Of a stretch of 64,000 bases of DNA, positions 1-64,000 are shown piece by piece. The position numbers were made by a program, and so were the translations under genes. Positions within the stretch are counted from its first letter, which is position 1. The number at the start of each line of letters is the position of its first letter. Under the pieces are notes generated by a model. That model ran no database searches and was not told the DNA's origin. It worked only from the letters and a program-made list of their open reading frames with translations. Where the stretch lies: NCBI GenBank assembly GCA_903912525.1, contig CAIWHK010000022.1, forward strand, positions 19,734 to 83,733, in the 5' to 3' direction. The DNA comes from an uncultured bacterium. GTDB taxonomy: Bacteria > Krumholzibacteriota > Krumholzibacteriia > LZORAL124-64-63.

Positions 1-1
1 C

Positions 2-874
2 GACCCGAAGCGCGTGACGCGCATCCACCTGGCCCATCCCTCGGTCATCGGCACGCTGCGCTTCCGCGACAACTGCCTGACGATGATCGACCTGGGCAAG
101 GAAATGGGCACGATCGACCCGAGCGGCGACCCCTCGTACGAGGAGGGCAAGCCCGCCTGCGGCGAGGGCGCGCCGAACCGCCTGGTGCTGGTGATGGAGT
201 TCAACCAGTTGAAGACGTCGTTCCTGGTGCACGGCGTGCACCGGATCCACCGCGTCTCGTGGGAGTCGATCAACCCGCTGAGCCCGTACCTCGGCACCTC
301 GGACAGCAAGTTCACCGGCTCGCTCCAGATCGAGGGCCGGGAGATCCTGCTGGTCGACATGGAGAAGATCGTCACCGAGATCCTGCCGCGCGGACAGTTC
401 CTGCACTCTGTCGAGGCCACCGACGACGTGGACCTCGCTGCCGCCCGGGGCTCGCGCCCCATCCTGCTGGCCGAGGACTCGGCCGTGCTGCGCAAGCACG
501 TCGCCGAGGAGCTGCGCCGGGGCGGCTACACCGACCTGCGCACCTTTGCCAACGGCAAGGAGTGCTACGATGAGATGAACCGCCTGGTCGGCCAGGCCGA
601 CGCCGCCGGGCGGCCGGTGACCGAACTGGTGGCCGCGCTGATCAGCGACATCGAGATGCCGGCGATGGACGGGCTGGCGCTGTGCCGCTGGGTCAAGCAG
701 ACGAAGCAGACCGAGGACGTGCCGGTCATCATGTTCAGCTCGCTGATCAACGAGCAGATCGCGACCAAGTGCGAAGCGGTCGGCGCCAACGCCTACATCA
801 GCAAGCCGCAGTTCACCGAGCTGGTGGCCCTGCTGGACCAGCACTGCAGCCGGCTTGAGACCGCAGCGGTCTAG
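2..874 (+). CDS. cheV: CheV-like chemotaxis protein (CheW-like domain plus C-terminal receiver domain); 5' end cut by the window edge
   Basis: Frame is open from base 2. C-terminal half has receiver-domain motifs (LLAEDS, DIEMPAMDG, ISKP) after a CheW-like region. TAG stop at 872-874. Confidence 0.75.
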   Translation, partial: DPKRVTRIHLAHPSVIGTLRFRDNCLTMIDLGKEMGTIDPSGDPSYEEGKPACGEGAPNRLVLVMEFNQLKTSFLVHGVHRIHRVSWESINPLSPYLGTSDSKFTGSLQIEGREILLVDMEKIVTEILPRGQFLHSVEATDDVDLAAARGSRPILLAEDSAVLRKHVAEELRRGGYTDLRTFANGKECYDEMNRLVGQADAAGRPVTELVAALISDIEMPAMDGLALCRWVKQTKQTEDVPVIMFSSLINEQIATKCEAVGANAYISKPQFTELVALLDQHCSRLETAAV

Positions 875-969
875 CCCGCGCCCGGCGACGGGAGCAGCGA
901 ACAAGAGGCCCGCCATGTGGAATGGCGGGCCTCTTCGCGTTCAGCAGCTACGTTCCGCTTCCGGCCGTG

Positions 970-2715
970 TCAATTGTGCACGGGCTCCTTGGCCGACGTC
1001 GGCGGCGTCGCGGCGGCCGCCTTGGCCAGCTCGGCCTTGTTCCACTCGGCGGCCATCGCCATCAGCTCGGGCAGCGTGCGCCCCTTGCGGAACAGGTCCA
1101 GTGCGTGGCTGAGCTGGGTGTCGGCCTCGATCGCCACCTTGTAGGCGGCTTCGGGGCCGTGCAGGCGACGCGCCAGCTCGCGGCGGATGCCGCGCTTGAG
1201 GTAGTCGGCGTTCGCGTTCAGCAGCGAGTCGGACATCGTCAGCTTGAAGACGCCCAGGTACTCGTCGATCTTCTCGCGCTTCTTCAGGTAGGTCGCGAAC
1301 TGGCGGTACACGGGATCGGCCACCGTGAAATCGGCCGGCGTCTGCGGATGTGCCGCCGCGTAGTCGATCGCGAACCCGAACAGCGCGCCGTCGCGCTCGA
1401 TCGCGACCTCGAAATCGGTCAGGAGATCCTGGTCGATCTCGATGTCCGGCCGGATGCCGCCGCCGCCGTACACGACACGGCCGGAGTCCGTGTAGAACTT
1501 CTCCAACTGGCTGCGGTGCAGCTCCTGGTCGGCCGGCGCGGTGGCCAGCGGCGGCGCCTCCTCGCCATCCTCGGCGGCTGCAGCCATGTCCCCCATCTCG
1601 GGGTGCCGCGGGCGATCCTTGTGGATCGAGCGGCCGCTGGGCGTGTAGTAGCGCGCCGTGGTCAGCTTCAGCGCCTCGTCCTCATCCAGCCGGAACACGG
1701 TCTGCACCGAACCCTTGCCGAACGAGGTCTGCCCGACGATCAGGCCCGCGTCGTGGTCCTGGATCGCGGCCGAAACGATCTCGCTGGCGGAGGCCGACGA
1801 GCCGTTGATCAGCACGATCATCGGCACCTTGTCGTACACCTGGCCGACGGCCTGGCTGTAGAAGCTGTGGTTCTGCGAACGCAGCCGACCCTTCGTGAAG
1901 ACGATGAGCTTGTCCTTCGGCAGGAACAGCTCGCTGACCTGCTGCGCGGCGTCGAGAAGGCCGCCGGGATTGAAGCGCAGGTCGAGGATCAGGCCGCGCA
2001 TGCCCTGCGCGTTGAGCCTGTCGAGCTCCGCGCGGGTCTCTTCGGCCGTCGTGCGCGCGAAGTTCTGCACGCGGATGTAGCCGATGTCGCCCATCATGAA
2101 CGCATAGGGAACACTCTCGAGCTTGATGATGTCGCGCGTGATCGTCAACGGCAGCGGCTTCTCGGTGCCCGGCCGCTGGATGACCAGGTTGACCGCGGTG
2201 CCCGGCGCGCCCCGCAGCTTCTTGACCGCGGCGTCGCTGGTGTAGTCCTTGCACGACTCGCCCTCGATCTCGATGATCTGGTCGCCGCCCTGCACGCCCA
2301 TGTAGTAGGCCGGCGTGCCCTCGATCGGGGAGACGACGGTCGGGAAGTGGTCACGGATGTTGATCGTGATGCCCAGCCCGCCGAACTCGCCCTCGGTGGC
2401 CGTCATCAGGTCCTCGTAGTTGACCGGGGGCAGGTAGTTGGAGTGCTCGTCCAGGTCCGAAAGCATGCCCTCGACGGCGGCTTCCATCACCTTGTGGGCG
2501 TCGACTTCGTCCACGTAATTGTTGATGATCCGCTCGTAGACATCGCCGAGAATCTTCAGGTTGTCGTAGAACTCCTGCCGCTTCTGGGAAGGATCGTCCG
2601 CTGCCCGGGCAACCGGGGCCACCAGCAGCACGACCGCCAGGAGCAGGACGCCCCACGACGACTTGCTGCGCAAAATGATGTCACACAATGACTTGCCCAC
2701 ACGGTCACCGCTCAT
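970..2715 (-). CDS. S41 family carboxyl-terminal processing peptidase with PDZ domain
   Basis: 581-aa ORF with N-terminal hydrophobic anchor/signal, PDZ-like GLGITI...GDQIIEIEG, and catalytic-region motifs FNPGG and GSSASASEIV...TSFGKGSVQ. Confidence 0.9.
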   Translation of the reverse strand: MSGDRVGKSLCDIILRSKSSWGVLLLAVVLLVAPVARAADDPSQKRQEFYDNLKILGDVYERIINNYVDEVDAHKVMEAAVEGMLSDLDEHSNYLPPVNYEDLMTATEGEFGGLGITINIRDHFPTVVSPIEGTPAYYMGVQGGDQIIEIEGESCKDYTSDAAVKKLRGAPGTAVNLVIQRPGTEKPLPLTITRDIIKLESVPYAFMMGDIGYIRVQNFARTTAEETRAELDRLNAQGMRGLILDLRFNPGGLLDAAQQVSELFLPKDKLIVFTKGRLRSQNHSFYSQAVGQVYDKVPMIVLINGSSASASEIVSAAIQDHDAGLIVGQTSFGKGSVQTVFRLDEDEALKLTTARYYTPSGRSIHKDRPRHPEMGDMAAAAEDGEEAPPLATAPADQELHRSQLEKFYTDSGRVVYGGGGIRPDIEIDQDLLTDFEVAIERDGALFGFAIDYAAAHPQTPADFTVADPVYRQFATYLKKREKIDEYLGVFKLTMSDSLLNANADYLKRGIRRELARRLHGPEAAYKVAIEADTQLSHALDLFRKGRTLPELMAMAAEWNKAELAKAAAATPPTSAKEPVHN

Positions 2716-2768
2716 TTCGGGTCCACTTCCTTGCCGAGGGTCTGGCGCCTGTCGTCCTGACGGATCGC

Positions 2769-3410
2769 TTATAGGTCAGAGAGCAAGCCGTGTTCCAGCC
2801 CGCGCAACTGTTCGAGCGCCTGCGCGAGCAGCTGGTCGGGCGCGGCGGCCGCGTCGAGCACACGGAAACGCCGCGGCGCCGCCGCCGCCAGCGCCACGTA
2901 ACCGGCGTGGACGCGCCGGTGGAACTCCAGGCGCTCGGCGTCCAGGCGGTCGGGGGCGCGGTCGCCGATGCGCGCCAGCCCCTGCTCGGGCGGCAGCAGG
3001 CACAGCAGCGTCAGGTCGGGCTCAAGGCCGCCGAGCGCGACGGCGTTCAGGCGATCGACCAGGTCGAGCCCCAGTTCGCGCCCGTAGCCCTGGTACGCCG
3101 CCGAGGCGTCGGCGAAGCGGTCGCAAAGGACCAGTTGCCCGGCGGCCAGCGCCGGCCGGATCCTCTCGCGCACCAGCTGCGCGCGGCTGGCGACCATCAG
3201 CAACAGTTCGGTCTGCGGCGTCATGTCGACGCTGGCGGGGTCCAGCAGCACGGCGCGGATGCGCTCGCCGATGGCCGTGCCGCCGGGTTCGCGCACCAGC
3301 AGGGGCTCGCGACCCGCGTCGCGCAGGCGCTGCGCCAGCGAGGCGATCAGCGTCGACTTGCCGCTGCCCTCGGGCCCCTCGAAGGTGACCAGCAGGCCGG
3401 GGCCGTTCAC
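2769..3410 (-). CDS. tmk: thymidylate kinase
   Basis: LLVTFEGPEGSGKST P-loop followed by REPGGT. GTG start at 3410 overlaps the upstream stop (GTGA). The 333-aa track ORF has a spurious Arg/Gly-rich 5' extension. Confidence 0.9.
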   Translation of the reverse strand: MNGPGLLVTFEGPEGSGKSTLIASLAQRLRDAGREPLLVREPGGTAIGERIRAVLLDPASVDMTPQTELLLMVASRAQLVRERIRPALAAGQLVLCDRFADASAAYQGYGRELGLDLVDRLNAVALGGLEPDLTLLCLLPPEQGLARIGDRAPDRLDAERLEFHRRVHAGYVALAAAAPRRFRVLDAAAAPDQLLAQALEQLRGLEHGLLSDL

Positions 3411-4030
3411 GACCGTTCCTTCTGTCCGCGCGGCGCCGGGCCGGGCAGCTTGGCGGCCACGTGCACCAGGCGCTGCACGGTGGTGGCCAGCGTGCCGACG
3501 GCCAGGAAGCCGAGGATGGGCACCAGCGCCCAGCGGCCCACGAGCAGGCCGACGGTCAGCAGCACCACGCGCTCGGTGCGCTGCATCCAGCCGACCAGGC
3601 AGGTCTCGCCCACGCCTTCGGCCCGCGCGCGCACGTAGCTGGTGGTCAGGCTGCCGACCACCGTCAGCGTGATCAGCAGCAGCGCGATGCGATCGGGCCC
3701 CTCTTCGCCGCCGGAGAAGTACCAGGTCAGGCCCGCGAACAGGAAGGCCTCGCCCAGGCGGTCGAAGCACGAGTCGAGGAAGGCGCCGCGCTTGGACACG
3801 GTGCCCTGCCGGCGCGCAAGGTCGCCGTCGAGCATGTCGAAGGCCGAGCCGAGCAGGAACACGAAGGCGCCGCCCAGCAACTGCCCCTGCCCGATCACGT
3901 AGCCCGAGACGGCGGTGATCGCCAGGCCGGTGATCGACACGCCGGTCGGGCTGAAGCCGAGCTTGTCCAGCGCGGCGACGACCGGGCTGACCACGCCACG
4001 CGCGGACTTCTTGAATTCATCGAGTCCCAT
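3407..4030 (-). CDS. CDP-alcohol phosphatidyltransferase family protein (PgsA-like)
   Basis: D-x2-DG-x2-AR...G...D-x3-D signature (DMLDGDLARRQG...FLDSCFDRLGE) and multiple TM segments. ATG overlaps the rsmI stop (ATGA at 4028-4032). Confidence 0.85.
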   Translation of the reverse strand: MGLDEFKKSARGVVSPVVAALDKLGFSPTGVSITGLAITAVSGYVIGQGQLLGGAFVFLLGSAFDMLDGDLARRQGTVSKRGAFLDSCFDRLGEAFLFAGLTWYFSGGEEGPDRIALLLITLTVVGSLTTSYVRARAEGVGETCLVGWMQRTERVVLLTVGLLVGRWALVPILGFLAVGTLATTVQRLVHVAAKLPGPAPRGQKERS

Positions 4031-4779
4031 CAGGCCTCTTTCTGCCGGCGCTCGCCGGTGCCACGAATCACAAGCACCAGTTCGCCGCGCAGCCGGGGTC
4101 CGGTCAGCTGCCGCAGGAGATCGTCCGCGGTACCCCGCAGCGTCTCCTCGTGGATCTTGGTGATTTCACGCGCCACCGCCGCCTCGCGCGTCGGGTCCAG
4201 CTCGAGCAGCGTCTCGATGGTCGAACGGATGCGGTGGCACGATTCAAGGATGACCGTGGTGCCGGTCTCGGCCAGTGCCTCGGCCAGCAGGCGACGGCGC
4301 GCGCCGGTCTTGCGCGGCGCGAAGCCGACGAACGTGAAGCGGTCGGTCGGGAAGCCCGACAGCACGAGCGCCGCCAGCACGCTCGAGGGTCCGGGAATGA
4401 TCGAGTAGGGCACGTCCTCGCGCCTGAGCGCCGCGACCAGCGCGTAGCCCGGGTCGGAAACGCAGGGCATGCCGGCATCGCTGACGACGGCGACGCGGCC
4501 GCCGCCCTGCAGTCGCGCAAGGATGGCCGGCACGGCGCGCGCCGCGTTGTGGTCGTGGAAGCTCTGCAGCGGCACCGACAGTCCATAGCGGTCGAGCAGC
4601 CGGCGCGTGTGGCGCGTGTCCTCGGCGTAGACGACATCCGCCGCCGCGAGCACCGACAGGGCGCGAAGGCTGATGTCGGCCAGGTTGCCGATCGGCGTGG
4701 CCACGAACTGGCAGACCCCCGCCGGCAACTCGGCGTCCGGCAGGGTCAGCAGTCGCGGGTTCGTCGCGGGATCGGTCAA
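4030..4779 (-). CDS. rsmI: 16S rRNA (cytidine1402-2'-O)-methyltransferase
   Basis: FVATPIGNLADISLRAL...YAEDTRHTRRLL...VSDAGMPCVSDPG typical of RsmI. Proposed TTG start at 4779 overlaps the nadE stop (TTGA), with GGAGG just upstream. Start is uncertain. Confidence 0.85.
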   Translation of the reverse strand: MTDPATNPRLLTLPDAELPAGVCQFVATPIGNLADISLRALSVLAAADVVYAEDTRHTRRLLDRYGLSVPLQSFHDHNAARAVPAILARLQGGGRVAVVSDAGMPCVSDPGYALVAALRREDVPYSIIPGPSSVLAALVLSGFPTDRFTFVGFAPRKTGARRRLLAEALAETGTTVILESCHRIRSTIETLLELDPTREAAVAREITKIHEETLRGTADDLLRQLTGPRLRGELVLVIRGTGERRQKEA

Positions 4780-5615
4780 GATGCCTCCCCGGGGCCGCCG
4801 GCGTCGGGATCGGGTCGGCCCGCCATCGCGGCCACCGGCGGGAGCCTTCGCTTGAAGGCCATCGCCTTGACGCGCGACGCCACGCGCGCCACCAGGTCGG
4901 GCGCGAAACCGAGCGCCGCCAGTTGGCGCTCGCCGAGGCCGTCGTCCACCATCGCGTGCAGCAGCCGGTCGACTTCGGCGTAGGTCACACCCAGTTCGTC
5001 CTCGTCGGCCTGGCCTTCCCACAGGTCGGCGCTGGGCGCCTTCGTGAGCACGGCGGCAGGCAACCCGAGGTGCGCGGCCAGCAGCCGGACCTCGGTCTTG
5101 TAGAGCTGGCCGATGGGATTGAGCGCGCAGGCGTTGTCGCCGTACATCGTCGTGTAGCCGAGCAGGCCCTCGGTGCGGTTGCCGGTGCCCAGCACCAGCG
5201 CATCGTCGCGCGCGGAGCAGTCATAGAGCACGACCATCCGGCAACGCGCCATCACGTTGCCGCGGCGCACGCGCTCGCCCGCAGGCACGCCGGCCAGGAA
5301 GGCGTCGGCCATCGGCGTGATGTCGACCTTTTCGACGCCCATGCCCAGGCAGTCGGCGACCGCCTGCGCATCGACCAGCGAAGCGGCCGAACTGGTGGCG
5401 TACGGCATCATGACCCCGCGCACGCGACCCGCACCCAGCGCAGCGACCGCCAGGCCGGCGGCCACGGCCGAGTCGATGCCGCCGGAAAGACCGATCACCA
5501 GGTTGCGACGGCCCGAGGCCTGCAACTGGTCGCGCAGGAAGCTGGTGCAAAGCTCCTGCGCCAAAGCCGGAGCGATGGCCCAGCCGGGAGCGCAGGCAGG
5601 TGTGGCGGCAGGCAT
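4776..5615 (-). CDS. nadE: ammonia-dependent NAD+ synthetase
   Basis: SGGIDS PP-loop (VIGLSGGIDSAV), GTGNRTE, NPIGQLYKTEV. ATG at 5615 is preceded by GGAGG. The upstream 260 codons of the track ORF are Arg/Gly/Pro-rich and were rejected. Confidence 0.9.
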   Translation of the reverse strand: MPAATPACAPGWAIAPALAQELCTSFLRDQLQASGRRNLVIGLSGGIDSAVAAGLAVAALGAGRVRGVMMPYATSSAASLVDAQAVADCLGMGVEKVDITPMADAFLAGVPAGERVRRGNVMARCRMVVLYDCSARDDALVLGTGNRTEGLLGYTTMYGDNACALNPIGQLYKTEVRLLAAHLGLPAAVLTKAPSADLWEGQADEDELGVTYAEVDRLLHAMVDDGLGERQLAALGFAPDLVARVASRVKAMAFKRRLPPVAAMAGRPDPDAGGPGEAS

Positions 5616-5758
5616 CCGGCGGATCCTCCAGTTTTCAGGGGCCCGGAGCGATCGCGGGCCGGGACACGGCGCGCGGTCCGGCGGCGATGACCGCCCCGCG
5701 CGGCGGCTAACATACACCCGGCGACCGGGAAGGAAAACCCCGGTCGTCCAGTGGGCTG

Positions 5759-6793
5759 TCAGGCCGCGAAACCGTCCAGGGCGGCGATCACGCGCGGGAT
5801 GTCCTCGTCGCGGTTTTCCAGGTTCGGCACCAGCCGCACACGGCCCGGCCCGAAGGCCAGGGCCAGGATCCCCTGGCCGGCCAGGTGCGCCACCAGTGCC
5901 GCCTCCGCGGCCTGCCCGGTCACGTCGATGATGACGATGTTCGTGTCGACCGGGTGGTTCACCGACAGCCGGGGATGGCTGAAGCCGGCGGCGATCGCCG
6001 CGGCGCGCGCGTGGTCGTCGGCCAGGCGCGCCAGGTTGTGGTCCAGCGCATACAGGCAGGCCGCCGCCAGCAGTCCCGACTGGCGCATCCCCCCGCCCAA
6101 CATCTTCCGGAAACGGTAGGCCCGGGCCAGGGACGCCCGGTCGCCGACGAGCACCGAACCCACCGGGGCCCCGAGGCCCTTCGAGAAACACACGCTGACC
6201 GTGTCGACCGGCGCGGCGAGTTCCGCCAGGGACAGCCCGCCGGCCACGTGGGCATGCCACAGGCGCGCCCCGTCCAGGTGCACGCGCAGGCCGCGGAGGT
6301 GGGCCTGCGCCCCGACCTCCGCCACGAGGTCCTGGGGAATGATGCGCCCTCCCGCCCGATTGTGGGTGTTCTCGAGGCAGACCAGGCTGGGCGGGGCACA
6401 ATGCACGTTGTCGCCGTTGAGGGCCCCGCTGACCCGCTCCCAGCCCAGCCAGCCGCCGGGCGCCTCGACGCAGGTCAGTTGGACGCCGCTGAGCACGGCC
6501 GGGGCGCCGGCCTCGTAGCGGTAGATGTGCGCTCCGTCCTCGAGCACGACCTGGTCGCCCGGGCTGGTCTGCGCCTTGACCGCCAGCTGGTTGCTCATCG
6601 TGCCGCTCGGGACGTAGAGCCCCGCTTCCTTGCCCAGGAGGGCCGCCACGCGCTCCTGCAGGCGCTGCACGGTGGGATCGTCGCCCAGGACGTCATCCCC
6701 TACCTCCGCCTCGCACATGGCCTTCAGCATCCCGGGGGTGGGCTTGGTGACCGTGTCGCTGCGCATGTCGATGAAATGACCGTGGGCGGACAT
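5759..6793 (-). CDS. ltaE: low-specificity L-threonine aldolase (PLP-dependent)
   Basis: [15 protein letters not shown]...[11 protein letters not shown]...SGTMSNQLA...[11 protein letters not shown] (PLP lysine context). Confidence 0.85.
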
Positions 6794-6929
6794 GGGATCC
6801 TCTCCTTGGGCTGACGGGCGGCCGGGTAGAAACAGAACCGGTTCTCCAAGCCCCCCGGGCCGGAAAACCGGTTCACCAAAGCCATCTGGCGCGTTGCGCG
6901 GAGGGCGAGAGCGGACGCGCGGGACCGGT

Positions 6930-7208
6930 TCAGTCGCCGGCGACCTTGTCCTTCAACATCTTGGACACTTTGAACACGGGCACCTTGCGTGACGGCACGG
7001 GAACGGAGTCGCCGGTGCGCGGATTCCGCGCCATGCGCTCTTTGCGCTCCTTGACCTTGAACGTGCCAAAGCCCCTGATTTCCAGATGTTTGCCATCGAC
7101 CAGCAGGTCGCCAATCTTGTCCAGGAAGAGATCCACCGTCTCGGCGACTTCCTTCTTGGTCAGGCCGGTCCTCTGCGCAATGTCCTCAACGATATCGGCC
7201 TTCGTCAT
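6930..7208 (-). CDS. HU/IHF family DNA-binding protein
   Basis: 92 aa: [11 protein letters not shown]...[30 protein letters not shown] at 7208 is preceded by AGGAGGAG. Confidence 0.9.
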
Positions 7209-7659
7209 GGCGCTCCTCCTGGTTTCCTGGGGGTCGGCTCCCGGCGCTACCCACGCGCTCAACCCGGATTCTTCGGCATAAGCCAATACTTGTCAAGGGC
7301 TTTAATGATAATTGCCTGACCCGCCGCCGACAGCCGGCGCCGTGCCCGAGTCTCCCGGCAGGGCAAGTTGCAACACCCGGGCCCATGGCGCATCGCATTC
7401 CACACGTTCCGGATGGACCTCAACGGGGTGTGACGTTCCCCAGGATGCCCGCTTGTTCGCACTAATTGCTAAATAAATAAGGGATTACGCCGATATATCC
7501 AATGATTCCTCAAAAGGGCACCTGCTTTGCAGACCATCCGGCAACGGCGCGGCCGGCGGAGCAGGACCTGAACAACGTGCCACTGCAACCGATCTCCGCC
7601 GGCCGAGCCAGACAACACACCATCATCGGGCGAGACGGCGAACTGAAGGAGGGCCACTC

Positions 7660-8070
7660 ATGGCTAACAAGAAGATGATCGCGATGACCCTGATCCTTGG
7701 TCTGGTGGCTCTGGCCACCGGCTGCAGCGACTCCACGACGGCTCCTGTGACCACCCCCGACACGGCTCCCCCGACGCCCGCCGGCAACGTGTCCATCGCG
7801 TATGTCGATGGCGTGGCGACGCTGAGCTGGGACATCGAAGCCGTCGACGCCGACTTGGCGGGCTACGTCGTGACGCGCGAACACAACGGCGCCACCGTGG
7901 TGCTGCTCGAGGCGCCGACGCTCGTGACCACGGTCGAGGATGCCACCACCGAGCTGGGCACCAGCATCTACCACGTGTACGCCGTCGACACGACCGGCAA
8001 CGAGAGCGCCCCGTCGACGACCCAGCTGCTGCTCACCGGCAGCCACGCTGACGACAACCTGGCGGACTAA
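7660..8070 (+). CDS. small lipoprotein with Ig/FN3-like domain, unknown function
   Basis: Lipobox LATGC after a signal peptide, Thr/Pro linker, then a beta-rich domain. RBS GAAGGAGGG. Has its own terminator. Confidence 0.7.
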   Translation: MANKKMIAMTLILGLVALATGCSDSTTAPVTTPDTAPPTPAGNVSIAYVDGVATLSWDIEAVDADLAGYVVTREHNGATVVLLEAPTLVTTVEDATTELGTSIYHVYAVDTTGNESAPSTTQLLLTGSHADDNLAD

Positions 8071-8104
8071 GCCCTCGACCGGAGCCGATCCTCCTTCGAG
8101 TTCC

Positions 8105-8141
8105 CGAGCCCCCCGCACATGCAGGGGGCTCGTGTATTTTT
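8105..8141 (+). terminator. rho-independent terminator
   Basis: CGAGCCCCC / GGGGGCTCG stem followed by a T-rich tail (gtgtattttt). Confidence 0.75.
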
Positions 8142-8169
8142 GCGAGGCAGGGAAGGCGCAGCGGACGGA

Positions 8170-8859
8170 TCAGGCGCCGAGCTTCGCCAGCGCGAGCGCC
8201 AGGGCGAGGAACGGGCTGATCACCGCCTGCATGGTGCGCCCGAAGAGGGCGCCTGCCGGCGTGTAGTGCATCAGCAGCAGGAACCCGACCACCAGGAGCA
8301 TGCCGTAGCGGCGCAGGTTCTCGTAGGAGGCCCGCAGCGATGCCGGCAACAGGCGCGAGAAGATCCAGCTGCCGTCGAGCGGCGGCAACGGGATGAGGTT
8401 GAAGACAGCGAGCGCCACGTTCACGACGATACCGGTCTGCCAGACGCGCACGAGGAACTTCAGCGGCTCGAGCGCGGCGTGCCCTTCCGGGAATCGCCCG
8501 TAGGCGATCGCAGTCAACCCCAGGAGCACCGCCGCGACGAGCGCGAGCAACAGGTTGCTGAGGGGGCCGGCCGCCGCCACCTTCGGATAATCGTTCCACG
8601 GCTGGCGCAACCGTCCCGGGTGGACGGGAACCGGCTTGGCCCAGCCCATCATGAACGAACTGGTCAGCGCCAGCAGCGCCGGCACGATGATGCTGCCGAT
8701 GGGATCAATGTGAGGCAGGGGGTTCAGCGTCAGCCGCCCCTGGTCGCGCGCCGTGGTGTCGCCCAGCTTGAGCGCCACCCAACCGTGCGCCACTTCGTGG
8801 AACACGACCGAGAACACGACCACCAGCACCTGGATCAGTACGTCACCCATTGCCACCAT
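8170..8859 (-). CDS. M50 family (site-2 protease-like) zinc metalloprotease
   Basis: HEVAHG zinc motif inside a TM helix, NLIPLPPLDG second motif, polytopic membrane protein. Confidence 0.85.
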   Translation of the reverse strand: MVAMGDVLIQVLVVVFSVVFHEVAHGWVALKLGDTTARDQGRLTLNPLPHIDPIGSIIVPALLALTSSFMMGWAKPVPVHPGRLRQPWNDYPKVAAAGPLSNLLLALVAAVLLGLTAIAYGRFPEGHAALEPLKFLVRVWQTGIVVNVALAVFNLIPLPPLDGSWIFSRLLPASLRASYENLRRYGMLLVVGFLLLMHYTPAGALFGRTMQAVISPFLALALALAKLGA

Positions 8860-9988
8860 CCCGGTTCGTCACGGCGCGGCCGGCCAACGCGGCCCAGGCG
8901 CTCCACACAATGTCCTCCTCGAGGCCTTCCATCCAGCCGTATTCGGCGCCGCGGCCGTCGTCGCGGCGCGCGAAACTGCGCAGGGCGACAACCTCGGGCG
9001 CGGGCGGCTTCCAGCGCGCCGGGTCGGTGGGCCCGAACAGGGCCAGCGTCGGCACGCGCACGGCGCCGGCCACGTGCATGATGCCGGTGTCGTTGCACAG
9101 GAAGCGGTCGGCATCGGCCAGCAGCGCCGCGGCGACGCCGACGGCGCACGGCGGCGCCACGACGACCGCGCCCGCAGGCGCGTCCTTGCCGGCAAGCCCG
9201 GCGAACAGGGCGAGCGCCTCGCGATCGGCCGGGCCGTGCAGCACCAGGACCTGCCGACCGTTCGCAGCGGCGCGATGCGCCAGCGCCGCGAACCGACCGG
9301 CGGGCCAGACGTTCTGCCGCTTGCCCGCCCCCGGGTGCAGCGCCCAGAACCCGGGCCGAAGCCCGAGTTGCTCCCTGACCTGCGCTGCCTGGCGCCGCTC
9401 GGCGTCCGACGGCACCACGACCGTCGACAGGTCGTCGGTCGTGATGCCGATCGCGCGCAGCGGCGCCAGCCCGTGCTCGATGGCGTGCGTCGTCACCTCG
9501 GGCTCGCCGGGCATCTGAAGCGAAAAACAGTGCCCGCTGAAGTCCCAGCCGAACGGACGGCTGTCCCCGCCGACAACGTGGCGCGCGCCGCTGAGCAGAC
9601 CGATGAGCGCGCTGGTCAGCGAGAACGAGACGCTGCTGAGCACGATCGCCAGGTCGGGCTCCCAGGCGCGCAACCGGCGCAGGAAGCCCGGCACGCGACG
9701 CAGGGGACGCTCGAAGACGAACACGTCCGCCAGATCCGGGTTGTGGCGCACCACCTCGACGTTGCCCGGGGAAGTGACCAGCGCCACCTCGGCGCCAGGC
9801 CACGTCCGGGCGATGGCGCGCAGGGCCGGCGTGGCGCAGACCATGTCGCCCATCTGGTTGTGCTGACGCACGACCAGGATGCGGGCCGGCCGCAGCGCCG
9901 CCAGCCCCGCGGGGTCCAGCGGCGGCCGCCGCAGCGCGCGGGCCAGCGGGCGCATCAGGAACTGTTTGGCCCGCCTGGTCGCTGCCAT
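8843..9988 (-). CDS. glycosyltransferase family 9 (heptosyltransferase-like)
   Basis: ILVVRQHNQMGDMVCATPALRAI N-terminal motif, LHPGAG...W, CNDTGIMHVAGAVRVPTLALFGPT C-terminal motif. Confidence 0.85.
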   Translation of the reverse strand: MAATRRAKQFLMRPLARALRRPPLDPAGLAALRPARILVVRQHNQMGDMVCATPALRAIARTWPGAEVALVTSPGNVEVVRHNPDLADVFVFERPLRRVPGFLRRLRAWEPDLAIVLSSVSFSLTSALIGLLSGARHVVGGDSRPFGWDFSGHCFSLQMPGEPEVTTHAIEHGLAPLRAIGITTDDLSTVVVPSDAERRQAAQVREQLGLRPGFWALHPGAGKRQNVWPAGRFAALAHRAAANGRQVLVLHGPADREALALFAGLAGKDAPAGAVVVAPPCAVGVAAALLADADRFLCNDTGIMHVAGAVRVPTLALFGPTDPARWKPPAPEVVALRSFARRDDGRGAEYGWMEGLEEDIVWSAWAALAGRAVTNRDGGNG

Positions 9989-10104
9989 GCCCTTCCCCTG
10001 GTTGGCCGGCTGCTGCCGGGCCGTGGCACACTGCTTGCGTTCCGGCGGCCGGACGCCGGGTCACGGGCCCGGTCGCATGCCATCCGCGACGGGAGCATCG
10101 CCCC

Positions 10105-10374
10105 TTGAATCGCCTGCGCCTGCCGATCCTGATCCTGTCCGCCTGGCTGCTGGCGGGCATGGGCCTGTACGAACTGACGGCCAAATCGCCCACCTGGGCG
10201 GGCGAAGCCTGGCCGGGCTGGTGGGCCAGCGAGAAGGCCGAGCATGTGACCCGCTGGAAGCCGCCGACCGGCATCCTGCCCATCGACAAGGTCCTGCACG
10301 AGGGCGAGGAAGCCGCGCACTTCTACGCCACCCTGGCCGGTTCCCGGCCGTGGTTCCGCACCGGGCCTCAGTAG
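10105..10374 (+). CDS. hypothetical small membrane/secreted protein
   Basis: 89-codon ORF with a strongly G/C-ending third position and an N-terminal hydrophobic segment. TTG start, no recognisable family. 3' end overlaps the rsgA stop convergently. Confidence 0.4.
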   Translation: MNRLRLPILILSAWLLAGMGLYELTAKSPTWAGEAWPGWWASEKAEHVTRWKPPTGILPIDKVLHEGEEAAHFYATLAGSRPWFRTGPQ

Positions 10375-11342
10375 CCGGCGGAACGTTTCCGGTCCTCGAG
10401 ATCCCTCAGCAACGCCAGGTACGCTTCGTGTCGCCAGGCCGGCAGCCGGCCGCGCGCCACGGCGTCCTTGACGCCGCAACCGGGCTCGTCGCGGTGCAGG
10501 CACCCGCGGAAACGGCAATCGAGCGCTATCGTCTCGAGGTCCGGAAAATAGGCGCGGATGTCCGCCGGAGCAATGTCCCAGGGGTCGAAGCCGCGCAGCC
10601 CGGGCGAGTCGGCGATGAAGCCGCCGCCGGTCACCGCGTGGAGTTCCGTGTGGGTCGTGGTGTGGCGACCGAGGCCCGTGCGATCGGTGACCTCGTTGAC
10701 GCGCAGTCCCAGGTCGGGATAGAGCACATTCAGCAGGCTGCTCTTGCCCACGCCGGAGGCGCCCAGCAACAGCGAGACTTTCCCCGCCAGCAGGGCCGCC
10801 AGCTCGGGCACGCCTTCGGAGGTGGCGACCGAGGTCGGCACGACGTCGACCTCGAGCGTGCGGTAGTAGCCCCAGCGTTCCATTTCGCGCCGGCGCGAAG
10901 CCTCGTCACGGCAAAGATCGATCTTGTTGACGACGACGGCGCCGTGCACGTCGAACCGCAGCGCGGCGGCCAGCAGGCGGTCGACGAAGCCGGTCTGGGG
11001 CTCGGGATCGCGCACGGACTGGACCACGACCAGCTGGTCCAGGTTCGCCATGAGCACCTGCTCGACGCGCCCCCCGCTGCGGCGGGCCGCCATCCGCGAG
11101 ATGCGGTTCCGGCGCGGAAGGACCTCCTCCACGACGCCCTCGCGCCCGTCGGGCCCCTGCCCGGCCACCGCTTCGAACCGCACCCGATCCCCGGCAACAA
11201 CCAGCGACTGCACCTGTTTGGGCCCCTTCTTCAGGCGCCCGCGGACCTGGCATTGCCAGGTCTCCGGGGCCACGTACACCTGGCAATGCCCGGCGCCGGC
11301 CCGGATGACGATGCCCTCGCGCTGCTCTACGCCTTCGCTCAT
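10368..11342 (-). CDS. rsgA: ribosome small-subunit-dependent GTPase A
   Basis: Circularly permuted GTPase: NKIDL, GASGVGKSSL, DSPG, and C-terminal zinc cluster CRFRGCLHRDEPGC. Confidence 0.92.
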   Translation of the reverse strand: MSEGVEQREGIVIRAGAGHCQVYVAPETWQCQVRGRLKKGPKQVQSLVVAGDRVRFEAVAGQGPDGREGVVEEVLPRRNRISRMAARRSGGRVEQVLMANLDQLVVVQSVRDPEPQTGFVDRLLAAALRFDVHGAVVVNKIDLCRDEASRRREMERWGYYRTLEVDVVPTSVATSEGVPELAALLAGKVSLLLGASGVGKSSLLNVLYPDLGLRVNEVTDRTGLGRHTTTHTELHAVTGGGFIADSPGLRGFDPWDIAPADIRAYFPDLETIALDCRFRGCLHRDEPGCGVKDAVARGRLPAWRHEAYLALLRDLEDRKRSAGY

Positions 11343-11472
11343 GCAGTTCCTTCGGGGCCCGGCGCGCCGCCGCGGGGCCGTTTTGGATCTTGTCTATCGA
11401 CGGGTGATGGATTAGCTTGGCAGTCGAACAGGTAGCACAATTTTTCCGCATTCTCAAGAAGGTGCGCCCACC

Positions 11473-11934
11473 ATGGACATCGTCGAGGTGTTGAAGCATA
11501 CCTCACCTGCGCTCTTCCTGCCCGAATTGAAAGCCACCGACAAAGCCGCAGCCCTGGCCGAGATGGTCGAGGGGCTCGTCGCCGGCACCGACATCCAGAA
11601 CGCCGACACGATCCTGCAGATGCTCAAGAGCCGCGAGCACCTCGGCAGCACCGCGGTCGGCCCGGGCATCGCCTTCCCCCATGGGCGCACGCTGGCCGTG
11701 CAGCGGCTGACGATCCTGATCGCGCGCTCGCAGGCCGGCGTCGACTTCGACTCGGAGGACGGCGGCCCCACGTACCTGTTCTTCGTGCTCGTGGCGCCCC
11801 CGCAGGATTCCGGCCACCAGTACATCAAGTCGCTGGCGACCCTGATCGACCGGCTGCAGGATGCCGACATGCGCGCCAAGCTGCGCGACGCCGTTGACTA
11901 CGAATCGTTCTGTGCCGTCCTGAAGGGGGAGTGA
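11473..11934 (+). CDS. ptsN: PTS EIIA(Ntr)-type (type-2 EIIA) regulatory protein
   Basis: EIIA-2 fold motifs with active-site His context GIAFPHGR, and LFFVLVAP. Confidence 0.8.
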   Translation: MDIVEVLKHTSPALFLPELKATDKAAALAEMVEGLVAGTDIQNADTILQMLKSREHLGSTAVGPGIAFPHGRTLAVQRLTILIARSQAGVDFDSEDGGPTYLFFVLVAPPQDSGHQYIKSLATLIDRLQDADMRAKLRDAVDYESFCAVLKGE

Positions 11935-11936
11935 CC

Positions 11937-12275
11937 ATGCACCCGCAACTGCAACTGCTGGTCGCCCTCCAGGACATGGATCAGATGATCCGCGAGACCG
12001 AGGAAAGCCGCGAGCAGCTCGAGGACCTCGGCTTCAAGCACGAGGGCCTCGAGAACCTCAAGCGCGCGCGCGAGGACCTCGCCGGCCAGATCGACCCCAG
12101 CCTCGGCAGCTGGTACAAGCGCCTGACCGCGCGCTTCGGCCACGCCGTGGTGCCGGTGGTCGGCAACCTGTGCATGGGCTGCTTCGCGAGCATCCCCTCG
12201 TCGTTCGTCAGCAAGACCAACGTCGACAAGGTGCAGAAGTGCGAAAGCTGCGGGCGGCTGCTGTACTGGCCGTAG
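11937..12275 (+). CDS. coiled-coil plus C4 zinc-ribbon protein (COG1579-like)
   Basis: N-terminal coiled-coil, C-terminal CMGC...CESCGR. ATG at 11937 sits 6 nt after AAGGGGGA; GTG at 11931 is the alternative start. Confidence 0.7.
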   Translation: MHPQLQLLVALQDMDQMIRETEESREQLEDLGFKHEGLENLKRAREDLAGQIDPSLGSWYKRLTARFGHAVVPVVGNLCMGCFASIPSSFVSKTNVDKVQKCESCGRLLYWP

Positions 12276-12302
12276 GGCGGCGCGGAACGCGGATGCGACC
12301 TG

Positions 12303-12329
12303 GACCCGGCTTCGGCCGGGTCTTTTTTT
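12303..12329 (+). terminator. rho-independent terminator
   Basis: GACCCGGC-ttcg-GCCGGGTC followed by TTTTTTT. Confidence 0.85.
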
Positions 12330-12363
12330 GCGCCCACTGGTACACCGGGACGCCGCCGCAGGG

Positions 12364-12397
12364 CAAACGGAAGCGGGCGGCCACCAGGGCCGCCCGC
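12364..12397 (-). terminator. putative terminator of the cytochrome operon
   Basis: On the minus strand, a GCGGGCGGCC-ctggt-GGCCGCCCGC stem followed by ttccgtttg. Confidence 0.55.
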
Positions 12398-12422
12398 CTC
12401 GACAGGAATCCGCGCGGCCGGC

Positions 12423-13433
12423 TTAGCCCGGGGTGCGCGAGTTCATGTAGTTGATCGACGACTGCAGCAGGTCGCGGGCGTACGCGGGGTTGTGCACGCC
12501 ATGGCTGCGGTCCTCGGTGCCGATGTACATGAAGTTCCAGATCGCGCCGGCGTCGTCGGCCGGACGGCCGGTGGCCGTCAGCGGCGTGCCCGAGGCGTTC
12601 ACGAAGCCGGCCGTCACCAGCAGGGCCTTGAGGTCGACCAGCAGGCCGTCGATCTCGGTCTGGACGCCGTTGTAGTCGTAGTTGTCGCCGATGTCCTCGT
12701 GGCAGCCGACGCAGGCCTGCGTGTTGTAGACCACGGTCACGCCGTCCTCGCCCAGGGCCGTCACGTTGAACGTGTGGCCGCCCACTTCGTAGGCCACGTT
12801 GCGCATGTGGCAGTTCACGCAACCGTCCTCGTTCATCGTGCGATGGTACGGGGTCTCGGTGTACGTGTAGCCTTCATACTCGTAGCCGTTGGCGCCCATC
12901 AGCAGGTCGCCCTGGGGGCCGTGGTGCGGGCCGTAGCGGCTGTTGATGTTGTTGCTGGACGTGATGTACACGGCCACGTCGCGACGGGCCTGGTGGCAGA
13001 CCACGCAGGTGTTGCCCTTGCCCAGGTCGTAGCTCTCGCCGTTCAGCAGCGCCACCGGGGCGGTGATGCGCAGGCCGAAGTCGCCGTTGCTGTGCGGCGC
13101 GTGGCACGTGAAGCAGTTGATGTTCGTCGGCGTCGTCGTGGCCGTGTAGGTCGTCGCGCCGTTGACGTACTGGATAAAGCCCTCGTTGGCGTGGCAACGC
13201 ACGCACGACGGGTTCGTGCCCTCGAAGACGGTCTCACCCTCGCCGTGACGGCTCTCGGCCCACTCGGTCTGGGCACGGACCACGCTCAGGTCCACGTCGG
13301 AGTGGCATTCGAAGCAATTGGACGGCTGCGGATCTTCCTGCACGATGGTCGTGATTTCCCTGGTGCAGGCCGACAGGGCCAGCAGGCCCACGATGCCGAC
13401 CAAGATCAGTAGATGCTTGCGAGTCAGCGACAT
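12423..13433 (-). CDS. hexahaem c-type cytochrome lipoprotein
   Basis: Lipobox LSAC. Six CxxCH motifs: CFECH, CVRCH, CFTCH, CVVCH, CVNCH, CVGCH. RBS AAGGAGG. Confidence 0.9.
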   Translation of the reverse strand: MSLTRKHLLILVGIVGLLALSACTREITTIVQEDPQPSNCFECHSDVDLSVVRAQTEWAESRHGEGETVFEGTNPSCVRCHANEGFIQYVNGATTYTATTTPTNINCFTCHAPHSNGDFGLRITAPVALLNGESYDLGKGNTCVVCHQARRDVAVYITSSNNINSRYGPHHGPQGDLLMGANGYEYEGYTYTETPYHRTMNEDGCVNCHMRNVAYEVGGHTFNVTALGEDGVTVVYNTQACVGCHEDIGDNYDYNGVQTEIDGLLVDLKALLVTAGFVNASGTPLTATGRPADDAGAIWNFMYIGTEDRSHGVHNPAYARDLLQSSINYMNSRTPG

Positions 13434-13470
13434 TACCTTTCCTCCTTGTACCGGTCGTTTCTAACGCGGA

Positions 13471-15045
13471 TCAGTCCACAGGCAACTTGTAACCGACATT
13501 CAGCGAGATGACGTTCGTCGTGAAGTAGCGGTCGAGCAGGACGTAGTCGTCGTAGTTGTACACGTTGTAGCGCACACTCACGAAGTAGTCCCGGCTCAGG
13601 TCGTACTTGCCGTCGAACGTCAGGATGGATTTCTCGACGTCCAGGTCCTTGCCGAGGTCCAGGTAGGTGACCCCGCCGCCCAACCGCAGCCCCTTGACGC
13701 CGGTCAGGTCGACGCGGGCGGTCACGGTGCTGTTGTCGGCGCGGTAGGCTCCTGCCTGGTCCACGTACTCGTCGTCACTGTAGGCGTACTCGACCGACGC
13801 CGTGCCCCACTGCGTCAGCGCCAGGCGCGTGAAGCCACTGTAGCGCTTCCCGGTGGCGGTGACGTCGAGGACCGGATAGTCGCGATCGCGCTGCAGGAAG
13901 GCGGCGCCGACGGTCAGCCGGTCGTTCACCTTGGCCTGGGCGCTGGCCCGCCAGCGGCTGGACTCGATGTCCTTGAGCAGCGTCAGGCTCTCCTGGTCGT
14001 CACGCTCGCTCGTGGCGTAGCTGGCGCGAAGCTGCCAGCGCGGATCGTGGTACGAGCCGCCGATGCGCCACGTGTTGGTGTCGGTCAGGGTCTTGTCGTC
14101 GTCGGTCGTGGCGTAGCCGTAGCCGGCGAAGAACGAGCCTCTCGCGCGGCGCCAGGTCACGTCGACGTCGTTGCGGGTGCGGTCGGTCTGCAGGCCGGTC
14201 GCATCGCTCTCGATGCGGCTGCCGTCGAACCGGTAGCGCAGCTCGACGTCGTCCGCGGCCTTCACGGTGCCGAAGTACTGGAAGGCCGACGTCGTGCAAT
14301 CGAGCGCCGTGTCGTCCAGCTCCTGCGTCCCGTACGAGGCGCGCACGAAGTGCGAGACCTTGCCCGGGAACAGTAGGCACGGCAGGCTGGCGCGCGCCGA
14401 GATGACGTTCCCGGAGCGGTCCATGCCCGCGTGCAGGTCGTCGGCCAGGCTCGATTTCTCGACGCCGACCGCGAACATCCGCCCGTCCTGGCGGTACTCG
14501 CCCTCCAGGAAGTGCGTCTGCAGCAGGTAGTCGTAGCCGGTCCCCAGCGCCGAGATCGTGCCGTCGGGGATGGCCCAGCGGTCGCCTTCGCGCGCCTGGC
14601 GGCCGTAGTCGGCCGTGAAGCGGAACGAAGAGCCGGGCGTCACGCGCGCGCTGAAGTTCCAGTCGCGGCGCTCGGCGCTGACCTGGTCGTCGACGCTGTA
14701 GAAATGCCGGGACTGGTGGTGGCGCACGCTGAACGTGCCCAGGTCGGCCACGCGGTAGGTGAACATCCCCTGGCCGCCATGGTCGTTCAGGTCACGGATA
14801 TCCAGGTGGAAAGCCGTGCGGTCGCCCGTCGTCCCGTCGAGATTCAGGCGGGACAGGTTCAGCCCGTCGTAGACATTCCAGAACTCGGGCATCGTGCTCG
14901 CATCGCCGGTCGTCTTCTCGACGTAGACCTTCCCGACTTCGAGCGTGCCGCCCACCGTGCCGGCCAGGGCCGGCTGCGTGAGGACCAGGGCCACGACCAG
15001 CAGCGAGCCGGCCGACAGGATCCGATTCATGACTTGGTTACGCAT
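13471..15045 (-). CDS. outer-membrane beta-barrel protein, candidate MtrB/PioB-like porin partner of the flanking cytochromes
   Basis: Signal peptide (LTQPALA/GT), then about 500 aa of alternating-polarity, Tyr/Asp/Arg-rich strand-like repeats. RBS AGAGGGGG overlaps the upstream stop. Family assignment rests on context and composition only. Confidence 0.65.
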   Translation of the reverse strand: MRNQVMNRILSAGSLLVVALVLTQPALAGTVGGTLEVGKVYVEKTTGDASTMPEFWNVYDGLNLSRLNLDGTTGDRTAFHLDIRDLNDHGGQGMFTYRVADLGTFSVRHHQSRHFYSVDDQVSAERRDWNFSARVTPGSSFRFTADYGRQAREGDRWAIPDGTISALGTGYDYLLQTHFLEGEYRQDGRMFAVGVEKSSLADDLHAGMDRSGNVISARASLPCLLFPGKVSHFVRASYGTQELDDTALDCTTSAFQYFGTVKAADDVELRYRFDGSRIESDATGLQTDRTRNDVDVTWRRARGSFFAGYGYATTDDDKTLTDTNTWRIGGSYHDPRWQLRASYATSERDDQESLTLLKDIESSRWRASAQAKVNDRLTVGAAFLQRDRDYPVLDVTATGKRYSGFTRLALTQWGTASVEYAYSDDEYVDQAGAYRADNSTVTARVDLTGVKGLRLGGGVTYLDLGKDLDVEKSILTFDGKYDLSRDYFVSVRYNVYNYDDYVLLDRYFTTNVISLNVGYKLPVD

Positions 15046-15057
15046 TCCGCACCCCCT

Positions 15058-16035
15058 CTAGTGGCCGCCGTGGCACCCGATCGCAAGACAGCCTTGGGGC
15101 TGCAGCGCGGGCGTCAGGAGGAGCCGGTTGGTGTACGAGCCGTGCACGTCGACATGGCATTCGTTGCAGGACACGCCGGCAAAGCGGTCACCGTGCATGC
15201 TGTTCATGTTGTGCCCCGGCACCGTGTGGCACTGCGAGCACAACTGGAAGTGCGGCGCCGCATAGGGCTGCTTCAGCAGCACCAGCTGGGCCGACCCGTG
15301 CGGATCGTGGCAGTTCAGGCAGCCGCCGTCCTCGACCGAGTAGTCGAGGGTCGCGGCATGCTCGAACGGGAACGGCCCGCGCATATTCGCGTGGCACTTG
15401 GCGCAGGTCGCGTTCACGTCGCGGCGGACCGCGCCGGCCATGCCGTCGTCACCCGAAAGGTGGCAATCGGTGCAACGGACCGCGCCCTCCTCGACCGGGT
15501 GGTGCGACAGCTGCGCGAACTGGCCGCGGACGCCGGTGTGGCACCCGTAGCACAGCTCCGGCTGCGAGGCGTGCAGCAGCCCCATGGCGGTACCTTCGTG
15601 CACACTGTGGCAGGCCGTGCAGGACACGTCAGCCGCGGCGTGCGCGCTGAGCGTCTGCTGGTTGACCTGGTGAACGCCCTGGTGGCAGGTCGCGCACACA
15701 GCGGACACTTCCCTGGCACCCAGCTTGGCCGGGTTGGCCATCGGGTTGGCCGAGGGGTCGTCCTGCCAGTGAGCCGGCTGGCCGGCGTGGCAACTGGTGC
15801 AGGAGATGCGGGTGGCCACATCCCCGGCCGCACCCATCAGCACCCGGTGCGGGCTGGCGGCCAGCGTTGCCGCCAGGCCGTCGTGGCAGTCCAGGCAGAC
15901 CGCAGTCTGGCCGGAACCGCCGGCGTCCGTGGCAGCCTCGGCGGCTCCCAGCGGCCCGGCGTTCCACGCCAGGCCGAGGGCGCAGCACAGCAGGCCGCCC
16001 ACGAACCATGACAATTTCCTGAAGTCAGCGTCCAA
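15058..16035 (-). CDS. MtrA/DmsE-family decahaem c-type cytochrome (periplasmic)
   Basis: Ten CxxCH motifs plus a terminal CLAIGCH. GPFPFEH...GGCLNCHDPHGS block as in MtrA/DmsE. TTG at 16035 (GAGG 8 nt upstream) gives a normal signal peptide. The ORF is open up to the ATG at 16149, but that stretch is AT-rich and polar. Confidence 0.88.
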   Translation of the reverse strand: MDADFRKLSWFVGGLLCCALGLAWNAGPLGAAEAATDAGGSGQTAVCLDCHDGLAATLAASPHRVLMGAAGDVATRISCTSCHAGQPAHWQDDPSANPMANPAKLGAREVSAVCATCHQGVHQVNQQTLSAHAAADVSCTACHSVHEGTAMGLLHASQPELCYGCHTGVRGQFAQLSHHPVEEGAVRCTDCHLSGDDGMAGAVRRDVNATCAKCHANMRGPFPFEHAATLDYSVEDGGCLNCHDPHGSAQLVLLKQPYAAPHFQLCSQCHTVPGHNMNSMHGDRFAGVSCNECHVDVHGSYTNRLLLTPALQPQGCLAIGCHGGH

Positions 16036-16112
16036 AGTGGAAACCTCTCGGTTCGGGTTGAGCGCCTCGTCGCGGAATATCCCTAGCGGAGAGTTGGTTG
16101 ATCGGTTGGAAG

Positions 16113-16149
16113 TGTCAAGCGCTTTAGTTGACAAATTAACAATTGTCAA
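16113..16149 (-). promoter_or_regulatory. TTGACA/TGTCAA inverted-repeat array upstream of the cytochrome operon
   Basis: TGTCAA (16113-16118), TTGACA (16128-16133) and TTGTCAA (16143-16149) form nested inverted repeats in an AT-rich stretch about 80-110 nt upstream of the proposed start. Confidence 0.4.
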
Positions 16150-16212
16150 CCAAGTGCCTCCAGATTAATCACTTCCGTGACGATAACGACTCTCGTTTCC
16201 TTCCGCTGGGCG

Positions 16213-16244
16213 ACAAAAAGAAGCGACTCCCGAAGGAGTCGCTT
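16213..16244 (-). terminator. rho-independent terminator ending the six-gene envelope operon
   Basis: Minus strand: AAGCGACTCC-ttcg-GGAGTCGCTT followed by CTTTTTGT. Confidence 0.85.
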
Positions 16245-16313
16245 GCAAGAGGTGTGACAATTGTGTGACGCGAAAGGAAATACCCGATCAGCGCTTCCCG
16301 AGCGCCGGAAAGG

Positions 16314-17561
16314 TCAGTCTTCCCGCCCCGCCAGGGCGCCGGCATTGGCGACGACCCGGGTGATGCGCTCGACGATCTCCTTTTTTTCGCCGCCGTCGTC
16401 CTTGACCCCGAGATCCTCGCGCGCCCACGTCGCCTGCGGGAAGGGCCCGAGGCTCTCCAGCTCTTCCCAGCTGGTCACGCCGGTCTCCTTGCGGAAGACC
16501 AGGTCGCCGGTTTCGCCGCGATCGACCGTGATCAGGTCGCCGCGACGGATCTGCTCGCTGCAGATGAAATGGCTGATCGGGGTGACGATCTGCATCTCGA
16601 CGACACGCTTGAGCGGCCGGGCGCCGAACTGGACGTCGGTGCCGGTCTCGACCAGGAAGCGCTTGGCCTCCTGGGTGATCTCCAGCAGGAACGGCTCGCA
16701 GCAACGCAACGACCGGTGGTGCACCTGGGCGATCAGGATGTCGAGGATCGCGTACAGGTGCTGCTCCTTCAGCGTGTGGTAGGTGATGATCTCGTCGAAG
16801 CGGTTCAGGAACTCGAACGGGAAGACCTTTTTTGCCGCCCGCATGGCCGCATCTTCCACGTCGCGGTCCAGCTTGGCCTCGCTGGTGCCCGTCGAGAACC
16901 CGATGCCGTTCTGCGAGAGGTGGGCGCCCATCGCCTCGCTGCCGACGTTCGACGTCAGGATGATGATCGACTGCCGGAAGTCGACTTCCTCGTTGTTGCC
17001 CAGCACGACGGTGCCGTCCTCGAGGATGCCCAGCAGCAGGTTCCACAGCTTCGGGTGCGCCTTCTCGATCTCATCGAACAGGATGATCGACAGGTGGCGT
17101 TCGCTTTCGGGCGGGAACAGGCGACCGAGCTTGCTGTCGGTCTCACTGATCATGCCGGTCTGGGCGTCCAGCGCCTTGCGGTGGTGCCGATCGATGTTCT
17201 CCTGCGACAGGAGCGGGCGGATCTCGCCACCCACATAGCCCGGCGGCGAACCCAGCAGCTTCGAGATGTTGTAATGCGCGGAATATTCCTGGCAATTGAT
17301 CCGCGTGAACGCGCGGCGGTTGCCGAACACGGTCTCGGCCAACGCACGCACGGTCTCGGTCTTGCCGACGCCCGTCGGGCCCATGAACATCATCGTCAGC
17401 AGCGGCCGCTCCGGGTCATGGACGCCGGCGATCAGGCGGCTGAAGCTGTCGGACATCTTCTCGATCGCCTGGGGCTGCCCTACGACCATCTTGTTCATGT
17501 GCGCGGCAAAGCGGGAGATCTGCTCATTGCGCTTCTCATGGCGGAGAATCTTCACGTCCAT
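16314..17561 (-). CDS. single-module AAA+ ATPase related to the ClpA/ClpB D2 domain
   Basis: Walker A GPTGVGKT, Walker B IILFDEIEKAHP, sensor-1 ILTSN, GARPLKR, and D2-small-like C-terminus. No N-domain or D1. Start is uncertain (ATG at 17561, 17618 or 17657). Confidence 0.8.
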   Translation of the reverse strand: MDVKILRHEKRNEQISRFAAHMNKMVVGQPQAIEKMSDSFSRLIAGVHDPERPLLTMMFMGPTGVGKTETVRALAETVFGNRRAFTRINCQEYSAHYNISKLLGSPPGYVGGEIRPLLSQENIDRHHRKALDAQTGMISETDSKLGRLFPPESERHLSIILFDEIEKAHPKLWNLLLGILEDGTVVLGNNEEVDFRQSIIILTSNVGSEAMGAHLSQNGIGFSTGTSEAKLDRDVEDAAMRAAKKVFPFEFLNRFDEIITYHTLKEQHLYAILDILIAQVHHRSLRCCEPFLLEITQEAKRFLVETGTDVQFGARPLKRVVEMQIVTPISHFICSEQIRRGDLITVDRGETGDLVFRKETGVTSWEELESLGPFPQATWAREDLGVKDDGGEKKEIVERITRVVANAGALAGRED

Positions 17562-17740
17562 GTCCTGTTCGTTGGCGTCAGGTCGGCTGCCGGTTCGGAC
17601 GGCAGTCGGGACATCCATGTCCTGGGGCAGATGAGCGAAACCCACCCGTGGCGCCATTTTCGGACGCCAACGGGTGGGCTTGAGGGCAAATGCAGAAGGA
17701 AAGGGAGCGCAAATCATGCGCTCCCTTGAGATTATGGTGG

Positions 17741-19453
17741 TCAGGAACCTTCCAGGTACGGTTTGGCGAGGTATGGAGCCTGCGGCGCGCCGGGCTTTTC
17801 GACCCAACGGTCATCCAGGCGCACCTTCAGCGGGCTGTGGCGGCCGATGTACTGCTCGACGGCCTCCAGCTGCGTGACCCCCGTGGGCGTGACCTTCGAG
17901 GCCGGGATCGACGTCAGGAACCCCAGGCCGCTGTTGCCGGCCATGAGGAAGTCCGTGATCACGACGTCGTACTCGGCATCCGGGTCCCAGGGCTTGCCGC
18001 CGATCTCGAGTTCCACCACGCGATCCTTGTCGGGCCGCGTCGGGTCGATGACGACGCGGGCGCCCGACAGCAGGATGCCCCCGCTGCGGCCCTCCACGCG
18101 CGATTCGATCAATCGGCGCACCATGCGTCCGTCCATGGTCACGACGTCGAGCTCGTTGCCGAACGGGAGGATCGAGAACACTTCGCGCGTGGTCAGGTCG
18201 CCCCCCGGCAGGTCGGCGCGCAGGCCGCCCGTGTTCTGGACAGCAAGGTCGGCGCTGAACTGCTCACGCATTGCGTCGGTGACGAGGTTGGCCACCGGGC
18301 TGGCGCCCGGGCCGCCCCGACCCAGCGGGCCCGACGACGAGCCGATGACCCGGCCCATCTCCGCCTCAGCCTGCTCGTGGTACGGGCGGATGACCGCGGT
18401 TGTCGCCGGGTCAGGCCAGATCTCATCCTCGAAGAGCGTGATCAGCGTACCCTGCGCGTCGGCCTTCTCGTACCCCACCAGCGAACGGGTCGTGCGATCG
18501 ATCAGCAGCACCGCGTGCCCGAGGCTGCTCCCGTTGCCGAAGCTCTCGAAGCACATGGTATGGGTCTGCGGGTCGATCCACGGCGCGCGATAGCCGCGGT
18601 GCGTGTGGCCGCCGACGGCGATATCCACGCCGCTGACGGCGTTGACCAGCTCCATGAGGTTCATGGAGCCGCGCGAGTAATTCGAGCCGAACGCGCCCTG
18701 CTGGTCGCGGTCGCTGCTCTCCTGGTCGGCCACGAGGTTGTTCCAGCCCGCGACCGGGTCGAACGGCAGGCCCTCGTGGATCGCCAGAAGGATCAGGTCG
18801 GCGCCCTGCGACTTCAACTGGTCGCGGTAGCGCTCGACGGTCGGCGCCATCTCCAGGAACTCGAGGCCCTCGATGTTCTTGGGGAACGACATGTGCTTCG
18901 TGCCCGGCGTGATGATGCCGATGACGCCGATGCGGATGCCGCCCATTTCGAGCATCAGCGTGGGCTGCACCCAGTCGACGAGCTTGCCGGTTGACGACTC
19001 CACCAGGTTCGCGCACAGCCAGGGGAACTTCGACATGCGCGCCAGGCGCTCGCAGTTCTCGCGGCCCATGTCGAAATCGTGGTTGCCCGGCACCGAGAAG
19101 GCATACCCGACGGCGTTGAAGTACTCGATGACCGCCGAGCCCTTCGTCTTGTTGCCGATGGGCGTGCCCTGGAACATGTCGCCGACATCCATCAGGAGCA
19201 CTTCGTCGCCGGAGGCCTTCGCCTTTGCCGTGACCTCGCCGATGTAGGTCGCGGCCGAGGCGCCGCCGCCGAGCGGCGGCGGGAAGTCAGGATTCATGAA
19301 CTTGGCGGGCTCGGGCGCAATGTGGCCGTGGACGTCGTTGGTCCACAGCAGGTGCACGCGCAGGAGCCCGTCATCCGGGGCGGCAAAACCGCTCGCGGCC
19401 GCCACCAGGCAGGCCGTCGCGACCAGGAACCGCAAGATGCGCAGTTTCGTCAT
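17741..19453 (-). CDS. secreted bifunctional metallophosphatase/5'-nucleotidase (UshA-like)
   Basis: NDVHGH, GDMFQGT, GNHDFD, GGHTH calcineurin-like motifs plus a 5'-nucleotidase C-terminal domain. Signal peptide present. ATG lies 1 nt after the upstream stop. Confidence 0.88.
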   Translation of the reverse strand: MTKLRILRFLVATACLVAAASGFAAPDDGLLRVHLLWTNDVHGHIAPEPAKFMNPDFPPPLGGGASAATYIGEVTAKAKASGDEVLLMDVGDMFQGTPIGNKTKGSAVIEYFNAVGYAFSVPGNHDFDMGRENCERLARMSKFPWLCANLVESSTGKLVDWVQPTLMLEMGGIRIGVIGIITPGTKHMSFPKNIEGLEFLEMAPTVERYRDQLKSQGADLILLAIHEGLPFDPVAGWNNLVADQESSDRDQQGAFGSNYSRGSMNLMELVNAVSGVDIAVGGHTHRGYRAPWIDPQTHTMCFESFGNGSSLGHAVLLIDRTTRSLVGYEKADAQGTLITLFEDEIWPDPATTAVIRPYHEQAEAEMGRVIGSSSGPLGRGGPGASPVANLVTDAMREQFSADLAVQNTGGLRADLPGGDLTTREVFSILPFGNELDVVTMDGRMVRRLIESRVEGRSGGILLSGARVVIDPTRPDKDRVVELEIGGKPWDPDAEYDVVITDFLMAGNSGLGFLTSIPASKVTPTGVTQLEAVEQYIGRHSPLKVRLDDRWVEKPGAPQAPYLAKPYLEGS

Positions 19454-19454
19454 C

Positions 19455-20792
19455 TCAGAACTCCATCGAGTAGCTGACGCCGACGCGGAACCGGGTGTCC
19501 TCGACCCGCGCATAGGAATCCGTGACGAAGGCATCGCCGAAATAGGCTGCAGGATACGGGAACTGGTGCGCAAGCACGCCGCTCAGCTTGGTCAATTCGA
19601 CCGAGGCGCTCAGGCGCCCTGCCCCCACACCGGCGGCCGTGCCGGCCGTGAAGGCGGTCAGGCCCGCATCGCGATCGGCATAGCTGTTGATGTGCCGGAA
19701 CCCGAACCGCAGCGGCATGCCGTTGTAGAACGTGTGCTCGACGCCCATGCGGATGTCGGCGGCGTCCTGCAGCAGCGTCGACGGGTCATCGAGCGTCCCG
19801 TCGCGCAGTTCACTCCAGGGCCGGTACTCGACCTCGAACGTGAACACCGTCGGGAGGTTGTTGCGGGGCCGGAACGCCAGGCCGGCGCGCGCGCACCACG
19901 GGTAGTCGTAGTAGGCGCTGGTCGTCGTGTCGGTGGCCGCCGCCGGCGAGACCGTGAAGGTCTCCTGGCGCCAGTCACCCGTCGACTTCAGGTTGCTCTC
20001 CACCGCGAAGCCCAGGTCCAGGCGCTCGTTCACGCTTGCGCGCAGGCCTGCCGAGGCGCTGAGGCCCGACAGCTTCAGCTCCTGGCTGTTGCGGTAGCTG
20101 TCGTTCGTGCCCGCGTTGTCGAGGTCGATCGAGCTGACCGCCTCGTTCCGCGTGCCGAAGTTGTAGTGGAAGGCAGCCCCGATCGAGACCTTCTCGCTGG
20201 CCTCGGCCGCGGCGCCGAACGAGAGCGCGTGCAGCGTGCCGGTCACCTTGCGTTCGCGCACGGAAATCAGCATGTCACGCGCGGGCTCGCCCGAGCCGGG
20301 CGGGTACGGGCTGGGATTGCGCAGTTCCTCGTAGAACGAGTAGTTGAACGGCAGCCGGTCGGTCAGCGACACGCCGAACGCCACGGCGCGCGGGCCCGAA
20401 CCCACGCGTTTGGCGAAGCCGAAGTCGCTCTGGAAGGAGTGGCTCCGGTTGCTGGCGATGGCCGCGTCGATGACCCAGCTGTCGAAGCTGTCGAACAGCG
20501 GCTGGAAGCGGTCCTCATGCTCCTGGTTGAGCACGATGCCGCCGTCGATCCGCTTGCCCGTCTCGACGACGAGGAACGCCGGGTTGAACACGTTGGACAG
20601 GCCACCACGGTAGATCGCCGTGCCGGTGCCGCCCATGGCGGCGGACTCGGCCCCGATCCACGAGAACTGGTCGCCGTACCTGGTCGTCATCTGGGGCCCG
20701 GCCACCGCCTGACCGGCCACCGCCAGGCTGATCAGCGCCGCCGTGACCACCGTCGCCGCGCCGCTCGGGAAACTGTACTTGCTCGTCTTCAT
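19455..20792 (-). CDS. outer-membrane beta-barrel protein, FadL/PorV-superfamily-like
   Basis: Signal peptide, N-terminal GAESAAMGGTGTA...NPAFL motif, and C-terminal aromatic residue (YSMEF). Confidence 0.65.
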   Translation of the reverse strand: MKTSKYSFPSGAATVVTAALISLAVAGQAVAGPQMTTRYGDQFSWIGAESAAMGGTGTAIYRGGLSNVFNPAFLVVETGKRIDGGIVLNQEHEDRFQPLFDSFDSWVIDAAIASNRSHSFQSDFGFAKRVGSGPRAVAFGVSLTDRLPFNYSFYEELRNPSPYPPGSGEPARDMLISVRERKVTGTLHALSFGAAAEASEKVSIGAAFHYNFGTRNEAVSSIDLDNAGTNDSYRNSQELKLSGLSASAGLRASVNERLDLGFAVESNLKSTGDWRQETFTVSPAAATDTTTSAYYDYPWCARAGLAFRPRNNLPTVFTFEVEYRPWSELRDGTLDDPSTLLQDAADIRMGVEHTFYNGMPLRFGFRHINSYADRDAGLTAFTAGTAAGVGAGRLSASVELTKLSGVLAHQFPYPAAYFGDAFVTDSYARVEDTRFRVGVSYSMEF

Positions 20793-20814
20793 CTCGCGAG
20801 TCTCCTCGGCTTTG

Positions 20815-23346
20815 TCAGAACGTGTAGTCCATCTGCAGACGGACGGTGGTGATGTCGCGCGTCACTCCCTGGGCGTCCGGGGCGTTGCCGAACGGATCGC
20901 CGAAGTAACGGATGTCGACGTCGCGCGGCATCTTGTGATCCCGCGTGACCTTGAGTTGGCAAAGCAGCCGGTCGGAGACGCGGCTTTCGACCGAAATCCA
21001 GTTGCGGAACGCGTTGCCGTCGAGCACCACGAACTCGTTGCCCTCGAAATTCCAGAAGAACCCATTGTAGATGGCCGAGGCGCACTCGATCGCCAGTCCG
21101 GGCGACAGGTTGTGCTCGTACCGGGCCTCGAAGGCCGAGGCCCGGCTGCCGGCGGTGCCCACCGCCGGGTCGCCGGCGCCGGCATCGTCGGTGCCGCCGA
21201 GGCGGGGCCGGGCCGGGAACATGACGTTGGCCGTCATGTAGGTGAACCTCAGCCGGTTGTAGTCGCTGAGCATGAACGCGGACTGGAAACGCGTCTCCCA
21301 GTTGCGGAACTTGCGGACATCGCCCGGGTCGTCCTCCGAGCGGCTGCTGTAGCGATGACGGACGCCCAGGCGGACGTTGAAGACCGGTTGGTACTCGCCC
21401 TTGATCGTGTACCGCATCAGGTCGGCGCCGTCGGCCTTGCGTGTCCACTGGTCGAACTGGAGGTTGTTCAGGATCAGTTTGCGGCTGATCCGGTACCGCA
21501 TGTCCAGGAACAGGCCCTTCTCGGCCTTCGGTTGCGGGGTGGCGGTCTCCAGCCACGTGTACAGGTCGTCGTTCAGGCGGTACGGCGCATCCAGCAGCGT
21601 CATCTCGTAGCGGCTGTCGTTGCTGAAGGCGCGCGAGTACGGGTTGTCGAAGCCGATGTCGTAGTCGCGCCAGATGGCCAGGAGGTGCAGGTTGTCCCAC
21701 TGGCTGAAGGCGTTGATGATGTAGGCATCGGGATTGTCCTTGTGGAACAGGCTGTTCCGCGGGTCCTGCAGGAATGCGTATTCGCCCTGCAGCGACACGT
21801 TGGCGACCACGGCCTGGCCCTCGGCGCCGAGCACGCGCCGGTACTTGTGCGTCTGGACCTCGCCGTTTTCGTCCGTGTACACGCTGGTGTAGCCGTTCCA
21901 GATCTCCGCGTCGCGGGCCTCGAGCAGGCTCGTGTCGGTGACCAGGGTCGTCTCGTCGGCGCGGAAACCGCGGTTGTACCGGGCCTCGTAGCCGCCGACC
22001 CCGAGGAACGTGCCGGGGGCCAGCATGACCTTGACGTTGCCGCCAAGCATGTCCTCACGGAAGGCATTGCGACGCAGGCCGGTCGCCACGCCGCCGACCG
22101 AACGGTCGAGCAGCCAGTCGCCGTCCGGGCGCGGCCGCATCACGACGTACCGGTTGATGGTGCCGTCGGCGTTGAGCACCCCGTCCTTGTCGGCGCTCGA
22201 GATGAACGCCGTGGCCTGCACCGGCCCCCAGGAACCTTCGGCGGCGGCGCCGGTCAGCGCGAACTCGAAGCTGCGCGACAGGTCGCCGTACACGCCGATC
22301 GGCCGGGTGTCAAAGCCGAACCCGGTCTTGCGGTACTTGAGGTAGTCGGTGTTGTCCATGATCAGGCCGAGGCCCCAGGCGACGCGGTAGTTGCCGAACA
22401 TGAGCGACTTCAGGCGGAGATTGCCGCGGCGCTTGTCGGTCAGGCCCACGAAGGCCTTGGTGGTCTCGTTCCAGTCCGGCTCACCGTATTCACGGGCGGT
22501 CACCAGTCCGGCCTGAACGCCGGAATTGTGATTCAGGCGCACCTTGTTCATCCACCCGGGCTGGGCAGGGTTCACCATGTCCACCGTGTAGCGACCGCGC
22601 GGCCGCCCCAGCGCGAAGTTCAGCAGGTCGTCTTCCGTATCGAGCGGCTGCGCTTCCCAGAACCGGGTCTGCATGAAGCCGGTCAGCTCGTTGGGCACGA
22701 CCTGCTTGCGGTTGTAGACCACATAGTCGCGCAGGCCGCGGAACGAGAAGTAGCGCAGGCCCTCGACACCGCGCAGTTGCCGCTCGTCCTCGATGCGGCC
22801 CATCTGCCCACGGGCACGAATGACCGCCGCGGCATCCACGGGCGACACGTTCTGGTACGACATCAGGTCGTAGAGGTCCAGTTCGTTGACGTCCTGCGGG
22901 TTGCGCAGGCGGTCGAGGTACTCGTCGGCCAGGCCCTCGCTGGCGCCCTCCTCTCCCAGGAAGTTCTGCACCGTCCGGAACGAAGCGGACAGCCGGGCGA
23001 TCGAGGCGTCGGCGACCGGGGGCGGGAGCGTCGCCACCAGGGGCTTGAGCTGCTCGAGGAGGGCGGCGGTCATCCCGTCGACCTCCATCAGCTCGTAGAC
23101 GCTGCCATAGAAGCGTTCGTAGACGCGGTGCTCATAGATCCTGCGCGCAATGTCGGCCGGAACGGGCAGCGCGAGGATCTCCTCGAGCGCCGCGCTGTTC
23201 AGGTCGACCTGCGCCGGCGCCGCCCGGGCCGCGCTCGTCGCGTCGTCGACGAGGGGCAGCCCCGCCAACAACGCAAGCCCGAGCGCCAGCGCCAGGACCG
23301 TCGCGGAAACCCGCGACCGGGCCGTGCGGTTGTTCTTGGTGGTCAT
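20815..23346 (-). CDS. large outer-membrane beta-barrel protein with N-terminal ComEA-like helix-hairpin-helix region
   Basis: Signal peptide. VDLNSAALEEILALP...ELMEVDGMTAALLEQLKPLV resembles the ComEA tandem HhH, but the GIG loops are degenerate. About 700 aa of strand-like sequence ends in ...QMDYTF. ATG lies 2 nt after the upstream stop. Confidence 0.6.
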   Translation of the reverse strand: MTTKNNRTARSRVSATVLALALGLALLAGLPLVDDATSAARAAPAQVDLNSAALEEILALPVPADIARRIYEHRVYERFYGSVYELMEVDGMTAALLEQLKPLVATLPPPVADASIARLSASFRTVQNFLGEEGASEGLADEYLDRLRNPQDVNELDLYDLMSYQNVSPVDAAAVIRARGQMGRIEDERQLRGVEGLRYFSFRGLRDYVVYNRKQVVPNELTGFMQTRFWEAQPLDTEDDLLNFALGRPRGRYTVDMVNPAQPGWMNKVRLNHNSGVQAGLVTAREYGEPDWNETTKAFVGLTDKRRGNLRLKSLMFGNYRVAWGLGLIMDNTDYLKYRKTGFGFDTRPIGVYGDLSRSFEFALTGAAAEGSWGPVQATAFISSADKDGVLNADGTINRYVVMRPRPDGDWLLDRSVGGVATGLRRNAFREDMLGGNVKVMLAPGTFLGVGGYEARYNRGFRADETTLVTDTSLLEARDAEIWNGYTSVYTDENGEVQTHKYRRVLGAEGQAVVANVSLQGEYAFLQDPRNSLFHKDNPDAYIINAFSQWDNLHLLAIWRDYDIGFDNPYSRAFSNDSRYEMTLLDAPYRLNDDLYTWLETATPQPKAEKGLFLDMRYRISRKLILNNLQFDQWTRKADGADLMRYTIKGEYQPVFNVRLGVRHRYSSRSEDDPGDVRKFRNWETRFQSAFMLSDYNRLRFTYMTANVMFPARPRLGGTDDAGAGDPAVGTAGSRASAFEARYEHNLSPGLAIECASAIYNGFFWNFEGNEFVVLDGNAFRNWISVESRVSDRLLCQLKVTRDHKMPRDVDIRYFGDPFGNAPDAQGVTRDITTVRLQMDYTF

Positions 23347-23348
23347 GG

Positions 23349-24236
23349 TCACGGCGCCTCCCCGCCCCAAGCCAGGCGAACGCCGAACTGGTGCGTGCTC
23401 GAGAGCGTGCCGCCGCCGGTCGAGAAGCCGTAGTCGACGCCCACGGGGCCCTTGCGGTAGCCGAAGCCGCCGGTCAGCCGGTTGGGGTCGGTGACCACAC
23501 CGGCCCGCAGGGTGAACCCGTCGATGATCGCCATCTCCAGGCCGCCGTGGTAGCGGACTTCGCGACCAAGCGTGTTGTCGAACTCGAACGTGGTCAGGAC
23601 GCCGTCGTACGGCTCGTAGGCGATGCCGGCGACCAGGGCCCGCGGCAGTTCCTGGCCGTCGAAACCGATCGTCGGGTTGTTCAGGTTGTGCACCTGGACA
23701 CCGGCGCGCGTCCGCTTGTGCAGGACCATCGTCAGGCCCGCATCAACGCCGATCGCCGTGTCCGAACCGGGTTCGAAACCGCTCACGCTCTGGCCGGCTT
23801 CCGCGCTGTAGAGATTCAGCGCCCAGCCCACGCAGATGCGCGAATGGTAGTCGGAGAACAACTGGAAGCCCTGCCCCAGCGTGACCCGGGTCTCGCTCAG
23901 CAGGGTCGTGTCACCGGTCGCCACCTTGAAGTGGCTGACGCCCACACCCAGGTTGCCGAAGCTCCCCTGCAGCGGCAGCGCAGCAGAGGCCGCGTAGAAA
24001 TCGGAGAACGACAGGCCGAACGGGCGCACGTAGGACGCCGCCATCTCGCCGTTCGGCACGTCGGCCAGCCAGGCCGCGTTCTGGAACACGGCAAAGGCCG
24101 CGTCGGGCACGGCCGTGAAGGACTCGCCCATTGCCCGGGAGCGGGCGCTCACGGGCGTCGACTCGAAGTAGGCCCCCGCCGGCGCCGCCAGGGCGAGCCC
24201 GGCCAGGATCAGCAGGATTGTTGCTTTGCGGATCAT
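23349..24236 (-). CDS. PorV/PorQ-like outer-membrane protein
   Basis: Signal peptide, then SARSRAMGESFTAVPDAAFAVFQNAAWLA, which resembles the PorV-family N-terminal motif. Beta-rich, 295 aa. Confidence 0.55.
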   Translation of the reverse strand: MIRKATILLILAGLALAAPAGAYFESTPVSARSRAMGESFTAVPDAAFAVFQNAAWLADVPNGEMAASYVRPFGLSFSDFYAASAALPLQGSFGNLGVGVSHFKVATGDTTLLSETRVTLGQGFQLFSDYHSRICVGWALNLYSAEAGQSVSGFEPGSDTAIGVDAGLTMVLHKRTRAGVQVHNLNNPTIGFDGQELPRALVAGIAYEPYDGVLTTFEFDNTLGREVRYHGGLEMAIIDGFTLRAGVVTDPNRLTGGFGYRKGPVGVDYGFSTGGGTLSSTHQFGVRLAWGGEAP

Positions 24237-24248
24237 CGCTCGCCCTTC

Positions 24249-26921
24249 CTATTTGCTCAGCCGCGTGGCGACAACCACGGGGGCGGTGCGGGTTTCCTCG
24301 ACGCCGGTCGTCTTGTCGACCACCGACAGGTGCACGATGTACATGCCGCCGTCGACCGACTGCATCGTCTCGTCGAGTCCGTTCCACTGCGCAGTCGTGT
24401 AGCGACCGGGCGTCGTGGACGGCGAGCCGCTGAAGCGGCTGTCGAACAGGGTGCGCACCAGACGACCATCACGATCGTAGAGGCGCACGCGCGTCTCGCT
24501 GCGCGGGCGGCTGACGAACTTGATCGGGAACGACTCGCCCAGCGACGGCAGGAAGGTCTTGGCCGGCACCACCAGTTCGATGATGCCCTTGACGCCGGTG
24601 TCGGCGATGCGGGGCCGCGACGGATCGGACGGCTGCATGGCCCAGGTAAGCGTCCAGTTCTCGCTGAGCTCGTCACGCCCGCCCACGCCGTTGCTGCCGG
24701 AAGTGACCTGGGCACCCTCGGTCGCATCGATGCGGACGTACGAATTGCCGAAAGCCAGCTGCTGCTGGAACGGGTGCTGCTGCGCCACGGAGGTCTCGGG
24801 CAGGTACGTGGCGCCGCCGACGGTCTTGCCCGTCTTCGAGAACTGGTAGCTGACGGTGGTGCCGGCCAGCCAGACGAAGACGTCGACGTCGGTCACCAGC
24901 GGGGATCCCACGGTCCACTTGTAGAGGATCACGGGCTCGCCCGTGTTCGTCAGGCTCGGAACCGAGGCCGAGCTGACGATGCTGTTGTTCGGCTCCGGGA
25001 AGATCGAACGCATGTCCGGGACCGCGTCCGGGAACGCGTCGTCCTCGTGCAGTTCGATGTCGGGCTCGAATCCGAACGACGCGGTGAAGGCCGTACTGCC
25101 CGGGATCGAGATGACGATCGTGTCACCCGCGGCGATCATGAAGCCGTCGGGGAAGCGCGCCGTGAAATCCGTGAACGCGCCGCCGCCGACCGTATCGGCG
25201 TTCAGCGTGCCGCCGCCCATGTTCCAGTAACCGGTGTTGGCCGTGGAGTAGATGGCATCCGAGAGGTAGTAGTCGCTCAGGTTCACGGCCTGGCTGCTGG
25301 GATTCCAGATCTCGATGAACTCCTGCTCGGCGCCGAGCGTGCAGACTTCCGTCAGCAGCAGCTTCGGGTCCGGGGCGGCAGCCACCGTCCAGCCGTGCGT
25401 CGAGGTCGGCGCGTCGGCGGGGCTCGAACTGCTGAGGGCGGCCGAGTTCGTCACGACGGCGTACCAGGTGACGGCCGCGCCGGCGTCCTGCCCGGGCACG
25501 GTCGCCGTGTACGTGCCGCCACCCTGCGCAACGCCGGCCAACTGCGTGAAGGCGCCGCCGTCCACGCTGTAGTGGAAGACAGCGCCGGACAGCGCGCTCA
25601 CGGAGGTCGCCGTCACCGAGACGGTCGCCGCCAGGTCGGCATAGGGAACCGACGGGCTCTGGCCGAAGGCGGTGATGGTCGGCGGCGGCGGCGCGATCAC
25701 GGTCCACTGCGACGTGAAGCGCGGCGCGGCCGACGGGTAGACCGCCGTTCCGCCGGCGGCGTTCGTCAGGCTGACCCACCAGTTCACGACAGCGCCCTCG
25801 GCCTGCGCCGGGAACTCGGCCGTCCAGATGTTGGCGCCCGACAGGATGCCGGCGACCTGGTTGTCCGAGCCCTGGTTGACGCTGTAGTGGAAGGTGGCCG
25901 CGGACATGGCGGTGGCCGACACTGCGGTGACGGAGACCGCGACATCCTCGCCGATCACCGGCGTGGCTGGCGTGCGCGACGTCGCGGTGACGATCGGGGC
26001 CGCCGCGTACGGTGAGGCGGGCGCCGCCGGGGGCGCCTGCACGGCCGTACGCCAGGTGGCCGACAGGTTCTCGCTGGTCTCGTTGTGCCCGGTCACGCCG
26101 TTGCCGGCGGCCAGCGCCTCGGTGCCTTCATCCGCCGACAGGCGGGAATAGGCATTGGGGGGCGTGAGCGCGGACACCGACACCGCGACCTGGCTGGCGA
26201 CGGGCGTGTCGGCGAGGTACAGCGACGAACCGACGCCGATGCCGGTCTTGTCGATGCAGACGGTCGTGCCCGATCCCCAGCGGATGTAGTCCGCGTCCTG
26301 CACCAGTTCGCTGCTGCCGTTCCAGCGGTAGAGCACCAGGCTCTCGCCGTTCTCGGCCAGGGCCGGCGTGTTGGTGCCGCCGCTGCCGAAACCGGCGGCG
26401 ATCGAGCCCGGGAAGGCCTCGACCATCTCGGGCACGTTGTCGGGGGCCAGCGCGTCCTCGTAGAGTTCGAAGTCGGGCGCGCGACCGTACGCTGTCTGGA
26501 ACTTCGTGCTCCCGGCCAGCGACACGACGATGGTGTCGCCGGCGGCCAGCATGTAGCCGCTCGGGAAGCGCGCATGGAAATCGCTGAAGGCGCCGCCGCC
26601 CGCCGTGGCCGTGGTCGGGCTCGCGTCGGCGATGCGCCAGTAATAGGTGTTGTTCGTCGTGACCGTCCCATCGGTCAGGTAGTACTGGCCGAGGTCGATC
26701 GCCGCAGCAGTCGGGTTGTGGATCTCCACGAACTCGCTGGCCGCGCGCGGGGCGACCGCGTCGAGCGTCTGGACTTCGGAGATGATCACGTGGTCAGCTG
26801 CGGCCGTGGGCGCACTGAGCGCCGCGGGCGCCAGCGTCATCGACGTCAGCACCATGGCCGCCGACAGCACGACGGGCAGCCACCGCCACGACGGCGACAA
26901 TTTCCTGCAAATACTCGACAT
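24249..26921 (-). CDS. secreted protein with two lamin-tail-domain (LTD) modules, Ig-like repeats and a FlgD-Ig/T9SS-type C-terminal domain
   Basis: Signal peptide. LTD signatures EFVEIHNP...LGQYYLTD and EFIEIWNP...LSDYYLSD. C-terminus RVRLYDRDGRLVRTL...WNGLD...GGMYIVHL. ATG at 26921 is preceded by AAGGGAGAG. Confidence 0.75.
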   Translation of the reverse strand: MSSICRKLSPSWRWLPVVLSAAMVLTSMTLAPAALSAPTAAADHVIISEVQTLDAVAPRAASEFVEIHNPTAAAIDLGQYYLTDGTVTTNNTYYWRIADASPTTATAGGGAFSDFHARFPSGYMLAAGDTIVVSLAGSTKFQTAYGRAPDFELYEDALAPDNVPEMVEAFPGSIAAGFGSGGTNTPALAENGESLVLYRWNGSSELVQDADYIRWGSGTTVCIDKTGIGVGSSLYLADTPVASQVAVSVSALTPPNAYSRLSADEGTEALAAGNGVTGHNETSENLSATWRTAVQAPPAAPASPYAAAPIVTATSRTPATPVIGEDVAVSVTAVSATAMSAATFHYSVNQGSDNQVAGILSGANIWTAEFPAQAEGAVVNWWVSLTNAAGGTAVYPSAAPRFTSQWTVIAPPPPTITAFGQSPSVPYADLAATVSVTATSVSALSGAVFHYSVDGGAFTQLAGVAQGGGTYTATVPGQDAGAAVTWYAVVTNSAALSSSSPADAPTSTHGWTVAAAPDPKLLLTEVCTLGAEQEFIEIWNPSSQAVNLSDYYLSDAIYSTANTGYWNMGGGTLNADTVGGGAFTDFTARFPDGFMIAAGDTIVISIPGSTAFTASFGFEPDIELHEDDAFPDAVPDMRSIFPEPNNSIVSSASVPSLTNTGEPVILYKWTVGSPLVTDVDVFVWLAGTTVSYQFSKTGKTVGGATYLPETSVAQQHPFQQQLAFGNSYVRIDATEGAQVTSGSNGVGGRDELSENWTLTWAMQPSDPSRPRIADTGVKGIIELVVPAKTFLPSLGESFPIKFVSRPRSETRVRLYDRDGRLVRTLFDSRFSGSPSTTPGRYTTAQWNGLDETMQSVDGGMYIVHLSVVDKTTGVEETRTAPVVVATRLSK

Positions 26922-27302
26922 CGAACCACTCTCCCTTTTCGAGGGTGCGGGACGGGTTTCCCGAACGAACAGGTCGCGAGGGGAGTGGGACAATAGCGCC
27001 GTGGGGAGCGTGATTCAAGGCGGATCGATTTTGCCCACCGGGGCCACGTACGGCCGAACGAACAATCCGTATCGTTTGCCTCGCATCGGTTTTGGAGTTC
27101 GCGCCCCTGAGGGCGACGCGCCGGAAATCCGACGCGAACGGTCGGCTGTTCCCGCACCGTGACGAATGCCAGGCGGCGCGAAGCCGACCTGTATTGTATA
27201 GTCCACTGGTTCGTGGAAGGCGCATGGCACTGGTGCGCCCCGCCTGGCAGCCGGAACCTGCACGCTGACACCCCGTTGCGGGCCGGCGTGGACGGAGCAA
27301 GC

Positions 27303-28823
27303 GTGCGCGACCCGTTTTTCCGCCTCACCCGCCGGCAACGCTGGCGCACCGTCGCCTGGCGCCTGCGCCGGGCCCTGGGCGCCCCGGCGCCGCGGTCGCC
27401 TGCCCGGATGCCGGAAGACGCTCCAGCACATCTGTTGCTGGTCGGCGTGGATACGCTGCGGGCCGACCACCTCGGCTGCCAGGGCTACGGCAGGGAAACA
27501 TCCCCGCGCCTGGACCACCTGGTCTCCACCGGTACGCGCTTCGCTGACGTTACGGCCCCCGCGCCGTGGACACTTCCCTCGTTCACCGGCGCACTCACCG
27601 GGTTGATGCCGGGCCTGCACGGCGCCCATCTCGGCGGCGACGCCCGCAACATGGACAAGCAGGCTCCGGGCCGCGTGCGCCCGGGCGTGGTGACGCTGGC
27701 CGCGCACTTGCAGGCGCAGGGCTACCGCACTGCCGCCTTCTACGCGAACCAGTTCTTCGCCTTCGGCCTGGCCGAGAGTTTCGGCACGCATGCCTACCAC
27801 AACCTGCCCGCTGCCGACATGCTGGCGATGGCGCACGACTGGCTGCGCAGGAACGCGGATCGCCCCTGCTTCTGCTTCGTCCTGGTGAACGATCCGCACG
27901 AGCCGACGACGCCGCCGTGGAACGACCTCGCGCCGTTCCTGCCGGCGCCTGCGCCGACGGATGCCCAGTTGGCTGATCTCGCCCGCTGGGGCGGCACCGC
28001 ATGGCCTCATCTCGGTCGCGCCGCAGATGCCGGCGCCGCCGACGTCCGGGCCGCGCTGGATGTGAAGATCGCGATTTATGACGCGACGATCCGCCAGGTC
28101 GATCGCGCGATCGGGAATCTGCAGGACGCCCTGCAGTCCTGCGGCCTGGCCGACCGCACGCTGGTGTCGGTATTCTCGGACCACGGCGAGGAGTTCCTCG
28201 ACCACGCAGCCTGGGCCGCGCAGTGGGACCACGACCCGCGCGGGCTGCGCGGCATCGGACACGGGCAGAGCCACTTCCAGGAACTGCTGCACGTGCCCTG
28301 GCTGGCGTGGGGAACGGGCGTGCCGAAGGGCGTGGTCGTCGAGGCGCCGGCCTCGCTGCTCGACCTGGCGCCGACGGTGCTCGACTGGCTGGGATTGCCG
28401 CCGCTACCGCCGGTGGCTCTGCCGGGGGACGTCCCGCCCGGGTTGGCGTCGGCCCTGGTCGGCCGGTCACTCGCCGCCGCTGCCACGCACCCCGCCCCCG
28501 CGGCAACGGACGCGCCCGCGCGCCTGCGCCTGGCCGAGGCCATTGCCTACGGCCCCGACCTCGTCGCGGTGCGACAGGGAAACTGGAAATTCATCGCCGC
28601 ACGGGACGGGCGCCCCCTGGCGCTGTTCGACCTCGCCGCCGACCCCGCCGAGCAGCACGACGCGGCCGCCGCCCATCCCGACGTGCTGGCGCGGATGACC
28701 GCCGTCGTCGAAGCCTGGCGCGCAAGCGGCGCCGGTGCCTGCGAAACCGTCCAGGGCGCCGAATGGGGCGACCTGGACGGTGTCGTGCGTGAGCGGTTGC
28801 GCGATATGGGCTATTCCGAATAG
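27303..28823 (+). CDS. sulfatase-like hydrolase/transferase (alkaline-phosphatase superfamily)
   Basis: LLLVGVDTLRADHLG metal-site motif. The nucleophile position reads TLPS rather than C/S-x-P-x-R. Also FSDHGEEF. Start is uncertain (GTG 27303 with GGAG upstream, or ATG 27408). No obvious signal peptide. Confidence 0.75.
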   Translation: MRDPFFRLTRRQRWRTVAWRLRRALGAPAPRSPARMPEDAPAHLLLVGVDTLRADHLGCQGYGRETSPRLDHLVSTGTRFADVTAPAPWTLPSFTGALTGLMPGLHGAHLGGDARNMDKQAPGRVRPGVVTLAAHLQAQGYRTAAFYANQFFAFGLAESFGTHAYHNLPAADMLAMAHDWLRRNADRPCFCFVLVNDPHEPTTPPWNDLAPFLPAPAPTDAQLADLARWGGTAWPHLGRAADAGAADVRAALDVKIAIYDATIRQVDRAIGNLQDALQSCGLADRTLVSVFSDHGEEFLDHAAWAAQWDHDPRGLRGIGHGQSHFQELLHVPWLAWGTGVPKGVVVEAPASLLDLAPTVLDWLGLPPLPPVALPGDVPPGLASALVGRSLAAAATHPAPAATDAPARLRLAEAIAYGPDLVAVRQGNWKFIAARDGRPLALFDLAADPAEQHDAAAAHPDVLARMTAVVEAWRASGAGACETVQGAEWGDLDGVVRERLRDMGYSE

Positions 28824-28850
28824 GCCTGTCCAGAACAGGAAGCCGCCGCG

Positions 28851-29933
28851 CTAGCCGGCGACATCCACCGCCAGTTCCGCCACCGTCTTCGCCAGCTTCG
28901 CGAACGCCGCCTGCGCCGCGCTGCCCGGCACACGCGCGGCCGGCAGGCCCGCGTCGCCGCCGGTGCGGATGGCCGGGTCGATGGGGATCTCGCCCAGCAA
29001 CGGCAGGCCGTACTGCGCCGCCACCTCGCCGCCGCCGCCCGTCCCGAAGATGTCGTGCTTCATGGAGCAGCCCGGGCAGATGAAGTAGCTCATGTTCTCG
29101 ACGATGCCGAGCACCGGCACCTGCGTCTCGCGGAACATGCGGATGCCGCGGCGCACGTCGGCCAGCGCCACTTCCTGCGGCGTCGTCACCATCACGATGC
29201 CCGACAGCGGCACCTGCTGGATCAGCGTCAGTTGCGCGTCGCCCGTGCCCGGCGGCATGTCCACGACCAGGATGTCGAGGTCCTTCCACTGCACGTCCTT
29301 GAGGAACTGCTTGATGGCCGAGAACACCAGCGGCCCGCGCCAGATCACCGGCTGGTCGGGCGGCAGCAGCAGGCCCATGCTGATGACCTGCAGGCCCATC
29401 GCCATCACGGGGAAGATCTTGCGGTCGGCCGTGACCTCGGGCTGCTCGTGGATGCCGAGCATCGTCGGCACGCTCGGGCCGTAGACGTCGGCGTCGAGCA
29501 GGCCCACGCGGTGGCCGGCGTCTGCCAGCGCGAGAGCCAGGTTGACGGCCACCGACGACTTGCCGACGCCGCCCTTGGCGCTGGCGACGGCGATGACCTT
29601 GCCCACGCCGGGCAACTTGGCGCGGTCGGCGAACGGATCCGGAGACTGGCCGTGGGGCCCGCGCGGCGCCTGCTTCGGCGGCGTGCGGTCGTCGACCGGC
29701 ACCTCGACCGACTGCACGCCCGGCAGCGCGGAGACAACCCGCAGCACATCCTGCCGGACCTGCGCGATCGTCTCCTCCTTCTCACTGGTGCGCACTACCG
29801 TCACGGTGACCTGGCCGCCGGTGACGACGATTTCGCCGATCAGGTTGATCGACACGACATCGACACGCGTACCGGGCACCTTCACCTCGCGCAGCGCCGT
29901 CATGATGGATTCGGGAGTCAAGGGCTGGGACAT
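28851..29933 (-). CDS. apbC: Mrp/ApbC/NBP35-family Fe-S cluster carrier ATPase with N-terminal DUF59-like domain
   Basis: Deviant Walker A SAKGGVGKSS, DADVYGPS, CPGC cluster-binding motif. RBS GAGG before the ATG at 29933. Confidence 0.9.
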   Translation of the reverse strand: MSQPLTPESIMTALREVKVPGTRVDVVSINLIGEIVVTGGQVTVTVVRTSEKEETIAQVRQDVLRVVSALPGVQSVEVPVDDRTPPKQAPRGPHGQSPDPFADRAKLPGVGKVIAVASAKGGVGKSSVAVNLALALADAGHRVGLLDADVYGPSVPTMLGIHEQPEVTADRKIFPVMAMGLQVISMGLLLPPDQPVIWRGPLVFSAIKQFLKDVQWKDLDILVVDMPPGTGDAQLTLIQQVPLSGIVMVTTPQEVALADVRRGIRMFRETQVPVLGIVENMSYFICPGCSMKHDIFGTGGGGEVAAQYGLPLLGEIPIDPAIRTGGDAGLPAARVPGSAAQAAFAKLAKTVAELAVDVAG

Positions 29934-30059
29934 GCTCGTCACCTCGATGGGCGCGCGAAGCGCCGTCAGGCCGGAGGGATGGTCCGCGTTCGGGAGCGGC
30001 GCGAAGGGCCGGTCGGGCATCTGTCCGACCGGCCCCGGAAACCTTGCGCGCGATCGCGG

Positions 30060-30401
30060 CTACTGAGTGAACGAGGCCAGCGCCTCTTCGCACGTGCCGT
30101 ACGTGTCGAAGACCAGCTTGAGCTGGGTCACGTTCAGGATGTTGTCAATGCGGTCGCTGACACTGCAGATCTTCAGGCGGCCGCCGTTCTTCTTCAGCGT
30201 ATGGAAACCGGACACGAGGATGCCCAGGCCCGTCGAATTTACCCACGTCACCTTGCTCAGGTCCAGGAGCACGTCGACATGGCCATCGGCGATCAACGTC
30301 TTGATCTCGCCCAGGAAGCGCTCGTGATCGGGGCCTCCCATGATCTTGCCGGCGAGCGCCAGCACCACGACGTCGCCCTGGACAGTCTGCTTGATGTTCA
30401 A
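30060..30401 (-). CDS. STAS-domain anti-sigma-factor antagonist (SpoIIAA-like), copy A
   Basis: 113 aa with VNSTGLG phosphorylatable-Ser context. TTG start preceded by GAGGAGGG. Confidence 0.8.
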   Translation of the reverse strand: MNIKQTVQGDVVVLALAGKIMGGPDHERFLGEIKTLIADGHVDVLLDLSKVTWVNSTGLGILVSGFHTLKKNGGRLKICSVSDRIDNILNVTQLKLVFDTYGTCEEALASFTQ

Positions 30402-30568
30402 GTCACCCTCCTCGGTGTACCGGTCCGTCGACTACCGAACCACAGTATGATAAGGCCCGGCCGGGCGCATCACCAAACTGGAATCAAGGCCCGCCCCGGC
30501 CACCGGGGGTCCCGGGGGAGCGGTCCGGGCGGCCCTTCCCGGGTGGGCGGCCGCAGGCCCGGCGACGG

Positions 30569-30910
30569 CTAGGCCGGGAACGAGGCCAGCGCCTGCTCGC
30601 TCGTCTCGTAGGTGTCGAAGACCATCTTCAGCTTGGTCATTTCCAGTACGATGTCGACCCGGTCGGGGACGCAGCACACGGCCATGCGGCCGGCGCTCTT
30701 CTTCAGCGTCGACATGCCGGCGACCAGGCTGCCGAGGCCGGTCGAGTCCACGAAGGTCACCTTTTCCATGTCCAGGATCATGTCGACGTGCCCGTCGGCG
30801 ATCAGGGACTTGATCTCGGCCGTGAACTGCTCGTGGTCGATGCCGCCGATGAACTTGCCGGTCATCGCCAGCACCATCACATCGCCCTGCATCATGCGTT
30901 TGATGTGCAT
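30569..30910 (-). CDS. STAS-domain anti-sigma-factor antagonist (SpoIIAA-like), copy B
   Basis: 113 aa, about 63% identical to copy A by manual alignment. VDSTGLG motif. RBS GGGAGGGG. Confidence 0.8.
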   Translation of the reverse strand: MHIKRMMQGDVMVLAMTGKFIGGIDHEQFTAEIKSLIADGHVDMILDMEKVTFVDSTGLGSLVAGMSTLKKSAGRMAVCCVPDRVDIVLEMTKLKMVFDTYETSEQALASFPA

Positions 30911-31023
30911 GCCGCCCCTCCCGTGTGTGCACGTTTCGTGACGTTCCCGTCACTCTATGATAGTGTGCGATCGACCGTTCGTCCCGGTCGATTTGTCACC
31001 GCCGGGCACGACGCCACCGGAGG

Positions 31024-31917
31024 TTGCCCGTGTCCGCCGTCCGCCCCGCCGTCCTTGCCGGCACCTGGTACCCCGCCGAGCCGGCGGTCCTGGCGCGCCT
31101 GGCCGACGACTTCCTGGGCGGGGCGAGCCCGGCCGCGCCTCCGTCCGGCCGCCCCCTGGTCGCCCTGGCCCCCCACGCCGGCTACGCCTGGAGCGGGTCG
31201 GTGGCCGGGAAGCTGTTCGGCCTCCTGCGCGGCAGCGGCGTCCGCCGCCTCGTGATCCTGGCGCCCAGCCACCGGGCGCGGCTGGACCGGCCGACCCTCA
31301 GCGGCGCGACGGCCTTCGCGACGCCGCTCGGCCAGGTGCCGATCGACGTCGCGGCGGTAGCGCGGCTCGCGGCCGGCGGCGCCTTCGCGATCGACGACCG
31401 CGCCCATCGCGACGAACATGCGATCGAGATCCAGCTCCCCCTGGTCCAGCGGTGCTGGCCCGGCTCCTGCCCGGCCATCGTCCCGGCCCTGGTGCCGCAT
31501 CTGGACGACCGCCGGCGCGCGGCGGCCGCGGCGGCGCTGGCGGCGGAACTGGACGAGAACACGCTGCTGCTCGTCTCGACCGACCTGACACACTACGGCG
31601 CGGATTACGGCTACGTTCCGTTCACCGCAGACATCCCGGCGGCCATCGAGCGGCTCGACGCCGGCGCCCTGTTGCGGGTGCTGGCCGCCGACGGTCCCGG
31701 ACTTCTGGCGTACGGCCGCACGACGGGGATCACGATGTGCGGCCTCGAGGCCGCGGCGCTGGCGCTGGCCTGCGGGGTGCCGCCGGGGCACCAGGCGGCG
31801 CTGCTTGATTACGCGCGCAGCGGCGACCACGACGGAGACTACACGCGGTCTGTGAGCTACGCCGCCGCCGTCCTGACCAGCGGACCGGGCGCCGGGACAG
31901 GTGAAGGCACGAAATGA
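31024..31917 (+). CDS. amrB: AmmeMemoRadiSam system protein B (MEMO1 family)
   Basis: AGTWYP, APHAGY.WSG, APSH, EHAIEIQLP motifs. GTG start 6 nt after GGAGG. Confidence 0.85.
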   Translation: MPVSAVRPAVLAGTWYPAEPAVLARLADDFLGGASPAAPPSGRPLVALAPHAGYAWSGSVAGKLFGLLRGSGVRRLVILAPSHRARLDRPTLSGATAFATPLGQVPIDVAAVARLAAGGAFAIDDRAHRDEHAIEIQLPLVQRCWPGSCPAIVPALVPHLDDRRRAAAAAALAAELDENTLLLVSTDLTHYGADYGYVPFTADIPAAIERLDAGALLRVLAADGPGLLAYGRTTGITMCGLEAAALALACGVPPGHQAALLDYARSGDHDGDYTRSVSYAAAVLTSGPGAGTGEGTK

Positions 31918-32489
31918 ACAACGACGGCACGCCGCCATTGACCACCGCCGAGCGTACCTTCCTGCGCGAGGTCGCCGTGCGTTCGGTGGCCGCAGCCGCG
32001 CACGGCGAGCGGGCGCCCGACCCCGTTGCCATCGCCGACGAACTCGGCGTGCCGCTGACCGGCCGGCTGGCCGAAACGGGCGGCGCATTCGTGACGCTGC
32101 ACGAAGGCGAGGACCTGCGCGGATGCATCGGCACGATCGTCGGCCACGAGCCCCTTGCCCTGGCGGTGGCCGCCAACGGCGTCGCGGCGGCGGCCCATGA
32201 CCCCCGGTTCGCGCCCGTCTCACCTGATGAACTATCAAATATCACAATTGAGGTTTCGGTCCTGACACCCCTGCGCGAGGTGGCCGGGCCGAACGATGTC
32301 ACGGTCGGTCGTCACGGTATCCTGTTGGAAAAGAACGGTCGTCACGCCGTCTTTCTGCCGCAGGTGGCGCCGGAGCAGGGCTGGGACCTCGCCACCACCC
32401 TGGCCCACCTGTGCCGAAAGGCAGGCCTGCCGAACGACGCCTGGCGACAGGGGGCGCGGTTGCACGTGTTCGAGGCGGAAGTTTTCTAG
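31914..32489 (+). CDS. amrA: AmmeMemoRadiSam system protein A (AMMECR1 family)
   Basis: GAFVTLH...LRGCIGT...DPRF...GRHGILL...AVFLPQV motifs. ATG overlaps the amrB stop (ATGA). Confidence 0.88.
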   Translation: MNNDGTPPLTTAERTFLREVAVRSVAAAAHGERAPDPVAIADELGVPLTGRLAETGGAFVTLHEGEDLRGCIGTIVGHEPLALAVAANGVAAAAHDPRFAPVSPDELSNITIEVSVLTPLREVAGPNDVTVGRHGILLEKNGRHAVFLPQVAPEQGWDLATTLAHLCRKAGLPNDAWRQGARLHVFEAEVF

Positions 32490-32623
32490 TTGTGACACAA
32501 CCGGCGGACGGCTATTTTCGGCGTTCGTGTGTCAAGATGGCGGGGTAAACCCTTTACCCTCGCTCGATTCTGTTTGCCTGAGACGTCGCCAGGGATGGCG
32601 CGTCCCGAGGAAGGCGGTTCCGA

Positions 32624-33811
32624 ATGGGCCTGCTCGACAAAGTCGGGAAGTTCCAGTTGGCCAGACAGCTGATGGCTGCTGACCTGTACAACTACTTCCG
32701 CGTGATCGAGTCCGCCCAGGAGAATACCGTCCGGTACAAGGGCAAAGAGATCATCATGCTCGGCTCCAACAACTACCTGGGGCTGACCAACCACCCCAAG
32801 GTGAAGGAAGCCGCGCGCGCCGCCATCTCCAAGTACGGCACCGGCTGCGCCGGCTCGCGCTTCCTGAACGGGACCCTGGACATCCACATCGAGCTCGAGG
32901 AGAAGCTGGCCCGGCTGGTCGGCAAGCCGAAGGCGCTCGTTTTCTCCACGGGTTTCATGGTCAACCAGGGCGTGCTCAGTTCGCTGGTGCAGCGCAACGA
33001 GTCGATCATCGTCGACCGCACCGACCATGCGTCGATCATCGACGGCGCGCGGCTCTCGTTTGCCGACGTGCGCAAGTACAAGCACAACGACATGGACAAC
33101 CTCGAACTGGTGCTGCAGAACGAGCGCGAGCGGAACAAGCTGATCGTCATCGACGGCGTGTTCTCGATGGAGGGCGACATCGCCCGCCTGCCCGAGATCA
33201 TCGAACTGGCCGAGAAGTACGATGCCGTCGTCATGGTCGACGACGCGCACGGCGTCGGCGTGCTGGGCGACCACGGCCGCGGCACCTGCAACCACTTCGG
33301 CCTGACCGACCGCACGCACCTGATCATGGGCACGTTCAGCAAGTCGCTGGCATCGGTCGGCGGCTTCATCGCCGCGGACGAGGACACGATCCATTTCATC
33401 CAGCACCAGGCGCGCTCGCTGATCTTCTCGGCCTCGATGCCCCCGGGCTCGGTCGCCTCGGTTTCGGCCGCGGTCGACGTGATGCTGGAGGAGACGTGGC
33501 GGCACGAGGCGCTGTGGCGGAACAACGACATCATGCGCCAGCGCCTGGACGCTGCCGGCTTCAACACCGGCCCCAGTGAAACCCCGATCATCCCGGCGAT
33601 CGTCGGCGAGGACATGACCGCGTTCATCTTCTGCCGGCGACTGATCGACGAGGGCGTGTTCGTGAACCCCGTCGTGTCCCCCGCAGTCGAAGCCGGCAAT
33701 GCCCTGATCCGCCTGAGCCTGATGGCCACGCACACCGAGGACGAGATCAACAAGGCGATGGACATCATGGAGCGCGTCGCGCGCGAGATGGAAATCATCC
33801 CGGGCCGCTGA
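32624..33811 (+). CDS. PLP-dependent alpha-oxoamine synthase, serine-palmitoyltransferase-like
   Basis: SNNYLGL, GSRFLNG, DDAHG, GTFSKSLASVGG (PLP lysine). Cannot be separated from BioF/Kbl by eye; the Spt call rests on operon context. Confidence 0.8.
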   Translation: MGLLDKVGKFQLARQLMAADLYNYFRVIESAQENTVRYKGKEIIMLGSNNYLGLTNHPKVKEAARAAISKYGTGCAGSRFLNGTLDIHIELEEKLARLVGKPKALVFSTGFMVNQGVLSSLVQRNESIIVDRTDHASIIDGARLSFADVRKYKHNDMDNLELVLQNERERNKLIVIDGVFSMEGDIARLPEIIELAEKYDAVVMVDDAHGVGVLGDHGRGTCNHFGLTDRTHLIMGTFSKSLASVGGFIAADEDTIHFIQHQARSLIFSASMPPGSVASVSAAVDVMLEETWRHEALWRNNDIMRQRLDAAGFNTGPSETPIIPAIVGEDMTAFIFCRRLIDEGVFVNPVVSPAVEAGNALIRLSLMATHTEDEINKAMDIMERVAREMEIIPGR

Positions 33812-33842
33812 CCCGGCCCGAGACTCGACCGAGGAGGACGGC

Positions 33843-34967
33843 ATGGCCGTGAACATCATCCCGGTCGGCGACGACCGGAAATTGCTGGACCGTTTCCAGA
33901 AGCTGCCCTATGCGGTCTACGGCGACGACCCGCACGTGGTGTTCCCCCTGCTCGACGAGCAGAAGAAGTTCTTCAATCGCTCGCACAACCCGTTCTTCTC
34001 GCACGCCGTCGCCGAGATGTGGCTGGCCGTGCGCGACGGGCGTGATGTCGGCCGCATCAGCGCCTGTGTCGACCGCACGAACAACGAGCACCACAAGGAA
34101 CAGGTCGGTTTCTACGGCTTCTACGAATCGTTCGATGACGCCGAAGCCGCCGCCGCGCTTCTGCAGGCCGCCGCCGACTGGATCCGCGCGCAAGGCATGG
34201 ACACGATGCGCGGGCCCGGTTGCTTCACATCGAACCATGACTGGTACGGACTGCAGGTCGGTGGTCGCTTCGACCGCCCGATGATCGGCATGCCCTACAA
34301 CCCGCGCTACTACGAGAAGCACTTCGCCGACTTCGGGCTGACCGGCGCCCAGGACCTCTACGCCTGGTGGATGGAAACCGGCGGCAAGCTGCCGGAGAAG
34401 ATGCAGGAACTGATCGACCGCGTGCTGGCAAGGCCCGGCCTGACGATCCGGCCGATGGACATGAAGAACTTCCTGCCGGAGGCCTCGCTGGTCCGCGAGT
34501 TGTACAACCAGTGCTGGAGCGCGAACTGGGGTTTCATCCCCCTGAGCGACGCCGAGTTCGCCTACATGGCCAAGGACATGAAGTCCATGGTCGACGCCGA
34601 CTTCCTGCTGATCGCCGAGATGGACGGCAAGCCGGTGGGCTTTGCGCTGACCATCCCCGACTTCAACCAGGCCACGCAGCCCCTCAAGGGACGCCTGCTC
34701 CCGTTCGGCTGGCTGAAGTTCCTGCTCGGCAAGCGGAAGATCCGCTCGGCGCGCTGCATCCTGATGGGCGTGCTGCCGGACTACCGGAAGATGGGTATCG
34801 ACATGGGCATGGTCTACAAGACCATGATGGCCGCCTTCGACAAGGGCATCACCCATGGCGAGTGCTCGTGGATCCTGGCGGACAACCGCGCGATGAACCG
34901 CATCCTCGAAGGCTACGGGGCCGACTGCTACAAGACCTACCGCGTCTACGAGAAGAAGCTGGCATGA
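33843..34967 (+). CDS. GNAT-fold N-acyltransferase-like protein (candidate bacterial ceramide synthase, bCerS-like)
   Basis: 374 aa, two-lobed GNAT-like pattern (C-terminal GVLPDYRKMGI). Sits between Spt-like and SDR genes. Functional call is contextual. Confidence 0.55.
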   Translation: MAVNIIPVGDDRKLLDRFQKLPYAVYGDDPHVVFPLLDEQKKFFNRSHNPFFSHAVAEMWLAVRDGRDVGRISACVDRTNNEHHKEQVGFYGFYESFDDAEAAAALLQAAADWIRAQGMDTMRGPGCFTSNHDWYGLQVGGRFDRPMIGMPYNPRYYEKHFADFGLTGAQDLYAWWMETGGKLPEKMQELIDRVLARPGLTIRPMDMKNFLPEASLVRELYNQCWSANWGFIPLSDAEFAYMAKDMKSMVDADFLLIAEMDGKPVGFALTIPDFNQATQPLKGRLLPFGWLKFLLGKRKIRSARCILMGVLPDYRKMGIDMGMVYKTMMAAFDKGITHGECSWILADNRAMNRILEGYGADCYKTYRVYEKKLA

Positions 34968-35962
34968 CCGCAGGCGGCGGCGAGGGCCGGTTGGTCGTCC
35001 TGACGGGGGCCACCGGGTTCCTGGGCAGCCATCTGGCCGAGGCTCTGCTGGACGATGGCTGGCGCGTGCGCGCCACCTGCCGTCCTGCAGGCGACCGCCA
35101 GTGGCTGGCGGATCGCCCCGTCGAGTGGCGGGTCAGCGACCTGACCAGCGCCGACGACTGCCGGGAACTGCTGCGCGGGGCGCACACGGTGGTGCACTGC
35201 GCCGGCGTGGTGGCGGCGCTCGACGAGCTGGCCTACACCCGCGGCAATGTCGACACGACGGCGGCGCTGCTGAAGGCGGGCGCCTACTCCCTGCCCGGCG
35301 ACGGCGCCTTCGTGCTGGTCTCGAGCCTGGCGGCGCACGGTCCCGCCGGGCTGGACAAGCCCGCCGTCGAGGACGATCCCTGCCGGCCCATCACTCCCTA
35401 CGGGCGCAGCAAGCTGGCCGCCGAGCATCTGGTCACCGGCCAGGCCTGGCCCTTCCGCACGGCTGCCGTCAGGCCGCCCGCGCTGAGCGGGCCGCGCGAC
35501 CGCGGCTTCCTGCCGCTGCTGCATTTCGCCTACCGGGGCTGGACGGCGCGTTTGGGCAAGCGGATGAGCGGCATCTCGCTGGTGGACGGCCGCGATGCCG
35601 CTGCCGCAGTGGCCGCGGTGACGCGGACACCCAGTGCCAGCGGCGTCTACTTCGTGGACGACGGCCGTGCCGGCTACACCTGGGAAGACCTCAGGCAGGC
35701 CCTGGAGAAGGCCGTCGAGCGCAAGGTGCGCCAGGTGGATGTGCCGCTCGGCGCGCTGCGCCTGGCCGGCCGCCTGCGCGGCGGCTGGAAGCCGGGCCAG
35801 CCCTCGGTCCTGGGCCCGGACCGCCTGGCCGACCTGGACACCGACGGCTGGGCCTGCGACGGGAGTCGCCTGGTCGCGGCGACGGGCTTCGTCGCGCGGC
35901 GCGACGCCGCCGCCAGCTTCACCGACGCGCTGCTGTTCTACCGGAAGGCGGGCTGGCTGTGA
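34964..35962 (+). CDS. NAD(P)-dependent epimerase/dehydratase-family SDR (candidate ceramide/ketosphinganine reductase, CerR-like)
   Basis: GATGFLGSH Rossmann motif, YGRSK (YxxxK). ATG overlaps the upstream stop (ATGA). Confidence 0.7.
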   Translation: MTAGGGEGRLVVLTGATGFLGSHLAEALLDDGWRVRATCRPAGDRQWLADRPVEWRVSDLTSADDCRELLRGAHTVVHCAGVVAALDELAYTRGNVDTTAALLKAGAYSLPGDGAFVLVSSLAAHGPAGLDKPAVEDDPCRPITPYGRSKLAAEHLVTGQAWPFRTAAVRPPALSGPRDRGFLPLLHFAYRGWTARLGKRMSGISLVDGRDAAAAVAAVTRTPSASGVYFVDDGRAGYTWEDLRQALEKAVERKVRQVDVPLGALRLAGRLRGGWKPGQPSVLGPDRLADLDTDGWACDGSRLVAATGFVARRDAAASFTDALLFYRKAGWL

Positions 35963-36882
35963 CGTGGCGACGCCGGCTCATCGAACTGTCGCTGCGGCGG
36001 ATGAACCACGACCGCCTGGCGGTGGTCTACCTGGCGCTCAGCGCGTTCTACCCGGCGCTGAAGCCCTCGGTGTTCCCGCGCCCCGTGGAGAACGCGCTGA
36101 TCCACGCCGGGCTGGCCCTGCTGGTGTGGTTCGGGGCGCCGATGCTGCGCGCGAGCCGGCACACGGCCTGGCGCCTGCTCGGTGAGATCTACCTGCCGCT
36201 GATCTTCCCGCTGTTCTACGCGGAGATGAAGTTCCTCGGGCTGATCTACTTCCCGTTCGAGGGCAGCCTCGATCCCGCGCTGATCCGCCTGGAGCAGTGG
36301 ATCTTCGGCTGCCAGCCGAGCATCACCTGGTCGCGCGCGTGGCCGTGGCCGTGGTTCCACGAACTGATGGAGTTCGCGTACTTCACGTACTACTTCCTGG
36401 CCGCGGCCTTCGTCTGGCTGGTGATGCGCGCGCAGACGCAGGATCCCGAGCGTCGCTGGGACGACCTGCGCGACTTCGTGCGCGACCTGAGCGTCACGAT
36501 GCTCATCTGCTACACGCTCTACACGCTGTTCCCGGCCTGGGGACCGAAGTACTTCCGCCTGGGCTTCCTGGAAGTTCCCGGCGGCCCGTTCACGGCGATC
36601 ATGCGGCACATCCACGAAAACGGCGCCATCCTCGGCGCCGCCTTCCCGTCCAGCCATGTCGCCGCCTCGATGGTGCCGTGGTGGCACACGTGGCGGCGTT
36701 TCCCTCGCCATCGCTGGTGGATGTCGACGCTCTTCGTGCTGCTGTGCATGTCGACGGTCTACAACCGCTACCACTACGTCGTGGACGTGATCGCCGGATT
36801 GCTGCTGGGCGCGCTGGTGATGTACGCGGGGCCGCGCCTGGGCGACACGGCGCGCGACCGCCTGCGCCGGCGCCGGCGCTGA
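35959..36882 (+). CDS. PAP2-superfamily membrane enzyme, sphingomyelin/IPC-synthase-like
   Basis: Polytopic membrane protein. FPSSHVA and NRYHYVVDVIAG resemble the SGH and HYxxDV catalytic motifs of LPP/SMS-type transferases. GTG overlaps the upstream stop (GTGA); ATG 36001 is the alternative start. Confidence 0.7.
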   Translation: MTWRRRLIELSLRRMNHDRLAVVYLALSAFYPALKPSVFPRPVENALIHAGLALLVWFGAPMLRASRHTAWRLLGEIYLPLIFPLFYAEMKFLGLIYFPFEGSLDPALIRLEQWIFGCQPSITWSRAWPWPWFHELMEFAYFTYYFLAAAFVWLVMRAQTQDPERRWDDLRDFVRDLSVTMLICYTLYTLFPAWGPKYFRLGFLEVPGGPFTAIMRHIHENGAILGAAFPSSHVAASMVPWWHTWRRFPRHRWWMSTLFVLLCMSTVYNRYHYVVDVIAGLLLGALVMYAGPRLGDTARDRLRRRRR

Positions 36883-36948
36883 GGCATCGGCGGATTCCCG
36901 GTCCGGATGACAGCTGAAGGTCGGCACACGGCCGACTGCGGTTCAACC

Positions 36949-37161
36949 TCAGGAAAAGCCCCGGCCACCGCCGCAACCGCTCCCGCAGCCGCCGCCGCCG
37001 GTCGCCCCGCCACCACCGGTGGCGAAGCTCGAGAGCGCGCGGATGACCTCGGTCGAGGCGCAGTGGGGACAGGCCACCTCGGCCGACTCGAGGTCGGCCA
37101 GGGCCAGCAGTTCCTCGAAGTTCTTCCCGCACTTGCCGCAGGTGAATTCGAACAGGGGCAT
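36949..37161 (-). CDS. FmdB-family zinc-ribbon protein
   Basis: MPLFEFTCGKCG...CPHCAS plus a Gly/Cys-rich tail. RBS GAAGGAG. Confidence 0.8.
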   Translation of the reverse strand: MPLFEFTCGKCGKNFEELLALADLESAEVACPHCASTEVIRALSSFATGGGGATGGGGCGSGCGGGRGFS

Positions 37162-37296
37162 GATCGCTCCTTCAGCGCAGGCGCTCGCGGCTCAGGGCTT
37201 GTCGTCGGGCGCCGCGGGCGCCTTGCCGGCGGGGGCTGCGTCGACCTTGGGGCGGACTGGATCCCGATCACCGATCGGGCACGTGGTATCGGGGGC

Positions 37297-37380
37297 TCAG
37301 CCGGGGCGGATGCCGAAGCGGGGCAGGATGAACTGCGCCACCAGGAACCACGCGACCACGATGATGATGAGGGTTTCCAC
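37297..37380 (-). CDS. 27-aa hydrophobic mini-protein (putative)
   Basis: GTG start 5 nt after GAGGAG. Encodes ETLIIIVVAWFLVAQFILPRFGIRPG, then TGA. Too short for the ORF track; found by reading the strand. Confidence 0.35.
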   Translation of the reverse strand: METLIIIVVAWFLVAQFILPRFGIRPG

Positions 37381-37514
37381 GGGGGCTCCTCGATTCGCCA
37401 CGGCCACGGGCCCACGGCGGCTACTGTTGCATAGTTTCCTAGATGATAATATCAATCCCGGAAATCGTCAAGCCGGCCAACAACCTGCATGCGGATAACA
37501 GGTTACCGGCTCGC

Positions 37515-38327
37515 TCAGAAAGTCCCCTTCACCCAGCCCCCGTCGCTTGTGATCGACTGGCCGGTGATGTAGCCGGCCGGCCCGGACATCAGGAACACGA
37601 CGAGGGCCGCCAATTCGTCGGCCTCGCCCAGCCGCCCCAGGGGAATCTCGCGGGTCCAGCCGGCGATGACGTCGTCGCGCGAGGCCCCGGTCTGCTCCTG
37701 CTTGCGCGTGATGAGCCGTTCGACGGCGCTGGTCAGGTGGAACCCGGGCGCCACGGCGTTGACCGTCACGCCGGACGGGGCCGCCTCCAGCGCCAGCGTG
37801 CGCACGAGGGCCTGCACCGCCGGGCGCAGCACGCTCGAGAGCATCAGGTTCTCCACGGGCTGGCGCACGCTCACCGAGGTGATGCAGACGATGCGCCCGC
37901 GCCGACGCTCCATCATCCCGGGCGCCACCAGCCGGCACAGGCGCACGGCGCTTTCGACCGTCAGCCGGTAGGCGCCTTCCCAGGCGGCGAGGTCCAGGTC
38001 GGCGAAATTGCCGGCCGGCGGGCCGCCGGCGTTGACCAGCAGCAGGTCGATGGGCCCCAGTTCGCGCGTCACACGCTCGACGGCCCCGGTCACGGCGGCA
38101 TCGTCGGTCACGTCCGCCGACACCGCCAGCACGCGCCCGGCTGCCGCTCCGCGCGCCGCGGCGCCGGCGCGCGCCACATCGGCGGCCGCTTCCTGCAGTG
38201 CTGATTCGCCGCGCGCCGTCAACGCCACGTGGGCGCCTTCGGCAGCCAGCCTCAGGGCCACCGCGAGGCCGAATCCGCGCGAGCCGCCGGTGACCAGGGC
38301 GGTGCGCCCCGCCAGTGACAGGTCCAT
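37515..38327 (-). CDS. SDR-family oxidoreductase (FabG-like)
   Basis: TGGSRGFG, NAGG, and an S...L/Y-x3-R/K region. ATG at 38327 preceded by GGAAGGA. Confidence 0.8.
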   Translation of the reverse strand: MDLSLAGRTALVTGGSRGFGLAVALRLAAEGAHVALTARGESALQEAAADVARAGAAARGAAAGRVLAVSADVTDDAAVTGAVERVTRELGPIDLLLVNAGGPPAGNFADLDLAAWEGAYRLTVESAVRLCRLVAPGMMERRRGRIVCITSVSVRQPVENLMLSSVLRPAVQALVRTLALEAAPSGVTVNAVAPGFHLTSAVERLITRKQEQTGASRDDVIAGWTREIPLGRLGEADELAALVVFLMSGPAGYITGQSITSDGGWVKGTF

Positions 38328-38554
38328 CGTTCGCCGTCCTTCCGCCGGCCCTGCCGGCCCCGCCATCATAGGGCATGACGCGCCGCCGGCCTACCGTGCA
38401 GACCCGTGCGCGCCCTGATCGGCACCCGCGCGGCACGGCGGTTGCTGCTCTTTCGGATCGCCCCTGCGCGACACCGCGCCCGGGCACGATGGGGAACGAT
38501 GGGACATCAACGGGAACGCCCCGGCCGGCGGGAGCGTGCAGGGACAACATCCAC

Positions 38555-40216
38555 ATGCGCAAATCAACGCATTCGGCACTGGAACGCTACATGGCCCGGC
38601 GCGGCGGCAAGCCGCTCGCGAGGGCGATGGCGCGGCCGCCCCTGTCGGTCCGCCGCCTGTTCCGGGTCGCCGCGCTGGCCACCCTGCTGGCTGCGGCCTG
38701 CGTCTTCGCCATGCGCCCCCGCCCCGTGCAACCGATCAAGGTGACCTACGAAGTCGACCTCTCGCGCGCTGCGCGCGGCGAACTGGTGATCACGATGGTC
38801 TGCGACGGCCGGCTCCCTGGAAAGCTGGACCTGGTGCTGCCGCCCGGCACCTTCGGCGACTCGCGCAGCGGCGTCCACGCCCGCGACCCGAAGGCTCACG
38901 CGCTGGGGGCGGACGGCCGGCAACTGCGGCCCCTGAAGGTGATCGAGACGGCCGACGGCTGGAACCTGCGGGCAGGCGGCAGCCGTCGCACCGGGATCGT
39001 CTACAGCCTCGACCTGCGCGCGGCGCCCGGCAGCGAACAGGACGTGCGCCGCCACATTTCCACTCCGGTGGCCGGCGGCCTGCGCGCCGCGGGATTCGAG
39101 ATCTTCCTGGAGCCGCTCGGCGTGCCGGTCGAGGGCCTCACCGTGGTCGTCCGCAATCCCGACGACATTCCGGTGCTCGTGCCGTGGCCGGCGGTCGTGC
39201 GCAACGACCTGCAGCAGGCGCGCGAGGACACGGACGCCGACGCGGCGCAGCACATCACCGACGCCAGCCTCGGCTACGGGCAGGGATTCCAGCCCGCGGC
39301 GCAGGCCGGGACGCCCGCCGAACTCGGGCGATCGGCGGCGGCCGCGCCGGTCCCGGCCAACCTCTTCTACCACCCCCGCGACATTGCGGACCTGAACAAC
39401 GCGCTGCTGGTCTGCGGCGACATCCGCACGCACACAGCCCAGGCCGGCGACTGCGTCATCCAGCTGGCCACCGATCGCGACTGGATGTTCACCGACGAAG
39501 CGGCGCTCGACCTGGTGCGCCGCATCGCGCGCACCGAGATGGGCTTCTTTGGTTCGGCACCGACCGACCAGATCACCGTGCTGCTGTCGGCCAACGCCAT
39601 CACCGGCGACGACCGCTTCGATGTGTACGGCGTGCACACCGGCAGCTCGGTGCTCGTGATGCTCGATGCCGACACCACCTGGGGCGCGGTCGAGGACCAG
39701 GCCGCCAGCGTGATCGCGCACGAAATGTTCCACGGCTGGCTGGGCGAGGCCGTGCGCCAGACCGACCCGACGATGCTCTGGTTCACCGAGGGCGCCACGA
39801 CGTGGTACGCGGCGCGCATGCTGACCGCAGCCGGCGTCTGGCGAACTGAGCACGCCCGCGGGGTCCTGGGCGCCCGCCTGGACCGCGACTACACAGGCAA
39901 CCCCCTGCGCGGCACCATGTCGGTGGCCGATGCCGCCGCCGAGGTCATGGCCCCGGCCGAGCAGGTCCGCTTCGGCTACGCCGGCGGGGTCACCGCCTGC
40001 ATGGCCCTGGACGAGATGCTCGCCGAGAAAGGCGGCCACGCGCGCCCCCTGGACGGGATCCTGCGCCACCTGTACGCCCAGGACCGCGGGAAGCCCCTGA
40101 CGCGGCAGCGCCTGGAGGCGGCGGTGCTGCAGGCGACCGGCGTGGACTGCGCCCCGTGGCTGGACGCGCACGTCTACGGCAAAACCGCCTTGCCGCCGAT
40201 CAAGAGCATGCTTTAG
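38555..40216 (+). CDS. HExxH zinc metallopeptidase, M61/M1-like gluzincin
   Basis: VIAHEMFHGWLGE...WFTEGATTWY. N-terminal TM/signal segment. Start is uncertain (38555, 38591 or 38627). Confidence 0.6.
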   Translation: MRKSTHSALERYMARRGGKPLARAMARPPLSVRRLFRVAALATLLAAACVFAMRPRPVQPIKVTYEVDLSRAARGELVITMVCDGRLPGKLDLVLPPGTFGDSRSGVHARDPKAHALGADGRQLRPLKVIETADGWNLRAGGSRRTGIVYSLDLRAAPGSEQDVRRHISTPVAGGLRAAGFEIFLEPLGVPVEGLTVVVRNPDDIPVLVPWPAVVRNDLQQAREDTDADAAQHITDASLGYGQGFQPAAQAGTPAELGRSAAAAPVPANLFYHPRDIADLNNALLVCGDIRTHTAQAGDCVIQLATDRDWMFTDEAALDLVRRIARTEMGFFGSAPTDQITVLLSANAITGDDRFDVYGVHTGSSVLVMLDADTTWGAVEDQAASVIAHEMFHGWLGEAVRQTDPTMLWFTEGATTWYAARMLTAAGVWRTEHARGVLGARLDRDYTGNPLRGTMSVADAAAEVMAPAEQVRFGYAGGVTACMALDEMLAEKGGHARPLDGILRHLYAQDRGKPLTRQRLEAAVLQATGVDCAPWLDAHVYGKTALPPIKSML

Positions 40217-40341
40217 ATTCCCTGCGTACGGCGACGCGGCAGGATGCTTCCAGTTAGCGTCCTGCCGCGCTGTTTTCCGGGGTCGGCCTGAGCGCCGTCG
40301 CCGGGACCCTCCTTTTGCGGATCGACCAGCGGGAGAACCAC

Positions 40342-42054
40342 GTGCAGACGCCGAGCGGCAAGAACTTCAAGAGGACCCTGGTCACCAGCGCCCTGCCTTA
40401 CGCGAACGGCGACATCCACCTGGGCCACCTGGCGGGAGCCTACCTGCCGGCGGACATCTTCGTGCGCTACCTGCGCCTGCGCGGCGAGCCGGTGCTCTAC
40501 ATCTGCGGCTCGGACGAGTACGGCGTGCCGATCACGCTGGCAGCCGAGAAGCTCGGCATCTCGCCGAAGGAACTGGTCGACCGCAACCACGCCTCGATCC
40601 GCGATTCGTTCGCCGCGTTCGGCATCTCGTTCGACAACTTCAGCCAGACCAGCCGCGAGATCCACACGCAGACGAGCCAGGCGTTCTTCCTGGACCTGCA
40701 CAGCCGCGGCCTGCTGGTGCAGAAATCCACCCAGCAGTTCTACAGCCCCAGCCAGCAGCGCTTCCTGGCCGATCGCTACATCGAGGGCACGTGCCCCAAG
40801 TGCAAGTCGACGGGCGCGCGCGGCGACCAGTGCGAGGCCTGCGGCACCAGCCTGGACCCGACCGAATTGATCGAGCCCCGCAACGTGCTGGACAACTCGC
40901 CGCTCGAACTGCGCGACACCACGCACTGGTTCCTGCCGCTGGGCCGCTTCCAGGCGCAGCTGGAAGCGTGGCTGGCCGGCCATCCCGAGTGGAAGGACAA
41001 CGTCCGGCAGTATTGCCGCGGCTGGTTCCAGGACAAGCTGGACGACCGCGCCGTCACGCGCGACCTCGGCTGGGGCGTGCCCGTGCCGCTGCCCGACCAC
41101 GACGGCAAGGTGTTCTACGTGTGGTTCGAGGCGCCCATCGGCTACATCTCGGCCACGCGCGAGTGGGCGACCGCGCAGGGCGATCCCGAGGCCTGGCGCG
41201 CATGGTGGCAGGACCCGGATTCGCGCCTGGTGCACTTCATCGGCAAGGACAACATCTTCTTCCACGCGCTGATGTTCCCGTCCATGCTGATGGTCCACAG
41301 CGACGACTGGGTACTGCCGGACAACGTGCCGGCGAACGAGTTCCTGAACCTCGAAGGTCGCAAGCTGTCGACCAGCCGCGGTTTCGCGGTCTGGCTGCCC
41401 GAGTACCTCGCGGCGTTCAAGCCCGACCAGCTGCGCTACACGCTGGCGCGCAACCTGCCCGAGACGCGCGACATGAACTTCACCTGGGAGGGCTTCCAGG
41501 CGCGCAACAACAACGAACTGGGCAACAACTTCGGCAACCTGATCAACCGGGTGCTGACGTTCACCCACAAGTACTTCGACGGTCGTGTGCCACGTTGGTC
41601 CGAAGAAGCCATGACCGACCTCGATCGCCAGGCTCTGGCGGACGTCGAGGCCGACGTTGCGGCGTGGGCCGCCGCGCTGGAGCGCTTCGAGATCAAGAAC
41701 GCCATGGAGGCGTGCTTCCACGCCGGCCAGGTCGGCAACCGCTATTTCGACGAGTCGGCGCCGTTCCGTTCGCGCAAGGACGACCTCGAGCGCTGCGAGC
41801 AGAGCCTGGGCGTGGCCATCCAGATCATCCGGCAGCTGGCCGTGATGCTGGCGCCGGTGGTGCCGTTCGCGATGGAGAAGGTGTGGGCCTGGCTGGGCCT
41901 GGAGACGCCGCTGTGGCAGGGCGGCTTTGCCGAGGCCTCGCGGCCGATCCCGCCGGGCCGCCTGCTGGGCACGCCCGAAATCCTGTTCCCCCGCGTGGAG
42001 GACGAGGTCATCGCGCGCGAGGTGGAGCGGCTGCAGAAGCTGATCGCGGAGTAG
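40342..42054 (+). CDS. metG: methionyl-tRNA synthetase
   Basis: HIGH-type motif (DIHLGH), zinc knuckle CPKC...CEAC, KMSKS-type KLSTSRG. GTG at 40342 sits 6 nt after GGGAG. Confidence 0.93.
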   Translation: MQTPSGKNFKRTLVTSALPYANGDIHLGHLAGAYLPADIFVRYLRLRGEPVLYICGSDEYGVPITLAAEKLGISPKELVDRNHASIRDSFAAFGISFDNFSQTSREIHTQTSQAFFLDLHSRGLLVQKSTQQFYSPSQQRFLADRYIEGTCPKCKSTGARGDQCEACGTSLDPTELIEPRNVLDNSPLELRDTTHWFLPLGRFQAQLEAWLAGHPEWKDNVRQYCRGWFQDKLDDRAVTRDLGWGVPVPLPDHDGKVFYVWFEAPIGYISATREWATAQGDPEAWRAWWQDPDSRLVHFIGKDNIFFHALMFPSMLMVHSDDWVLPDNVPANEFLNLEGRKLSTSRGFAVWLPEYLAAFKPDQLRYTLARNLPETRDMNFTWEGFQARNNNELGNNFGNLINRVLTFTHKYFDGRVPRWSEEAMTDLDRQALADVEADVAAWAAALERFEIKNAMEACFHAGQVGNRYFDESAPFRSRKDDLERCEQSLGVAIQIIRQLAVMLAPVVPFAMEKVWAWLGLETPLWQGGFAEASRPIPPGRLLGTPEILFPRVEDEVIAREVERLQKLIAE

Positions 42055-42076
42055 CCTCGACGCGCGACCAGGAAAA

Positions 42077-42109
42077 GGGCGCCCTGCTCGCTGCCGGGCG
42101 CCCTTTTTC
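42077..42109 (+). terminator. rho-independent terminator
   Basis: GGGCGCCC-loop-GGGCGCCC followed by TTTTT. Confidence 0.8.
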
Positions 42110-42277
42110 CTGGCCCCTGCCCGGCGCCGCCGGGCGTCCGCTTGCGCCGGCGCAAGTGGGTTGGCCCGGCGGGAATTCGACGGTATCATGCATGCTTGTT
42201 CCGTGCCGCCGCTGGCGCCATCGCCGGGCCGGCGCCGTCCATGGTTTCCCCTCCCCGAGCCCCGGAGAACGGTCCCG

Positions 42278-43594
42278 ATGCTCCAGACGACCCGCATGAC
42301 AGCCTTCGTGGCGGCCGTCGCGCTTTCGGTCGCGGCCGCAGCGGCCGTGGCCGCCCCCATCCCCCTGTCGGACATCACCGCACTGGCCGACAAGGTGACG
42401 CCGCAGGTCATCGCCTGGCGACGCGACATCCACCAGCACCCCGAACTGGCCAACTGCGAGACGCGCACGGCCGCGCTCGTGGCGGCGCACCTCAAGTCGC
42501 TCGGGATCGAGGTGCGTGAACACGTGGCGCACACGGGCGTGGTCGGCGTCCTGCGCGGCGCCCTGCCCGGCCCGGTTGTGGCGCTGCGCGCGGACATGGA
42601 CGCACTGCCGGTGGCCGAGGCCACGGGCCTGCCCTTCGCCTCGCAGGCGACCGGCACCTGGAACGGCGCCGTGACGCCGGTGGCCCACGCCTGCGGGCAC
42701 GACGGCCACGTGGCGATGCTGATGGGCGCGGCCGACGTGCTCGCGGCGCTGAAGCCCCGCCTGCGCGGCACAGTCGTGTTCCTGTTCCAGCCCGCCGAGG
42801 AAGGCGCCCCCGCGGGCCAGGAGGGCGGCGCGGCCCTGATGATCAAGGACGGCGCCCTGGACGGGCCCGCGCCGGCCGCCGTGTTCGGCCTGCACGTGGT
42901 GCCCGGCGTGCCCGGCACCGTCTTCTACCGGCCCGAGGGCTTCATGGCCGCCGCCGACCAGATCCAGGTCTCACTGCACGGCAAGCAGACGCACGGCGCC
43001 TGGCCGTGGAAGGGCATCGACGTCATCTCGCTGTCGAGCGCCATCGTCTCGGAGCTGAACACGCTGGCCGCGCGCACGGTCGATGTCACTGCAACGCCGA
43101 CCGTGCTGACCATCGCCACCATCCACGGCGGCGTGCGCTACAACATCATCCCCGACGAAGTGACGATGACCGGCACGCTGCGCACGTTCGACGCGGCGCA
43201 GCGCGAGGCGATCAAGCAGCGCATCACCACCACGGTGCAGAACCTGGCGGACAGCTACGGCGCGCGCGCCGAGGTGACGTTCATCGCCAGCGGCGCCGTG
43301 ACCTGGAATGACCCGGACCTGTCGCGCTCGGTGTTCGCCGCGCTGGAAGAGGCGGCCGGCGCCGGCAGGGTCGATATGAACCGGCGGCCGACCACGGTGT
43401 CCGAGGACTTCTCGGCGTACCAGGCGAAGGTGCCCGGCGTTTTCTACCACATCGGGGCCAGCGCCGACGGCATCAACCCCGACGACTCGGCGCCCAACCA
43501 TTCGCCCCGTTTCGACCTCAACGAATCGGTGCTGCCGCTGGGCGTGCGCGCGCACGCGCTGACCGCGGTGCGCTGGCTGGAGGCGCAGCCGTGA
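42278..43594 (+). CDS. secreted M20D-family amidohydrolase (aminoacylase/hippurate-hydrolase-like)
   Basis: WRRDIHQHPEL, ALRADMDALP, HACGHDGH motifs. Signal peptide. RBS GGAGAA. Confidence 0.85.
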   Translation: MLQTTRMTAFVAAVALSVAAAAAVAAPIPLSDITALADKVTPQVIAWRRDIHQHPELANCETRTAALVAAHLKSLGIEVREHVAHTGVVGVLRGALPGPVVALRADMDALPVAEATGLPFASQATGTWNGAVTPVAHACGHDGHVAMLMGAADVLAALKPRLRGTVVFLFQPAEEGAPAGQEGGAALMIKDGALDGPAPAAVFGLHVVPGVPGTVFYRPEGFMAAADQIQVSLHGKQTHGAWPWKGIDVISLSSAIVSELNTLAARTVDVTATPTVLTIATIHGGVRYNIIPDEVTMTGTLRTFDAAQREAIKQRITTTVQNLADSYGARAEVTFIASGAVTWNDPDLSRSVFAALEEAAGAGRVDMNRRPTTVSEDFSAYQAKVPGVFYHIGASADGINPDDSAPNHSPRFDLNESVLPLGVRAHALTAVRWLEAQP

Positions 43595-44430
43595 AGCGCA
43601 TTGTCCTGACGGCATTGCTCGTCATTACGATGGCGCCCGGGACGCAGGCTGCCACGACGGAGCCCGCGCCGCTGGCCATCGGGCAAACGTTCACGCTCGA
43701 CTCGACCCACCTCGGCGAGACCCGCCGCATAAACGTCTACGCGCCGCCCGGCTTCGAGGCGGCGGTCGGCGGCGCCGACACGACGCGGCTGCCCGTGCTC
43801 TACATGCCCGACGGCGGCCTGGCCGAGGACTTCCTGCACGTTGCCGGCCTGGTGCAGATCGGCGCCATCAACGGGACGATGCGCCCGTTCCTGCTCGTGG
43901 GCATCGAGAACACACAGCGACGGCGCGACCTGACCCCGCCCACGACCGACGAGCGCGACCTGGCCATCGCCCCGAAGGTGGGCGGCTCGGCCGCGTTCCG
44001 CGCCTTCCTGCGCGACGAACTGATGCCGGTGATCAACGCCCGCTACCGCACCACGGGCGAGACGGCGATCGTCGGCGAGTCGCTCGCGGGCCTGTTCGCG
44101 GTCGAGTGCTTCCTGCTGGAGCCCGACCTGTTCGACACGGTCGTCGCCATCGACCCGAGCCTGTGGTGGAACCGCGAGGACCTGGTCACGCGCGCCGCCG
44201 ACCTGCTGGCCGCGCGGCGCGGCGCGGACGGCACGCTGTGGCTGGCCAGCAGCGACCAGACCGACATCAGCGCCGCGACCGCGAAGCTGGCCGCCCAGGT
44301 GACGGGCGCCGGGCTGCCTGGCGTGCGCTGCCTGTACCAGCCGCTGCCGGCCGAGACGCACATGACGATCTACCATCCGGCGGCGCTGCAGGCGTTCCGG
44401 GCCGTCCTCGCGCCCGCCGCCGGGAACTGA
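43591..44430 (+). CDS. secreted alpha/beta-hydrolase, putative esterase family
   Basis: Signal peptide, VLYMPDGG, GESLAG nucleophile elbow. GTG overlaps the upstream stop (GTGA). Confidence 0.75.
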   Translation: MKRIVLTALLVITMAPGTQAATTEPAPLAIGQTFTLDSTHLGETRRINVYAPPGFEAAVGGADTTRLPVLYMPDGGLAEDFLHVAGLVQIGAINGTMRPFLLVGIENTQRRRDLTPPTTDERDLAIAPKVGGSAAFRAFLRDELMPVINARYRTTGETAIVGESLAGLFAVECFLLEPDLFDTVVAIDPSLWWNREDLVTRAADLLAARRGADGTLWLASSDQTDISAATAKLAAQVTGAGLPGVRCLYQPLPAETHMTIYHPAALQAFRAVLAPAAGN

Positions 44431-44556
44431 GCGGCCGCCGCCGCCGTTGACCGCTGGTTACGTTTCGGGCAGAATAAAGGGGACGACCCGGCCACCGGCC
44501 GGCGCCGTCCCCGGACCCGACCCGCCCCGCCTTTCCCGTGCCAAGGAGCGCCTTCC

Positions 44557-46686
44557 ATGATGCGTCATCTGGTCCCCGGCCCGAACGGCCTGGCCGCCGT
44601 CGCGCTGCTCGCCCTGTGCGCCTGTGCCTTCACCACCCCCGCGCGGGCGAACCCGCTGCTGGAACCGAGCACGCTGCCGCTGGGCGCGCCCGCGTTCGAC
44701 CGCATCCAGGACGCGGATTTCGCGCCGGCGTTCACCGCCGCCATGTCGGCCCACCTGGCGGAAGTCGCGGCCATCGCGAACGACCCCGCCGCTCCCACGT
44801 TCGCCAACACGCTGGTCGCGCTGGAGAAGGCCGGCTGGCAGCTGCGCAGCGTCAACCTGGTCTTCACGGCGCTGGTGGGCGCCAACACGAATGACGCCCT
44901 GCAGGCGGTGCAGCAGGACATCGCCCCGAAGCTGGCGGCGCACCGCGACGCGATCTTCCTGGACGGGAAGCTGTTCGCGCGCGTCGAGGCCGTGTACGCG
45001 CAACGTGAGGGACTGAAGCTGGACGCCGAGGACTAGCGACTGCTGGACTACTACTACCAGCGCTTCGCGCGCGCGGGCGCGCGGCTCGGCGAGGCCGACA
45101 AGGCGAAGCTGAAGGCGATGAACGAGGAAGAGGCGGGCCTGGGCGCCCAGTTCGCGATCAAGGTGCTGGATGCCACCAAGCAGGGCGCCGTCGTCATCGA
45201 CAACGTCTCCGAATTGGCCGGCCTGTCACAGGGTGAGATCGATGCCGCGGCCGTCGCCGCCGAGGGGCGCGGGCTGAAGGGCAAGTGGCTGCTGCCGCTG
45301 CGCAACACCACACAGCAGCCGCAGCTGGCGTCGCTGACCGATCGCGCCACGCGCGAGAAGCTCTTCAAGGCGTCGTGGAACCGCGCGGCGCGGGGAGACG
45401 CGAACGACACGCGGACGCTCATCGCGCAGATCGCGGCGCTGCGCGCGCGCAAGGCCGGCCTGATCGGCTACCCGAGCTTCGCGGCCTGGGCGCTGGACGA
45501 CCAGATGGCGAAGACGCCCGAGGCCGTCGAGGCCTTCCTGGTGAACCTGGCGCCGGCGGCGGTGGCCAACGCCCGCCGCGAGGCCGCCGACATCCAGTCC
45601 CTGATCGACAGCCGGAAGGGCGGCTTCGAGGTGCAGCCCTGGGACTGGGACTTCCACGCCGAGCAGGTGCGGAAGGCGAAGTACGACCTGGACGAGGCCG
45701 CGCTGAAGCCCTACTTCGAGCTGGATCGCGTGCTGGTCGACGGCGTCTTCTATGCCGCCGAACAGCTCTATGGATTGTCCTTCCGCGAGCGGCATGACCT
45801 GCCCACGTGGCAGCCGGACGTGCGCGTGTTCGACGTGCTGGACAGCGACGGCACGCAGATCGCCCTGTTCTACGGCGATTTCTACGCGCGCGACAACAAG
45901 AACGGCGGCGCGTGGATGGACAACCTGGTCGTGCAGGCGAAGCTGCACGGCACCAGGCCCGTCATCTACAACTGCTGCAACTTCGTGAAGCCGGCCGCGG
46001 GCCAGCCCGCGCTGATCAGCCTGGACGACGTCTCGACGATGTTCCACGAGTTCGGCCACGGCCTGCACGGGATCTTCGCCGACCAGAAGTATCCCACGCT
46101 GTCGGGCAGCTACACCGCGCGCGACTTCGTGGAGATGCCGTCGCAGATCAACGAGCATTGGGCCTTCGAGCCGAAGGTGTTCGCGCACTACGCGGTCCAC
46201 TACCAGACCGGCGCGCCGATGCCGCAGGATCTGGTCGACCGCGTCCGCAAGTCGGCGACCTTCAACCAGGGCTACGCGCTGACCGAGCTGCTGGCCGCCG
46301 CACAGCTGGACATGGCCTGGCATGCGCTGCCGGCCGGTTCGGCGGCGCCCGACGCGGACGCCTTCGAGGCGCGCGCCCTCGAGAGGGCCGGACTGGCGGT
46401 GCCGCAGGTGCCGACGCGCTACCGTTCGAGCTACTTCCGCCACATCTGGGGTGACGAGTACGCGGCCGGCTACTATGCCTACCTGTGGGCCGAGATGCTG
46501 GACAACGACGCGTTTGCCTGGTTCGGCGAGAACGGCGGGCTGACGCGTGCGAACGGTGACCGCTTCCGCGCCATGATCCTTTCGCGCGGCAACACGATGG
46601 ACTACGCCGAGATGTACCGCGCGTTCCGCGGCCGCGATCCCGAGATCCGGCCCATGCTTGAACACCGCGGGATCGGAAAGAAGTAG
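44557..46686 (+). pseudogene. dcp: M3-family peptidyl-dipeptidase Dcp interrupted by a single in-frame TAG (45034-45036)
   Basis: Track ORFs 44557-45036 and 45118-46686 are in the same frame. Sequence across the stop (LKLDAED*RLLDYYYQRFARAG) follows the Dcp N-terminal region as recalled from memory. HEFGH zinc motif is downstream. Confidence 0.8.
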
Positions 46687-46708
46687 GCAGCTTCGACCTG
46701 CCGATTTC

Positions 46709-46750
46709 GAGGGTGCGTCGACCACACGTCGGCGCGCCCTCTTTCCTTTC
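46709..46750 (+). terminator. rho-independent terminator after dcp
   Basis: 14-bp stem (two G-U pairs), loop cacac, then TTTCCTTTCC. Confidence 0.7.
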
Positions 46751-46788
46751 CTCCGCCGGCGACGGCATCGGGCCCGATACCCGGGACA

Positions 46789-47790
46789 CTAGTCCCCGGC
46801 GCGGGACGGCGGTTGGGTCGCGACCACGGTGTCGAAGGCAGCGGCTATCGCGGCGGCCCGCATGGTGGTCTCGTCGGCGGGCGTCAGGCCCAGGTGGGCG
46901 CTTGCCGCGGCGTATTCCCCGCGCAGGTCCAGCCCGAACAACGTGCGATCGTCCGTATTGAGTGAGCACGGCACGCCGGCGTCCAGGAACGCCCGCAGCG
47001 GGTGCGCCGACAGCGACGGCAGCGCCCCGGTAGCGACGTTGCTGCGCGGGCACAGCTCGACGAAGACGCGGCGCCGGGCCAGCTCCGCCAGCAGCGCGGG
47101 ATCACCGGCGGCTGCGAGCCCATGGCCGATGCGCGCAGCGCCGCAGGCGTCGATCGCCTGGCGGATGGAATCGCGGGCCGCCTCCCCCATCGACGTGACC
47201 TCGCCCGCATGGATGCTGACGCCCAACCCCGCAGCACGCACAGCCGCAAACAGCGGAGCGAAGGCGGCGGCCGGTCCGGAGACTTCATCACCGCCGAGCC
47301 CGAAGCCGACGACACCCTGCCCGCGGCCGGCGCGCTCGGCGCATTCCCAGGCGCGCCAGGCCGCATCGAGGCCGAACTGACGGACGGCATCGGGCAGCCA
47401 CCGCATGGTGACGCCGTGCTGCTCCTGCGCCTCGCACGCGGCCTCGGCCAGCGCCGCCTGCACCGGCCCCGGGTCGAGCCCGCGCACCATCAGCACGCCG
47501 TACGAGACGGACACTTCCGCATAGGCGACGCCGTCGTCGCGCAGCTGGGCGGCGAGGTCCAGGGCCAGGTCGTGGAAGTCGCGCGGGGTGCGCATCACGC
47601 TGGTGACGCGCTTGTAGAGTTCGAGGAAGCCGTGGAAGCCCGCAAACGCGAACGCCTGCCCGGAGCCGTCCAGGCAGGCGGCGGGGAGTTCCGGCCGCCC
47701 GTGGCGCTCGCTGAGCGCCAGCAGGCGGGCCGGGGTGACCGAGCCCTCGAGATGCGTGTGCAGTTCGATGCGCGCCGGCGTTCCCTTCAT
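46789..47790 (-). CDS. add: adenosine deaminase
   Basis: ELHTHLEGS, SIHAGE, LNTDDR motifs. ATG overlaps the stop of the upstream FG-GAP gene (ATGA). Confidence 0.9.
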   Translation of the reverse strand: MKGTPARIELHTHLEGSVTPARLLALSERHGRPELPAACLDGSGQAFAFAGFHGFLELYKRVTSVMRTPRDFHDLALDLAAQLRDDGVAYAEVSVSYGVLMVRGLDPGPVQAALAEAACEAQEQHGVTMRWLPDAVRQFGLDAAWRAWECAERAGRGQGVVGFGLGGDEVSGPAAAFAPLFAAVRAAGLGVSIHAGEVTSMGEAARDSIRQAIDACGAARIGHGLAAAGDPALLAELARRRVFVELCPRSNVATGALPSLSAHPLRAFLDAGVPCSLNTDDRTLFGLDLRGEYAAASAHLGLTPADETTMRAAAIAAAFDTVVATQPPSRAGD

Positions 47791-49829
47791 CGCACCATCG
47801 TCAGGCGCAGGCTGCGCGTGCCCTCGGACGAGTGCGCGCACAGGAAGTAGACGCCGGTGGCCACCGGGCGGCCCGAGACATCGAGGCCGTCCCACGAAGC
47901 CTGTCCCCAGGCGCCGGTGCCCCGCCCTTCGTACAGGTGGCGCACCAGGCGGCCGCGCACATCGAAGATGTTGACGGCGACCTCGTCACCCGGCAGCGCG
48001 CGGAAGCTGAGCATCGTCGACGTGCTGGCGGGATTCGGGAACGCCCAGACAGCCAGGCCGAACACGGGCCTGCTGCCGGACGGGCCGGCCAGTTCACCCA
48101 GCGGGAGTTCGCGACCATCGGTCGTCGTCGCGGCGACGACGTAGGACACCGCGCCGCCTTCGGGCGCCACCACCGGGCCGGGGTCGAGGTAGCGGTAGGC
48201 GCGGCCGTCGCAGGCCAGGGTGCCCACGTGCGCGTCGCCAGCCACGGACGGGCCGGACCACACGGTGACCTGGTCGCGCAACCTGCCCTGCGCATCGCGG
48301 ACCAGGCGCGTGAGTTCCAGGCGCGCGATGCCGGAGACGGGCTCCGACAGCGCGAAGGTAAGGTCGATCTGTCCGACGCCGGCGCCGGACACCCACTCGG
48401 CGCGCCACGACTGCAGCGCGCCCGCCACCGGACCGGTCGACGAATGGACCAGGCGCACGAAGCCCGACAGGGCGCCGGTGGGCTCGCTGCTGCCGGCAGG
48501 CGCGCCGACCGCGAAGTCCCACTGGCCGTCGCCGTCGAAATCGCCGGCCGAGGCAACACTCGTGCCGTAGAGGTCGCCCGCCTCGGTGCCCGCGCGCAGC
48601 GGGACGTTGGGGAAAATGTCGAGATTGGCCGCCGTGGCCTGCGAAGCCAGGCCGCCGCGGAACACATAGGCGCGACCGGCGTCGGCAGCCGGCGCGTTGG
48701 AACCGGGCGCGCCGATGAGCAGGTCCTCGGCGCCGTCGGTGCCGAGCACGTCGTGCACGCGCGCGAGCGACCAGCCGAAGTGGTCGCCCGCGGCCTCGCC
48801 GTTGGCGTAGCGGTCGCCACCGCTGGTGGGCGACGCGGCGCCGAAGGTGATCTCGACGCGGCCGGCCGCGCTGGCGGCGGCGTTGCTGTAGGGCGCGCCG
48901 ACTGCGAGGTCGTCGGTGGCGTCGGCGTTCCAGCGGCCGACGTTGCGCACCGCGAAGCCGAACTGGCTGGCCGCCGCCGTGGCGCCGCTGCCGGTCTCGA
49001 AATCGGCCACGGTGTTCGGCGCACCGCCGTCGGTGCGGCCGCTGTAGACGTACACGGCGCCGCCGTCCATGCCGCCGTGCGTGTTATTCGAAGGCGCGCC
49101 GACCGCGACGCAATCCTCGGACCCGGCCAGGAAGTTGCCGGCATCCGACACCGACCAGCCGAACAGATCACCGGCGATCTCGCCGGTCAGAACCGTCGCA
49201 TCGGCGAGGTCCGTGCTCGGATCGCCCGCAGCGCCGTAAATGACGTAGGCCGCGCCCGCATTGCCGGCCACGTTGTCGTTCAGGGGCGCGCCGACGATGA
49301 AGTCGGCGCGGTTGTCGCCGTCGAAGTCGCCGGCCGCCGAGACGGACCAGCCGAAGTTGTCGCCGCCGTTCTGCCCCTCGATGATGAGATCCGCCCGCGC
49401 GGCCGCCGTGCCCGAAGTCAGGCTTTCGCCGTAGAAGACGTACACGCGGCCGCGGTCGGTCCCGCTGAGGTCAGCCAGGGGCGCACCCACGGCGAAGTCG
49501 GGTTTGCCGCCGCCGTTGACGTCGCCGATGTTCGCCAGGCTGGCGCCGAAGCGCTCGTCGCCGGCCCCGGTCCAGACGCGGTCGGGCGTTGCCGTGCGCA
49601 GCACCGCGCCAAACCACAGCTGCACCCGGCCGTCGTCCGTCGTCCAGCCCGGCTCGCCGGCCAGGAACTCTCCCCGGCCGTCGGCGTTGATATCCTCAAG
49701 TTCCCGTATTGAAGCGCCGAACTCATCGTTGGCGACCCCGGGGAAATCAGCGGTAGCGCAGAAATAGCTGTCAGCCTGGGCCACCCCGGCCCCGAGGGCG
49801 CCAGCCAGGAATACCGCGACCCTCGCCAT
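47787..49829 (-). CDS. secreted FG-GAP/VCBS-repeat protein with FlgD-Ig/T9SS-type C-terminal domain
   Basis: Signal peptide. Repeated FG.S......D.NGDG..D...GAP units. C-terminus VNIFDVRGRLVRHLY...WDGLD..G.PVATGVYF. Confidence 0.85.
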   Translation of the reverse strand: MARVAVFLAGALGAGVAQADSYFCATADFPGVANDEFGASIRELEDINADGRGEFLAGEPGWTTDDGRVQLWFGAVLRTATPDRVWTGAGDERFGASLANIGDVNGGGKPDFAVGAPLADLSGTDRGRVYVFYGESLTSGTAAARADLIIEGQNGGDNFGWSVSAAGDFDGDNRADFIVGAPLNDNVAGNAGAAYVIYGAAGDPSTDLADATVLTGEIAGDLFGWSVSDAGNFLAGSEDCVAVGAPSNNTHGGMDGGAVYVYSGRTDGGAPNTVADFETGSGATAAASQFGFAVRNVGRWNADATDDLAVGAPYSNAAASAAGRVEITFGAASPTSGGDRYANGEAAGDHFGWSLARVHDVLGTDGAEDLLIGAPGSNAPAADAGRAYVFRGGLASQATAANLDIFPNVPLRAGTEAGDLYGTSVASAGDFDGDGQWDFAVGAPAGSSEPTGALSGFVRLVHSSTGPVAGALQSWRAEWVSGAGVGQIDLTFALSEPVSGIARLELTRLVRDAQGRLRDQVTVWSGPSVAGDAHVGTLACDGRAYRYLDPGPVVAPEGGAVSYVVAATTTDGRELPLGELAGPSGSRPVFGLAVWAFPNPASTSTMLSFRALPGDEVAVNIFDVRGRLVRHLYEGRGTGAWGQASWDGLDVSGRPVATGVYFLCAHSSEGTRSLRLTMVR

Positions 49830-50147
49830 TCCGGCACATCTGTTGCGTTGCTTCGGTCGAAACACGACCAAACCTCCCGAATTCGCGGCCGAACGCCTGC
49901 CCGGGCGACTCAAATGACACAATGGCGGGCGTTTTGCGTCGGCTCGCTGGCGACACCATGATCATACCACGCCGACCGGGTGTGGCGACAGGGACATTGG
50001 GCCGGGCAAACCATGCCCGACAGGCAGAATCACCTTGCCCGCATGGGGGTTTGACGTGCAAATTGGCTTGATTCGGACACGGCCGTACCTGGCCGGCCTC
50101 GTGGAGGACGGATCCTGAGTTTCCTTTTTCAAAAACTGCGCCTGCAG

Positions 50148-51662
50148 ATGCGGCCGGGGCACCCCCGCCCGCACCAGCGGCACCTGCTCGTCGGCGCCAC
50201 CATCATTGGTGGGGCGGCCGCGACGTTCTGGGCGCTGAGCGGGCAGTCGCCCCACGGCGACGTCGTCACGGCCGGCTATGACCTGTCGCAGGTGGTCGAG
50301 AAGACCGTCGAGAAGACCCTCGACAAGTCGATCGACCTGCCCTCCATGCCCGACGTGAACCTGGACCCGGCCAACCTGACCGGCTCCTACGCGCGCCAGG
50401 CCTCGTACACGCCCGGCGCCTACAACCCGGCCTCCACCGGCGCGTCACTGCCCGGCTCCACCGCGCCCGCAGGCGACAACCCGGGGCTGCTGCGGATCGG
50501 CCGCGGGCAGAGCTTCTACGACGCCCTGGCCGCGCGCGGCGCCAACCACGACGACATCCTCGAGCTGGTGCGCGTCTGCAAGCCCTTCCGCAACCTGCGC
50601 TCCGTGCGCAACGGCGAGGTCTTCCGCATCAATGTCGGCCCCGGCGGCCGCCTCCAGTCCCTGGGCTTCGACCTGGACGAAGAGAGCTACGTCACCTGGG
50701 TGCGCGAGGGCAACAGCTACGAGCGCGAGGACGGCACCTACCCCGTCGAGCACCGCTACCGGGGCGTCAGCGGCATCGTCCGCGGTTCGCTCATCGGCAG
50801 CCTCGACCGCGTGGAGGCGCCGACGGCCCTGGCGCCGAAGCTGGCCGACATCCTGGGCTGGGACATCGATTTCCGTCGCGACCTGCGCGAGGGCGACACG
50901 TTCAAGATCCTCTACGAGGAAGTCTGGCGCGAGGGCCGGTTGGTGCGCTCGGGCGCCATCCAGGCCGTGGAATTCACGAGCAAGGGCAAGACGAGCCGCG
51001 CCTACCTGTTCGATGACGGCCACGGCGATGCGGGCTACTTCGACCAGAACGGCGGCAGCCTGCAGAAGGCCCTGCTGCGCGCGCCCCTGCAGTACTCGCG
51101 CATCAGCAGCGACTTTTCGTACCACCGGTTCCACCCGGTGCTGAACCAGATGATGCCGCACCTGGGCATCGACTACGCGGCGCCGCTGGGCACGCCGGTC
51201 AAGGCCGCCGGTGACGGCGTGGTGGTCGAGGCGTCGTCCAGGGGCGGCAACGGCCGCTACGTGCACATCCGCCACGCGAACAAGGAATACGAGACGTACT
51301 ACCTGCACCTGTCGAAGTTCGGCAAGGGCATCCGCGCCGGTACGCGCGTCGCTCAGGGCGAGATCATCGGGTACGTCGGCGCCACCGGTTACGCGACCGG
51401 CCCGCACCTGGACTACCGCATCAAGCAGAACGGCAAGTTCGTCAACCCGCGCACACTGAAGGCCCCGTCGGTCGCCCCGCTGGCCGGCGAGCGCCGCCTG
51501 CGGTATCACGACCACGCCGAGCAGCTGGCGCTCACGCTCAAGACCCTGCCCACGATGCAGTCGGTCGAGGTGCCGACGCTGTACGCCGGCACGCCGCCGG
51601 CACGCATGAACGGCACCTATGCCGCGGCCGACCTGCCGGCGGTGATCCGCGCCGTCGACTGA
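50148..51662 (+). CDS. M23-family metallopeptidase
   Basis: HLGIDYAAP...GYVGATGYATGPHLDY (HxxxD / HxH-type M23 motifs). N-terminal TM anchor. Confidence 0.88.
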   Translation: MRPGHPRPHQRHLLVGATIIGGAAATFWALSGQSPHGDVVTAGYDLSQVVEKTVEKTLDKSIDLPSMPDVNLDPANLTGSYARQASYTPGAYNPASTGASLPGSTAPAGDNPGLLRIGRGQSFYDALAARGANHDDILELVRVCKPFRNLRSVRNGEVFRINVGPGGRLQSLGFDLDEESYVTWVREGNSYEREDGTYPVEHRYRGVSGIVRGSLIGSLDRVEAPTALAPKLADILGWDIDFRRDLREGDTFKILYEEVWREGRLVRSGAIQAVEFTSKGKTSRAYLFDDGHGDAGYFDQNGGSLQKALLRAPLQYSRISSDFSYHRFHPVLNQMMPHLGIDYAAPLGTPVKAAGDGVVVEASSRGGNGRYVHIRHANKEYETYYLHLSKFGKGIRAGTRVAQGEIIGYVGATGYATGPHLDYRIKQNGKFVNPRTLKAPSVAPLAGERRLRYHDHAEQLALTLKTLPTMQSVEVPTLYAGTPPARMNGTYAAADLPAVIRAVD

Positions 51663-51720
51663 TCGCGGCGGCCGGAAGAAGAACCGCCGACGGCCCCATG
51701 GCACCTGCCCGCTACGAAGA

Positions 51721-51751
51721 AGCGCGCCCCACCGGGCGCGCTTCGTTTTCA
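51721..51751 (+). terminator. rho-independent terminator
   Basis: AAGCGCGCCC-cacc-GGGCGCGCTT followed by CGTTTTC. Confidence 0.75.
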
Positions 51752-51772
51752 ACCCGCTGTCCACCGGCGCCC

Positions 51773-53311
51773 CTACGGCCGCGGCGTCCCCACAAGCCCG
51801 GCCAGGTTGCGCACGCTCACCGGCAGCGCATCGCCGATGCCGACGAGCCGACCGGTCGACGGTGACCACATGGCGACCGTGGCGCCCGCGACCGGCTCGC
51901 GCAGCCAACCCAGTTCGCAGGTCTCGGCAGGACCGCCGGCGCCACGATTCAGGGTCACGCGCACGCGGCCGTCGTCGCGCAGCGGATCCGGTGACGTGCA
52001 CGGCGACAACACGGCGATCAGCGGCTGCCGGTCGAGATTGACCACAAGGTCGCGGGTCAGCCCGTTGCGGGTCGCCTCGGTGCCCTTCCAGTCGGCCTGC
52101 ACAGGCGCGTCGGTCATCCAGGCGGCCCGGCCGTCGCTGGCCCCGACCTCGCCGCGCCGCGAACCGCGCAGCACGACACGGCCCTCGTAGGCGATCTCCA
52201 GGGCATCGGCGGTCATGGCGGTGAACGGCAGCGCGCCGACGTCCACCAGCGCCGCCACCGGCATCTCCAGCGTCCGGATAGCTTCGCGGTCGGCGACGAT
52301 GACGTTGCCCCGCCGCAGCACGGGCACGTTCTGGTCGTCCAAGGGCGGACCGAAGGCAAGCACAGGCGCCGCGCCGGCGTCACCGGTAGCGCCGGCCAGG
52401 GTGGGTCGGAGGTTCGCGCCGGCCAGGGTCACGCGCCGCCAGGGCGAGTCCAGGCCCCAGGCCGCCGAAAGCTCTGCCGTGCGTTCGGTCGGCGCGAGGT
52501 CGCGGACCAGGACTTCGGTCAGCTCGTAGACCAGCGTCGCGACGGCGCTGGACGAGGCCTGCAGCCACAGCCCTTCGGCATCGCGCTGCTGGCGGTCGGC
52601 ATACTGCGCCTGGTAACGGGCGGCCAGGTCCCCGAAGGCGACGGCGCCGTTCGAAGCCAGCAGCCACCATCGGCCGTCGCGGCGCGCCAGGACGTACGGG
52701 CCGCCATCGCGCTCGATCGTGATGCGTTCGAGGTTCGCCGCCTCGACGGCCGGCACCAACGTGCGCCCGCGCACGAGATCCGGCAGCGCAGCCAGCCGGT
52801 CGCGCAGCGCGGCCTTGACCGTGAAGCAGAAGTCGCGCCCGGCGCCGCTCGCGTAGCGGGTGCCGGTCACCGGATTGACGATGCCCAGGTCGAGTTCCTC
52901 GCTGCTGCCGTCGGTCCGGTGCACGACCAGGTGCAGCGCCTCGGCCCCGTTGAACTCGTAGCGCCGGTCGCCCGGCTCGGTGCCCGGCAGCACGGGCCCG
53001 GCCTTGGCGGCCGCCAGCGTGTCGAGCAGCGCCGCCATCGCCCGGGAATCGACATCGTCGGCGACGTCGCCGCCGAGCGTCCAGCCGCCGGCCGGCAGGC
53101 GATCGAGGCGGAACTGCCGCCCCATCCGCGCGAACAGCAGCGCATCGACCGGCGCGGACCCGGGCTTCAGCAGCGGCCCGCCCAGGGTCGCATCGCCGAC
53201 GGAACGATTCGCGCGCGTCGAGAACAGGAAGGCGCCGGCGGCTACGGCGACGACCAGCAGCGCCAGGGTAGCCCACGTGCCGTTCCCCGGCCGGTAGCGC
53301 TTCGTCTTCAT
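51773..53311 (-). CDS. DUF4340-like membrane-anchored protein, partner of the GldG-type ABC system
   Basis: N-terminal TM anchor, repetitive beta-rich body, position downstream of the GldG-like gene. ATG overlaps the upstream stop (ATGA). Confidence 0.5.
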   Translation of the reverse strand: MKTKRYRPGNGTWATLALLVVAVAAGAFLFSTRANRSVGDATLGGPLLKPGSAPVDALLFARMGRQFRLDRLPAGGWTLGGDVADDVDSRAMAALLDTLAAAKAGPVLPGTEPGDRRYEFNGAEALHLVVHRTDGSSEELDLGIVNPVTGTRYASGAGRDFCFTVKAALRDRLAALPDLVRGRTLVPAVEAANLERITIERDGGPYVLARRDGRWWLLASNGAVAFGDLAARYQAQYADRQQRDAEGLWLQASSSAVATLVYELTEVLVRDLAPTERTAELSAAWGLDSPWRRVTLAGANLRPTLAGATGDAGAAPVLAFGPPLDDQNVPVLRRGNVIVADREAIRTLEMPVAALVDVGALPFTAMTADALEIAYEGRVVLRGSRRGEVGASDGRAAWMTDAPVQADWKGTEATRNGLTRDLVVNLDRQPLIAVLSPCTSPDPLRDDGRVRVTLNRGAGGPAETCELGWLREPVAGATVAMWSPSTGRLVGIGDALPVSVRNLAGLVGTPRP

Positions 53312-55497
53312 GGCCGCCCCCGTCGTTCGCGGCGCTGCCGCAGCATCAATCCGAGGGCAAGGCTGCCAACCAGCAGCGGCCAGCCGGCGAGCGCGCCGAA
53401 ACCGTAGACGTTCTTCTGGCTGGCGTTCAGGACGACCGGTTGGCTGAGCGGGTCGCGTCCACGCACCTGGATCAGGGCGTCCTCACGGGCCAGCCAGCTG
53501 ACGGCGTTCAGCAGGAGGTCGCGGTTGGCGCCGCGATTGATCATCGCGTTGTTCAGGAACTCGGAATTGCCGATGACGATCAGGCGACCGGGCCGGCTGC
53601 CGTCGCGCCGCGACTCGAGCACCCAGCCGAACGGGAGCGGACCGCGGTGATCGGTGAGCGGGTCGAATTCGGGGCGACCGGTGAACATCGTCGCCGGGTC
53701 GGTCTCGCCCCAGGTGCTCTCGCCGGTGCTCAGGATCGGGCTGCCCAGCAGGGACGAATCGTTGGCCGTCGTGCGCATGAGCGGCTGGGCCAGGGAGAAC
53801 GTCGTCACCAGGCCGTGCAGGCTGTGCACGATGGCGTGATGGCTGTAGGTGTCGACGATCGCCACAGTGCGCGGCCCGAGGCCCTGCTCGGCGGACACGC
53901 GCCCAGCGTCGACGAGCACTTCGCCGGTGGGCACCAGGTGCCACCGCAGCAGCCATGCGGCCCAGCCTGCCGGCGTGGGCGGGTCGGTCATCGCCAGCAC
54001 CGCGCCGCCGCGGCCGATGAAGGCGTCGATGGCCGCCGCTTCGCCCGGTTCGGGGTCCAGGCGGGGACCGGCAATGACCAGCACGTCGCAGCTCTCGGGC
54101 ACGCGCGCGCCGCCCAACAGCGACAGCGGCAACACGTCGTAGCCCTGGTCGACCAGCGCCATGGCGCAGGTGGCATAGCCGGGGCGCTCGTTGTTGTCCA
54201 GTTGATGCTCGCCGTGGCCCGTCAGGAACATCACGCGGCTCAGGCGCCCGGAGGCCAGCCGGTAGACCGCGCTCAGCAGGGCGCTCTCTTCCGGCTGCAA
54301 CAGCGTCGTGTAGCGGTCACCGACCGTGACGACGACCGAACGCGCCGAACCGAGGTCATACTTGCGGAACAGGTCGATCTCGACCTCGGGGTCGATCACC
54401 TCGAAGCGGAAACGGTGCGAGCGCTGGCGGCAGCTTGTCAGCAGCGCCTCGGTCTCGTCGCGCGCCGGGTCGAGCTTCTGGTAGAACGCATAGACCTGCA
54501 CGTAGTCGGCGCCGGTCGGGCCCTCGCCACCGGCGACCTTGGCTGCGCCGCCCTTGCCCTCGAGCAGGTCACCGAGCTGGTCGAGCACCTGCAGGCTCTG
54601 CGGCGCCAGGCTGTAGCGGTGGTTGCCGGTCAGGTCCCAGCTGAGCGGGAACCGGGCGCCGACCAGGTAGACCAGCACCGAGACCACGATGGTGAGCACG
54701 GCCGGCGTCCACGGGCCGAGTCGCCGGCCGGGCGCCAGGCGCCGGCCGGCGTGCACAGCCCAGGCGGCGGCCAGCGCGATCGCCGTCATGCCCGCGAAGT
54801 AGAGGATGTCCTGCGATGCGATGACGCCCCGGCTGAAGCGCTCGAAGTGCGTCAGCAGCGACAACTCTGACGCCACGCGTCCGGCGACGCCGCCCACCAG
54901 GCGGTCGAAGGTCCCGATCAGGAAGAACACCAGCGAGAACATGAAGGCCAGGAAATAGGCCACGACCTGCTGCGACACCAGGCACGAGGCCAGCAGCCCC
55001 CAGGCCACCAGGCAGCCCGCGAACAGGCATTGTCCCAGCACGGCCGTGAAGGCCGGGCCGGCCTCGGGGTGGCCGAACGTCCAGCCCGCCAGGATGTAGG
55101 CCGTGCCGGCGGCGATCAGCGCCAGCGCGGCCAGCGTCCCGCCCAGCCACTTGCCGATGATCCAGGTGCCGTCCCCGACCGGCCAGCTGGCCACCAGCTC
55201 GCGCCGGCCGGCGCGCAGGTCCGGCGCCATCAGCCGCATCGCGAGGGCCGGCAGCAGGAAGAGCAGGAAGAACACCGTGATGGAGACCAGCGGGCGGAAG
55301 AGGCCCTCGGCCAGGTTCAGGTAGCTGCCGCTGGCGGGCGCCTGCAGCGCGGCCAGCGACATCTCGCTGTAACCGAACAGGTAGATCGTGAAGAACAGGC
55401 CGACCGAGACGAGGAAGCCCGTCAGGACGACCGGCGCCACGACGCTGTGAAAGAACGAGGCGAGTTCCCGGCGGGTGATGGCCCACAGTGCGTTCAT
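53308..55497 (-). CDS. fused ABC-2-type permease (GldF-like) and GldG-like periplasmic domain
   Basis: N-terminal roughly 270 aa is polytopic ABC-2 permease-like. The remainder resembles GldG (FLTGHGE...VLVIAGP...) and ends with a C-terminal TM helix. ATG overlaps the ATPase stop (ATGA). The upstream 145 track codons are Arg/Gly-rich and were rejected. Confidence 0.75.
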   Translation of the reverse strand: MNALWAITRRELASFFHSVVAPVVLTGFLVSVGLFFTIYLFGYSEMSLAALQAPASGSYLNLAEGLFRPLVSITVFFLLFLLPALAMRLMAPDLRAGRRELVASWPVGDGTWIIGKWLGGTLAALALIAAGTAYILAGWTFGHPEAGPAFTAVLGQCLFAGCLVAWGLLASCLVSQQVVAYFLAFMFSLVFFLIGTFDRLVGGVAGRVASELSLLTHFERFSRGVIASQDILYFAGMTAIALAAAWAVHAGRRLAPGRRLGPWTPAVLTIVVSVLVYLVGARFPLSWDLTGNHRYSLAPQSLQVLDQLGDLLEGKGGAAKVAGGEGPTGADYVQVYAFYQKLDPARDETEALLTSCRQRSHRFRFEVIDPEVEIDLFRKYDLGSARSVVVTVGDRYTTLLQPEESALLSAVYRLASGRLSRVMFLTGHGEHQLDNNERPGYATCAMALVDQGYDVLPLSLLGGARVPESCDVLVIAGPRLDPEPGEAAAIDAFIGRGGAVLAMTDPPTPAGWAAWLLRWHLVPTGEVLVDAGRVSAEQGLGPRTVAIVDTYSHHAIVHSLHGLVTTFSLAQPLMRTTANDSSLLGSPILSTGESTWGETDPATMFTGRPEFDPLTDHRGPLPFGWVLESRRDGSRPGRLIVIGNSEFLNNAMINRGANRDLLLNAVSWLAREDALIQVRGRDPLSQPVVLNASQKNVYGFGALAGWPLLVGSLALGLMLRQRRERRGRP

Positions 55498-56525
55498 GCG
55501 GGGTCCTCCCCGCGGTCGTCGGCCGGGCCGTCCGCAGGCGCCTCTGCCACGGTGTCGGCCGGCGCAGCAGCAGGAGCGGCCGGAGCCGAAGCGTGGCCCT
55601 TCGCCCCGGTCAGGCTGAGGAACAGGTCCTCGAGGCTGGGCCCCTTGTCGTGGATGTTCTGCAACTGCCCGCCGGCCTGGAGCACCGATTCGACCAGGCG
55701 CGGGCGGATCTCGACGGCGTTGCCGGCGATACTCACTTCGGCGCCCGTCTCGGTGATGACGACATCGTCCACGCCCGCCACACGGGCCAGGGCCGCAGCC
55801 ACCAGGGCGCGATCGCCGTCCCATGACAGAACGACCTTGCGCGCGGAGGCGCCGGCGGCGGCGCCATCGCCGAGGCCGTCGCCGCTGCGCTCGGCCACGA
55901 CACAGCCGCGGTCCAGAATGACCACGCGCTCGCACAGCGCCGACACTTCGCTGAGGATATGGGAGCTCATCAACACGGTGCGCTGCCCGCGCATGCCGCG
56001 GATGAGTTCGCGGATGCCGACGATCTGGTTGGGATCCAGTCCGCTGGTCGGCTCGTCGAGCACGAGCACGGGCGGGTCGCCCACCAGCGCCTGCGCCAGG
56101 CCCAGGCGCTTGCGGAAGCCGTGCGACAGGCGACCGCTCAGGCGATGCCGCACATCCTGCAGCCCGGTCTGCACCAGCAGTTCCTCGAGGCGGGCGACGC
56201 GCCCGTCGCGGGGCACACCCTTGAGGTCGGCGACGAACTCGAGCATCGACCAGACCGACTCGTCACCCGGCAGCGCCACGTGCTCCGGCATGAAGCCGAC
56301 CGCGCGCCGCGCAGCCAGGGGCTCGCTCGCCAGGTCACGGCCAGCCACCATGGCGCTGCCGCCGGACGCGGCCAGCGACCCGGTAAGGATCTTCATCACC
56401 GTCGATTTGCCCGCCCCGTTGGGGCCGAGCAGGCCGGCGATCTGGCCGGATTCCACGCGGAACGAGACGCCGGCCAGCGCGGTAACGGCGCCATAGCGCC
56501 TCGTCAAGCCCTTGACTTCGATCAT
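55494..56525 (-). CDS. ABC transporter ATP-binding protein (GldA-like)
   Basis: Walker A GPNGAGKST, signature LSHGFRKRL, Walker B VLVLDEP. Confidence 0.9.
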   Translation of the reverse strand: MIEVKGLTRRYGAVTALAGVSFRVESGQIAGLLGPNGAGKSTVMKILTGSLAASGGSAMVAGRDLASEPLAARRAVGFMPEHVALPGDESVWSMLEFVADLKGVPRDGRVARLEELLVQTGLQDVRHRLSGRLSHGFRKRLGLAQALVGDPPVLVLDEPTSGLDPNQIVGIRELIRGMRGQRTVLMSSHILSEVSALCERVVILDRGCVVAERSGDGLGDGAAAGASARKVVLSWDGDRALVAAALARVAGVDDVVITETGAEVSIAGNAVEIRPRLVESVLQAGGQLQNIHDKGPSLEDLFLSLTGAKGHASAPAAPAAAPADTVAEAPADGPADDRGEDPA

Positions 56526-56594
56526 GGGTGTCGCCTTGCGGGGATCATGGGTATCGCCTTGCGGGGATCATGCTGGCCGCCTGTCGCCGGTCAT
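56522..56594 (-). repeat. three tandem 23-nt units, each carrying an ATG and an AAGG SD-like motif
   Basis: cat triplets at 56523-25, 56546-48, 56569-71 and 56592-94, exactly 23 nt apart. Units 56522-56544 and 56545-56567 differ at one base; the third unit matches at 13 of 23 positions. Confidence 0.8.
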
Positions 56595-56603
56595 GGCTGC
56601 TGC

Positions 56604-57611
56604 CTAACGCGCCGTCCAGCGCATCAGGCAGGCGCCCCAGGTGAAGCCCGCGCCGAACGCGCAGAGGACGATGGTGTCGCCTTCCTTGAGGCGGCCTTCG
56701 TCGACTGCCACGCGCAGGGCCGAGGGGATGCTGGCGGACGTCGTGTTGCCGAAACGGTCGATCGTGATCATGACCTTGCTGTCCGGCATGCCGAGACGCT
56801 GCTGCGCCGCCCTGATGATGCGGATGTTGGCCTGGTGCGGCACGAAGAGATCGATGTCGGCACCGGTCAGGCCGTTGCGCTCGACGACCTCGGCCGTGAC
56901 GCCGGCCATACCCTTGACCGCGTACTTGTAGACCTCGCGGCCTTCCTGGTAGACGGTGTGCATGTTTCCGTCCACGGTCGCATGCGAGGCGCGCATGGTG
57001 CTGCCGCCCGCCTTCTGGTGCAGGAACGGGATGCCGACACCGTCGACGCGGTTGATGGCGTCGATGATGCCCACGCGCTCGTCCTCGACCCGCTCGACCA
57101 CGATCGCGCCGGCGCCGTCGCCGAACAGGATGCAGCTGTTCCGGTCGTCCCAGTTCGTGATCGTCGACATGATCTCGGTGCCGATGACCAGCACCCGCCG
57201 GGCATGGCCCGCCTCGACCTGCGCGCGCGCGTTCTGCAGCGCGAAGATGAAGCCGCTGCACGCGCCCTCGAGGTCGTAGCCCCAGGCGTTGGTCGCGCCC
57301 AGTTCGTGGGCGATGATGCAGGCGGTGGCGGGGAACACCATGTCGGGCGTCACGGTCGGAACGATGATGTGGTCGATATCCAGCGCCGTGAGGCCGGCGT
57401 GCTCCATCGCCTGCCGGGCCGCCAGGGCACCGTGCACCGAGGCGCCGGTGCCCGGCTTCACCAGGCGTCGTTCACGGATGCCGGTCCGGTCGACGATCCA
57501 GGCGTCGTCGGTTTCGACCATCTTTTCGAGCTCCGCGTTGGTCAGTACGCGGTCGGGAAAGCTCATGCCCACTCCGGTGATCCCGGCAGTGTACAGCGTC
57601 CTTGCGGCCAT
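56604..57611 (-). CDS. fabH: 3-oxoacyl-ACP synthase III
   Basis: TDDAWI..RTGI, active-site ACSGF context, HQAN, GAGFTWG. RBS GGGAGGA. Confidence 0.92.
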   Translation of the reverse strand: MAARTLYTAGITGVGMSFPDRVLTNAELEKMVETDDAWIVDRTGIRERRLVKPGTGASVHGALAARQAMEHAGLTALDIDHIIVPTVTPDMVFPATACIIAHELGATNAWGYDLEGACSGFIFALQNARAQVEAGHARRVLVIGTEIMSTITNWDDRNSCILFGDGAGAIVVERVEDERVGIIDAINRVDGVGIPFLHQKAGGSTMRASHATVDGNMHTVYQEGREVYKYAVKGMAGVTAEVVERNGLTGADIDLFVPHQANIRIIRAAQQRLGMPDSKVMITIDRFGNTTSASIPSALRVAVDEGRLKEGDTIVLCAFGAGFTWGACLMRWTAR

Positions 57612-57957
57612 GGGGTCCTCCCTGGGTGTCCCGGAACGGAAGGCGGCGCCGCTGGCGGGCGCCAAGGCTTCGGCGGCGGGCAACAAGTCGCCGACAGCGG
57701 GCGCCGGCATCAGGTGGGTTCCTGGCGGCGGCCGACCGTGGCAATGATGTCCAATCCTGTGAAGTTAGGCGATTTCCGGCGGACGGGCAACTGTGGATTG
57801 TGCCCACGCACGGGGCTGCCGGAAACGGCCGAGCCCCCGTCGGCCAGGGCCGCGGGGGCTCAGTAAGTGGACGAGAGCCGGTGCCGGTTTCGGGCGGGCG
57901 CTCGCGCTGCTGCGCAGGCACCCCGGAGGCGGCCGACGGCGAAGCGGGACGTTAGTC

Positions 57958-58473
57958 CTACTTCTTCTCCTCGTCCGCATCGCGCTTGTCCTTCTCCTTG
58001 TAGGCGGCCTCGGTCGCCTGCTCGGTGAAGGTGGCAATGGCTTCCTTCTTCTGCTCGGCCGCCATGACCTTGCGGGCGCGGGCGCGCTTGCGCGTGTCCT
58101 TCACCTTCGGGCGGGCGGTTCCATCGACCAGTTCCAGGATCACCAGCTCGGCGTTGTCGCCGTGCCGCGGCCCGATGCGCATGATGCGCGTGTAGCCGCC
58201 GGCGCGCTCCGCATACCGGGGACCGATCTCGGCGAACAGCTTCTGCAGGACGACCGGCTCGTTCACCTTGCGAGCGGCGATCCGGCGCGAGTGCAGGTCA
58301 CCCTTCTTCGCGAAGGTGATCAGCCGCTCGGCCACCGCACGGGCCTCCTTGGCCTTAGGCGCCGTGGTCTGGATACGCTCGTGCTTGAACAGCGACGTCA
58401 CCAGGTTCCGGTACATCATGTTCCGGTGCGCCTGGGTCCGGCCAAGCTTCCGCAGGGTGCGATTGTGACGCAT
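57958..58473 (-). CDS. rplQ: 50S ribosomal protein L17 with Lys/Glu-rich C-terminal extension
   Basis: [16 protein letters not shown]...GGYTRI. Confidence 0.95.
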
Positions 58474-58549
58474 GACTCGAATCCATCCTTCTGTCGAACG
58501 ATCCGGCGGCACGCCGGCCGCTCAGGGGTCGTGGTCTGCCCGTCGCCAA

Positions 58550-59548
58550 TTACGAGCCGGAAATTTCCCGGACACGTTCGGCGATCTCGGGCGGGAACGA
58601 CATGCCGAAGTTCAGTTCCATGCCTTCGAGGATCTCGCCGATCTCGTTGAGGCTCTTGCGCCCGAAGTTGCGGAACTTCAGCATTTCCTGTTCGGGCTTG
58701 GTCACCAGGTCGTACAGCGTCTTGATGTGGCCGGACTTGAGGCAGTTGGCCGAACGGACCGACAGCTCGAGTTCTTCCACGTTGCGCGACAGCAGCTCGA
58801 CCAGACGCTCCTGCTCTTCGTTGACTTCGGTTTCCTGGGCGTCGATCGGCGCCTCGTCGAAGTTGATGAAGAGCTGCAACTGGTCCTTCAGGAGCTTGGC
58901 GGCGAAGGCAACGGCGTCCTCGGGACGCACGGCGCCGTTCGTCGTGATCCCGATGATCAGCTTGTCGTAGTCCGTCCGCTGACCGACGCGCGTGTCCTCG
59001 ACCCGGAAGCTGACCTTGCGCACCGGCGAGTAGTTCGTGTCCATGCGGATCACGCCGATCTTCTCGTCCGGCACGTTGTGCTGCTCACGGTCGACGTAGC
59101 CACGGCCGAGGTCGATGAACATCCGCGCCGTGAACTTCTCAGCCTCGGTGAGCGTGCAGATCACGTAATCCGGGTTCCCGATCACGAGATCCGGGTTGCC
59201 GTTGATCATGCCCGCGGTCACCGGCCCGGGGCCGGTGACATCGAGGTGCGCCCAGTGCGAAGGCGCGTCCGACATGCCGAACACCACGTTCTTCAGGTTC
59301 AGGACGATGTCGGTCACATCTTCGAGCACGCCTGGCATGGTGCTCAGTTCGTGCCTGACGCCTTCGAGGTGCACCGCGGTGATCCCGTGGCCGTGCATCG
59401 ACGACAACAGGGTACGCCGAAGTGCATTGCCCAGGGTGTGGCCGAAACCGCGCTCCAGCGGCGCGATCTCGACTTCGGCGAACAGCGGCGACTGGGTCGC
59501 CTTGTTCACGCGGACACCCTCAGGCATCATCATGTTGACCCACTTCAT
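58550..59548 (-). CDS. rpoA: DNA-directed RNA polymerase subunit alpha
   Basis: PLERGFGHTLGNALRR, and a C-terminal domain with ELSVRSANCLK. ATG at 59548 sits 6 nt after GGAGGAG. Confidence 0.95.
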   Translation of the reverse strand: MKWVNMMMPEGVRVNKATQSPLFAEVEIAPLERGFGHTLGNALRRTLLSSMHGHGITAVHLEGVRHELSTMPGVLEDVTDIVLNLKNVVFGMSDAPSHWAHLDVTGPGPVTAGMINGNPDLVIGNPDYVICTLTEAEKFTARMFIDLGRGYVDREQHNVPDEKIGVIRMDTNYSPVRKVSFRVEDTRVGQRTDYDKLIIGITTNGAVRPEDAVAFAAKLLKDQLQLFINFDEAPIDAQETEVNEEQERLVELLSRNVEELELSVRSANCLKSGHIKTLYDLVTKPEQEMLKFRNFGRKSLNEIGEILEGMELNFGMSFPPEIAERVREISGS

Positions 59549-59582
59549 GTGTCTCCTCCACGCCAACGGCTGGGGCCGGGGC

Positions 59583-60212
59583 TTACTTCGAGTAGAGCTC
59601 CACGATCAGGTTCTCCTGGATCGGGATGGGCAGGTCGCTGAGCTGGGGCTCGGACAAGAGCCGGCCCTCCAGCTTCTTCACGTCCGCCTCGACGAAGGGC
59701 AGCCGGTCACGCTTGGCGTTGTCCTTGATGGAGGTCACGATCTGCGGGATGTTCTGGCTCTTGGTGCGGATCGCGATGGTCTGACCCACGCGCACCTGGC
59801 GGCTCGGGATGTCGCACACGACATTCTCGACCACCACGTGCTTGTGACGGATCAGCTGGCGCGCGGCCGAACGGCTGGGCGCGAAGCCCATCCGGTAGAC
59901 GACACTGTCGAGACGCTTCTCGAGCAGGTTGAACAGGTTCTCACCCGTCGCGCCTTGCCGCCGGTTCGCTTCCGCGAAGTACAGGCGGAACTGCCGTTCC
60001 AGGACGCCATAAATCGACCGGACCTTCTGCTTCTCACGGAGCTGAAGCTTGTAGTCCGAGGGTTTACGCCCACGGCGACGGCCATGTTCGCCCGGCGCGT
60101 ACGGCCGGCGCTCAATGGCACACGAGGCGCTGAAGCAGCGCTCGCCCTTGAGAAAGAGCTTCATCCCCTCACGGCGGCAAAGTTTGCACTTTGCGTCGGT
60201 ATACCTGGCCAT
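59583..60212 (-). CDS. rpsD: 30S ribosomal protein S4
   Basis: MARYTDAKCKLCRREG... Confidence 0.95.
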   Translation of the reverse strand: MARYTDAKCKLCRREGMKLFLKGERCFSASCAIERRPYAPGEHGRRRGRKPSDYKLQLREKQKVRSIYGVLERQFRLYFAEANRRQGATGENLFNLLEKRLDSVVYRMGFAPSRSAARQLIRHKHVVVENVVCDIPSRQVRVGQTIAIRTKSQNIPQIVTSIKDNAKRDRLPFVEADVKKLEGRLLSEPQLSDLPIPIQENLIVELYSK

Positions 60213-60267
60213 TCCTTGAAACCTCCTGGGCGACCACGTTTCTCAGGCGGGCCCACCCTCGTGAAAG

Positions 60268-60669
60268 CTACAGCCGACGGCGCTTCTTGGGCCGGCAGCC
60301 GTTGTGCGGGATCGCGGTGCAGTCCTTGATCCGAGTTACTTCGAGGCCCTCGGCCTTCAGGCTGCGGACCGCGGCCTCACGGCCGGACCCGGGGCCCTTC
60401 ACCCACACCTCGACCTTGCGCATGCCCTGGCCGATGACTTCCTGCGCGCAGAAACGGGCGGCCAGCTGGGCGGCAAAAGCGGTCGACTTGCGACTGCCCT
60501 TGTACCGGCCCTGGTGCCCGCCGCTGGACCACGTAATGACGTTGCCCTGCAGGTCGGTCATGGTGATGATGGTGTTGTTGAAGCTCGACTTCACGTGGGC
60601 CACGCCGACGGAGTCCAGCTTCTTCTTGGCCTTCCGCGCCTTGCCCCGCTTGTCCTTGGCAGTCGCCAT
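60268..60669 (-). CDS. rpsK: 30S ribosomal protein S11
   Basis: [20 protein letters not shown]... Confidence 0.95.
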
Positions 60670-60680
60670 GATCTAGTACC

Positions 60681-61052
60681 TCACTTCTTCTTGGCGCCGG
60701 GACGGGACTTGGGTCCCTTGCGGGTCCGGGCATTGTTCTTCGTGTTCTGGCCCCGGCAAGGCAGTTTGCGCCGGTGCCGCAGACCACGATAGCTGCCGAT
60801 GTCCATCAGACGCTGGATGTTCATCGCGTGTTCGGTACGCAGGGTACCTTCCACCTGATATTCCTTGTCGAGGATACCGATGATCGAGCGGGTCTGCTCT
60901 TCAGTCAGATCGCGCGTCTTCGTCTCAGGATCAATCTTCGCTTTCGAGCAGATCTCCACGGCGCGGTGGTCACCGACGCCGTAGATGTACGTCAGCGAAG
61001 TCCGGACCCTCTTGTTGGCAGGAATATCGACGCCGGCAATGCGTGCCACCAC
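60681..61052 (-). CDS. rpsM: 30S ribosomal protein S13
   Basis: [21 protein letters not shown]... Confidence 0.95.
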
Positions 61053-61147
61053 GGCTCCTTTCGCTCTGTCCCGGCACCCGTCGCCTGCGCGTTCTCGACG
61101 CGACGACCGACGGGGCCTAAATCAAACCATCCCAACCCAAAACCGAA

Positions 61148-61261
61148 TCAGCCCTGGCGCTGATTGTGCCGACGCGTGATGCAGATCACGCGCACGACGC
61201 CCTTGCGCCGGATCACCTTGCACTTCGTGCAGATCTTCTTCACCGAACTGCGCACCTTCAT
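61148..61261 (-). CDS. rpmJ: 50S ribosomal protein L36
   Basis: Read from the minus strand: [37 protein letters not shown]. Not in the ORF track because it is under 60 aa. Confidence 0.93.
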
Positions 61262-61316
61262 GGCCTGTGCCTCCCGAGCGGGCCGAACCCGCCGATGGTT
61301 GCGTGCAGCCTTGCGG

Positions 61317-61535
61317 CTACTTGTAGCGGTACGTAATCCGCCCGCGAGTCAAATCGTACGGTGACAGTTCGACCGTCACCTTGTCGCCCGGCAAAATGCG
61401 GATGAAGTGCATGCGCATCTTGCCCGAAACATGTGCCAGCACCACGTGCTGGTTCTCAAGCTCGACGCGGAACATGGCGTTCGGCAGGGCCTCAACCACC
61501 GTTCCCTCGACGCTGATGCCCTCTTCCTTGGCCAT
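61317..61535 (-). CDS. infA: translation initiation factor IF-1
   Basis: [39 protein letters not shown]... Confidence 0.95.
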
Positions 61536-61546
61536 CCGCCTCACCT

Positions 61547-62314
61547 TCAGAACGCGGCCGTGCCGTCACCGCGACGCGTCAGGATCCGTGGGCCGTCCGC
61601 CGTGACGGCCACCGTGTGCTCGAAGTGGGCCGACAGACGGCGGTCCGCTGTCACGATGGTCCACTCGTCGCGAGCCGTGATCACGCGCTTCGTCCCGGCG
61701 TTGATCATCGGCTCGATCGCCAGGACCAGGCCGATCTCCATCACCGGGTCCGGCATCGTGTAGCACCGGAAGTTGGGCACCTGCGGGTCCTCGTGCAGGT
61801 TGCGCCCGATTCCGTGCCCGACCAGCGACTCCACGACAGAGAATCCGTTGGCCCGCGCGTGCTTCTCGATCTCGATGCCGATCGCCGAGATCCGTCGGCC
61901 AGGGGCGATCGCGGCCATGCCGCGCGCCAGGCACTCACGGGTCACATCGATCAGCCGCTCCGCCTCGTCGCTCACCCGTCCGACGGGGATCGTCTCGGCG
62001 GAATCGGCATGCCAGCCGTCGCGGATCAACCCGATGTCGATGCCGACGATGTCGCCATCAGCCAGGGCCCGCGACGAAGGGATGCCGTGCACCACTTCCT
62101 CGTTCACCGAGATGCAGGCAGACGCAGGGAACCCGTGGTATCCCTTGAAGCTGGGGATACAGCCGGCTTCCCGGATCCTGGCTTCGATGGCTTCGTCGAG
62201 TTCGGCGGTGGTGACCCCGGGCGCCACCAGCTTGCGGACCTCGAGAAAGACAGAAGCCAAAATCTCGGCGCTGGCCTGCATCTTGTCAACCTGATCGGTC
62301 GACTTCAGCTCCAT
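61547..62314 (-). CDS. map: type I methionine aminopeptidase
   Basis: [34 protein letters not shown] motifs. Confidence 0.93.
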
Positions 62315-62339
62315 GCGCAACGCACCCCGCGACAATGGC

Positions 62340-63011
62340 TTAGCCCAGGGCGGCCGCAATGCGCGCCGCAACCTGCTCCGGCGTGCCCAAACCGTCGATC
62401 TCGCAGAGCGGGTAACGCTCCTCGAGAGCCCAGGCGGCCGGCAGGGTCTTCTTGCGGAAGACCGTAAGCCTATGTCGAATCGTCTCTTCCTTATCGTCAG
62501 CCCTCTGGTAGAGGGCCGACTTGCCCGGCCGCTGGGGATCCTCGGCGGATCCGCAGAACGGGCAGAACTTCACTTCGACCGGCCCGAACCCCTTCAGGTT
62601 CATGACTTCGTTGCAGGCCCGGCAGGTCACACGACCCTCCAGGCGGCGGACGATTTCCTCTGCCGGAGCGTTCAGCACCAGCACGGCGTCCACTTTCTGG
62701 CCGATCTCGTCCAGGAGGGAGATGAACCCTCCCGCCTGGACCGCGGTGCGAGGGAAGCCGTCCAGCAGCCAGCCCTTCTTCGCGTCGTCCTGCGACAGGC
62801 GATCGCGCACCAGGTCCATCATCAACTCGTCGGAAACCAGGTCCCCGGCATTCATGACCGTCTGCACCTTGAGGCCCAGCTCGCTGCCGCTGCGGATCGC
62901 CATGCGAAGGATGTCGCCGGTCGAGATGTGGACCGTGCCCTTCATGTTGACGATGCCGTGCGACTGCGTGCCCTTGCCGACTCCCGGCGGCCCCATGATG
63001 ACGACGTTCAC
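62340..63011 (-). CDS. adk: adenylate kinase (zinc-lid type)
   Basis: GPPGVGKGTQ. Lid with CRAC...CPFCG. Confidence 0.95.
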   Translation of the reverse strand: MNVVIMGPPGVGKGTQSHGIVNMKGTVHISTGDILRMAIRSGSELGLKVQTVMNAGDLVSDELMMDLVRDRLSQDDAKKGWLLDGFPRTAVQAGGFISLLDEIGQKVDAVLVLNAPAEEIVRRLEGRVTCRACNEVMNLKGFGPVEVKFCPFCGSAEDPQRPGKSALYQRADDKEETIRHRLTVFRKKTLPAAWALEERYPLCEIDGLGTPEQVAARIAAALG

Positions 63012-63015
63012 GTCG

Positions 63016-64000
<985 letters not shown>

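Follow-up and report, generated by a model that had tools for sequence, protein, structure and literature searches.

We found that three adjacent genes (A, B and C) on the minus strand of the 64-kb window, by which we mean the whole stretch of DNA analysed, probably encode a self-contained, MtrAB-type electron conduit across the outer membrane whose outer partner is of a new kind. The alignment of A with MtrA, the MtrB fold of B, the conservation of the trio, the correlation between the identity matrices of A and B (r = 0.89) and the invariant Cys23 of C all speak for such a conduit. Against it stand the lack of an MtrB profile match for B, the score of A just under the DmsE cut-off, and, for C, the lack of a recognizable surface-export signal and a wider superfamily that is periplasmic in Gram-negative bacteria. 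No published description of an A-B-C module was found in the literature.

Organization and boundaries of the locus

The three ORFs are co-directional and are separated by gaps of 12 nt (A-B) and 37 nt (B-C), as in the preliminary description. Among all ORFs of the window, CxxCH motifs are confined to the cytochrome ORFs of this trio, and no other cytochrome or quinol dehydrogenase genes were found in the 64 kb. The upstream limit of the operon is a hairpin followed by a T-run (16221..16244, minus strand), which was identified by a terminator scan and is the intrinsic terminator of a ClpB-like AAA+ gene. The stem of this hairpin is preserved in relatives by compensatory changes (GCGACTCC/GGAGTCGC versus GCGGCTCC/GGAGCCGC).

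Between the hairpin and gene A lies a putative promoter and leader region (16036..16220, minus strand) with a GC content of 50%, compared with ~68% overall. It carries a GAGAGG ribosome-binding site upstream of A and, at 16113-16149, a conserved element, TTGACAATTGTTAATTTGTCAACTAAAGCGCTTGACA, that includes the imperfect palindrome TTGACAA-N8-TTGTCAA and is conserved in six relatives (B protein identity 71-98%). Neither a sigma-70 consensus nor an Rfam match was found in 16036-16220. On the 3' side of C, a GC-rich hairpin is present at 12375-12395, and a T-tailed terminator at 12302-12323 has its T-run on the plus strand and is oriented for a convergent plus-strand gene. Sequence reading and the terminator scan suggest that this boundary with the convergent gene (12302..12395, no strand assigned) is likely the 3' end of the minus-strand operon, where its transcription would terminate. 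A control region and a terminator had initially been proposed to flank the trio; the AT-rich leader is indeed present, but of the T-tailed hairpins one ends the upstream gene and the other serves the convergent gene.

Conservation and gene neighbourhood

The trio is conserved in ~50 species genomes of the little-studied phyla Krumholzibacteriota, Eisenbacteria, Latescibacteria and Gemmatimonadota. Of the loci with usable flanks, 42 of 43 contain A and 47 of 48 contain C, and the A-then-B gene order is the same in all. Conservation in related genomes had been set as a test of the module, and the three genes are found together in nearly every one, with varying flanking genes; no other conserved neighbour gene, including a reductase gene, was found beside the trio in the related loci. 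The relatives of the host are Krumholzibacteriia, which bears out the suspicion of a non-proteobacterial host. C is partly decoupled from A and B (r ~0.43) and is incongruent with them even among close relatives. Published work reports that MtrC is often duplicated and that genes flow between Mtr groups (PMC8805035).

The trio is mostly found alone, without a gene for an inner-membrane partner. In locus L042, genes for a Rieske protein, a cytochrome b and a nine-haem cytochrome lie upstream of the trio and are co-directional with it, and in loci L002 and L003 it adjoins either COX and ACIII genes or a gene for a NapC/NirT cytochrome; the neighbours in L003, from Krumholzibacteria, are COX1/COX2 and alternative complex III genes. 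Four loci have cytochromes with 19 to 42 CxxCH motifs next to the trio, and oxidase genes adjoin it in some loci only.

Gene A encodes an MtrA/DmsE-like cytochrome

Gene A (15058..16035, minus strand) encodes a secreted cytochrome of 325 aa that was assigned by motif count, TIGR03508 and alignment with 6r2q_A. It has a signal peptide, ten CxxCH motifs (CLDCH, CTSCH, CATCH, CTACH, CYGCH, CTDCH, CAKCH, CLNCH, CSQCH and CNECH), the GPFPFEH...CLNCHDPHGS block and a terminal CLAIGCH, all of which had been read correctly from the sequence at the outset. The start codon had been placed at the TTG at 16149. The true start is most likely the TTG at 16035 (MDADFRKLSW), because relatives conserve both this start and the GAGAGG site, and independent gene calls likewise arrive at 325 aa.

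The best family for A is TIGR03508 (DmsE family; E 5.5e-53 to 8e-53), with a score of 179.6-180.1 bits that is below the curated cut-off of 192.2. All 29 A-family members match this model, the best of them (E 3.4e-54) marginally better than the A of the window, and the family as a whole appears to lie at or just below the cut-off. Solved MtrA (6r2q_A) aligns with A collinearly (E 6.2e-26), with ORF residues 85-339 on MtrA residues 67-324 and the ten haem motifs covered. The match to NrfB is far weaker (E 5e-9 to 6e-6), and A, when tested against an NrfB-type grouping, thus keeps its place with MtrA and DmsE.

The CLAIGCH motif (Cx4CH; codons 15070..15090, minus strand) stands out by its conservation in the family. 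Residues C316, G320, C321 and H322 do not vary among 29 diverse members, three of which have a Cx6CH spacing, and a C-terminal CxnCH is present in 42 of the 43 loci with a complete upstream flank. The MtrA alignment ends ~24 residues before CLAIGCH, which is probably an eleventh haem-attachment site located beyond the end of MtrA. Such a haem would have no conserved distal ligand inside A, because only ten non-motif histidines are invariant in the family.

Gene B encodes a predicted 26-strand barrel

Gene B (13471..15045, minus strand) encodes, as first reported, a protein of 524 aa with a signal peptide; this peptide ends ALA/G, and AlphaFold2 and Foldseek assign it as an outer-membrane β-barrel resembling the MtrB sheath. 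The AlphaFold2 model (pLDDT 86.5) has 26 strands and neither a plug nor an N-terminal domain, and every loop has 14 residues or fewer. Its top Foldseek match is MtrB (6r2q_B; E 1.9e-16, TMq 0.78). The next matches are at ~0.5, which places MtrB ahead of every other fold by seven orders of magnitude in E-value and 0.3 in TM-score; the weaker fold matches include TonB-dependent receptors and LptD. At the sequence level, a Pfam and NCBIfam search with B gave no family match, including MtrB/PioB (PF11854), a model that is weakly matched by 8 of 44 B relatives (best E 1.5e-6). A profile of the B family had no match among PDB sequences and retrieved no MtrB-sized protein from 1.84 billion representatives.

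B shares with MtrB and PioB the 26 strands and the position directly 3' of an mtrA-like gene, and it lacks their length and long surface loops. The barrel had been described as well short of MtrB, and this is true of its length (524 aa versus 649 residues for the MtrB chain in 6r2q) but not of its strand number, which is 26 in both. The model suggests that B is short in its loops only, the longest of which has 14 residues, and that with the strand count of MtrB the barrel would not be narrower. On the question of whether B is wide enough for a haem wire, both the 26-strand model and the top match to MtrB answer in its favour.

Gene C encodes a hexahaem lipoprotein

Gene C (12423..13433, minus strand) encodes a hexahaem lipoprotein of 336 aa, characterized here by its motifs, profile matches and fold match. 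The lipobox LSAC (Cys23) and the six CxxCH motifs noted earlier are present; Cys23 is invariant in 39 sequences, and the six motifs and histidines are invariant. A His-His pair, H170-H171, is invariant or nearly so and aligns with the His-His pairs of OcwA and OmhA. The predicted model is nearly all helix and coil, with just two 3-residue strands, and has a C-terminal three-helix bundle (helices 254-274, 292-307 and 316-332).

Profile matches of C are to OcwA (6i5b, E 9.5e-12), OmhA (6qvm, E 3e-7), and NrfA and ONR (E 5e-5 to 1e-3), and the only significant fold match is OmhA (E 2e-4). PF22113 (MtrC/MtrF domain II/IV) matches residues 141-249 with 43.6 bits against a cut-off of 30, and the domain is carried by nearly all C relatives. 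Solved MtrC, MtrF, OmcA and UndA are absent from the fold matches and from the profile matches at E up to 1. C is not an MtrC/OmcA decahaem, as it has six motifs instead of ten, no β-barrel domains and no match to solved MtrC-type structures. Nor is it an NrfA nitrite reductase, as it has no CxxCK motif and scores 22.1 bits with PF02335, for which the cut-off is 24.1. By its matches, C is a pruned OcwA/OmhA-type cytochrome of the NrfA superfamily that keeps the His-His pocket; the small hexahaem surface partner of the preliminary description thus retains its six haems but is no small MtrC.

A model for electron transfer

In the model that we propose, A would be a haem wire of ten, probably eleven, haems that is very likely threaded through B. 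The nearly loopless 26-strand barrel would have A as both its plug and its wire; we propose that A fills B because a barrel of 26 strands with nothing inside would leave an open hole, and no other co-encoded protein is a candidate for filling it. C carries no recognizable surface-export signal, and we place it with a slight preference on the outer face of the outer membrane, where it would be lipid-anchored beside the C-terminal end of A and the extra CxnCH haem of A would bridge to it. There, C would exchange electrons with substrates outside the cell, such as Fe(III)/Mn(IV) minerals, humic matter or electrodes, and might do so via an open, His-His-lined haem resembling OcwA haem 5. The genes that connect the conduit with the quinone pool lie elsewhere in the genome; as described above, genes for a Rieske protein, a cytochrome b and a nine-haem cytochrome, or for a NapC/NirT-type cytochrome, adjoin the trio in some relatives.

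We slightly favour an outward flow of electrons, by which a heterotroph would respire extracellular acceptors. Only somewhat less probably, the same architecture would work inward, with Fe(II), reduced minerals, cathodes or partner cells as the source of electrons for an aerobic or denitrifying chain. The position of the trio beside COX1/COX2 and alternative complex III genes in L003 and after Rieske and cytochrome b genes in L042 would suit uptake, although the adjacency of oxidase genes is limited to some loci. Moreover, MtoAB and MtrAB are considered reversible (PMC10734462), and the same phyla reportedly have iron oxidases of the Cyc2 type (PMC9769843). However, reducers are classically recognized by a dedicated outer cytochrome (FeGenie rationale, PMC7005843), the role of OcwA and OmhA is that of cell-surface terminal reductases (PMC6703420, PMC7829351), and published work portrays members of these phyla as putative heterotrophs and organic-matter degraders.

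It is rather unlikely that A and B form a two-component conduit, as in MtoAB and PioAB, with C facing the periplasm from an anchor at the inner leaflet of the outer membrane or at the inner membrane. In that arrangement C would be a relay to the N-terminal haem of A, or an NrfA-like enzyme that reduces a soluble substrate with electrons from outside, and the extra C-terminal haem of A would be an exposed contact point; indeed, this invariant CxnCH could alone be the terminal site. C belongs to the NrfA/ONR/OcwA superfamily, whose members in Gram-negative bacteria are periplasmic, its N-terminal part has a weak NapC/NirT match (PF03264, E 7e-6), and a trio that usually lacks an inner-membrane partner would suit a self-contained unit that carries electrons from a donor outside the cell to an acceptor in the periplasm. 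The His-His pocket that C keeps is typical of a substrate-accessible haem (PMC6703420). Arguing for the outer face instead, the lipoprotein cytochrome co-encoded with the barrel is external in known three-gene conduits (MtrC, OmcB; PMC7198977, PMC4245776), and the nearest solved relatives of C, OcwA and OmhA, both work at the cell surface. C also lacks CxxCK and falls below the NrfA Pfam cut-off, and its decoupled, faster evolution suits an exposed component.

That there is no trans-membrane conduit, with B serving as an ordinary porin or transporter of large size and both A and C as periplasmic electron carriers for an unrelated respiratory enzyme, is very improbable: B has no match to the curated MtrB/PioB model and has TonB-dependent receptors and LptD among its weaker fold matches, but the lead of MtrB over all other folds, the missing plug and N-terminal domain and the lack of a conserved reductase gene nearby argue against it, and the strict A-B-C synteny over four phyla, the 12-nt A-B spacing and the tight A-B co-evolution would be hard to explain.

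Comparison with known systems

MtrCAB of Shewanella (6R2Q) likewise consists of a ~300-aa decahaem that reaches from the periplasm to the surface and is homologous to A across ten haems, a 26-strand barrel and an operon-encoded lipoprotein cytochrome. However, B has 524 aa versus ~650-700, trimmed loops and no MtrB profile match, A has the extra invariant C-terminal CxnCH, and the gene order is A-B-C rather than C-A-B. C shares with MtrC and OmcA its lipoprotein nature and a PF22113 match above the cut-off, but with six haems and no β-barrel domains it falls in the OcwA/NrfA superfamily rather than with MtrC/OmcA. The hosts of MtrCAB are Proteobacteria, whereas those of the trio are candidate phyla placed with the FCB superphylum (PMC9769843).

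MtoAB and PioAB of Fe(II) oxidizers resemble the trio in that a barrel gene follows the gene for an MtrA-like decahaem, and in a possibly bidirectional function. PioB and MtoB are much longer than B. As originally described, these systems have no outer lipoprotein cytochrome, MtrC being added in some Gallionellaceae genomes, and their accessory proteins MtoD, CymA/MtoC and PioC are absent here. DmsEFAB and other MtrAB paralogues also combine an MtrA/MtrB-type core with a non-MtrC terminal module, and DmsE is the best family model for A, but the outer partner of DmsEFAB is a molybdoenzyme whereas that of the trio would be a small multihaem cytochrome.

The Geobacter Pcc (OmbB-OmaB-OmcB) and PCC3/Uet systems follow the logic proposed here for the trio, in which a porin is combined with a multihaem cytochrome of the periplasm and a multihaem lipoprotein on the outer side, and no sequence relationship of the trio to Pcc or PCC3/Uet proteins was detected. 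Pcc has 8 and 12 haems (PMC4245776) and PCC3 far more, compared with 10(+1) and 6 for the trio, and 28 strands are predicted for the Uet barrel versus 26 for B.

OcwA of Thermincola potens (6I5B) and OmhA of Carboxydothermus ferrireducens (6QVM), which form part of clade 3 of the NrfA superfamily (PMC9250108), share with C the last five haem motifs, the His-His pair (HH380/381 of OcwA) and the C-terminal three-helix bundle. OcwA has nine haems and OmhA eleven, including an N-terminal module with a second open haem, whereas C has six haems and lacks this module. Both come from Gram-positive bacteria without an outer membrane, whereas C is a lipoprotein tied to a porin-cytochrome core.

Results

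Three consecutive co-directional open reading frames (ORFs) lie on the minus strand between 12423 and 16149, with the intergenic gaps of 12 and 37 nt that the preliminary description gave. They encode an MtrA/DmsE-like cytochrome (A, 15058-16035), a barrel protein (B, 13471-15045) and a hexahaem lipoprotein (C, 12423-13433), and no ORF elsewhere in the 64-kb window has a CxxCH motif. The start first listed for A, at 16149, is replaced here by a TTG at 16035 that yields a 325-residue protein beginning MDADFRKLSW. This TTG is preceded by GAGAGG, a site kept in relatives; the same start is also indicated by a 98%-identical protein, 325 residues long, and by the gene calls on a near-identical contig. 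Exact-sequence look-ups of the window's own A and B returned no database record, and the 98%-identical relative was used instead.

An AT-rich control region had been noted upstream of A, and the leader, 16036-16220, is indeed 50% GC as compared with ~68% for the window. It is preceded by the terminator of an upstream ClpB-like gene, placed at 16221-16244 by a terminator scan. An AT-rich element at 16113-16149 (minus strand) is conserved in six relatives and contains an imperfect palindrome, TTGACAA-N8-TTGTCAA, and a second TTGACA. This element may be a promoter or operator; scanning it found no sigma-70 promoter and no Rfam family match, and by eye none of the sigma-54, FNR or Bacteroidetes-type promoters fits well. 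On the 3' side, next to a convergent zinc-ribbon gene, two hairpins (12375-12395 and 12302-12323) likely close the operon. The genes flanking the trio are unrelated housekeeping genes (5'-nucleotidase, AAA+ protein, PTS EIIA and RsgA), and the whole 64-kb window holds no tRNA gene and no Rfam family at gathering threshold. Most of its long ORFs have long opposite-strand shadow ORFs, a result of the high GC content.

A contains the ten CxxCH motifs and the terminal CLAIGCH originally described and groups, as had been proposed, with the MtrA/DmsE cytochromes. Its best family model is TIGR03508 (E 8e-53), with a score of 179.6 bits that falls just under the curated cut-off of 192.2 bits, and NrfB models match it far more weakly. 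Among solved structures the top match is chain A of 6R2Q (E 6e-26), and the alignment of A with MtrA in this structure runs collinearly through each of the ten haem motifs and through the GPFPFEH/CxNCHxPHGS block. (The PDB sequence copy labels 6r2q_A "Cystathionine beta-synthase", a labelling error; the fold library gives 6R2Q as the Mtr complex.) All 29 of 29 diverse A family members match TIGR03508, and because the best of these (E 3.4e-54) barely improves on the window protein, the A family appears to form a sister clade that lies on the curated boundary of the model or slightly under it. Some members are already called "DmsE family decaheme" by public pipelines.

Beyond the last MtrA-like motif, A carries a family-specific extension ending in GCxxxGCH, which is invariant in the 29 aligned members (Cx6CH in three); of the 43 species-level loci whose upstream flank is complete, 42 have this C-terminal CxnCH. 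The invariance of the histidine after the second cysteine, together with the tolerated spacing, suggests a haem site and not a disulphide. In the solved Mtr complex, MtrA has its C-terminal haem at the extracellular end (PMC7198977), and the predicted eleventh haem of A would thus sit at the outer mouth. Only ten non-motif histidines are invariant in the A family, so the distal ligand of the putative eleventh haem, if there is one, would not be a conserved A histidine.

B is a 524-residue protein with a signal peptide ending ALA/G. It matches no Pfam or NCBIfam model, its family profile matches none of the PDB sequences, and its link to MtrB came solely from structure prediction and fold search. 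The AlphaFold2 model of B, built from an alignment of 44 relatives (pLDDT 86.5), has 26 strands, loops of 2 to 14 residues and no plug. In agreement with the MtrB-like barrel suggested beforehand, Foldseek against the PDB ranks MtrB (6r2q_B) first (E 1.9e-16, TM 0.78), and the next matches are TonB-dependent receptors and LptD, with TM near 0.5 and E of 5e-9 or weaker. The earlier term "short barrel" is apt for the length of B, which is ~125 residues below that of the MtrB chain in the solved complex, but not for its strand number, which is not reduced (26 in the model); B is short because its loops are trimmed. The PF11854 model (MtrB_PioB) is matched weakly by 8 of the 44 B relatives (best E 1.5e-6). 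Searching 1.84 billion proteins with the B family profile gave 183 representatives, a small closed family whose members are all 557 residues or shorter, with no MtrB-sized protein and no bridge to MtrB/PioB among them. On the grounds of this closed profile family and the MtrB fold of the model, we consider B to be a distinct compact family with MtrB architecture. With neither plug nor loops and nothing inside it, a barrel of 26 strands would leave an open hole, and we therefore infer that the co-encoded A is the occupant.

C has a lipobox (LSAC, Cys23) and six CxxCH motifs, and to this extent its description as a six-haem lipoprotein stood; as a partner, however, it is rather of the OcwA type than a miniature MtrC. 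Pfam reports MtrC/MtrF domain II/IV at 43.6 bits (cut-off 30), with weak NapC/NirT, NrfB and NrfA matches. Compared with solved structures, the single sequence best matches OcwA (6I5B), and the family profile matches OcwA (E 9.5e-12), OmhA (6QVM, 3e-7) and NrfA and octahaem nitrite reductases (5e-5 to 1e-3), with no match to MtrC, MtrF or OmcA. The sole significant fold match of the AlphaFold2 model (pLDDT 82.6) is OmhA. In the alignment, motifs 2 to 6 of C are the counterparts of the final five haem motifs of OcwA, and the three helices at the C-terminus of C correspond to the three-helix bundle of the OcwA/OmhA superfamily. H170-H171 (in GPHHGPQ), strictly or almost strictly conserved, fall on the HH of OcwA and OmhA. 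Since solved relatives, haem alignment, helices and the HH pair agree, we take C to be a pruned, lipid-anchored OcwA-type cytochrome. In OcwA, HH380/381 lie over haem 5, whose distal site is open and lies within a pocket exposed to solvent (PMC6703420). Five other conserved histidines of C (63, 114, 197, 220 and 314) are available for its five other haems, a set that would fit one open haem and five bis-His haems. An arrangement with all six haems bis-His was dropped after the alignment with the OcwA His-His pocket.

In a conservation scan of one genome per species, 51 loci were found to encode a B relative, in Krumholzibacteriia, Eisenbacteria, Latescibacteria, Gemmatimonadota and further MAGs, and the trio is kept together in related genomes. 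The nearest named relatives of the window are Krumholzibacteriia, consistent with the non-proteobacterial host that had been suspected. Among loci with complete flanks, 42 of 43 have A, with its ten CxxCH motifs and C-terminal CxnCH, ahead of B, and 47 of 48 have C behind B; this C has six motifs in 45 loci and, in the other two, five plus a Cx4CH. At one locus (L052:4945-6381) the A gene is broken into two ORFs of five haems each, apparently through a frameshift or an assembly error, and at another (L039:7518-8899) no six-haem gene follows B and a four-haem ORF is found ~700 nt further on. Neighbour-ORF clustering across 52 loci found no gene family besides the trio that is common beyond the six closest genomes, and it is the trio that forms the conserved unit; most of the "recurrent" neighbour clusters are shadow ORFs of the trio in high-GC DNA. 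The taxon labels of four loci (L008, L014, L029 and L041; Fibrobacteraceae, Vicinamibacterales and Hyphomicrobiales among them) are at odds with their sequence neighbours, which is probably due to mis-binning or mislabelling, horizontal transfer being the alternative.

Discussion

The best-supported reading of the trio is an MtrAB-type conduit in which A lies in B and C is the outer module by the extra haem of A. A would thread through B as a haem wire, a placement that we regard as very probable, and C would serve as an electron-exchange module beside the extra C-terminal haem, its outward-facing position being somewhat favoured.

Gene neighbours in the relatives tie the trio to respiratory electron transport and do not fix the direction of flow. 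On a Latescibacteria chromosome (L042, 1966-4847), genes for a Rieske protein, cytochrome b and a nine-haem cytochrome c are followed by A, B and C, all co-directional, and the Rieske gene recurs in seven loci (L042, L021, L032, L039, L045, L049 and L053); this Rieske/cytochrome b/nine-haem set is a candidate link from the quinone pool to the conduit. At loci from Krumholzibacteria, the neighbours of the trio are COX1/COX2 and alternative complex III genes or a 505-residue NapC/NirT-type cytochrome. Outward flow seems the more probable direction and inward flow a serious contender. At four loci the trio is adjoined by huge multihaem ORFs with 19, 19, 35 and 42 CxxCH motifs (L016:8583-11279; L021:2224-4860; L025:2096-4720; L032:1466-4720), which may act together with it as extended wires, outer or periplasmic.

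Identity matrices across 39 loci correlate strongly for A and B (r = 0.89), whereas C correlates with either at only ~0.43. C is out of step even among close relatives, with identities to the window of 90% (A), 86% (B) and 68% (C) in one locus (L005) and of 75%, 72% and 81-82% in two others (L007 and L008). These values fit an AB pair that is a co-evolving core and a C that is a faster-evolving or exchangeable third component, and the mismatch of C in these three loci suggests its recombination or exchange or its accelerated evolution; duplication of MtrC, and gene flow from one Mtr group to another, have been reported (PMC8805035). The main alternative, which we consider less probable, is a two-component AB conduit like MtoAB with C in the periplasm as a relay or NrfA-like reductase. 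The closest solved relatives of C, OcwA and OmhA, serve Gram-positive iron reducers as terminal reductases on the cell surface (PMC6703420; PMC7829351), and the conduit with C as outer module is the reading we retain. That there is no conduit at all is highly improbable.

As a tentative joint proposal, a vertically inherited Mtr-type lineage across several FCB-related phyla would be a 17-haem hybrid. In it, the extra CxnCH haem of an eleven-haem wire would lie where a loop-less 26-strand barrel opens outward, and a pruned OcwA-type hexahaem lipoprotein, itself with an open haem of catalytic style, may ligate this extra haem or stack directly against it. If this is true, a Gram-negative MtrAB core has been joined to a surface-reductase type so far solved only from Gram-positives, and Krumholzibacteriota, Eisenbacteria and Latescibacteria are unrecognised players in mineral or electrode redox cycling.

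With the trio, the range of the MtrAB core would grow by four or more poorly studied phyla, uncultured and common in sediments, soils, aquifers and activated sludge, which become candidates for the respiration of iron, manganese or humics, or for iron oxidation. To standard marker tools the trio would be no more than a vague "DmsE family" entry, or its barrel would be missed entirely. With its loop-less barrel, it would be a natural minimal version of the Mtr conduit, and a conduit of three genes and 3.6 kb is an attractive bioelectronics part. Both the eleventh haem of A and the open His-His haem of C are specific predictions that can be tested cheaply.

Mtr-type conduits are the best-understood electron route across the outer membrane. 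In a systematic survey MtrCAB was confined to three phyla, and the one case from Gemmatimonadetes had a canonical MtrC (PMC8805035); metagenomic papers report "mtrAB" or "MtrABC" matches in Gemmatimonadota, Zixibacteria and similar phyla, or many multihaem proteins in Krumholzibacteriota, with the architecture undescribed (PMC11316326; PMC9769843; PMC7005843; PMC11495043; PMC8478452). In this literature on such phyla we found generic mentions alone and no account of the trio, compact barrel, extra CxnCH or OcwA-type partner, in keeping with the poorly described variant that had been anticipated. Uet, with a barrel predicted to have 28 strands and with eleven CxxCH motifs, and PCC3, with much larger cytochromes, were each considered as the closest system and rejected; both are different systems from the trio. 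From the Mtr systems themselves, the trio differs in its outer partner, C being of a different evolutionary origin from MtrC.

What the first reader, a model, noticed from the sequence alone, without database searches (positions are those of the whole stretch)
16314..26921. Six-gene tightly packed envelope operon: LTD surface protein, PorV-like, HhH-barrel, FadL-like OMP, 5'-nucleotidase, AAA+
Gene gaps are 12, 2, 22 and 1 nt, then about 80-180 nt before the AAA+ gene, and a strong terminator follows at 16213-16244. This suggests one transcript with five secreted or outer-membrane products. My hypothesis is a surface module for capturing and processing extracellular nucleic acids or nucleotides. 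Lamin-tail domains in bacteria are often attached to secreted nucleases and phosphatases. The 843-aa barrel starts with a ComEA-like tandem helix-hairpin-helix, although its GIG loops are degenerate. FadL-type barrels move small hydrophobic or amphipathic substrates. A UshA-like 5'-nucleotidase would dephosphorylate nucleotides in the periplasm, and adenosine deaminase lies elsewhere in the window. I do not recognise this combination as a described system. None of the large proteins has an obvious catalytic domain apart from the nucleotidase.
Basis: inference. Interest (0 to 1): 0.65.

Follow-up and report, generated by a model that had tools for sequence, protein, structure and literature searches.

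The report
Conserved outer-membrane nucleic-acid foraging operon
Five tightly packed envelope genes form an operon that is conserved across several uncultured bacterial phyla and is repeatedly joined to nuclease genes, so it is most likely an undescribed outer-membrane machine for catching and digesting environmental DNA or RNA.

Summary
Six minus-strand genes lie at the stated coordinates with gaps of 12, 2, 22 and 1 nt, and every domain call was verified.

The unit is a five-gene core, not six. A strong hairpin terminator follows the 5'-nucleotidase gene. The AAA+ gene is lost outside Krumholzibacteriota (4/19 distant loci).

The core order persists in 91 loci, in MAGs labelled Krumholzibacteriota, Eisenbacteria, Marinimicrobia and WOR-3. 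It is:
- an LTD surface protein with a T9SS-like C-terminal domain;
- a PorV-like barrel;
- a 24-strand barrel with two ComEA-like HhH domains;
- a FadL/BamG-like barrel;
- a periplasmic 5'-nucleotidase.

In distant lineages the flanking genes differ completely. The accessory genes are all nuclease-type: a ComEC-like MBL lipoprotein, an ExeM/NucH-like EEP nuclease, NucT-like PLD nucleases and ExeM-type OB folds. One locus carries nucleoside-salvage genes.

The large barrel has no solved or characterised relative. Its predicted lumen is rich in conserved arginines.

No binding, transport or expression data exist. I found no description of the cluster in the literature.

The parts
24249..26921 (-). 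G1: 890-aa secreted surface protein. Order of parts: signal peptide, LTD module 1 (about aa 43-295), two ~100-aa beta-sandwich repeats (about aa 305-515, one hitting CBM_56), LTD module 2 (about aa 520-765), C-terminal sorting-type domain. No catalytic domain.
   Evidence: Pfam LTD 69.6 bits in 2 stretches and CBM_56 29.6 bits. The sequence was read. Orthologs lie upstream of G2 in 51/51 close and 16/21 distant loci. Some orthologs add or substitute OB folds, PKD or Big_5 domains.
24252..24599 (-). C-terminal domain of G1 (about aa 775-890). It is an FlgD-Ig/T9SS-CTD-like beta-sandwich and the presumed handle for surface anchoring.
   Evidence: In the window protein FlgD_ig reaches only E 0.058. 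In orthologs FlgD_ig reaches 4.5e-12, CHU_C 2.4e-5 and Por_Secre_tail 1.8e-4, and one matches the PorU C-terminus at 8.7e-6. The same domain type ends the FG-GAP protein at 47787-49961, so it is a general sorting signal.
23349..24236 (-). G2: 295-aa PorV/PorQ-like outer-membrane barrel of the FadL superfamily, with a signal peptide and the N-terminal NPA-type motif.
   Evidence: NCBIfam PorV_fam E 2.2e-12, full length, below the cut-off. The ortholog profile hits the PorV structure 6h3i_F at E 5.7e-9. hhalign to the G4 family gives probability 95%. Adjacent to G3 in 60/60 close and 20/24 distant loci.
20815..23346 (-). G3: 843-aa outer-membrane protein, the most conserved and defining component. 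Signal peptide, two ComEA-like HhH_3 domains (aa 46-215, nt 22702-23211, predicted periplasmic) and a 24-strand beta-barrel (aa 221-843, nt 20818-22686) ending in ...MDYTF.
   Evidence: HHH_3 E 2e-11. Aligns to ComEA and EEPD1 HhH domains. AlphaFold model pLDDT 72. No solved relative: Foldseek TM <= 0.30. 55-91% identity across the phylum. About 180 representatives at E < 1e-30 among 1.84 billion proteins. Predicted lumen has 31 R/K against 16 D/E.
19455..20792 (-). G4: 445-aa, 14-strand FadL-fold barrel with an invariant NPA motif (N70 P71 A72). Its nearest solved relatives are the BamG subunits of Bacteroidota BAM complexes.
   Evidence: Model pLDDT 84. Foldseek: 9hiv_F TM 0.65/0.70, 9hjm_F 0.65/0.73, FadL 0.61-0.67. 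Profile against PDB: BamG at 1.5e-6. NCBIfam BamG 52 bits against a cut-off of 250. Adjacent to G3 in 54/54 close and 23/25 distant loci.
17741..19453 (-). G5: 570-aa periplasmic 5'-nucleotidase of the UshA/NadN/CD73 family. It has a type I signal peptide and intact metal and catalytic motifs (NDVHGH, GDMFQG, GNHDFD, GGHTH).
   Evidence: Pfam Metallophos and 5_nucleotid_C. Best PDB matches 3ivd 6e-47, 2z1a and UshA. Orthologs have signal peptides without a lipobox. Linked in 41/41 close and 19/22 distant loci.
17701..17727 (-). Hairpin 13 nt after the G5 stop, with an 11-bp stem followed by a pyrimidine-rich tail. It is the likely terminator of the five-gene operon.
   Evidence: -21.1 kcal/mol, z -4.2, 0 of 200 shuffles as stable. 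The stem is kept by compensatory changes in L004, L005, L007, L008 and L044. Other GC hairpins with T tracts take its place in L026, L030, L035, L036 and L038.
16314..17657 (-). G6: cytoplasmic single-ring AAA+ protein equivalent to ClpB NBD2 plus the D2-small domain. The true start is probably near 17571. It is a neighbour, not part of the conserved module.
   Evidence: AAA_2 and ClpB_D2-small. No signal peptide. 66-89% identical in the phylum, with conservation starting at DVKILRHEK. Present in only 4/19 distant loci. It has its own conserved upstream motif.
16221..16244 (-). Intrinsic terminator after G6: 10-bp stem, UUCG loop and a T tract.
26922..27110 (.). Divergent intergenic region between G1 and a sulfatase/alkaline-phosphatase-superfamily gene (27111-28823, + strand). 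Presumed promoter region of the operon.
   Evidence: Position only. No sigma-70-type site was found. The sulfatase neighbour is conserved only within Krumholzibacteriota.

Best explanation
G1 to G5 form one operon. It encodes an outer-membrane complex that forages for extracellular nucleic acid, working like a polysaccharide-utilisation locus but for DNA, RNA or nucleotides.

Proposed mechanism (all steps inferred unless marked shown):
1. G1 is exported. It is held on the cell surface through its T9SS-type C-terminal domain by the PorV-like barrel G2, in the way PorV and PorQ hold CTD proteins. Its LTD modules (OB folds in some lineages) bind extracellular nucleic acid.
2. Where nucleases are present they fragment the polymer. 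These are lipoprotein or secreted enzymes of ComEC-MBL, ExeM/NucH-EEP or NucT-PLD type, encoded in the operon in other lineages. In this genome they must lie elsewhere.
3. The polyanionic fragments or nucleotides cross the outer membrane through G3. G3 is a 24-strand barrel with a conserved arginine-rich lumen. Its two tethered periplasmic ComEA-like HhH domains bind and retain incoming nucleic acid.
4. G4, a FadL/BamG-like barrel, is a second adaptor or structural subunit of the complex.
5. The periplasmic 5'-nucleotidase G5 removes the phosphate, giving nucleosides and Pi for uptake and salvage.

Shown here: gene order and its conservation, domain identities, folds of G3 and G4, intact G5 catalytic motifs, and the nuclease nature of the accessory genes.

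Inferred: localisation, complex formation, substrate, and direction of transport.
For: Conserved order:
- G1-G2-G3-G4-G5 is found in every close locus with enough flank (51/51, 60/60, 54/54, 41/41).
- It is found in most loci with G3 below 50% identity (16/21, 20/24, 23/25, 19/22). There the Krumholzibacteriota flanking genes (U1, U2) are gone.
- Members carry the labels Eisenbacteria, Marinimicrobia, WOR-3 and others.

Nuclease-type accessory genes:
- MBL lipoprotein between G4 and G5, or nearby, in 16 distinct loci (18 entries, three of them one contig). Intact HxHxDH. Best NCBIfam match ComEC/Rec2.
- EEP protein after G5 in a Marinimicrobia locus. Best match ExeM/NucH.
- Two secreted HKD proteins in WOR-3. 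Best matches DrmC and NucT.
- The WOR-3 G1 analogue carries ExeM/NucH-type OB modules, E 8.7e-19.
- Faint OB-fold hits in G1 orthologs.
- Uridine-kinase-family, nucleoside phosphorylase and amidohydrolase genes next to the cluster in L089.
- DHH/DHHA1 near L091.

G3:
- HhH domains align with ComEA and EEPD1.
- In Calditrichota, G3 lies 4.4 kb from ComEC.
- Predicted lumen-facing strand residues are 31 basic against 16 acidic. Among residues at least 80% conserved, 14 are basic and 5 acidic. R659, R661, R663 and R665 form an arginine ladder.
- Short turns on one side and long loops on the other put the N-terminal HhH domains in the periplasm.

Other parts:
- G2 is homologous to PorV and G4 to BamG/FadL. 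Both PorV and BamG anchor surface proteins (PMC12611786).
- G5 is catalytically intact and has a signal peptide.
- LTD-containing nucleic-acid-binding proteins and 5'-nucleotidases co-localise in described DNA-degradation loci of Ca. Izemoplasmatales (PMC8289736).
Against: - No experiment or expression data exist for any family member.
- The window's own operon has no nuclease.
- The first HhH hairpin lacks G-I-G (LP-IPxD with a one-residue deletion) and the second reads G-M-T, so DNA binding may be weakened or lost.
- LTD function in bacteria is not established. The OB-fold hits in G1 orthologs are mostly 'faint'.
- The G3 model is only moderately confident (pLDDT 72). Its most conserved loops are modelled poorly, so the lumen-charge count is approximate and the pore could be plugged.
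- In Zixibacteria and Calditrichota, G3 occurs without G2, G4 or G5, next to LapA, LapB and SPOR envelope genes. This hints at a more general envelope role.
- No energy source for polymer uptake is evident.
- The PorV and BamG family scores are far below the curated cut-offs.
Confidence: 0.55

Rival explanations
1. Mononucleotide or phospho-ester scavenging only. G3 is an anion-selective porin for small phosphorylated solutes such as NMPs, NAD, UDP-sugars or polyphosphate, which G5 then dephosphorylates. This resembles the Haemophilus OmpP2/NadN route. No polymer crosses the membrane, and the HhH domains have a structural role.
For: G5 is related to NadN and UshA. The arginine ladder recalls phosphate-selective porins (the comparison is from my own knowledge). 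The window operon has no nuclease. The HhH hairpins are degenerate.
Against: A 24-strand barrel is much larger than a small solute needs. Two ComEA-like domains are conserved in all lineages examined, from six phylum-level labels. Endonuclease-type partners and surface LTD or OB proteins point to a polymeric substrate.
Confidence: 0.17
2. Surface-display or secretion module. G2, G3 and G4 export or anchor the LTD-CTD protein, a generic adhesin, as a small lineage-specific analogue of the T9SS attachment or usher pathway. The nucleotidase is an unrelated passenger gene.
For: G1 carries a T9SS-type CTD. G2 is PorV-like and G4 is BamG-like. G3 has 24 strands, as ushers do, and the highest Foldseek query-normalised TM values were to FimD and PapC at 0.28-0.30. 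Extra LTD-CTD proteins flank the cluster in L077, L081, L086, L088 and L089.
Against: The 5'-nucleotidase is linked in 19/22 distant loci, too consistently for a passenger. The accessory genes are nucleases, not adhesin-maturation factors. The CTD is shared with unrelated proteins, which implies a general secretion route elsewhere. The HhH domains have no role in this model. TM 0.3 is only generic barrel similarity.
Confidence: 0.13
3. DNA uptake for natural transformation. G3 replaces the PilQ secretin and soluble ComEA as the outer-membrane entry step, delivering DNA to ComEC.
For: ComEA-like domains. ComEC-like MBL and NucT-like nucleases, both known from competence systems. ComEC lies near G3 in the Calditrichota locus.
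Against: No ComEC channel, ComF, DprA or pilus genes lie in or near the cluster in any other locus. A 5'-nucleotidase and nucleoside-salvage genes indicate degradation to nucleosides, not preservation of strands. The MBL proteins are lipoproteins without the ComEC membrane domain.
Confidence: 0.08
4. General envelope-biogenesis factor. G3 is a core outer-membrane protein of these phyla with a housekeeping role, and the operon partners are lineage-specific additions.
For: Sequence conservation is unusually high for an OMP, including the loops. In Zixibacteria and Calditrichota, G3 follows LapA, LapB and SPOR genes. G4's nearest relative is a BAM subunit.
Against: No BamA, LptD or Lol genes are linked. 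One MAG may hold three copies of the cluster (L038, L041, L043), which is atypical for a core machine. The consistent nuclease and nucleotidase linkage is unexplained.
Confidence: 0.07

Closest known systems
ComEA (with PilQ and ComEC) DNA-uptake machinery of competent bacteria
   Same: G3 carries two HhH_3 domains that align over their full length with ComEA of Thermus and Bacillus. They are predicted to be periplasmic. ComEC-type MBL and NucT-type nucleases occur in the cluster in other lineages.
   Different: The HhH domains are fused to a 24-strand barrel and are not free or membrane-anchored. The G-I-G hairpins are degenerate. No secretin, pilus, ComEC channel, ComF or DprA is linked. The cluster ends in a 5'-nucleotidase, which means catabolism.
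Extracellular DNA utilisation in Shewanella and Vibrio (ExeM/NucH, Xds/Dns nucleases plus UshA/CpdB)
   Same: The building blocks are the same: LTD and OB modules as in ExeM/NucH, an EEP nuclease, and a periplasmic UshA-family 5'-nucleotidase (PMC6085458 and PMC4714964 listed).
   Different: Those genes are scattered and rely on general porins. Here the binding protein has no nuclease domain, and the genes sit in one operon with three dedicated outer-membrane barrels.
'DNA-degradation loci' of Ca. Izemoplasmatales (Wasmund et al. 2021, PMC8289736)
   Same: A large LTD- and nucleic-acid-binding protein co-localises with nucleases, 5'-nucleotidases and transport genes in a locus dedicated to DNA foraging.
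   Different: Those organisms have no outer membrane. Their loci use ABC transporters and contain no barrel proteins, and the proteins are not orthologous.
T9SS PorV/PorQ carriers and the BamG-BamH pair of Bacteroidota
   Same: G2 and G4 are FadL-fold barrels homologous to PorV and BamG. G1 has a T9SS-type CTD. PorV, PorQ and BamG act as anchors for surface proteins.
   Different: Scores are far below family cut-offs: 47 against 90 bits and 52 against 250 bits. No SprA, PorU or BamA is in the neighbourhood. G2 is about 100 aa shorter than PorV.
Sus-like polysaccharide utilisation loci (SusCD)
   Same: The operon logic is the same: a surface binding protein, an outer-membrane conduit and a periplasmic hydrolase encoded together.
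   Different: There is no TonB-dependent SusC, no SusD and no glycoside hydrolases. The conduit is a new barrel family without a plug domain signature or TonB box.

Membership tests
ComEA / HHH_3 (PF12836, TIGR01259) | HHH_3 domain above the Pfam gathering score | tested here: met
   G3 aa 46-103: 44.2 bits against 27. The second copy (aa ~150-215) is seen in the alignment and in L083, which has 2 stretches.
ComEA / HHH_3 (PF12836, TIGR01259) | Gly-Ile/Val-Gly hairpins that contact the DNA backbone | tested here: not met
   The first hairpin is LP-IPxD with a one-residue deletion relative to LPGIGP. The second is G-M-T in place of G-I-G.
ComEA / HHH_3 (PF12836, TIGR01259) | Whole-protein match to comEA (small soluble or anchored periplasmic protein) | tested here: not met
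   TIGR01259 scores 27 bits against a cut-off of 152. The protein is 843 aa with a 24-strand barrel.
PorV/PorQ family (NF033709) | Score above the curated cut-off | tested here: not met
   G2 scores 47.2 bits against 90, although the alignment spans 24-288 of 295 aa.
PorV/PorQ family (NF033709) | Homology to a solved PorV | tested here: met
   The G2 ortholog profile hits 6h3i_F PorV at E 5.7e-9.
PorV/PorQ family (NF033709) | Works with the T9SS translocon SprA and sortase PorU in the same genome | not testable with these tools
   Only a 64-kb window is available and it holds no T9SS core gene. CTD-bearing proteins are present.
FadL / Toluene_X (PF03349) | 14-strand barrel with an N-terminal hatch and NPA motif | tested here: met
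   G4 model TM 0.61-0.67 to FadL and TodX. N70, P71 and A72 are invariant in 38 sequences.
FadL / Toluene_X (PF03349) | Pfam match above threshold | tested here: not met
   The window G4 has no Pfam hit at E <= 0.01. Only some orthologs carry PF03349.
BamG (NF053685) | Equivalog score and association with BamA/BamD | tested here: not met
   52.2 bits against 250. No BamA or BamD appears in any of the loci examined.
5'-nucleotidase / UshA family (PF00149 + PF02872) | Both domains above threshold and metal/catalytic motifs intact | tested here: met
   Scores 37.2 and 113 bits. The DxH, GD, GNH(D/E) and GHxH motifs are visible in the alignment to 3ivd.
5'-nucleotidase / UshA family (PF00149 + PF02872) | UshA equivalog (NF007109) | tested here: not met
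   168.9 bits against a cut-off of 600. It is a family member, not a UshA ortholog, and substrate specificity is untested.
Lamin tail domain (PF00932) | Pfam match above threshold | tested here: met
   G1 scores 69.6 bits against 34.3 in two stretches.
T9SS C-terminal sorting domain (PF18962 / TIGR04183 / PF13860-like) | Recognisable CTD at the extreme C-terminus | tested here: inconclusive
   Window G1: FlgD_ig E 0.058 only and no NCBIfam hit. Orthologs: FlgD_ig to 4.5e-12, CHU_C 2.4e-5, Por_Secre_tail 1.8e-4, PorU C-terminus 8.7e-6.
ClpB/Hsp104 AAA+ (G6) | Two nucleotide-binding domains plus N and M domains | tested here: not met
   Only NBD2 (AAA_2) and D2-small are present. ClpB equivalog scores 248 bits against 1232.
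Sus-like PUL | SusC (TonB-dependent) and SusD pair | tested here: not met
   No Plug, TonB_dep_Rec or SusD family hit in G1-G5.

The most novel reading that the evidence does not exclude
G3 founds a new class of outer-membrane nucleic-acid translocon. It is a 24-strand, arginine-lined barrel with a built-in periplasmic ComEA-type ratchet. It is served by two FadL-fold adaptor barrels and a CTD-anchored DNA-binding 'fishing' protein.

On this reading it gives uncultured phyla, including the Marinimicrobia, a pilus- and secretin-independent route for taking DNA or RNA fragments across the outer membrane as food.
Probability: 0.3. Interest if true: 0.85.

Novelty: new variant of a known kind. Interest (0 to 1): 0.7.

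Why it matters
Extracellular DNA is a major pool of P, N and C in sediments, soils and sludge. How Gram-negative foragers move its breakdown products across the outer membrane is poorly defined.

This operon would be a dedicated, genetically compact answer to that question. It occurs in phyla with few or no cultured members, in MAGs labelled Krumholzibacteriota, Eisenbacteria, Marinimicrobia and WOR-3.

It also defines three things:
- A new large outer-membrane protein family with no solved or characterised relative.
- A second context, beyond T9SS and BAM, in which FadL-fold barrels appear to act as adaptors.
- A marker gene set for predicting DNA-foraging capacity from metagenomes.

If G3 really conducts nucleic acid, it would be the first such barrel-type channel outside the secretin/pilus paradigm.

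Tried and rejected
- **Six-gene operon including the AAA+ gene.** Rejected. There is a hairpin terminator after G5, G6 is lost in 15/19 distant loci, and G6 has no signal peptide.
- **G4 as a BamG ortholog or BAM component.** Rejected. It scores 52 against 250 bits and no BamA or BamD is nearby (and the context calls).
- **G3 as a relative of a solved barrel** (usher, LptD, TBDT, SlpA, AlgE). Foldseek gives only generic similarity, TM <= 0.30. The PDB profile search hits only the HhH part.
- **Synteny as mere phylum-level collinearity.** This was a real concern, because the flanks (sulfatase, Mrp/ParA, PTS-EIIA, RsgA) are also conserved in Krumholzibacteriota. It was resolved by finding the cluster with unrelated flanks in distant lineages.
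- **Riboswitch or other known RNA in the operon.** No Rfam hit in the whole window.
- **Sigma-70 promoter.** None found. This is uninformative for this phylum.
- **Sequence search of G1 against PDB.** Nothing significant.
- **Literature search for the cluster or for an HhH-barrel protein.** Nothing found.
- **Nearby adenosine deaminase as support.** It is real but lies 20 kb away and is not syntenic with the cluster elsewhere, so it carries little weight.
- **Limits.** I could not inspect model coordinates directly, so the lumen analysis rests on strand periodicity.

Full report
**1. Observation**

The window is 64 kb at about 69% GC. Between 16.3 and 26.9 kb, six minus-strand ORFs have the third-position GC bias of real genes, 0.86-0.91.

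- G1 24249-26921 (890 aa)
- G2 23349-24236 (295 aa)
- G3 20815-23346 (843 aa)
- G4 19455-20792 (445 aa)
- G5 17741-19453 (570 aa)
- G6 16314 to about 17571-17657

The gaps are 12, 2, 22 and 1 nt, then 83-169 nt, as reported. The terminator at 16221-16244 is real. G1 to G5 have N-terminal signal peptides and G6 has none.

**2. What each gene is**

- **G1** has two LTD modules (69.6 bits), two beta-sandwich repeats and a C-terminal FlgD-Ig/T9SS-CTD-like domain. It has no catalytic domain.
- **G2** gives a full-length but sub-threshold PorV/PorQ match. A profile of 16 orthologs hits the solved PorV at E 5.7e-9.
- **G3** has two ComEA-type HhH_3 domains followed by a barrel.
  - The AlphaFold model (pLDDT 72) shows 24 strands. 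The turns are 2-5 residues on one side and the loops are long on the other. This places the N-terminal HhH domains in the periplasm.
  - Foldseek finds only generic barrels, TM <= 0.30.
- **G4** is a confident 14-strand FadL fold (pLDDT 84). It is closest to the BamG subunits of Bacteroidota BAM complexes and to FadL and TodX, and has an invariant NPA motif. G2 and G4 are homologous to each other.
- **G5** is a catalytically intact UshA/NadN/CD73-family 5'-nucleotidase with a type I signal peptide.
- **G6** is a cytoplasmic ClpB-NBD2-only AAA+ protein.

**3. Limits of the operon**

An 11-bp hairpin starts 13 nt after the G5 stop (-21 kcal/mol, z -4.2). It is kept by compensatory changes in close relatives. 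In others it is replaced by different GC hairpins with T tracts.

G6 also has its own conserved upstream motif. The transcription unit is therefore most likely G1-G5.

**4. Conservation**

G3 homologs are 55-91% identical across MAGs, most labelled Krumholzibacteriota, so the window most likely derives from that phylum. A scan of species-representative genomes returned 80 loci, and eight more came from protein look-ups.

- Where G3 is at least 50% identical, G1, G2, G4, G5 and G6 are present whenever the flank is long enough: 51/51, 60/60, 54/54, 41/41 and 39/39.
- The outer flanks are conserved there too, so this alone proves little.
- In 26 loci with G3 below 50% identity the flanks are unrelated. 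The core persists: G1 16/21, G2 20/24, G4 23/25, G5 19/22. G6 does not: 4/19.
- These loci carry the labels Eisenbacteria, Marinimicrobia, WOR-3 and others.
- The family is small, with about 180 representatives at E < 1e-30 among 1.84 billion proteins. Every taxon-labelled member I saw was a MAG of a candidate phylum or an unclassified bacterium.
- In the Zixibacteria and Calditrichota loci, G3 stands without the partners, after LapA, LapB and SPOR genes. In the Calditrichota locus it lies 4.4 kb from ComEC.

**5. The accessory genes give the functional signal**

- **MBL lipoprotein.** In 16 distinct loci (18 entries, three of them one contig), a roughly 440-aa lipoprotein with an intact HxHxDH MBL motif lies between G4 and G5 or nearby. 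Its best family match is the nuclease domain of ComEC/Rec2.
- **EEP lipoprotein.** A Marinimicrobia locus adds an EEP lipoprotein after G5. Its best match is ExeM/NucH extracellular endonuclease.
- **WOR-3 locus.**
  - Two secreted single-HKD proteins, resembling NucT and DrmC, sit between G4 and a divergent, N-domain-only UshA-like protein.
  - Its G1 analogue carries ExeM/NucH-type OB modules in place of LTDs, with the same CTD.
- **Other loci.** One locus has uridine-kinase-family, nucleoside phosphorylase and amidohydrolase genes beside the cluster. Another has a DHH/DHHA1 gene nearby.
- **CTD.** The G1 CTD type is shared with an unrelated FG-GAP protein in the window. It resembles T9SS CTDs in orthologs, so it is a general sorting tag.

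**6. Mechanism proposed**

The proposed model has four steps:

1. A surface-anchored nucleic-acid binder (G1 held on G2).
2. A polyanion conduit with a periplasmic ComEA-like retention domain (G3).
3. A second FadL-fold adaptor (G4).
4. A periplasmic 5'-nucleotidase (G5).

An analysis of strand periodicity supports an electropositive G3 lumen. Lumen-facing residues are 31 R/K against 16 D/E. Among positions at least 80% conserved across the sampled lineages (six phylum-level labels), 14 are basic and 5 acidic. There is an R659/R661/R663/R665 ladder.

This analysis is approximate, because I could not inspect coordinates and the most conserved loops are poorly modelled.

Localisation, complex formation, substrate and direction of transport are all inferences.

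**7. Rivals**

I considered four alternatives:

- uptake of small nucleotides or phosphate esters only;
- a surface-display or secretion module for an LTD adhesin;
- DNA uptake for transformation;
- a general envelope factor.

Each explains part of the data. None explains the consistent linkage of the nucleotidase with nuclease-type accessories.

**8. Comparison with known systems and novelty**

The parts belong to known superfamilies, but several defining features of the named families are not met (see the membership table).

The closest functional analogues are:

- Shewanella/Vibrio eDNA utilisation;
- the Izemoplasma DNA-degradation loci;
- ComEA-dependent DNA uptake;
- PorV/BamG-type adaptors;
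- Sus-like loci.

None contains an HhH-barrel protein or this gene set. Four literature searches found no description.

I rate it a new variant of a known kind, namely nutrient- or DNA-foraging envelope loci. Its central component is a new protein family.

**9. Verdict**

Interest is 0.7.

Noticed in passing
window 17672-17684 (minus strand), and upstream of G6 in L001-L046: A conserved DNA motif YTCAAGCCCRCC lies a few tens of nt upstream of the AAA+ gene in nearly all Krumholzibacteriota loci. It is often preceded by TTGCAAT. It could be a promoter or operator, a 5'-UTR element, or unrecognised upstream coding sequence (LKPA).
   Followed up: partly
window 12423-16149 (minus strand): Immediately downstream of the terminator are a 363-aa multihaem cytochrome (paired CXXCH), a 524-aa secreted protein with no family hit, and a 345-aa MtrC-like multihaem cytochrome. 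This may be a porin-cytochrome extracellular electron-transfer module. It is conserved in the closest relatives (L005, L007, L008, L044).
   Followed up: partly
window 46789-49961 (minus strand): The adenosine deaminase gene (46789-47985) sits directly downstream of a 724-aa FG-GAP repeat protein (47787-49961). That protein's C-terminus carries the same FlgD-Ig/T9SS-like sorting domain as G1.
   Followed up: partly
window 16314-17657; alignment A8: The NBD2-only ClpB-like AAA+ protein is 66-89% identical across the phylum, on a par with or above the envelope genes. It ends in an invariant tail LGPFP..W..DLG(V/I)(K/R)DDGGEKK of unknown function.
   Followed up: no
L038, L041, L043 (all from MAG CAYMCR01): One MAG yields three separate contigs that each carry the G1-G3(-G5) cluster at 53-54% identity to the window. 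This means paralogous copies in one genome or a mixed bin.
   Followed up: no
L086 16762-18627: A second, shorter (621-aa) HHH_3-containing protein is encoded 4 kb downstream of the cluster in one distant locus that lacks the 5'-nucleotidase.
   Followed up: no
G3 aa 330-335, 560-581, 708-716, 762-769 (window about 22344-22359, 21604-21669, 21199-21225, 21040-21063): The most conserved motifs of the barrel protein are MDNTDY, RDYDVGFDNPYxRxF, FPPRPRL and GFLWNFEG. They lie in predicted extracellular loops, mostly modelled with low confidence. This is unusual for an outer-membrane protein and suggests an inward-folded constriction or a partner-binding surface.
   Followed up: partly
window 27111-28823 (+ strand): A sulfatase/alkaline-phosphatase-superfamily gene is transcribed divergently from G1. 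It has weak phosphodiesterase and phosphoethanolamine-transferase similarity. It is conserved next to the operon only within Krumholzibacteriota, and its substrate is unknown.
   Followed up: partly

Follow-up and report, generated by a model that had tools for sequence, protein, structure and literature searches.

A translationally coupled four-gene operon predicted to make a phosphosphingolipid in a Krumholzibacteriota-like bacterium

What is a PAP2-type membrane protein doing at the end of an apparent ceramide synthesis operon? The locus described here, in a 64-kb stretch of DNA (the window) from an uncultured, Krumholzibacteriota-like host, raises that question. Bacterial sphingolipids shape the stability of the outer membrane and, in the Bacteroidota, host immune signaling. 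The three-enzyme core that makes ceramide has been known since 2021–2022, and predictions place it in dozens of phyla. Its presence in one further uncultured phylum is of little gain by itself. The new lead is the link of that core to a PAP2 protein of an AUR1/SMS-like subfamily, whose gene is coupled to the reductase gene both here and in Bacteroides.

Layout and Boundaries of the Operon

Four co-directional genes occupy positions 32624–36882 of the window. The features are as follows.

32490..32520, + strand: promoter-like boxes (TTG at 32490–32492, 20 nt, then TATTTTCG at 32513–32520)
32539..32576, + strand: conserved hairpin in the 5' leader (GGCGGGG...CCYTCGC), with a T-rich run after it in many loci
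32624..33811, + strand: gene 1, Spt-type alpha-oxoamine synthase, 395 aa
33843..34967, + strand: gene 2, tandem-GNAT N-acyltransferase of the YghO/bCerS family, 374 aa
34964..35962, + strand: gene 3, extended SDR of the CerR type, 332 aa
35959..36882, + strand: gene 4, PAP2_3 (AUR1/SMS-like) integral membrane protein, 307 aa, about 8 transmembrane helices

The genes are tightly packed. A 31-nt spacer containing the ribosome-binding site GAGGAGGA separates genes 1 and 2, the junction of genes 2 and 3 is an ATGA overlap, and that of genes 3 and 4 is a GTGA overlap. An earlier note made from the sequence had described a four-gene operon with these junctions, and every feature it listed is found. 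The ATG start of gene 3 and the GTG start of gene 4 are backed by full-length homologs of equal length. GC3 is about 0.92 in genes 1 and 2, as elsewhere in the window. On the 5' side, the operon is bounded by an AMMECR1 gene and then a 134-nt intergenic region; on the 3' side, it is bounded by a convergent zinc-ribbon gene of 70 aa (36949–37161, minus strand). No dedicated ACP or acyl-ACP synthetase was found within the window.

The arrangement is sustained among related genomes. In the Krumholzibacteriia-like loci with enough flanking sequence, the same genes are found in the same order (Spt in 19/19, SDR in 15/15 and PAP2 in 15/15), and therefore, the four-gene arrangement is not due to chance. 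In Gemmatimonadota and Acidobacteriota, the block recurs with its genes rearranged.

The upstream region contains two possible control elements. The consensus of the Bacteroidota-type -33/-7 promoter is TTTG / TAnnTTTG. The boxes at 32490..32520 resemble a promoter of that type, and a promoter function is presumed from the resemblance. Both boxes are kept in most of the aligned Krumholzibacteriia upstream regions, and a sigma-70 scan gave no match at their position. The leader hairpin was folded with RNAalifold on 13 orthologous leaders, giving seven pairs, two of them with compensatory changes, and a small covariation term; the region also folded as single sequences. It has no match in Rfam. 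Possibly, it is an attenuator or a protein-binding site.

The Predicted Ceramide Core

Gene 1 carries the motif GTFSKSL, with K240 as the PLP lysine, and matches the Pfam Aminotran_1_2 model at 202 bits. Among NCBIfam models, its best family by a wide margin is SerpalmtaseCFB (NF047600, 585.8 bits), ahead of Kbl (412.6), BioF (399.1), alphaproteobacterial-type Spt (NF047603, 302.9), HemA (268.3) and the CqsA type (225.3). NF047600 is the whole-protein equivalog model for Bacteroidota-type Spt, and its curated cut-off is 640 bits. Since gene 1 scores less than that, it falls outside the curated equivalog by the NCBI threshold. Against the PDB, it matches the SPT of Sphingobacterium multivorum (3a2b) at 445.7 bits, Kbl at 277–310 bits, BioF at no more than 310 bits, and cysteate-C-fatty acyltransferase at 214.5 bits. 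Residues H135, D206, H209, K240 and R363 align with the catalytic H159, D231, H234, K265 and R390 of Sphingomonas SPT, while R378 of that enzyme aligns with V351. As judged by these comparisons, gene 1 belongs to the Spt clade, being closer to verified Spt than to BioF, Kbl, HemA, CqsA or cysteate acyltransferase.

Gene 2 matches Pfam Acetyltransf_1 at 29.8 bits and shows full-length similarity to the acyltransferase encoded in each of three sphingolipid loci: 34.8% identity in Sphingomonas (E 5e-68), 35.5% in E. coli YghO (E 4e-75) and 38.6% in Streptomyces (E 2e-87). Its AlphaFold model (pLDDT 84) has a tandem-GNAT fold and matches the tandem-GNAT structures 2wpw, 7q3a and MshD with probability 1.0 and E of 1e-10 to 1e-14. 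GNAT genes of this type adjoin Spt in many phyla; Spt was found within the GNAT locus in all 19 Krumholzibacteriia-like loci and in 20/36 loci of other phyla. On the strength of these homologies, gene 2 is assigned to the YghO/bCerS family by way of the Sphingomonas, E. coli and Streptomyces proteins, the comparison to Caulobacter being to the description of its locus layout.

Gene 3 has GATGFLGSH near the N-terminus and YGRSK at residue 146, and it matches the Pfam Epimerase model at 88.8 bits. It is 30–36% identical (E 1e-24 to 1e-51) to SDRs linked to Spt or GNAT genes in six organisms, and seven SDRs linked to Spt, GNAT or PAP2 genes match one another at E of 1e-18 to 1e-51. A search of two whole E. 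coli chromosomes with it gave a single match at E<=1e-10, an SDR located about 2 kb from yghO. Its best NCBIfam match is HpnA, but it scores only 67 bits on that model, whose cut-off is 368. We regard gene 3 as related specifically to the SDRs of sphingolipid loci and not to sugar epimerases or dehydratases; its likeness to Caulobacter CerR is one of type. No signal peptide is visible in MTAGGGEGRLVVLTGATG, whereas a Caulobacter paper reports CerR as periplasmic and, in the passages on it, names no export signal (PMC11087976). The readings of the earlier note for these three genes, namely an Spt-like oxoamine synthase, a ceramide-type GNAT acyltransferase and an epimerase/dehydratase-type SDR acting as a CerR-like reductase, all hold at the family level.

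The same three enzyme families make up the Spt/bCerS/CerR system of Caulobacter crescentus and its counterparts in Sphingomonas, UTI89-type E. coli and Streptomyces, and genes 1–3 are 30–41% identical to the latter three sets. The E. coli locus is the yghO locus, and its acyl-ACP synthetase is a fatty acyl-AMP ligase. In Streptomyces there is a plasmid-borne AOS-GNAT-SDR operon. The Sphingomonas parapaucimobilis locus runs SDR-ACP-Spt, then LptF/LptG paralogs, then GNAT. The Caulobacter spt gene is presumably ccna_01220. The bCerS and CerR genes of Caulobacter are ccna_01212 and ccna_01222 (PMC10865984), and the former adjoins lptG2 and lptF2 (bioRxiv 10.64898/2026.04.12.717747; PMC10865984). 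The Sphingomonas layout matches that of the Caulobacter locus. Unlike these Caulobacter-type systems, the operon here is one tight spt-GNAT-SDR unit without ACP, acyl-ACP synthetase or LptF/G paralogs, and its Spt is of the Bacteroidota type, not the alphaproteobacterial one.

The earlier note had held that such a pathway would be notable in a host outside the Bacteroidota, Alphaproteobacteria and Myxococcota. In the literature searched, no paper names Krumholzibacteriota together with sphingolipids. The novelty of the host is weakened because Spt-like genes have been predicted in about 40 phyla, with spt, bcerS and cerR "often found clustered" (PMC11334938).

The PAP2 Protein and the Proposed Pathway

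Gene 4 matches three Pfam models, PAP2_3 (67.5 bits), PAP2 (PF01569, 37.5 bits) and PAP2_C (27.9 bits), and passes the gathering cut-off of 27 for both PAP2_3 and PAP2_C. Its catalytic triad, H233 in FPSSH and H272 and D276 in YHYVVD, is invariant across 23 homologs, and the triad motifs are kept in the homologs from other phyla and Bacteroides. Direct reading of the sequence found neither the phosphatase C1 motif KX6RP nor, in C3, a canonical SR; this last region, STVYNRYHYVVD, resembles its counterpart in AUR1, STMYLTHHYFVD. In a profile search of the PDB, AUR1 was the sole significant match (E 1.3e-4), with AFPSSH and YHYVVDV aligned to the AUR1 catalytic region (FPSLH, HHYFVD) and the similarity limited to about 75 residues around those motifs. 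The top three Foldseek matches are an IPC synthase with ceramide (9vj4), Aur1-Kei1 (9ivc) and human SMSr with ceramide (8ijq), each with probability 1.0 but with TM of 0.38–0.54 and E of 4e-3 to 3e-2 for a model of pLDDT 79. Gene 4 thus resembles the ceramide phosphotransferases AUR1 and SMSr more than it does phosphatases, as far as sequence and model go. With AUR1, BT_1522 and the animal SMS and SMSr enzymes, it shares the multi-pass PAP2 fold, the His-His-Asp triad in FPSxH/HYxxD and the absence of C1. The earlier suggestion that a PAP2-type enzyme could convert the ceramide to a phosphosphingolipid gains support from this likeness.

Gene 4 is not an orthologue of BT_1522, the Bacteroides phosphoinositol dihydroceramide synthase, because it scores only 17.8 bits against NF052609 (E 0.0017, in the catalytic region only), for which the curated cut-off is 480 bits. 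BT_1522 lies in the inositol cluster BT_1522-1526 (PMC9246714; PMC8791184). Unlike those inositol systems, the operon here has no inositol-synthesis genes. Its PAP2 gene is also joined to the reductase gene by translational coupling, and the literature examined describes no such arrangement for AUR1 or BT_1522. Caulobacter decorates ceramide through glycosyltransferases, among other routes. It also does so by a kinase-based phosphoglycerate route, not with a PAP2 enzyme (PMC11324152; PMC10331486).

We infer from the gene structure, the families, the conserved catalytic residues and the synteny across phyla that this is probably a chromosomal, translationally coupled operon making a phosphosphingolipid, with the activities, substrates, head group and topology predicted as follows. 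Gene 1 would condense serine with an acyl thioester (acyl-CoA or acyl-ACP) to give 3-ketosphinganine. Gene 2 would N-acylate that long-chain base, and gene 3 would reduce the 3-keto group, yielding dihydroceramide. The order of N-acylation and reduction is debated, Caulobacter included. Gene 4, whose triad presumably lies on the periplasmic side of the inner membrane, would take a phospho-head group off a glycerophospholipid, releasing diacylglycerol, and attach that group to the ceramide 1-OH. Candidate head groups are phosphoethanolamine, phosphoglycerol and phosphoinositol.

A different role for the fourth protein should be weighed. Genes 1–3 could make ceramide while gene 4 serves as a lipid phosphate phosphatase, acting on ceramide-1-phosphate, a sphingoid-base phosphate, PGP or lipid A. 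His-His-Asp chemistry is common to phosphatases and transferases, gene 4 does match the general PAP2 model PF01569, and the only database names for its family are "phosphatase PAP2 family protein" and "membrane-associated phospholipid phosphatase". The B. subtilis phosphatase PgpB is also a match, weak in sequence (E 0.049) and rank 4 in structure. Set against this are the missing C1 and canonical SR, the AUR1-like C3, the matches to both the AUR1 and SMS families (PAP2_3 and PAP2_C), and the three ceramide phosphotransferases that outrank any phosphatase among the structure matches, even at their modest TM. There is also no ceramide kinase gene in the operon. On balance, we consider a phosphatase unlikely.

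The other two alternatives change the lipid rather than the last enzyme. If gene 1 used alanine, glycine or another amino acid, the product would be a non-canonical N-acyl amino lipid resembling 1-deoxyceramide, and the PAP2 protein would act elsewhere. Such a substrate would fit the score of gene 1 just below the NF047600 cut-off and the replacement of Sphingomonas R378 by V351, and Spt enzymes are reported to take alanine to make 1-deoxyceramides, which are abundant in anoxic waters (PMC11334938; PMC10191378). However, a syntenic, coupled phosphotransferase would lack the free 1-OH it requires unless the base were derived from serine, and a true SPT is the nearest characterized enzyme by a wide margin, so we rate this reading as quite improbable. 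A sulfonolipid pathway of the capnine type, which the earlier note had raised, would draw on the same trio of enzyme classes, in the form of a cysteate acyltransferase, an N-acyltransferase and a reductase. The host is also a member of the FCB group, to which the sulfonolipid-producing Bacteroidota belong. The sulfonolipid reading is not borne out. The solved cysteate-C-fatty acyltransferase scores less than half as high as SPT against gene 1, no cysteate synthase is among the annotated genes of the window, and capnine bears a sulfonate where a PAP2 transferase needs a hydroxyl. We give the sulfonolipid pathway hardly any weight.

The PAP2 Link in Other Phyla and in the Bacteroidales

Returning to the phosphosphingolipid proposal, the association of gene 4 homologs with ceramide genes extends to several other phyla, where PAP2 homologs with the same motifs lie inside the locus of the GNAT gene, the putative ceramide synthase gene, in 13/34 loci. 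A literature search found no paper connecting a PAP2 gene with bacterial spt. In the literature examined, no gene was assigned to head-group attachment for the abundant phosphoethanolamine ceramides of Bacteroides, and when B. thetaiotaomicron was searched by BLAST with Drosophila CPES as the query, no EPC synthase emerged (PMC8791184). The gene 4 family is a concrete candidate for attaching phospho-head groups to bacterial ceramide. We tentatively suggest that it may be the missing bacterial transferase of this kind, with an EPC/PE-dihydroceramide synthase as its most plausible identity, though we would put this at somewhat less than an even chance. If it is true, the PAP2 homologs of Bacteroides and Prevotella would fill the role of PE-DHC synthase, an enzyme long sought, in gut and oral Bacteroidota.

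Those homologs stand in an SDR-PAP2 gene pair with the same gene order as here. The SDR gene overlaps the following PAP2 gene by 10 nt in each of two Bacteroides genomes, and a 39-nt gap separates them in Prevotella. The PAP2 protein of the pair is homologous to gene 4 (hhalign probability 99.6%, E 1.9e-23), and its SDR is homologous to gene 3 (E ~1e-33). The pair differs from the operon here in standing alone, apart from spt and the ceramide synthase gene, and its proteins are 24–29% identical to those of the window. No paper with a functional study of the pair was found in a literature search. The Bacteroides carriers are gut bacteria, and the Prevotella carrier is oral. Database annotation of the two proteins goes no further than "NAD(P)-dependent oxidoreductase" for the SDR and "phosphatase PAP2 family protein" for its partner.

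The operon and its chromosomal setting

All four reading frames described in the earlier note are present in the sequence as it gave them, within a window of about 69% G+C. The operon and the features bordering it are as follows.

Features of the operon region (window positions, strand, feature)
31024-32489, +, AmmeMemoRadiSam system proteins B and A (Memo-AMMECR1), immediately upstream of the operon
32490-32576, +, two promoter-like boxes conserved in most Krumholzibacteriia loci, then a conserved hairpin
32624-33811, +, gene 1, Spt-type oxoamine synthase (Pfam Aminotran_1_2)
33843-34967, +, gene 2, tandem-GNAT protein (Pfam Acetyltransf_1, weak)
start 34964, within an ATGA overlap, +, gene 3, extended SDR (Pfam Epimerase)
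start 35959, within a GTGA overlap, end 36882, +, gene 4, PAP2_3 protein (Pfam PAP2_3/PAP2/PAP2_C)
36949-37161, -, FmdB-type zinc-ribbon protein, 70 aa, with a Gly/Cys-rich tail, convergent, just past the gene 4 stop

The 31-nt spacer between genes 1 and 2 carries a ribosome-binding site, GAGGAGGA. Since a 134-nt intergenic region lies on the 5' flank and the zinc-ribbon gene converges from downstream, the operon is a discrete four-gene unit. The boxes in the spt leader read TTG, about 20 nt, then CTATTTTC, and resemble the Bacteroidota-type -33/-7 promoter. The conserved hairpin 3' of them, GGCGGGG...CCYTCGC, often has a T-rich tail and resembles an attenuator. The leader has no Rfam match, and a scan for sigma-70 promoters and terminators returned nothing relevant to the operon. 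A palindrome directly past the AMMECR1 stop, TTGTGACACAA, was considered as a regulator site but dropped, as no relative other than the closest, L002, retains it.

The neighbouring genes are housekeeping genes: a Mrp/ApbC-type ATPase, STAS proteins, AmmeMemoRadiSam A and B, MetRS, FabH and the SecY-Adk-Map-S11-S4-RpoA-L17 cluster. The AmmeMemoRadiSam B/A genes are syntenic with the operon across most Krumholzibacteriia-like loci, and no radical-SAM partner adjoins them at 31024-32489. The GC3 of the operon is that of the rest of the window. Because of this match, the housekeeping neighbours and the class-wide synteny of the flanking Memo-AMMECR1 genes, we reject the reading of the operon as a horizontally transferred island. 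The nearest relatives of genes 2 and 4, at 57-93% identity, are in MAGs; those with taxon labels are mostly Candidatus Krumholzibacteriia, the others being unclassified or filed as Fibrobacteraceae. Judging from these labels, the host is an uncultured member, or a close relative, of Krumholzibacteriota. Elsewhere in the window, on the minus strand at 12423-16149, two multihaem c-type cytochrome genes with MtrC/MtrF-like domains and paired CXXCH motifs flank a gene for a 524-aa protein without a Pfam match, a possible extracellular electron-transfer module.

The Spt-type synthase gene and the putative acyltransferase and reductase genes

Gene 1 had been proposed to encode a serine palmitoyltransferase, and Spt ranks first both on NCBIfam models and among solved structures. 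The top model is the Bacteroidota-type enzyme at 585.8 bits, just below its cut-off of 640, followed by Kbl (413), BioF (399), the alphaproteobacterial Spt model (303) and HemA (268). Set against solved structures, gene 1 reaches 445.7 bits with Sphingobacterium multivorum SPT and 277-310 with the Kbl/BioF enzymes. A grouping with BioF or Kbl, which the earlier note had set against its proposal, is not what was found, both scoring well below Spt. The same scores bear on the capnine alternative, in which the synthase would serve a sulfonolipid pathway: the sulfonolipid cysteate-C-fatty acyltransferase of solved structure reaches 214.5 bits, so that alternative is disfavoured. Gene 1, read as Spt, keeps its catalytic residues (His, Asp, His and Arg) as well as the PLP lysine.

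Sequence searches of Pfam, NCBIfam and the PDB were little informative for gene 2, the single-sequence PDB search yielding nothing significant. Its AlphaFold model (pLDDT 84) has a predicted tandem-GNAT fold like that of MshD and related N-acyltransferases, in keeping with the GNAT fold claimed for it. The decisive search was a translated one of annotated plasmid records and the chromosomes mis-filed among them, in which gene 2 matched, at 34-40% identity along its full length, a gene in recognisable sphingolipid loci.

Loci carrying homologues of gene 2
Sphingomonas parapaucimobilis: SDR, ACP, Spt, then LptF and LptG paralogues, desaturase, GNAT
E. coli YghO locus (L083, PN43 record, 3310-11089): fatty acyl-AMP ligase, SDR, ACP, oxoamine synthase, LptF/LptG paralogues
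Streptomyces and Rubrobacter plasmids (L082, 6769-11295; L086, 3587-9179): oxoamine synthase-GNAT-SDR operons

E. coli YghO is homologous to the gene 2 protein along its entire length (35.5% identity). The Caulobacter sphingolipid locus runs from ccna_01212 to ccna_01226, with lptG2 at 01213 and lptF2 at 01214, and equivalent operons have been drawn for S. wittichii and E. coli UTI89 (bioRxiv 10.64898/2026.04.12.717747). CCNA_01212 is the ceramide synthase (PMC10865984), and the Sphingomonas GNAT gene occupies the same position, adjoining lptG2. Because its homologues sit in sphingolipid loci, one of them in the place of CCNA_01212, gene 2 is assigned as a putative member of the YghO/bCerS family, by way of the loci in Sphingomonas, E. 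coli and Streptomyces, used as surrogates for the Caulobacter sequence.

Gene 3 carries extended-SDR motifs and has no obvious export signal; it shares 30-36% identity with the SDRs in these GNAT-bearing loci (E 1e-24 to 1e-51). Against two whole E. coli chromosomes filed among plasmids, its sole match at E<=1e-10 is an SDR about 2 kb from yghO; GalE, RfbB and other epimerase-type SDRs do not appear at that threshold. A convergent classical SDR downstream (37515-38369) is unrelated to gene 3.

The PAP2 protein and a proposed head-group step

The claim that gene 4 encodes a PAP2-type membrane enzyme holds, with PAP2_3, PAP2 and PAP2_C all matching; PAP2_3 and PAP2_C cover the AUR1 and sphingomyelin-synthase families. 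The motifs FPSSH and YHYVVD are present, H233, H272 and D276 are invariant, and on direct reading the sequence has no KX6RP C1 motif. A single-sequence PDB search gave nothing significant, whereas a profile of 23 homologues gave yeast AUR1 as its only significant match (E 1.3e-4), spanning both catalytic motifs. The top three structures for the AlphaFold model (pLDDT 79) are an IPC synthase-ceramide complex, Aur1-Kei1 and human SMSr with ceramide; these precede any phosphatase, at a TM of only about 0.4-0.5. BT_1522, the PI-dihydroceramide synthase of Bacteroides, is not orthologous to gene 4, which scores 17.8 bits where the cut-off is 480. Since the positive-inside rule puts both termini and the Arg-rich loops in the cytoplasm, the catalytic triad would lie at the periplasmic face. 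One further gene in the window bears on the donor.

3407-4030, -, CDP-alcohol phosphatidyltransferase, 207 aa, best on phosphatidylinositol-phosphate synthase models

It scores 136 and 130 bits on those models (cut-offs 180 and 170) and far lower, about 23 bits, on the PgsA and PssA models. The host may thus synthesise inositol phospholipids, and phosphatidylinositol is a possible head-group donor besides PE and PG.

Gene order in other phyla and relation to published work

Clustering of the Spt, bCerS and CerR genes is reported to be frequent, and about 40 phyla are predicted to carry Spt-like genes (PMC11334938); the core three-enzyme finding is therefore a further example of a clustering already described. 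Krumholzibacteriota are not listed in the available part of the supplements of that Black Sea study. Gene order was compared over the 80 closest loci retrieved with the GNAT family.

Gene orders among the 80 closest loci
Krumholzibacteriia-like (26 of 80): Memo-AMMECR1-Spt-GNAT-SDR-PAP2, kept on all contigs of sufficient length
Gemmatimonadota (Longimicrobiales): SDR-Spt-GNAT-PAP2
Acidobacteriota: SDR-Spt-GNAT, PAP2 on the opposite strand
Planctomycetota, Zixibacteria, Ignavibacteria: Spt-GNAT with a divergent SDR beside
Armatimonadota and others: only GNAT-PAP2

The PAP2 homologues in the other phyla retain the catalytic motifs. The Streptomyces and Rubrobacter operons are followed not by PAP2 but by a condensation-domain or LTA-synthase-family protein, which suggests other routes for decorating a ceramide-like product. 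Cloacimonadota loci (L066 6711-10262; L079 211-2577) have two or three tandem GNAT paralogues with no spt nearby, in agreement with a published remark that spt in Cloacimonadota does not lie together with bcerS or cerR. A 3-kb contig labelled Thermoplasmata archaeon (L077) carries Spt-GNAT-PAP2, and a short one labelled Bathyarchaeia (L054) GNAT alone; either the contigs are mis-binned or the genes were transferred to archaea. Among the archaeal MAGs of the Black Sea study, none had an Spt-like gene (PMC11334938).

In the part of the literature covered, we found no paper tying a PAP2 gene to bacterial spt and none naming Krumholzibacteriota together with sphingolipids. The link between PAP2 and reductase genes is a new lead on the ceramide head-group step, possibly one published elsewhere. 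An SDR gene is directly followed by a PAP2 gene, the pair being homologous to genes 3 and 4, in three Bacteroidales genomes.

SDR-PAP2 pairs in Bacteroidales
Bacteroides finegoldii: genes overlapping
second Bacteroides genome: genes overlapping
Prevotella sp. oral taxon 299: genes 39 nt apart
Positions of the three pairs: L084, 6992-8955; L087, 3660-5591; L088, 3003-4966

Unlike in the operon, the pair lies apart from spt, and it is annotated only generically; all 5516 relatives of the Bacteroides PAP2 family carry generic names. The Bacteroides IPC synthase is known to be BT_1522, a search for an EPC synthase failed (PMC8791184), and in a 2023 review no enzyme is given for making PE-dihydroceramide (PMC10191378). 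Because of this and its adjacency to a reductase-type SDR gene, the PAP2 protein is a testable candidate for the Bacteroides PE-dihydroceramide step; it aligns with gene 4 at an hhalign probability of 99.6% (E 1.9e-23).
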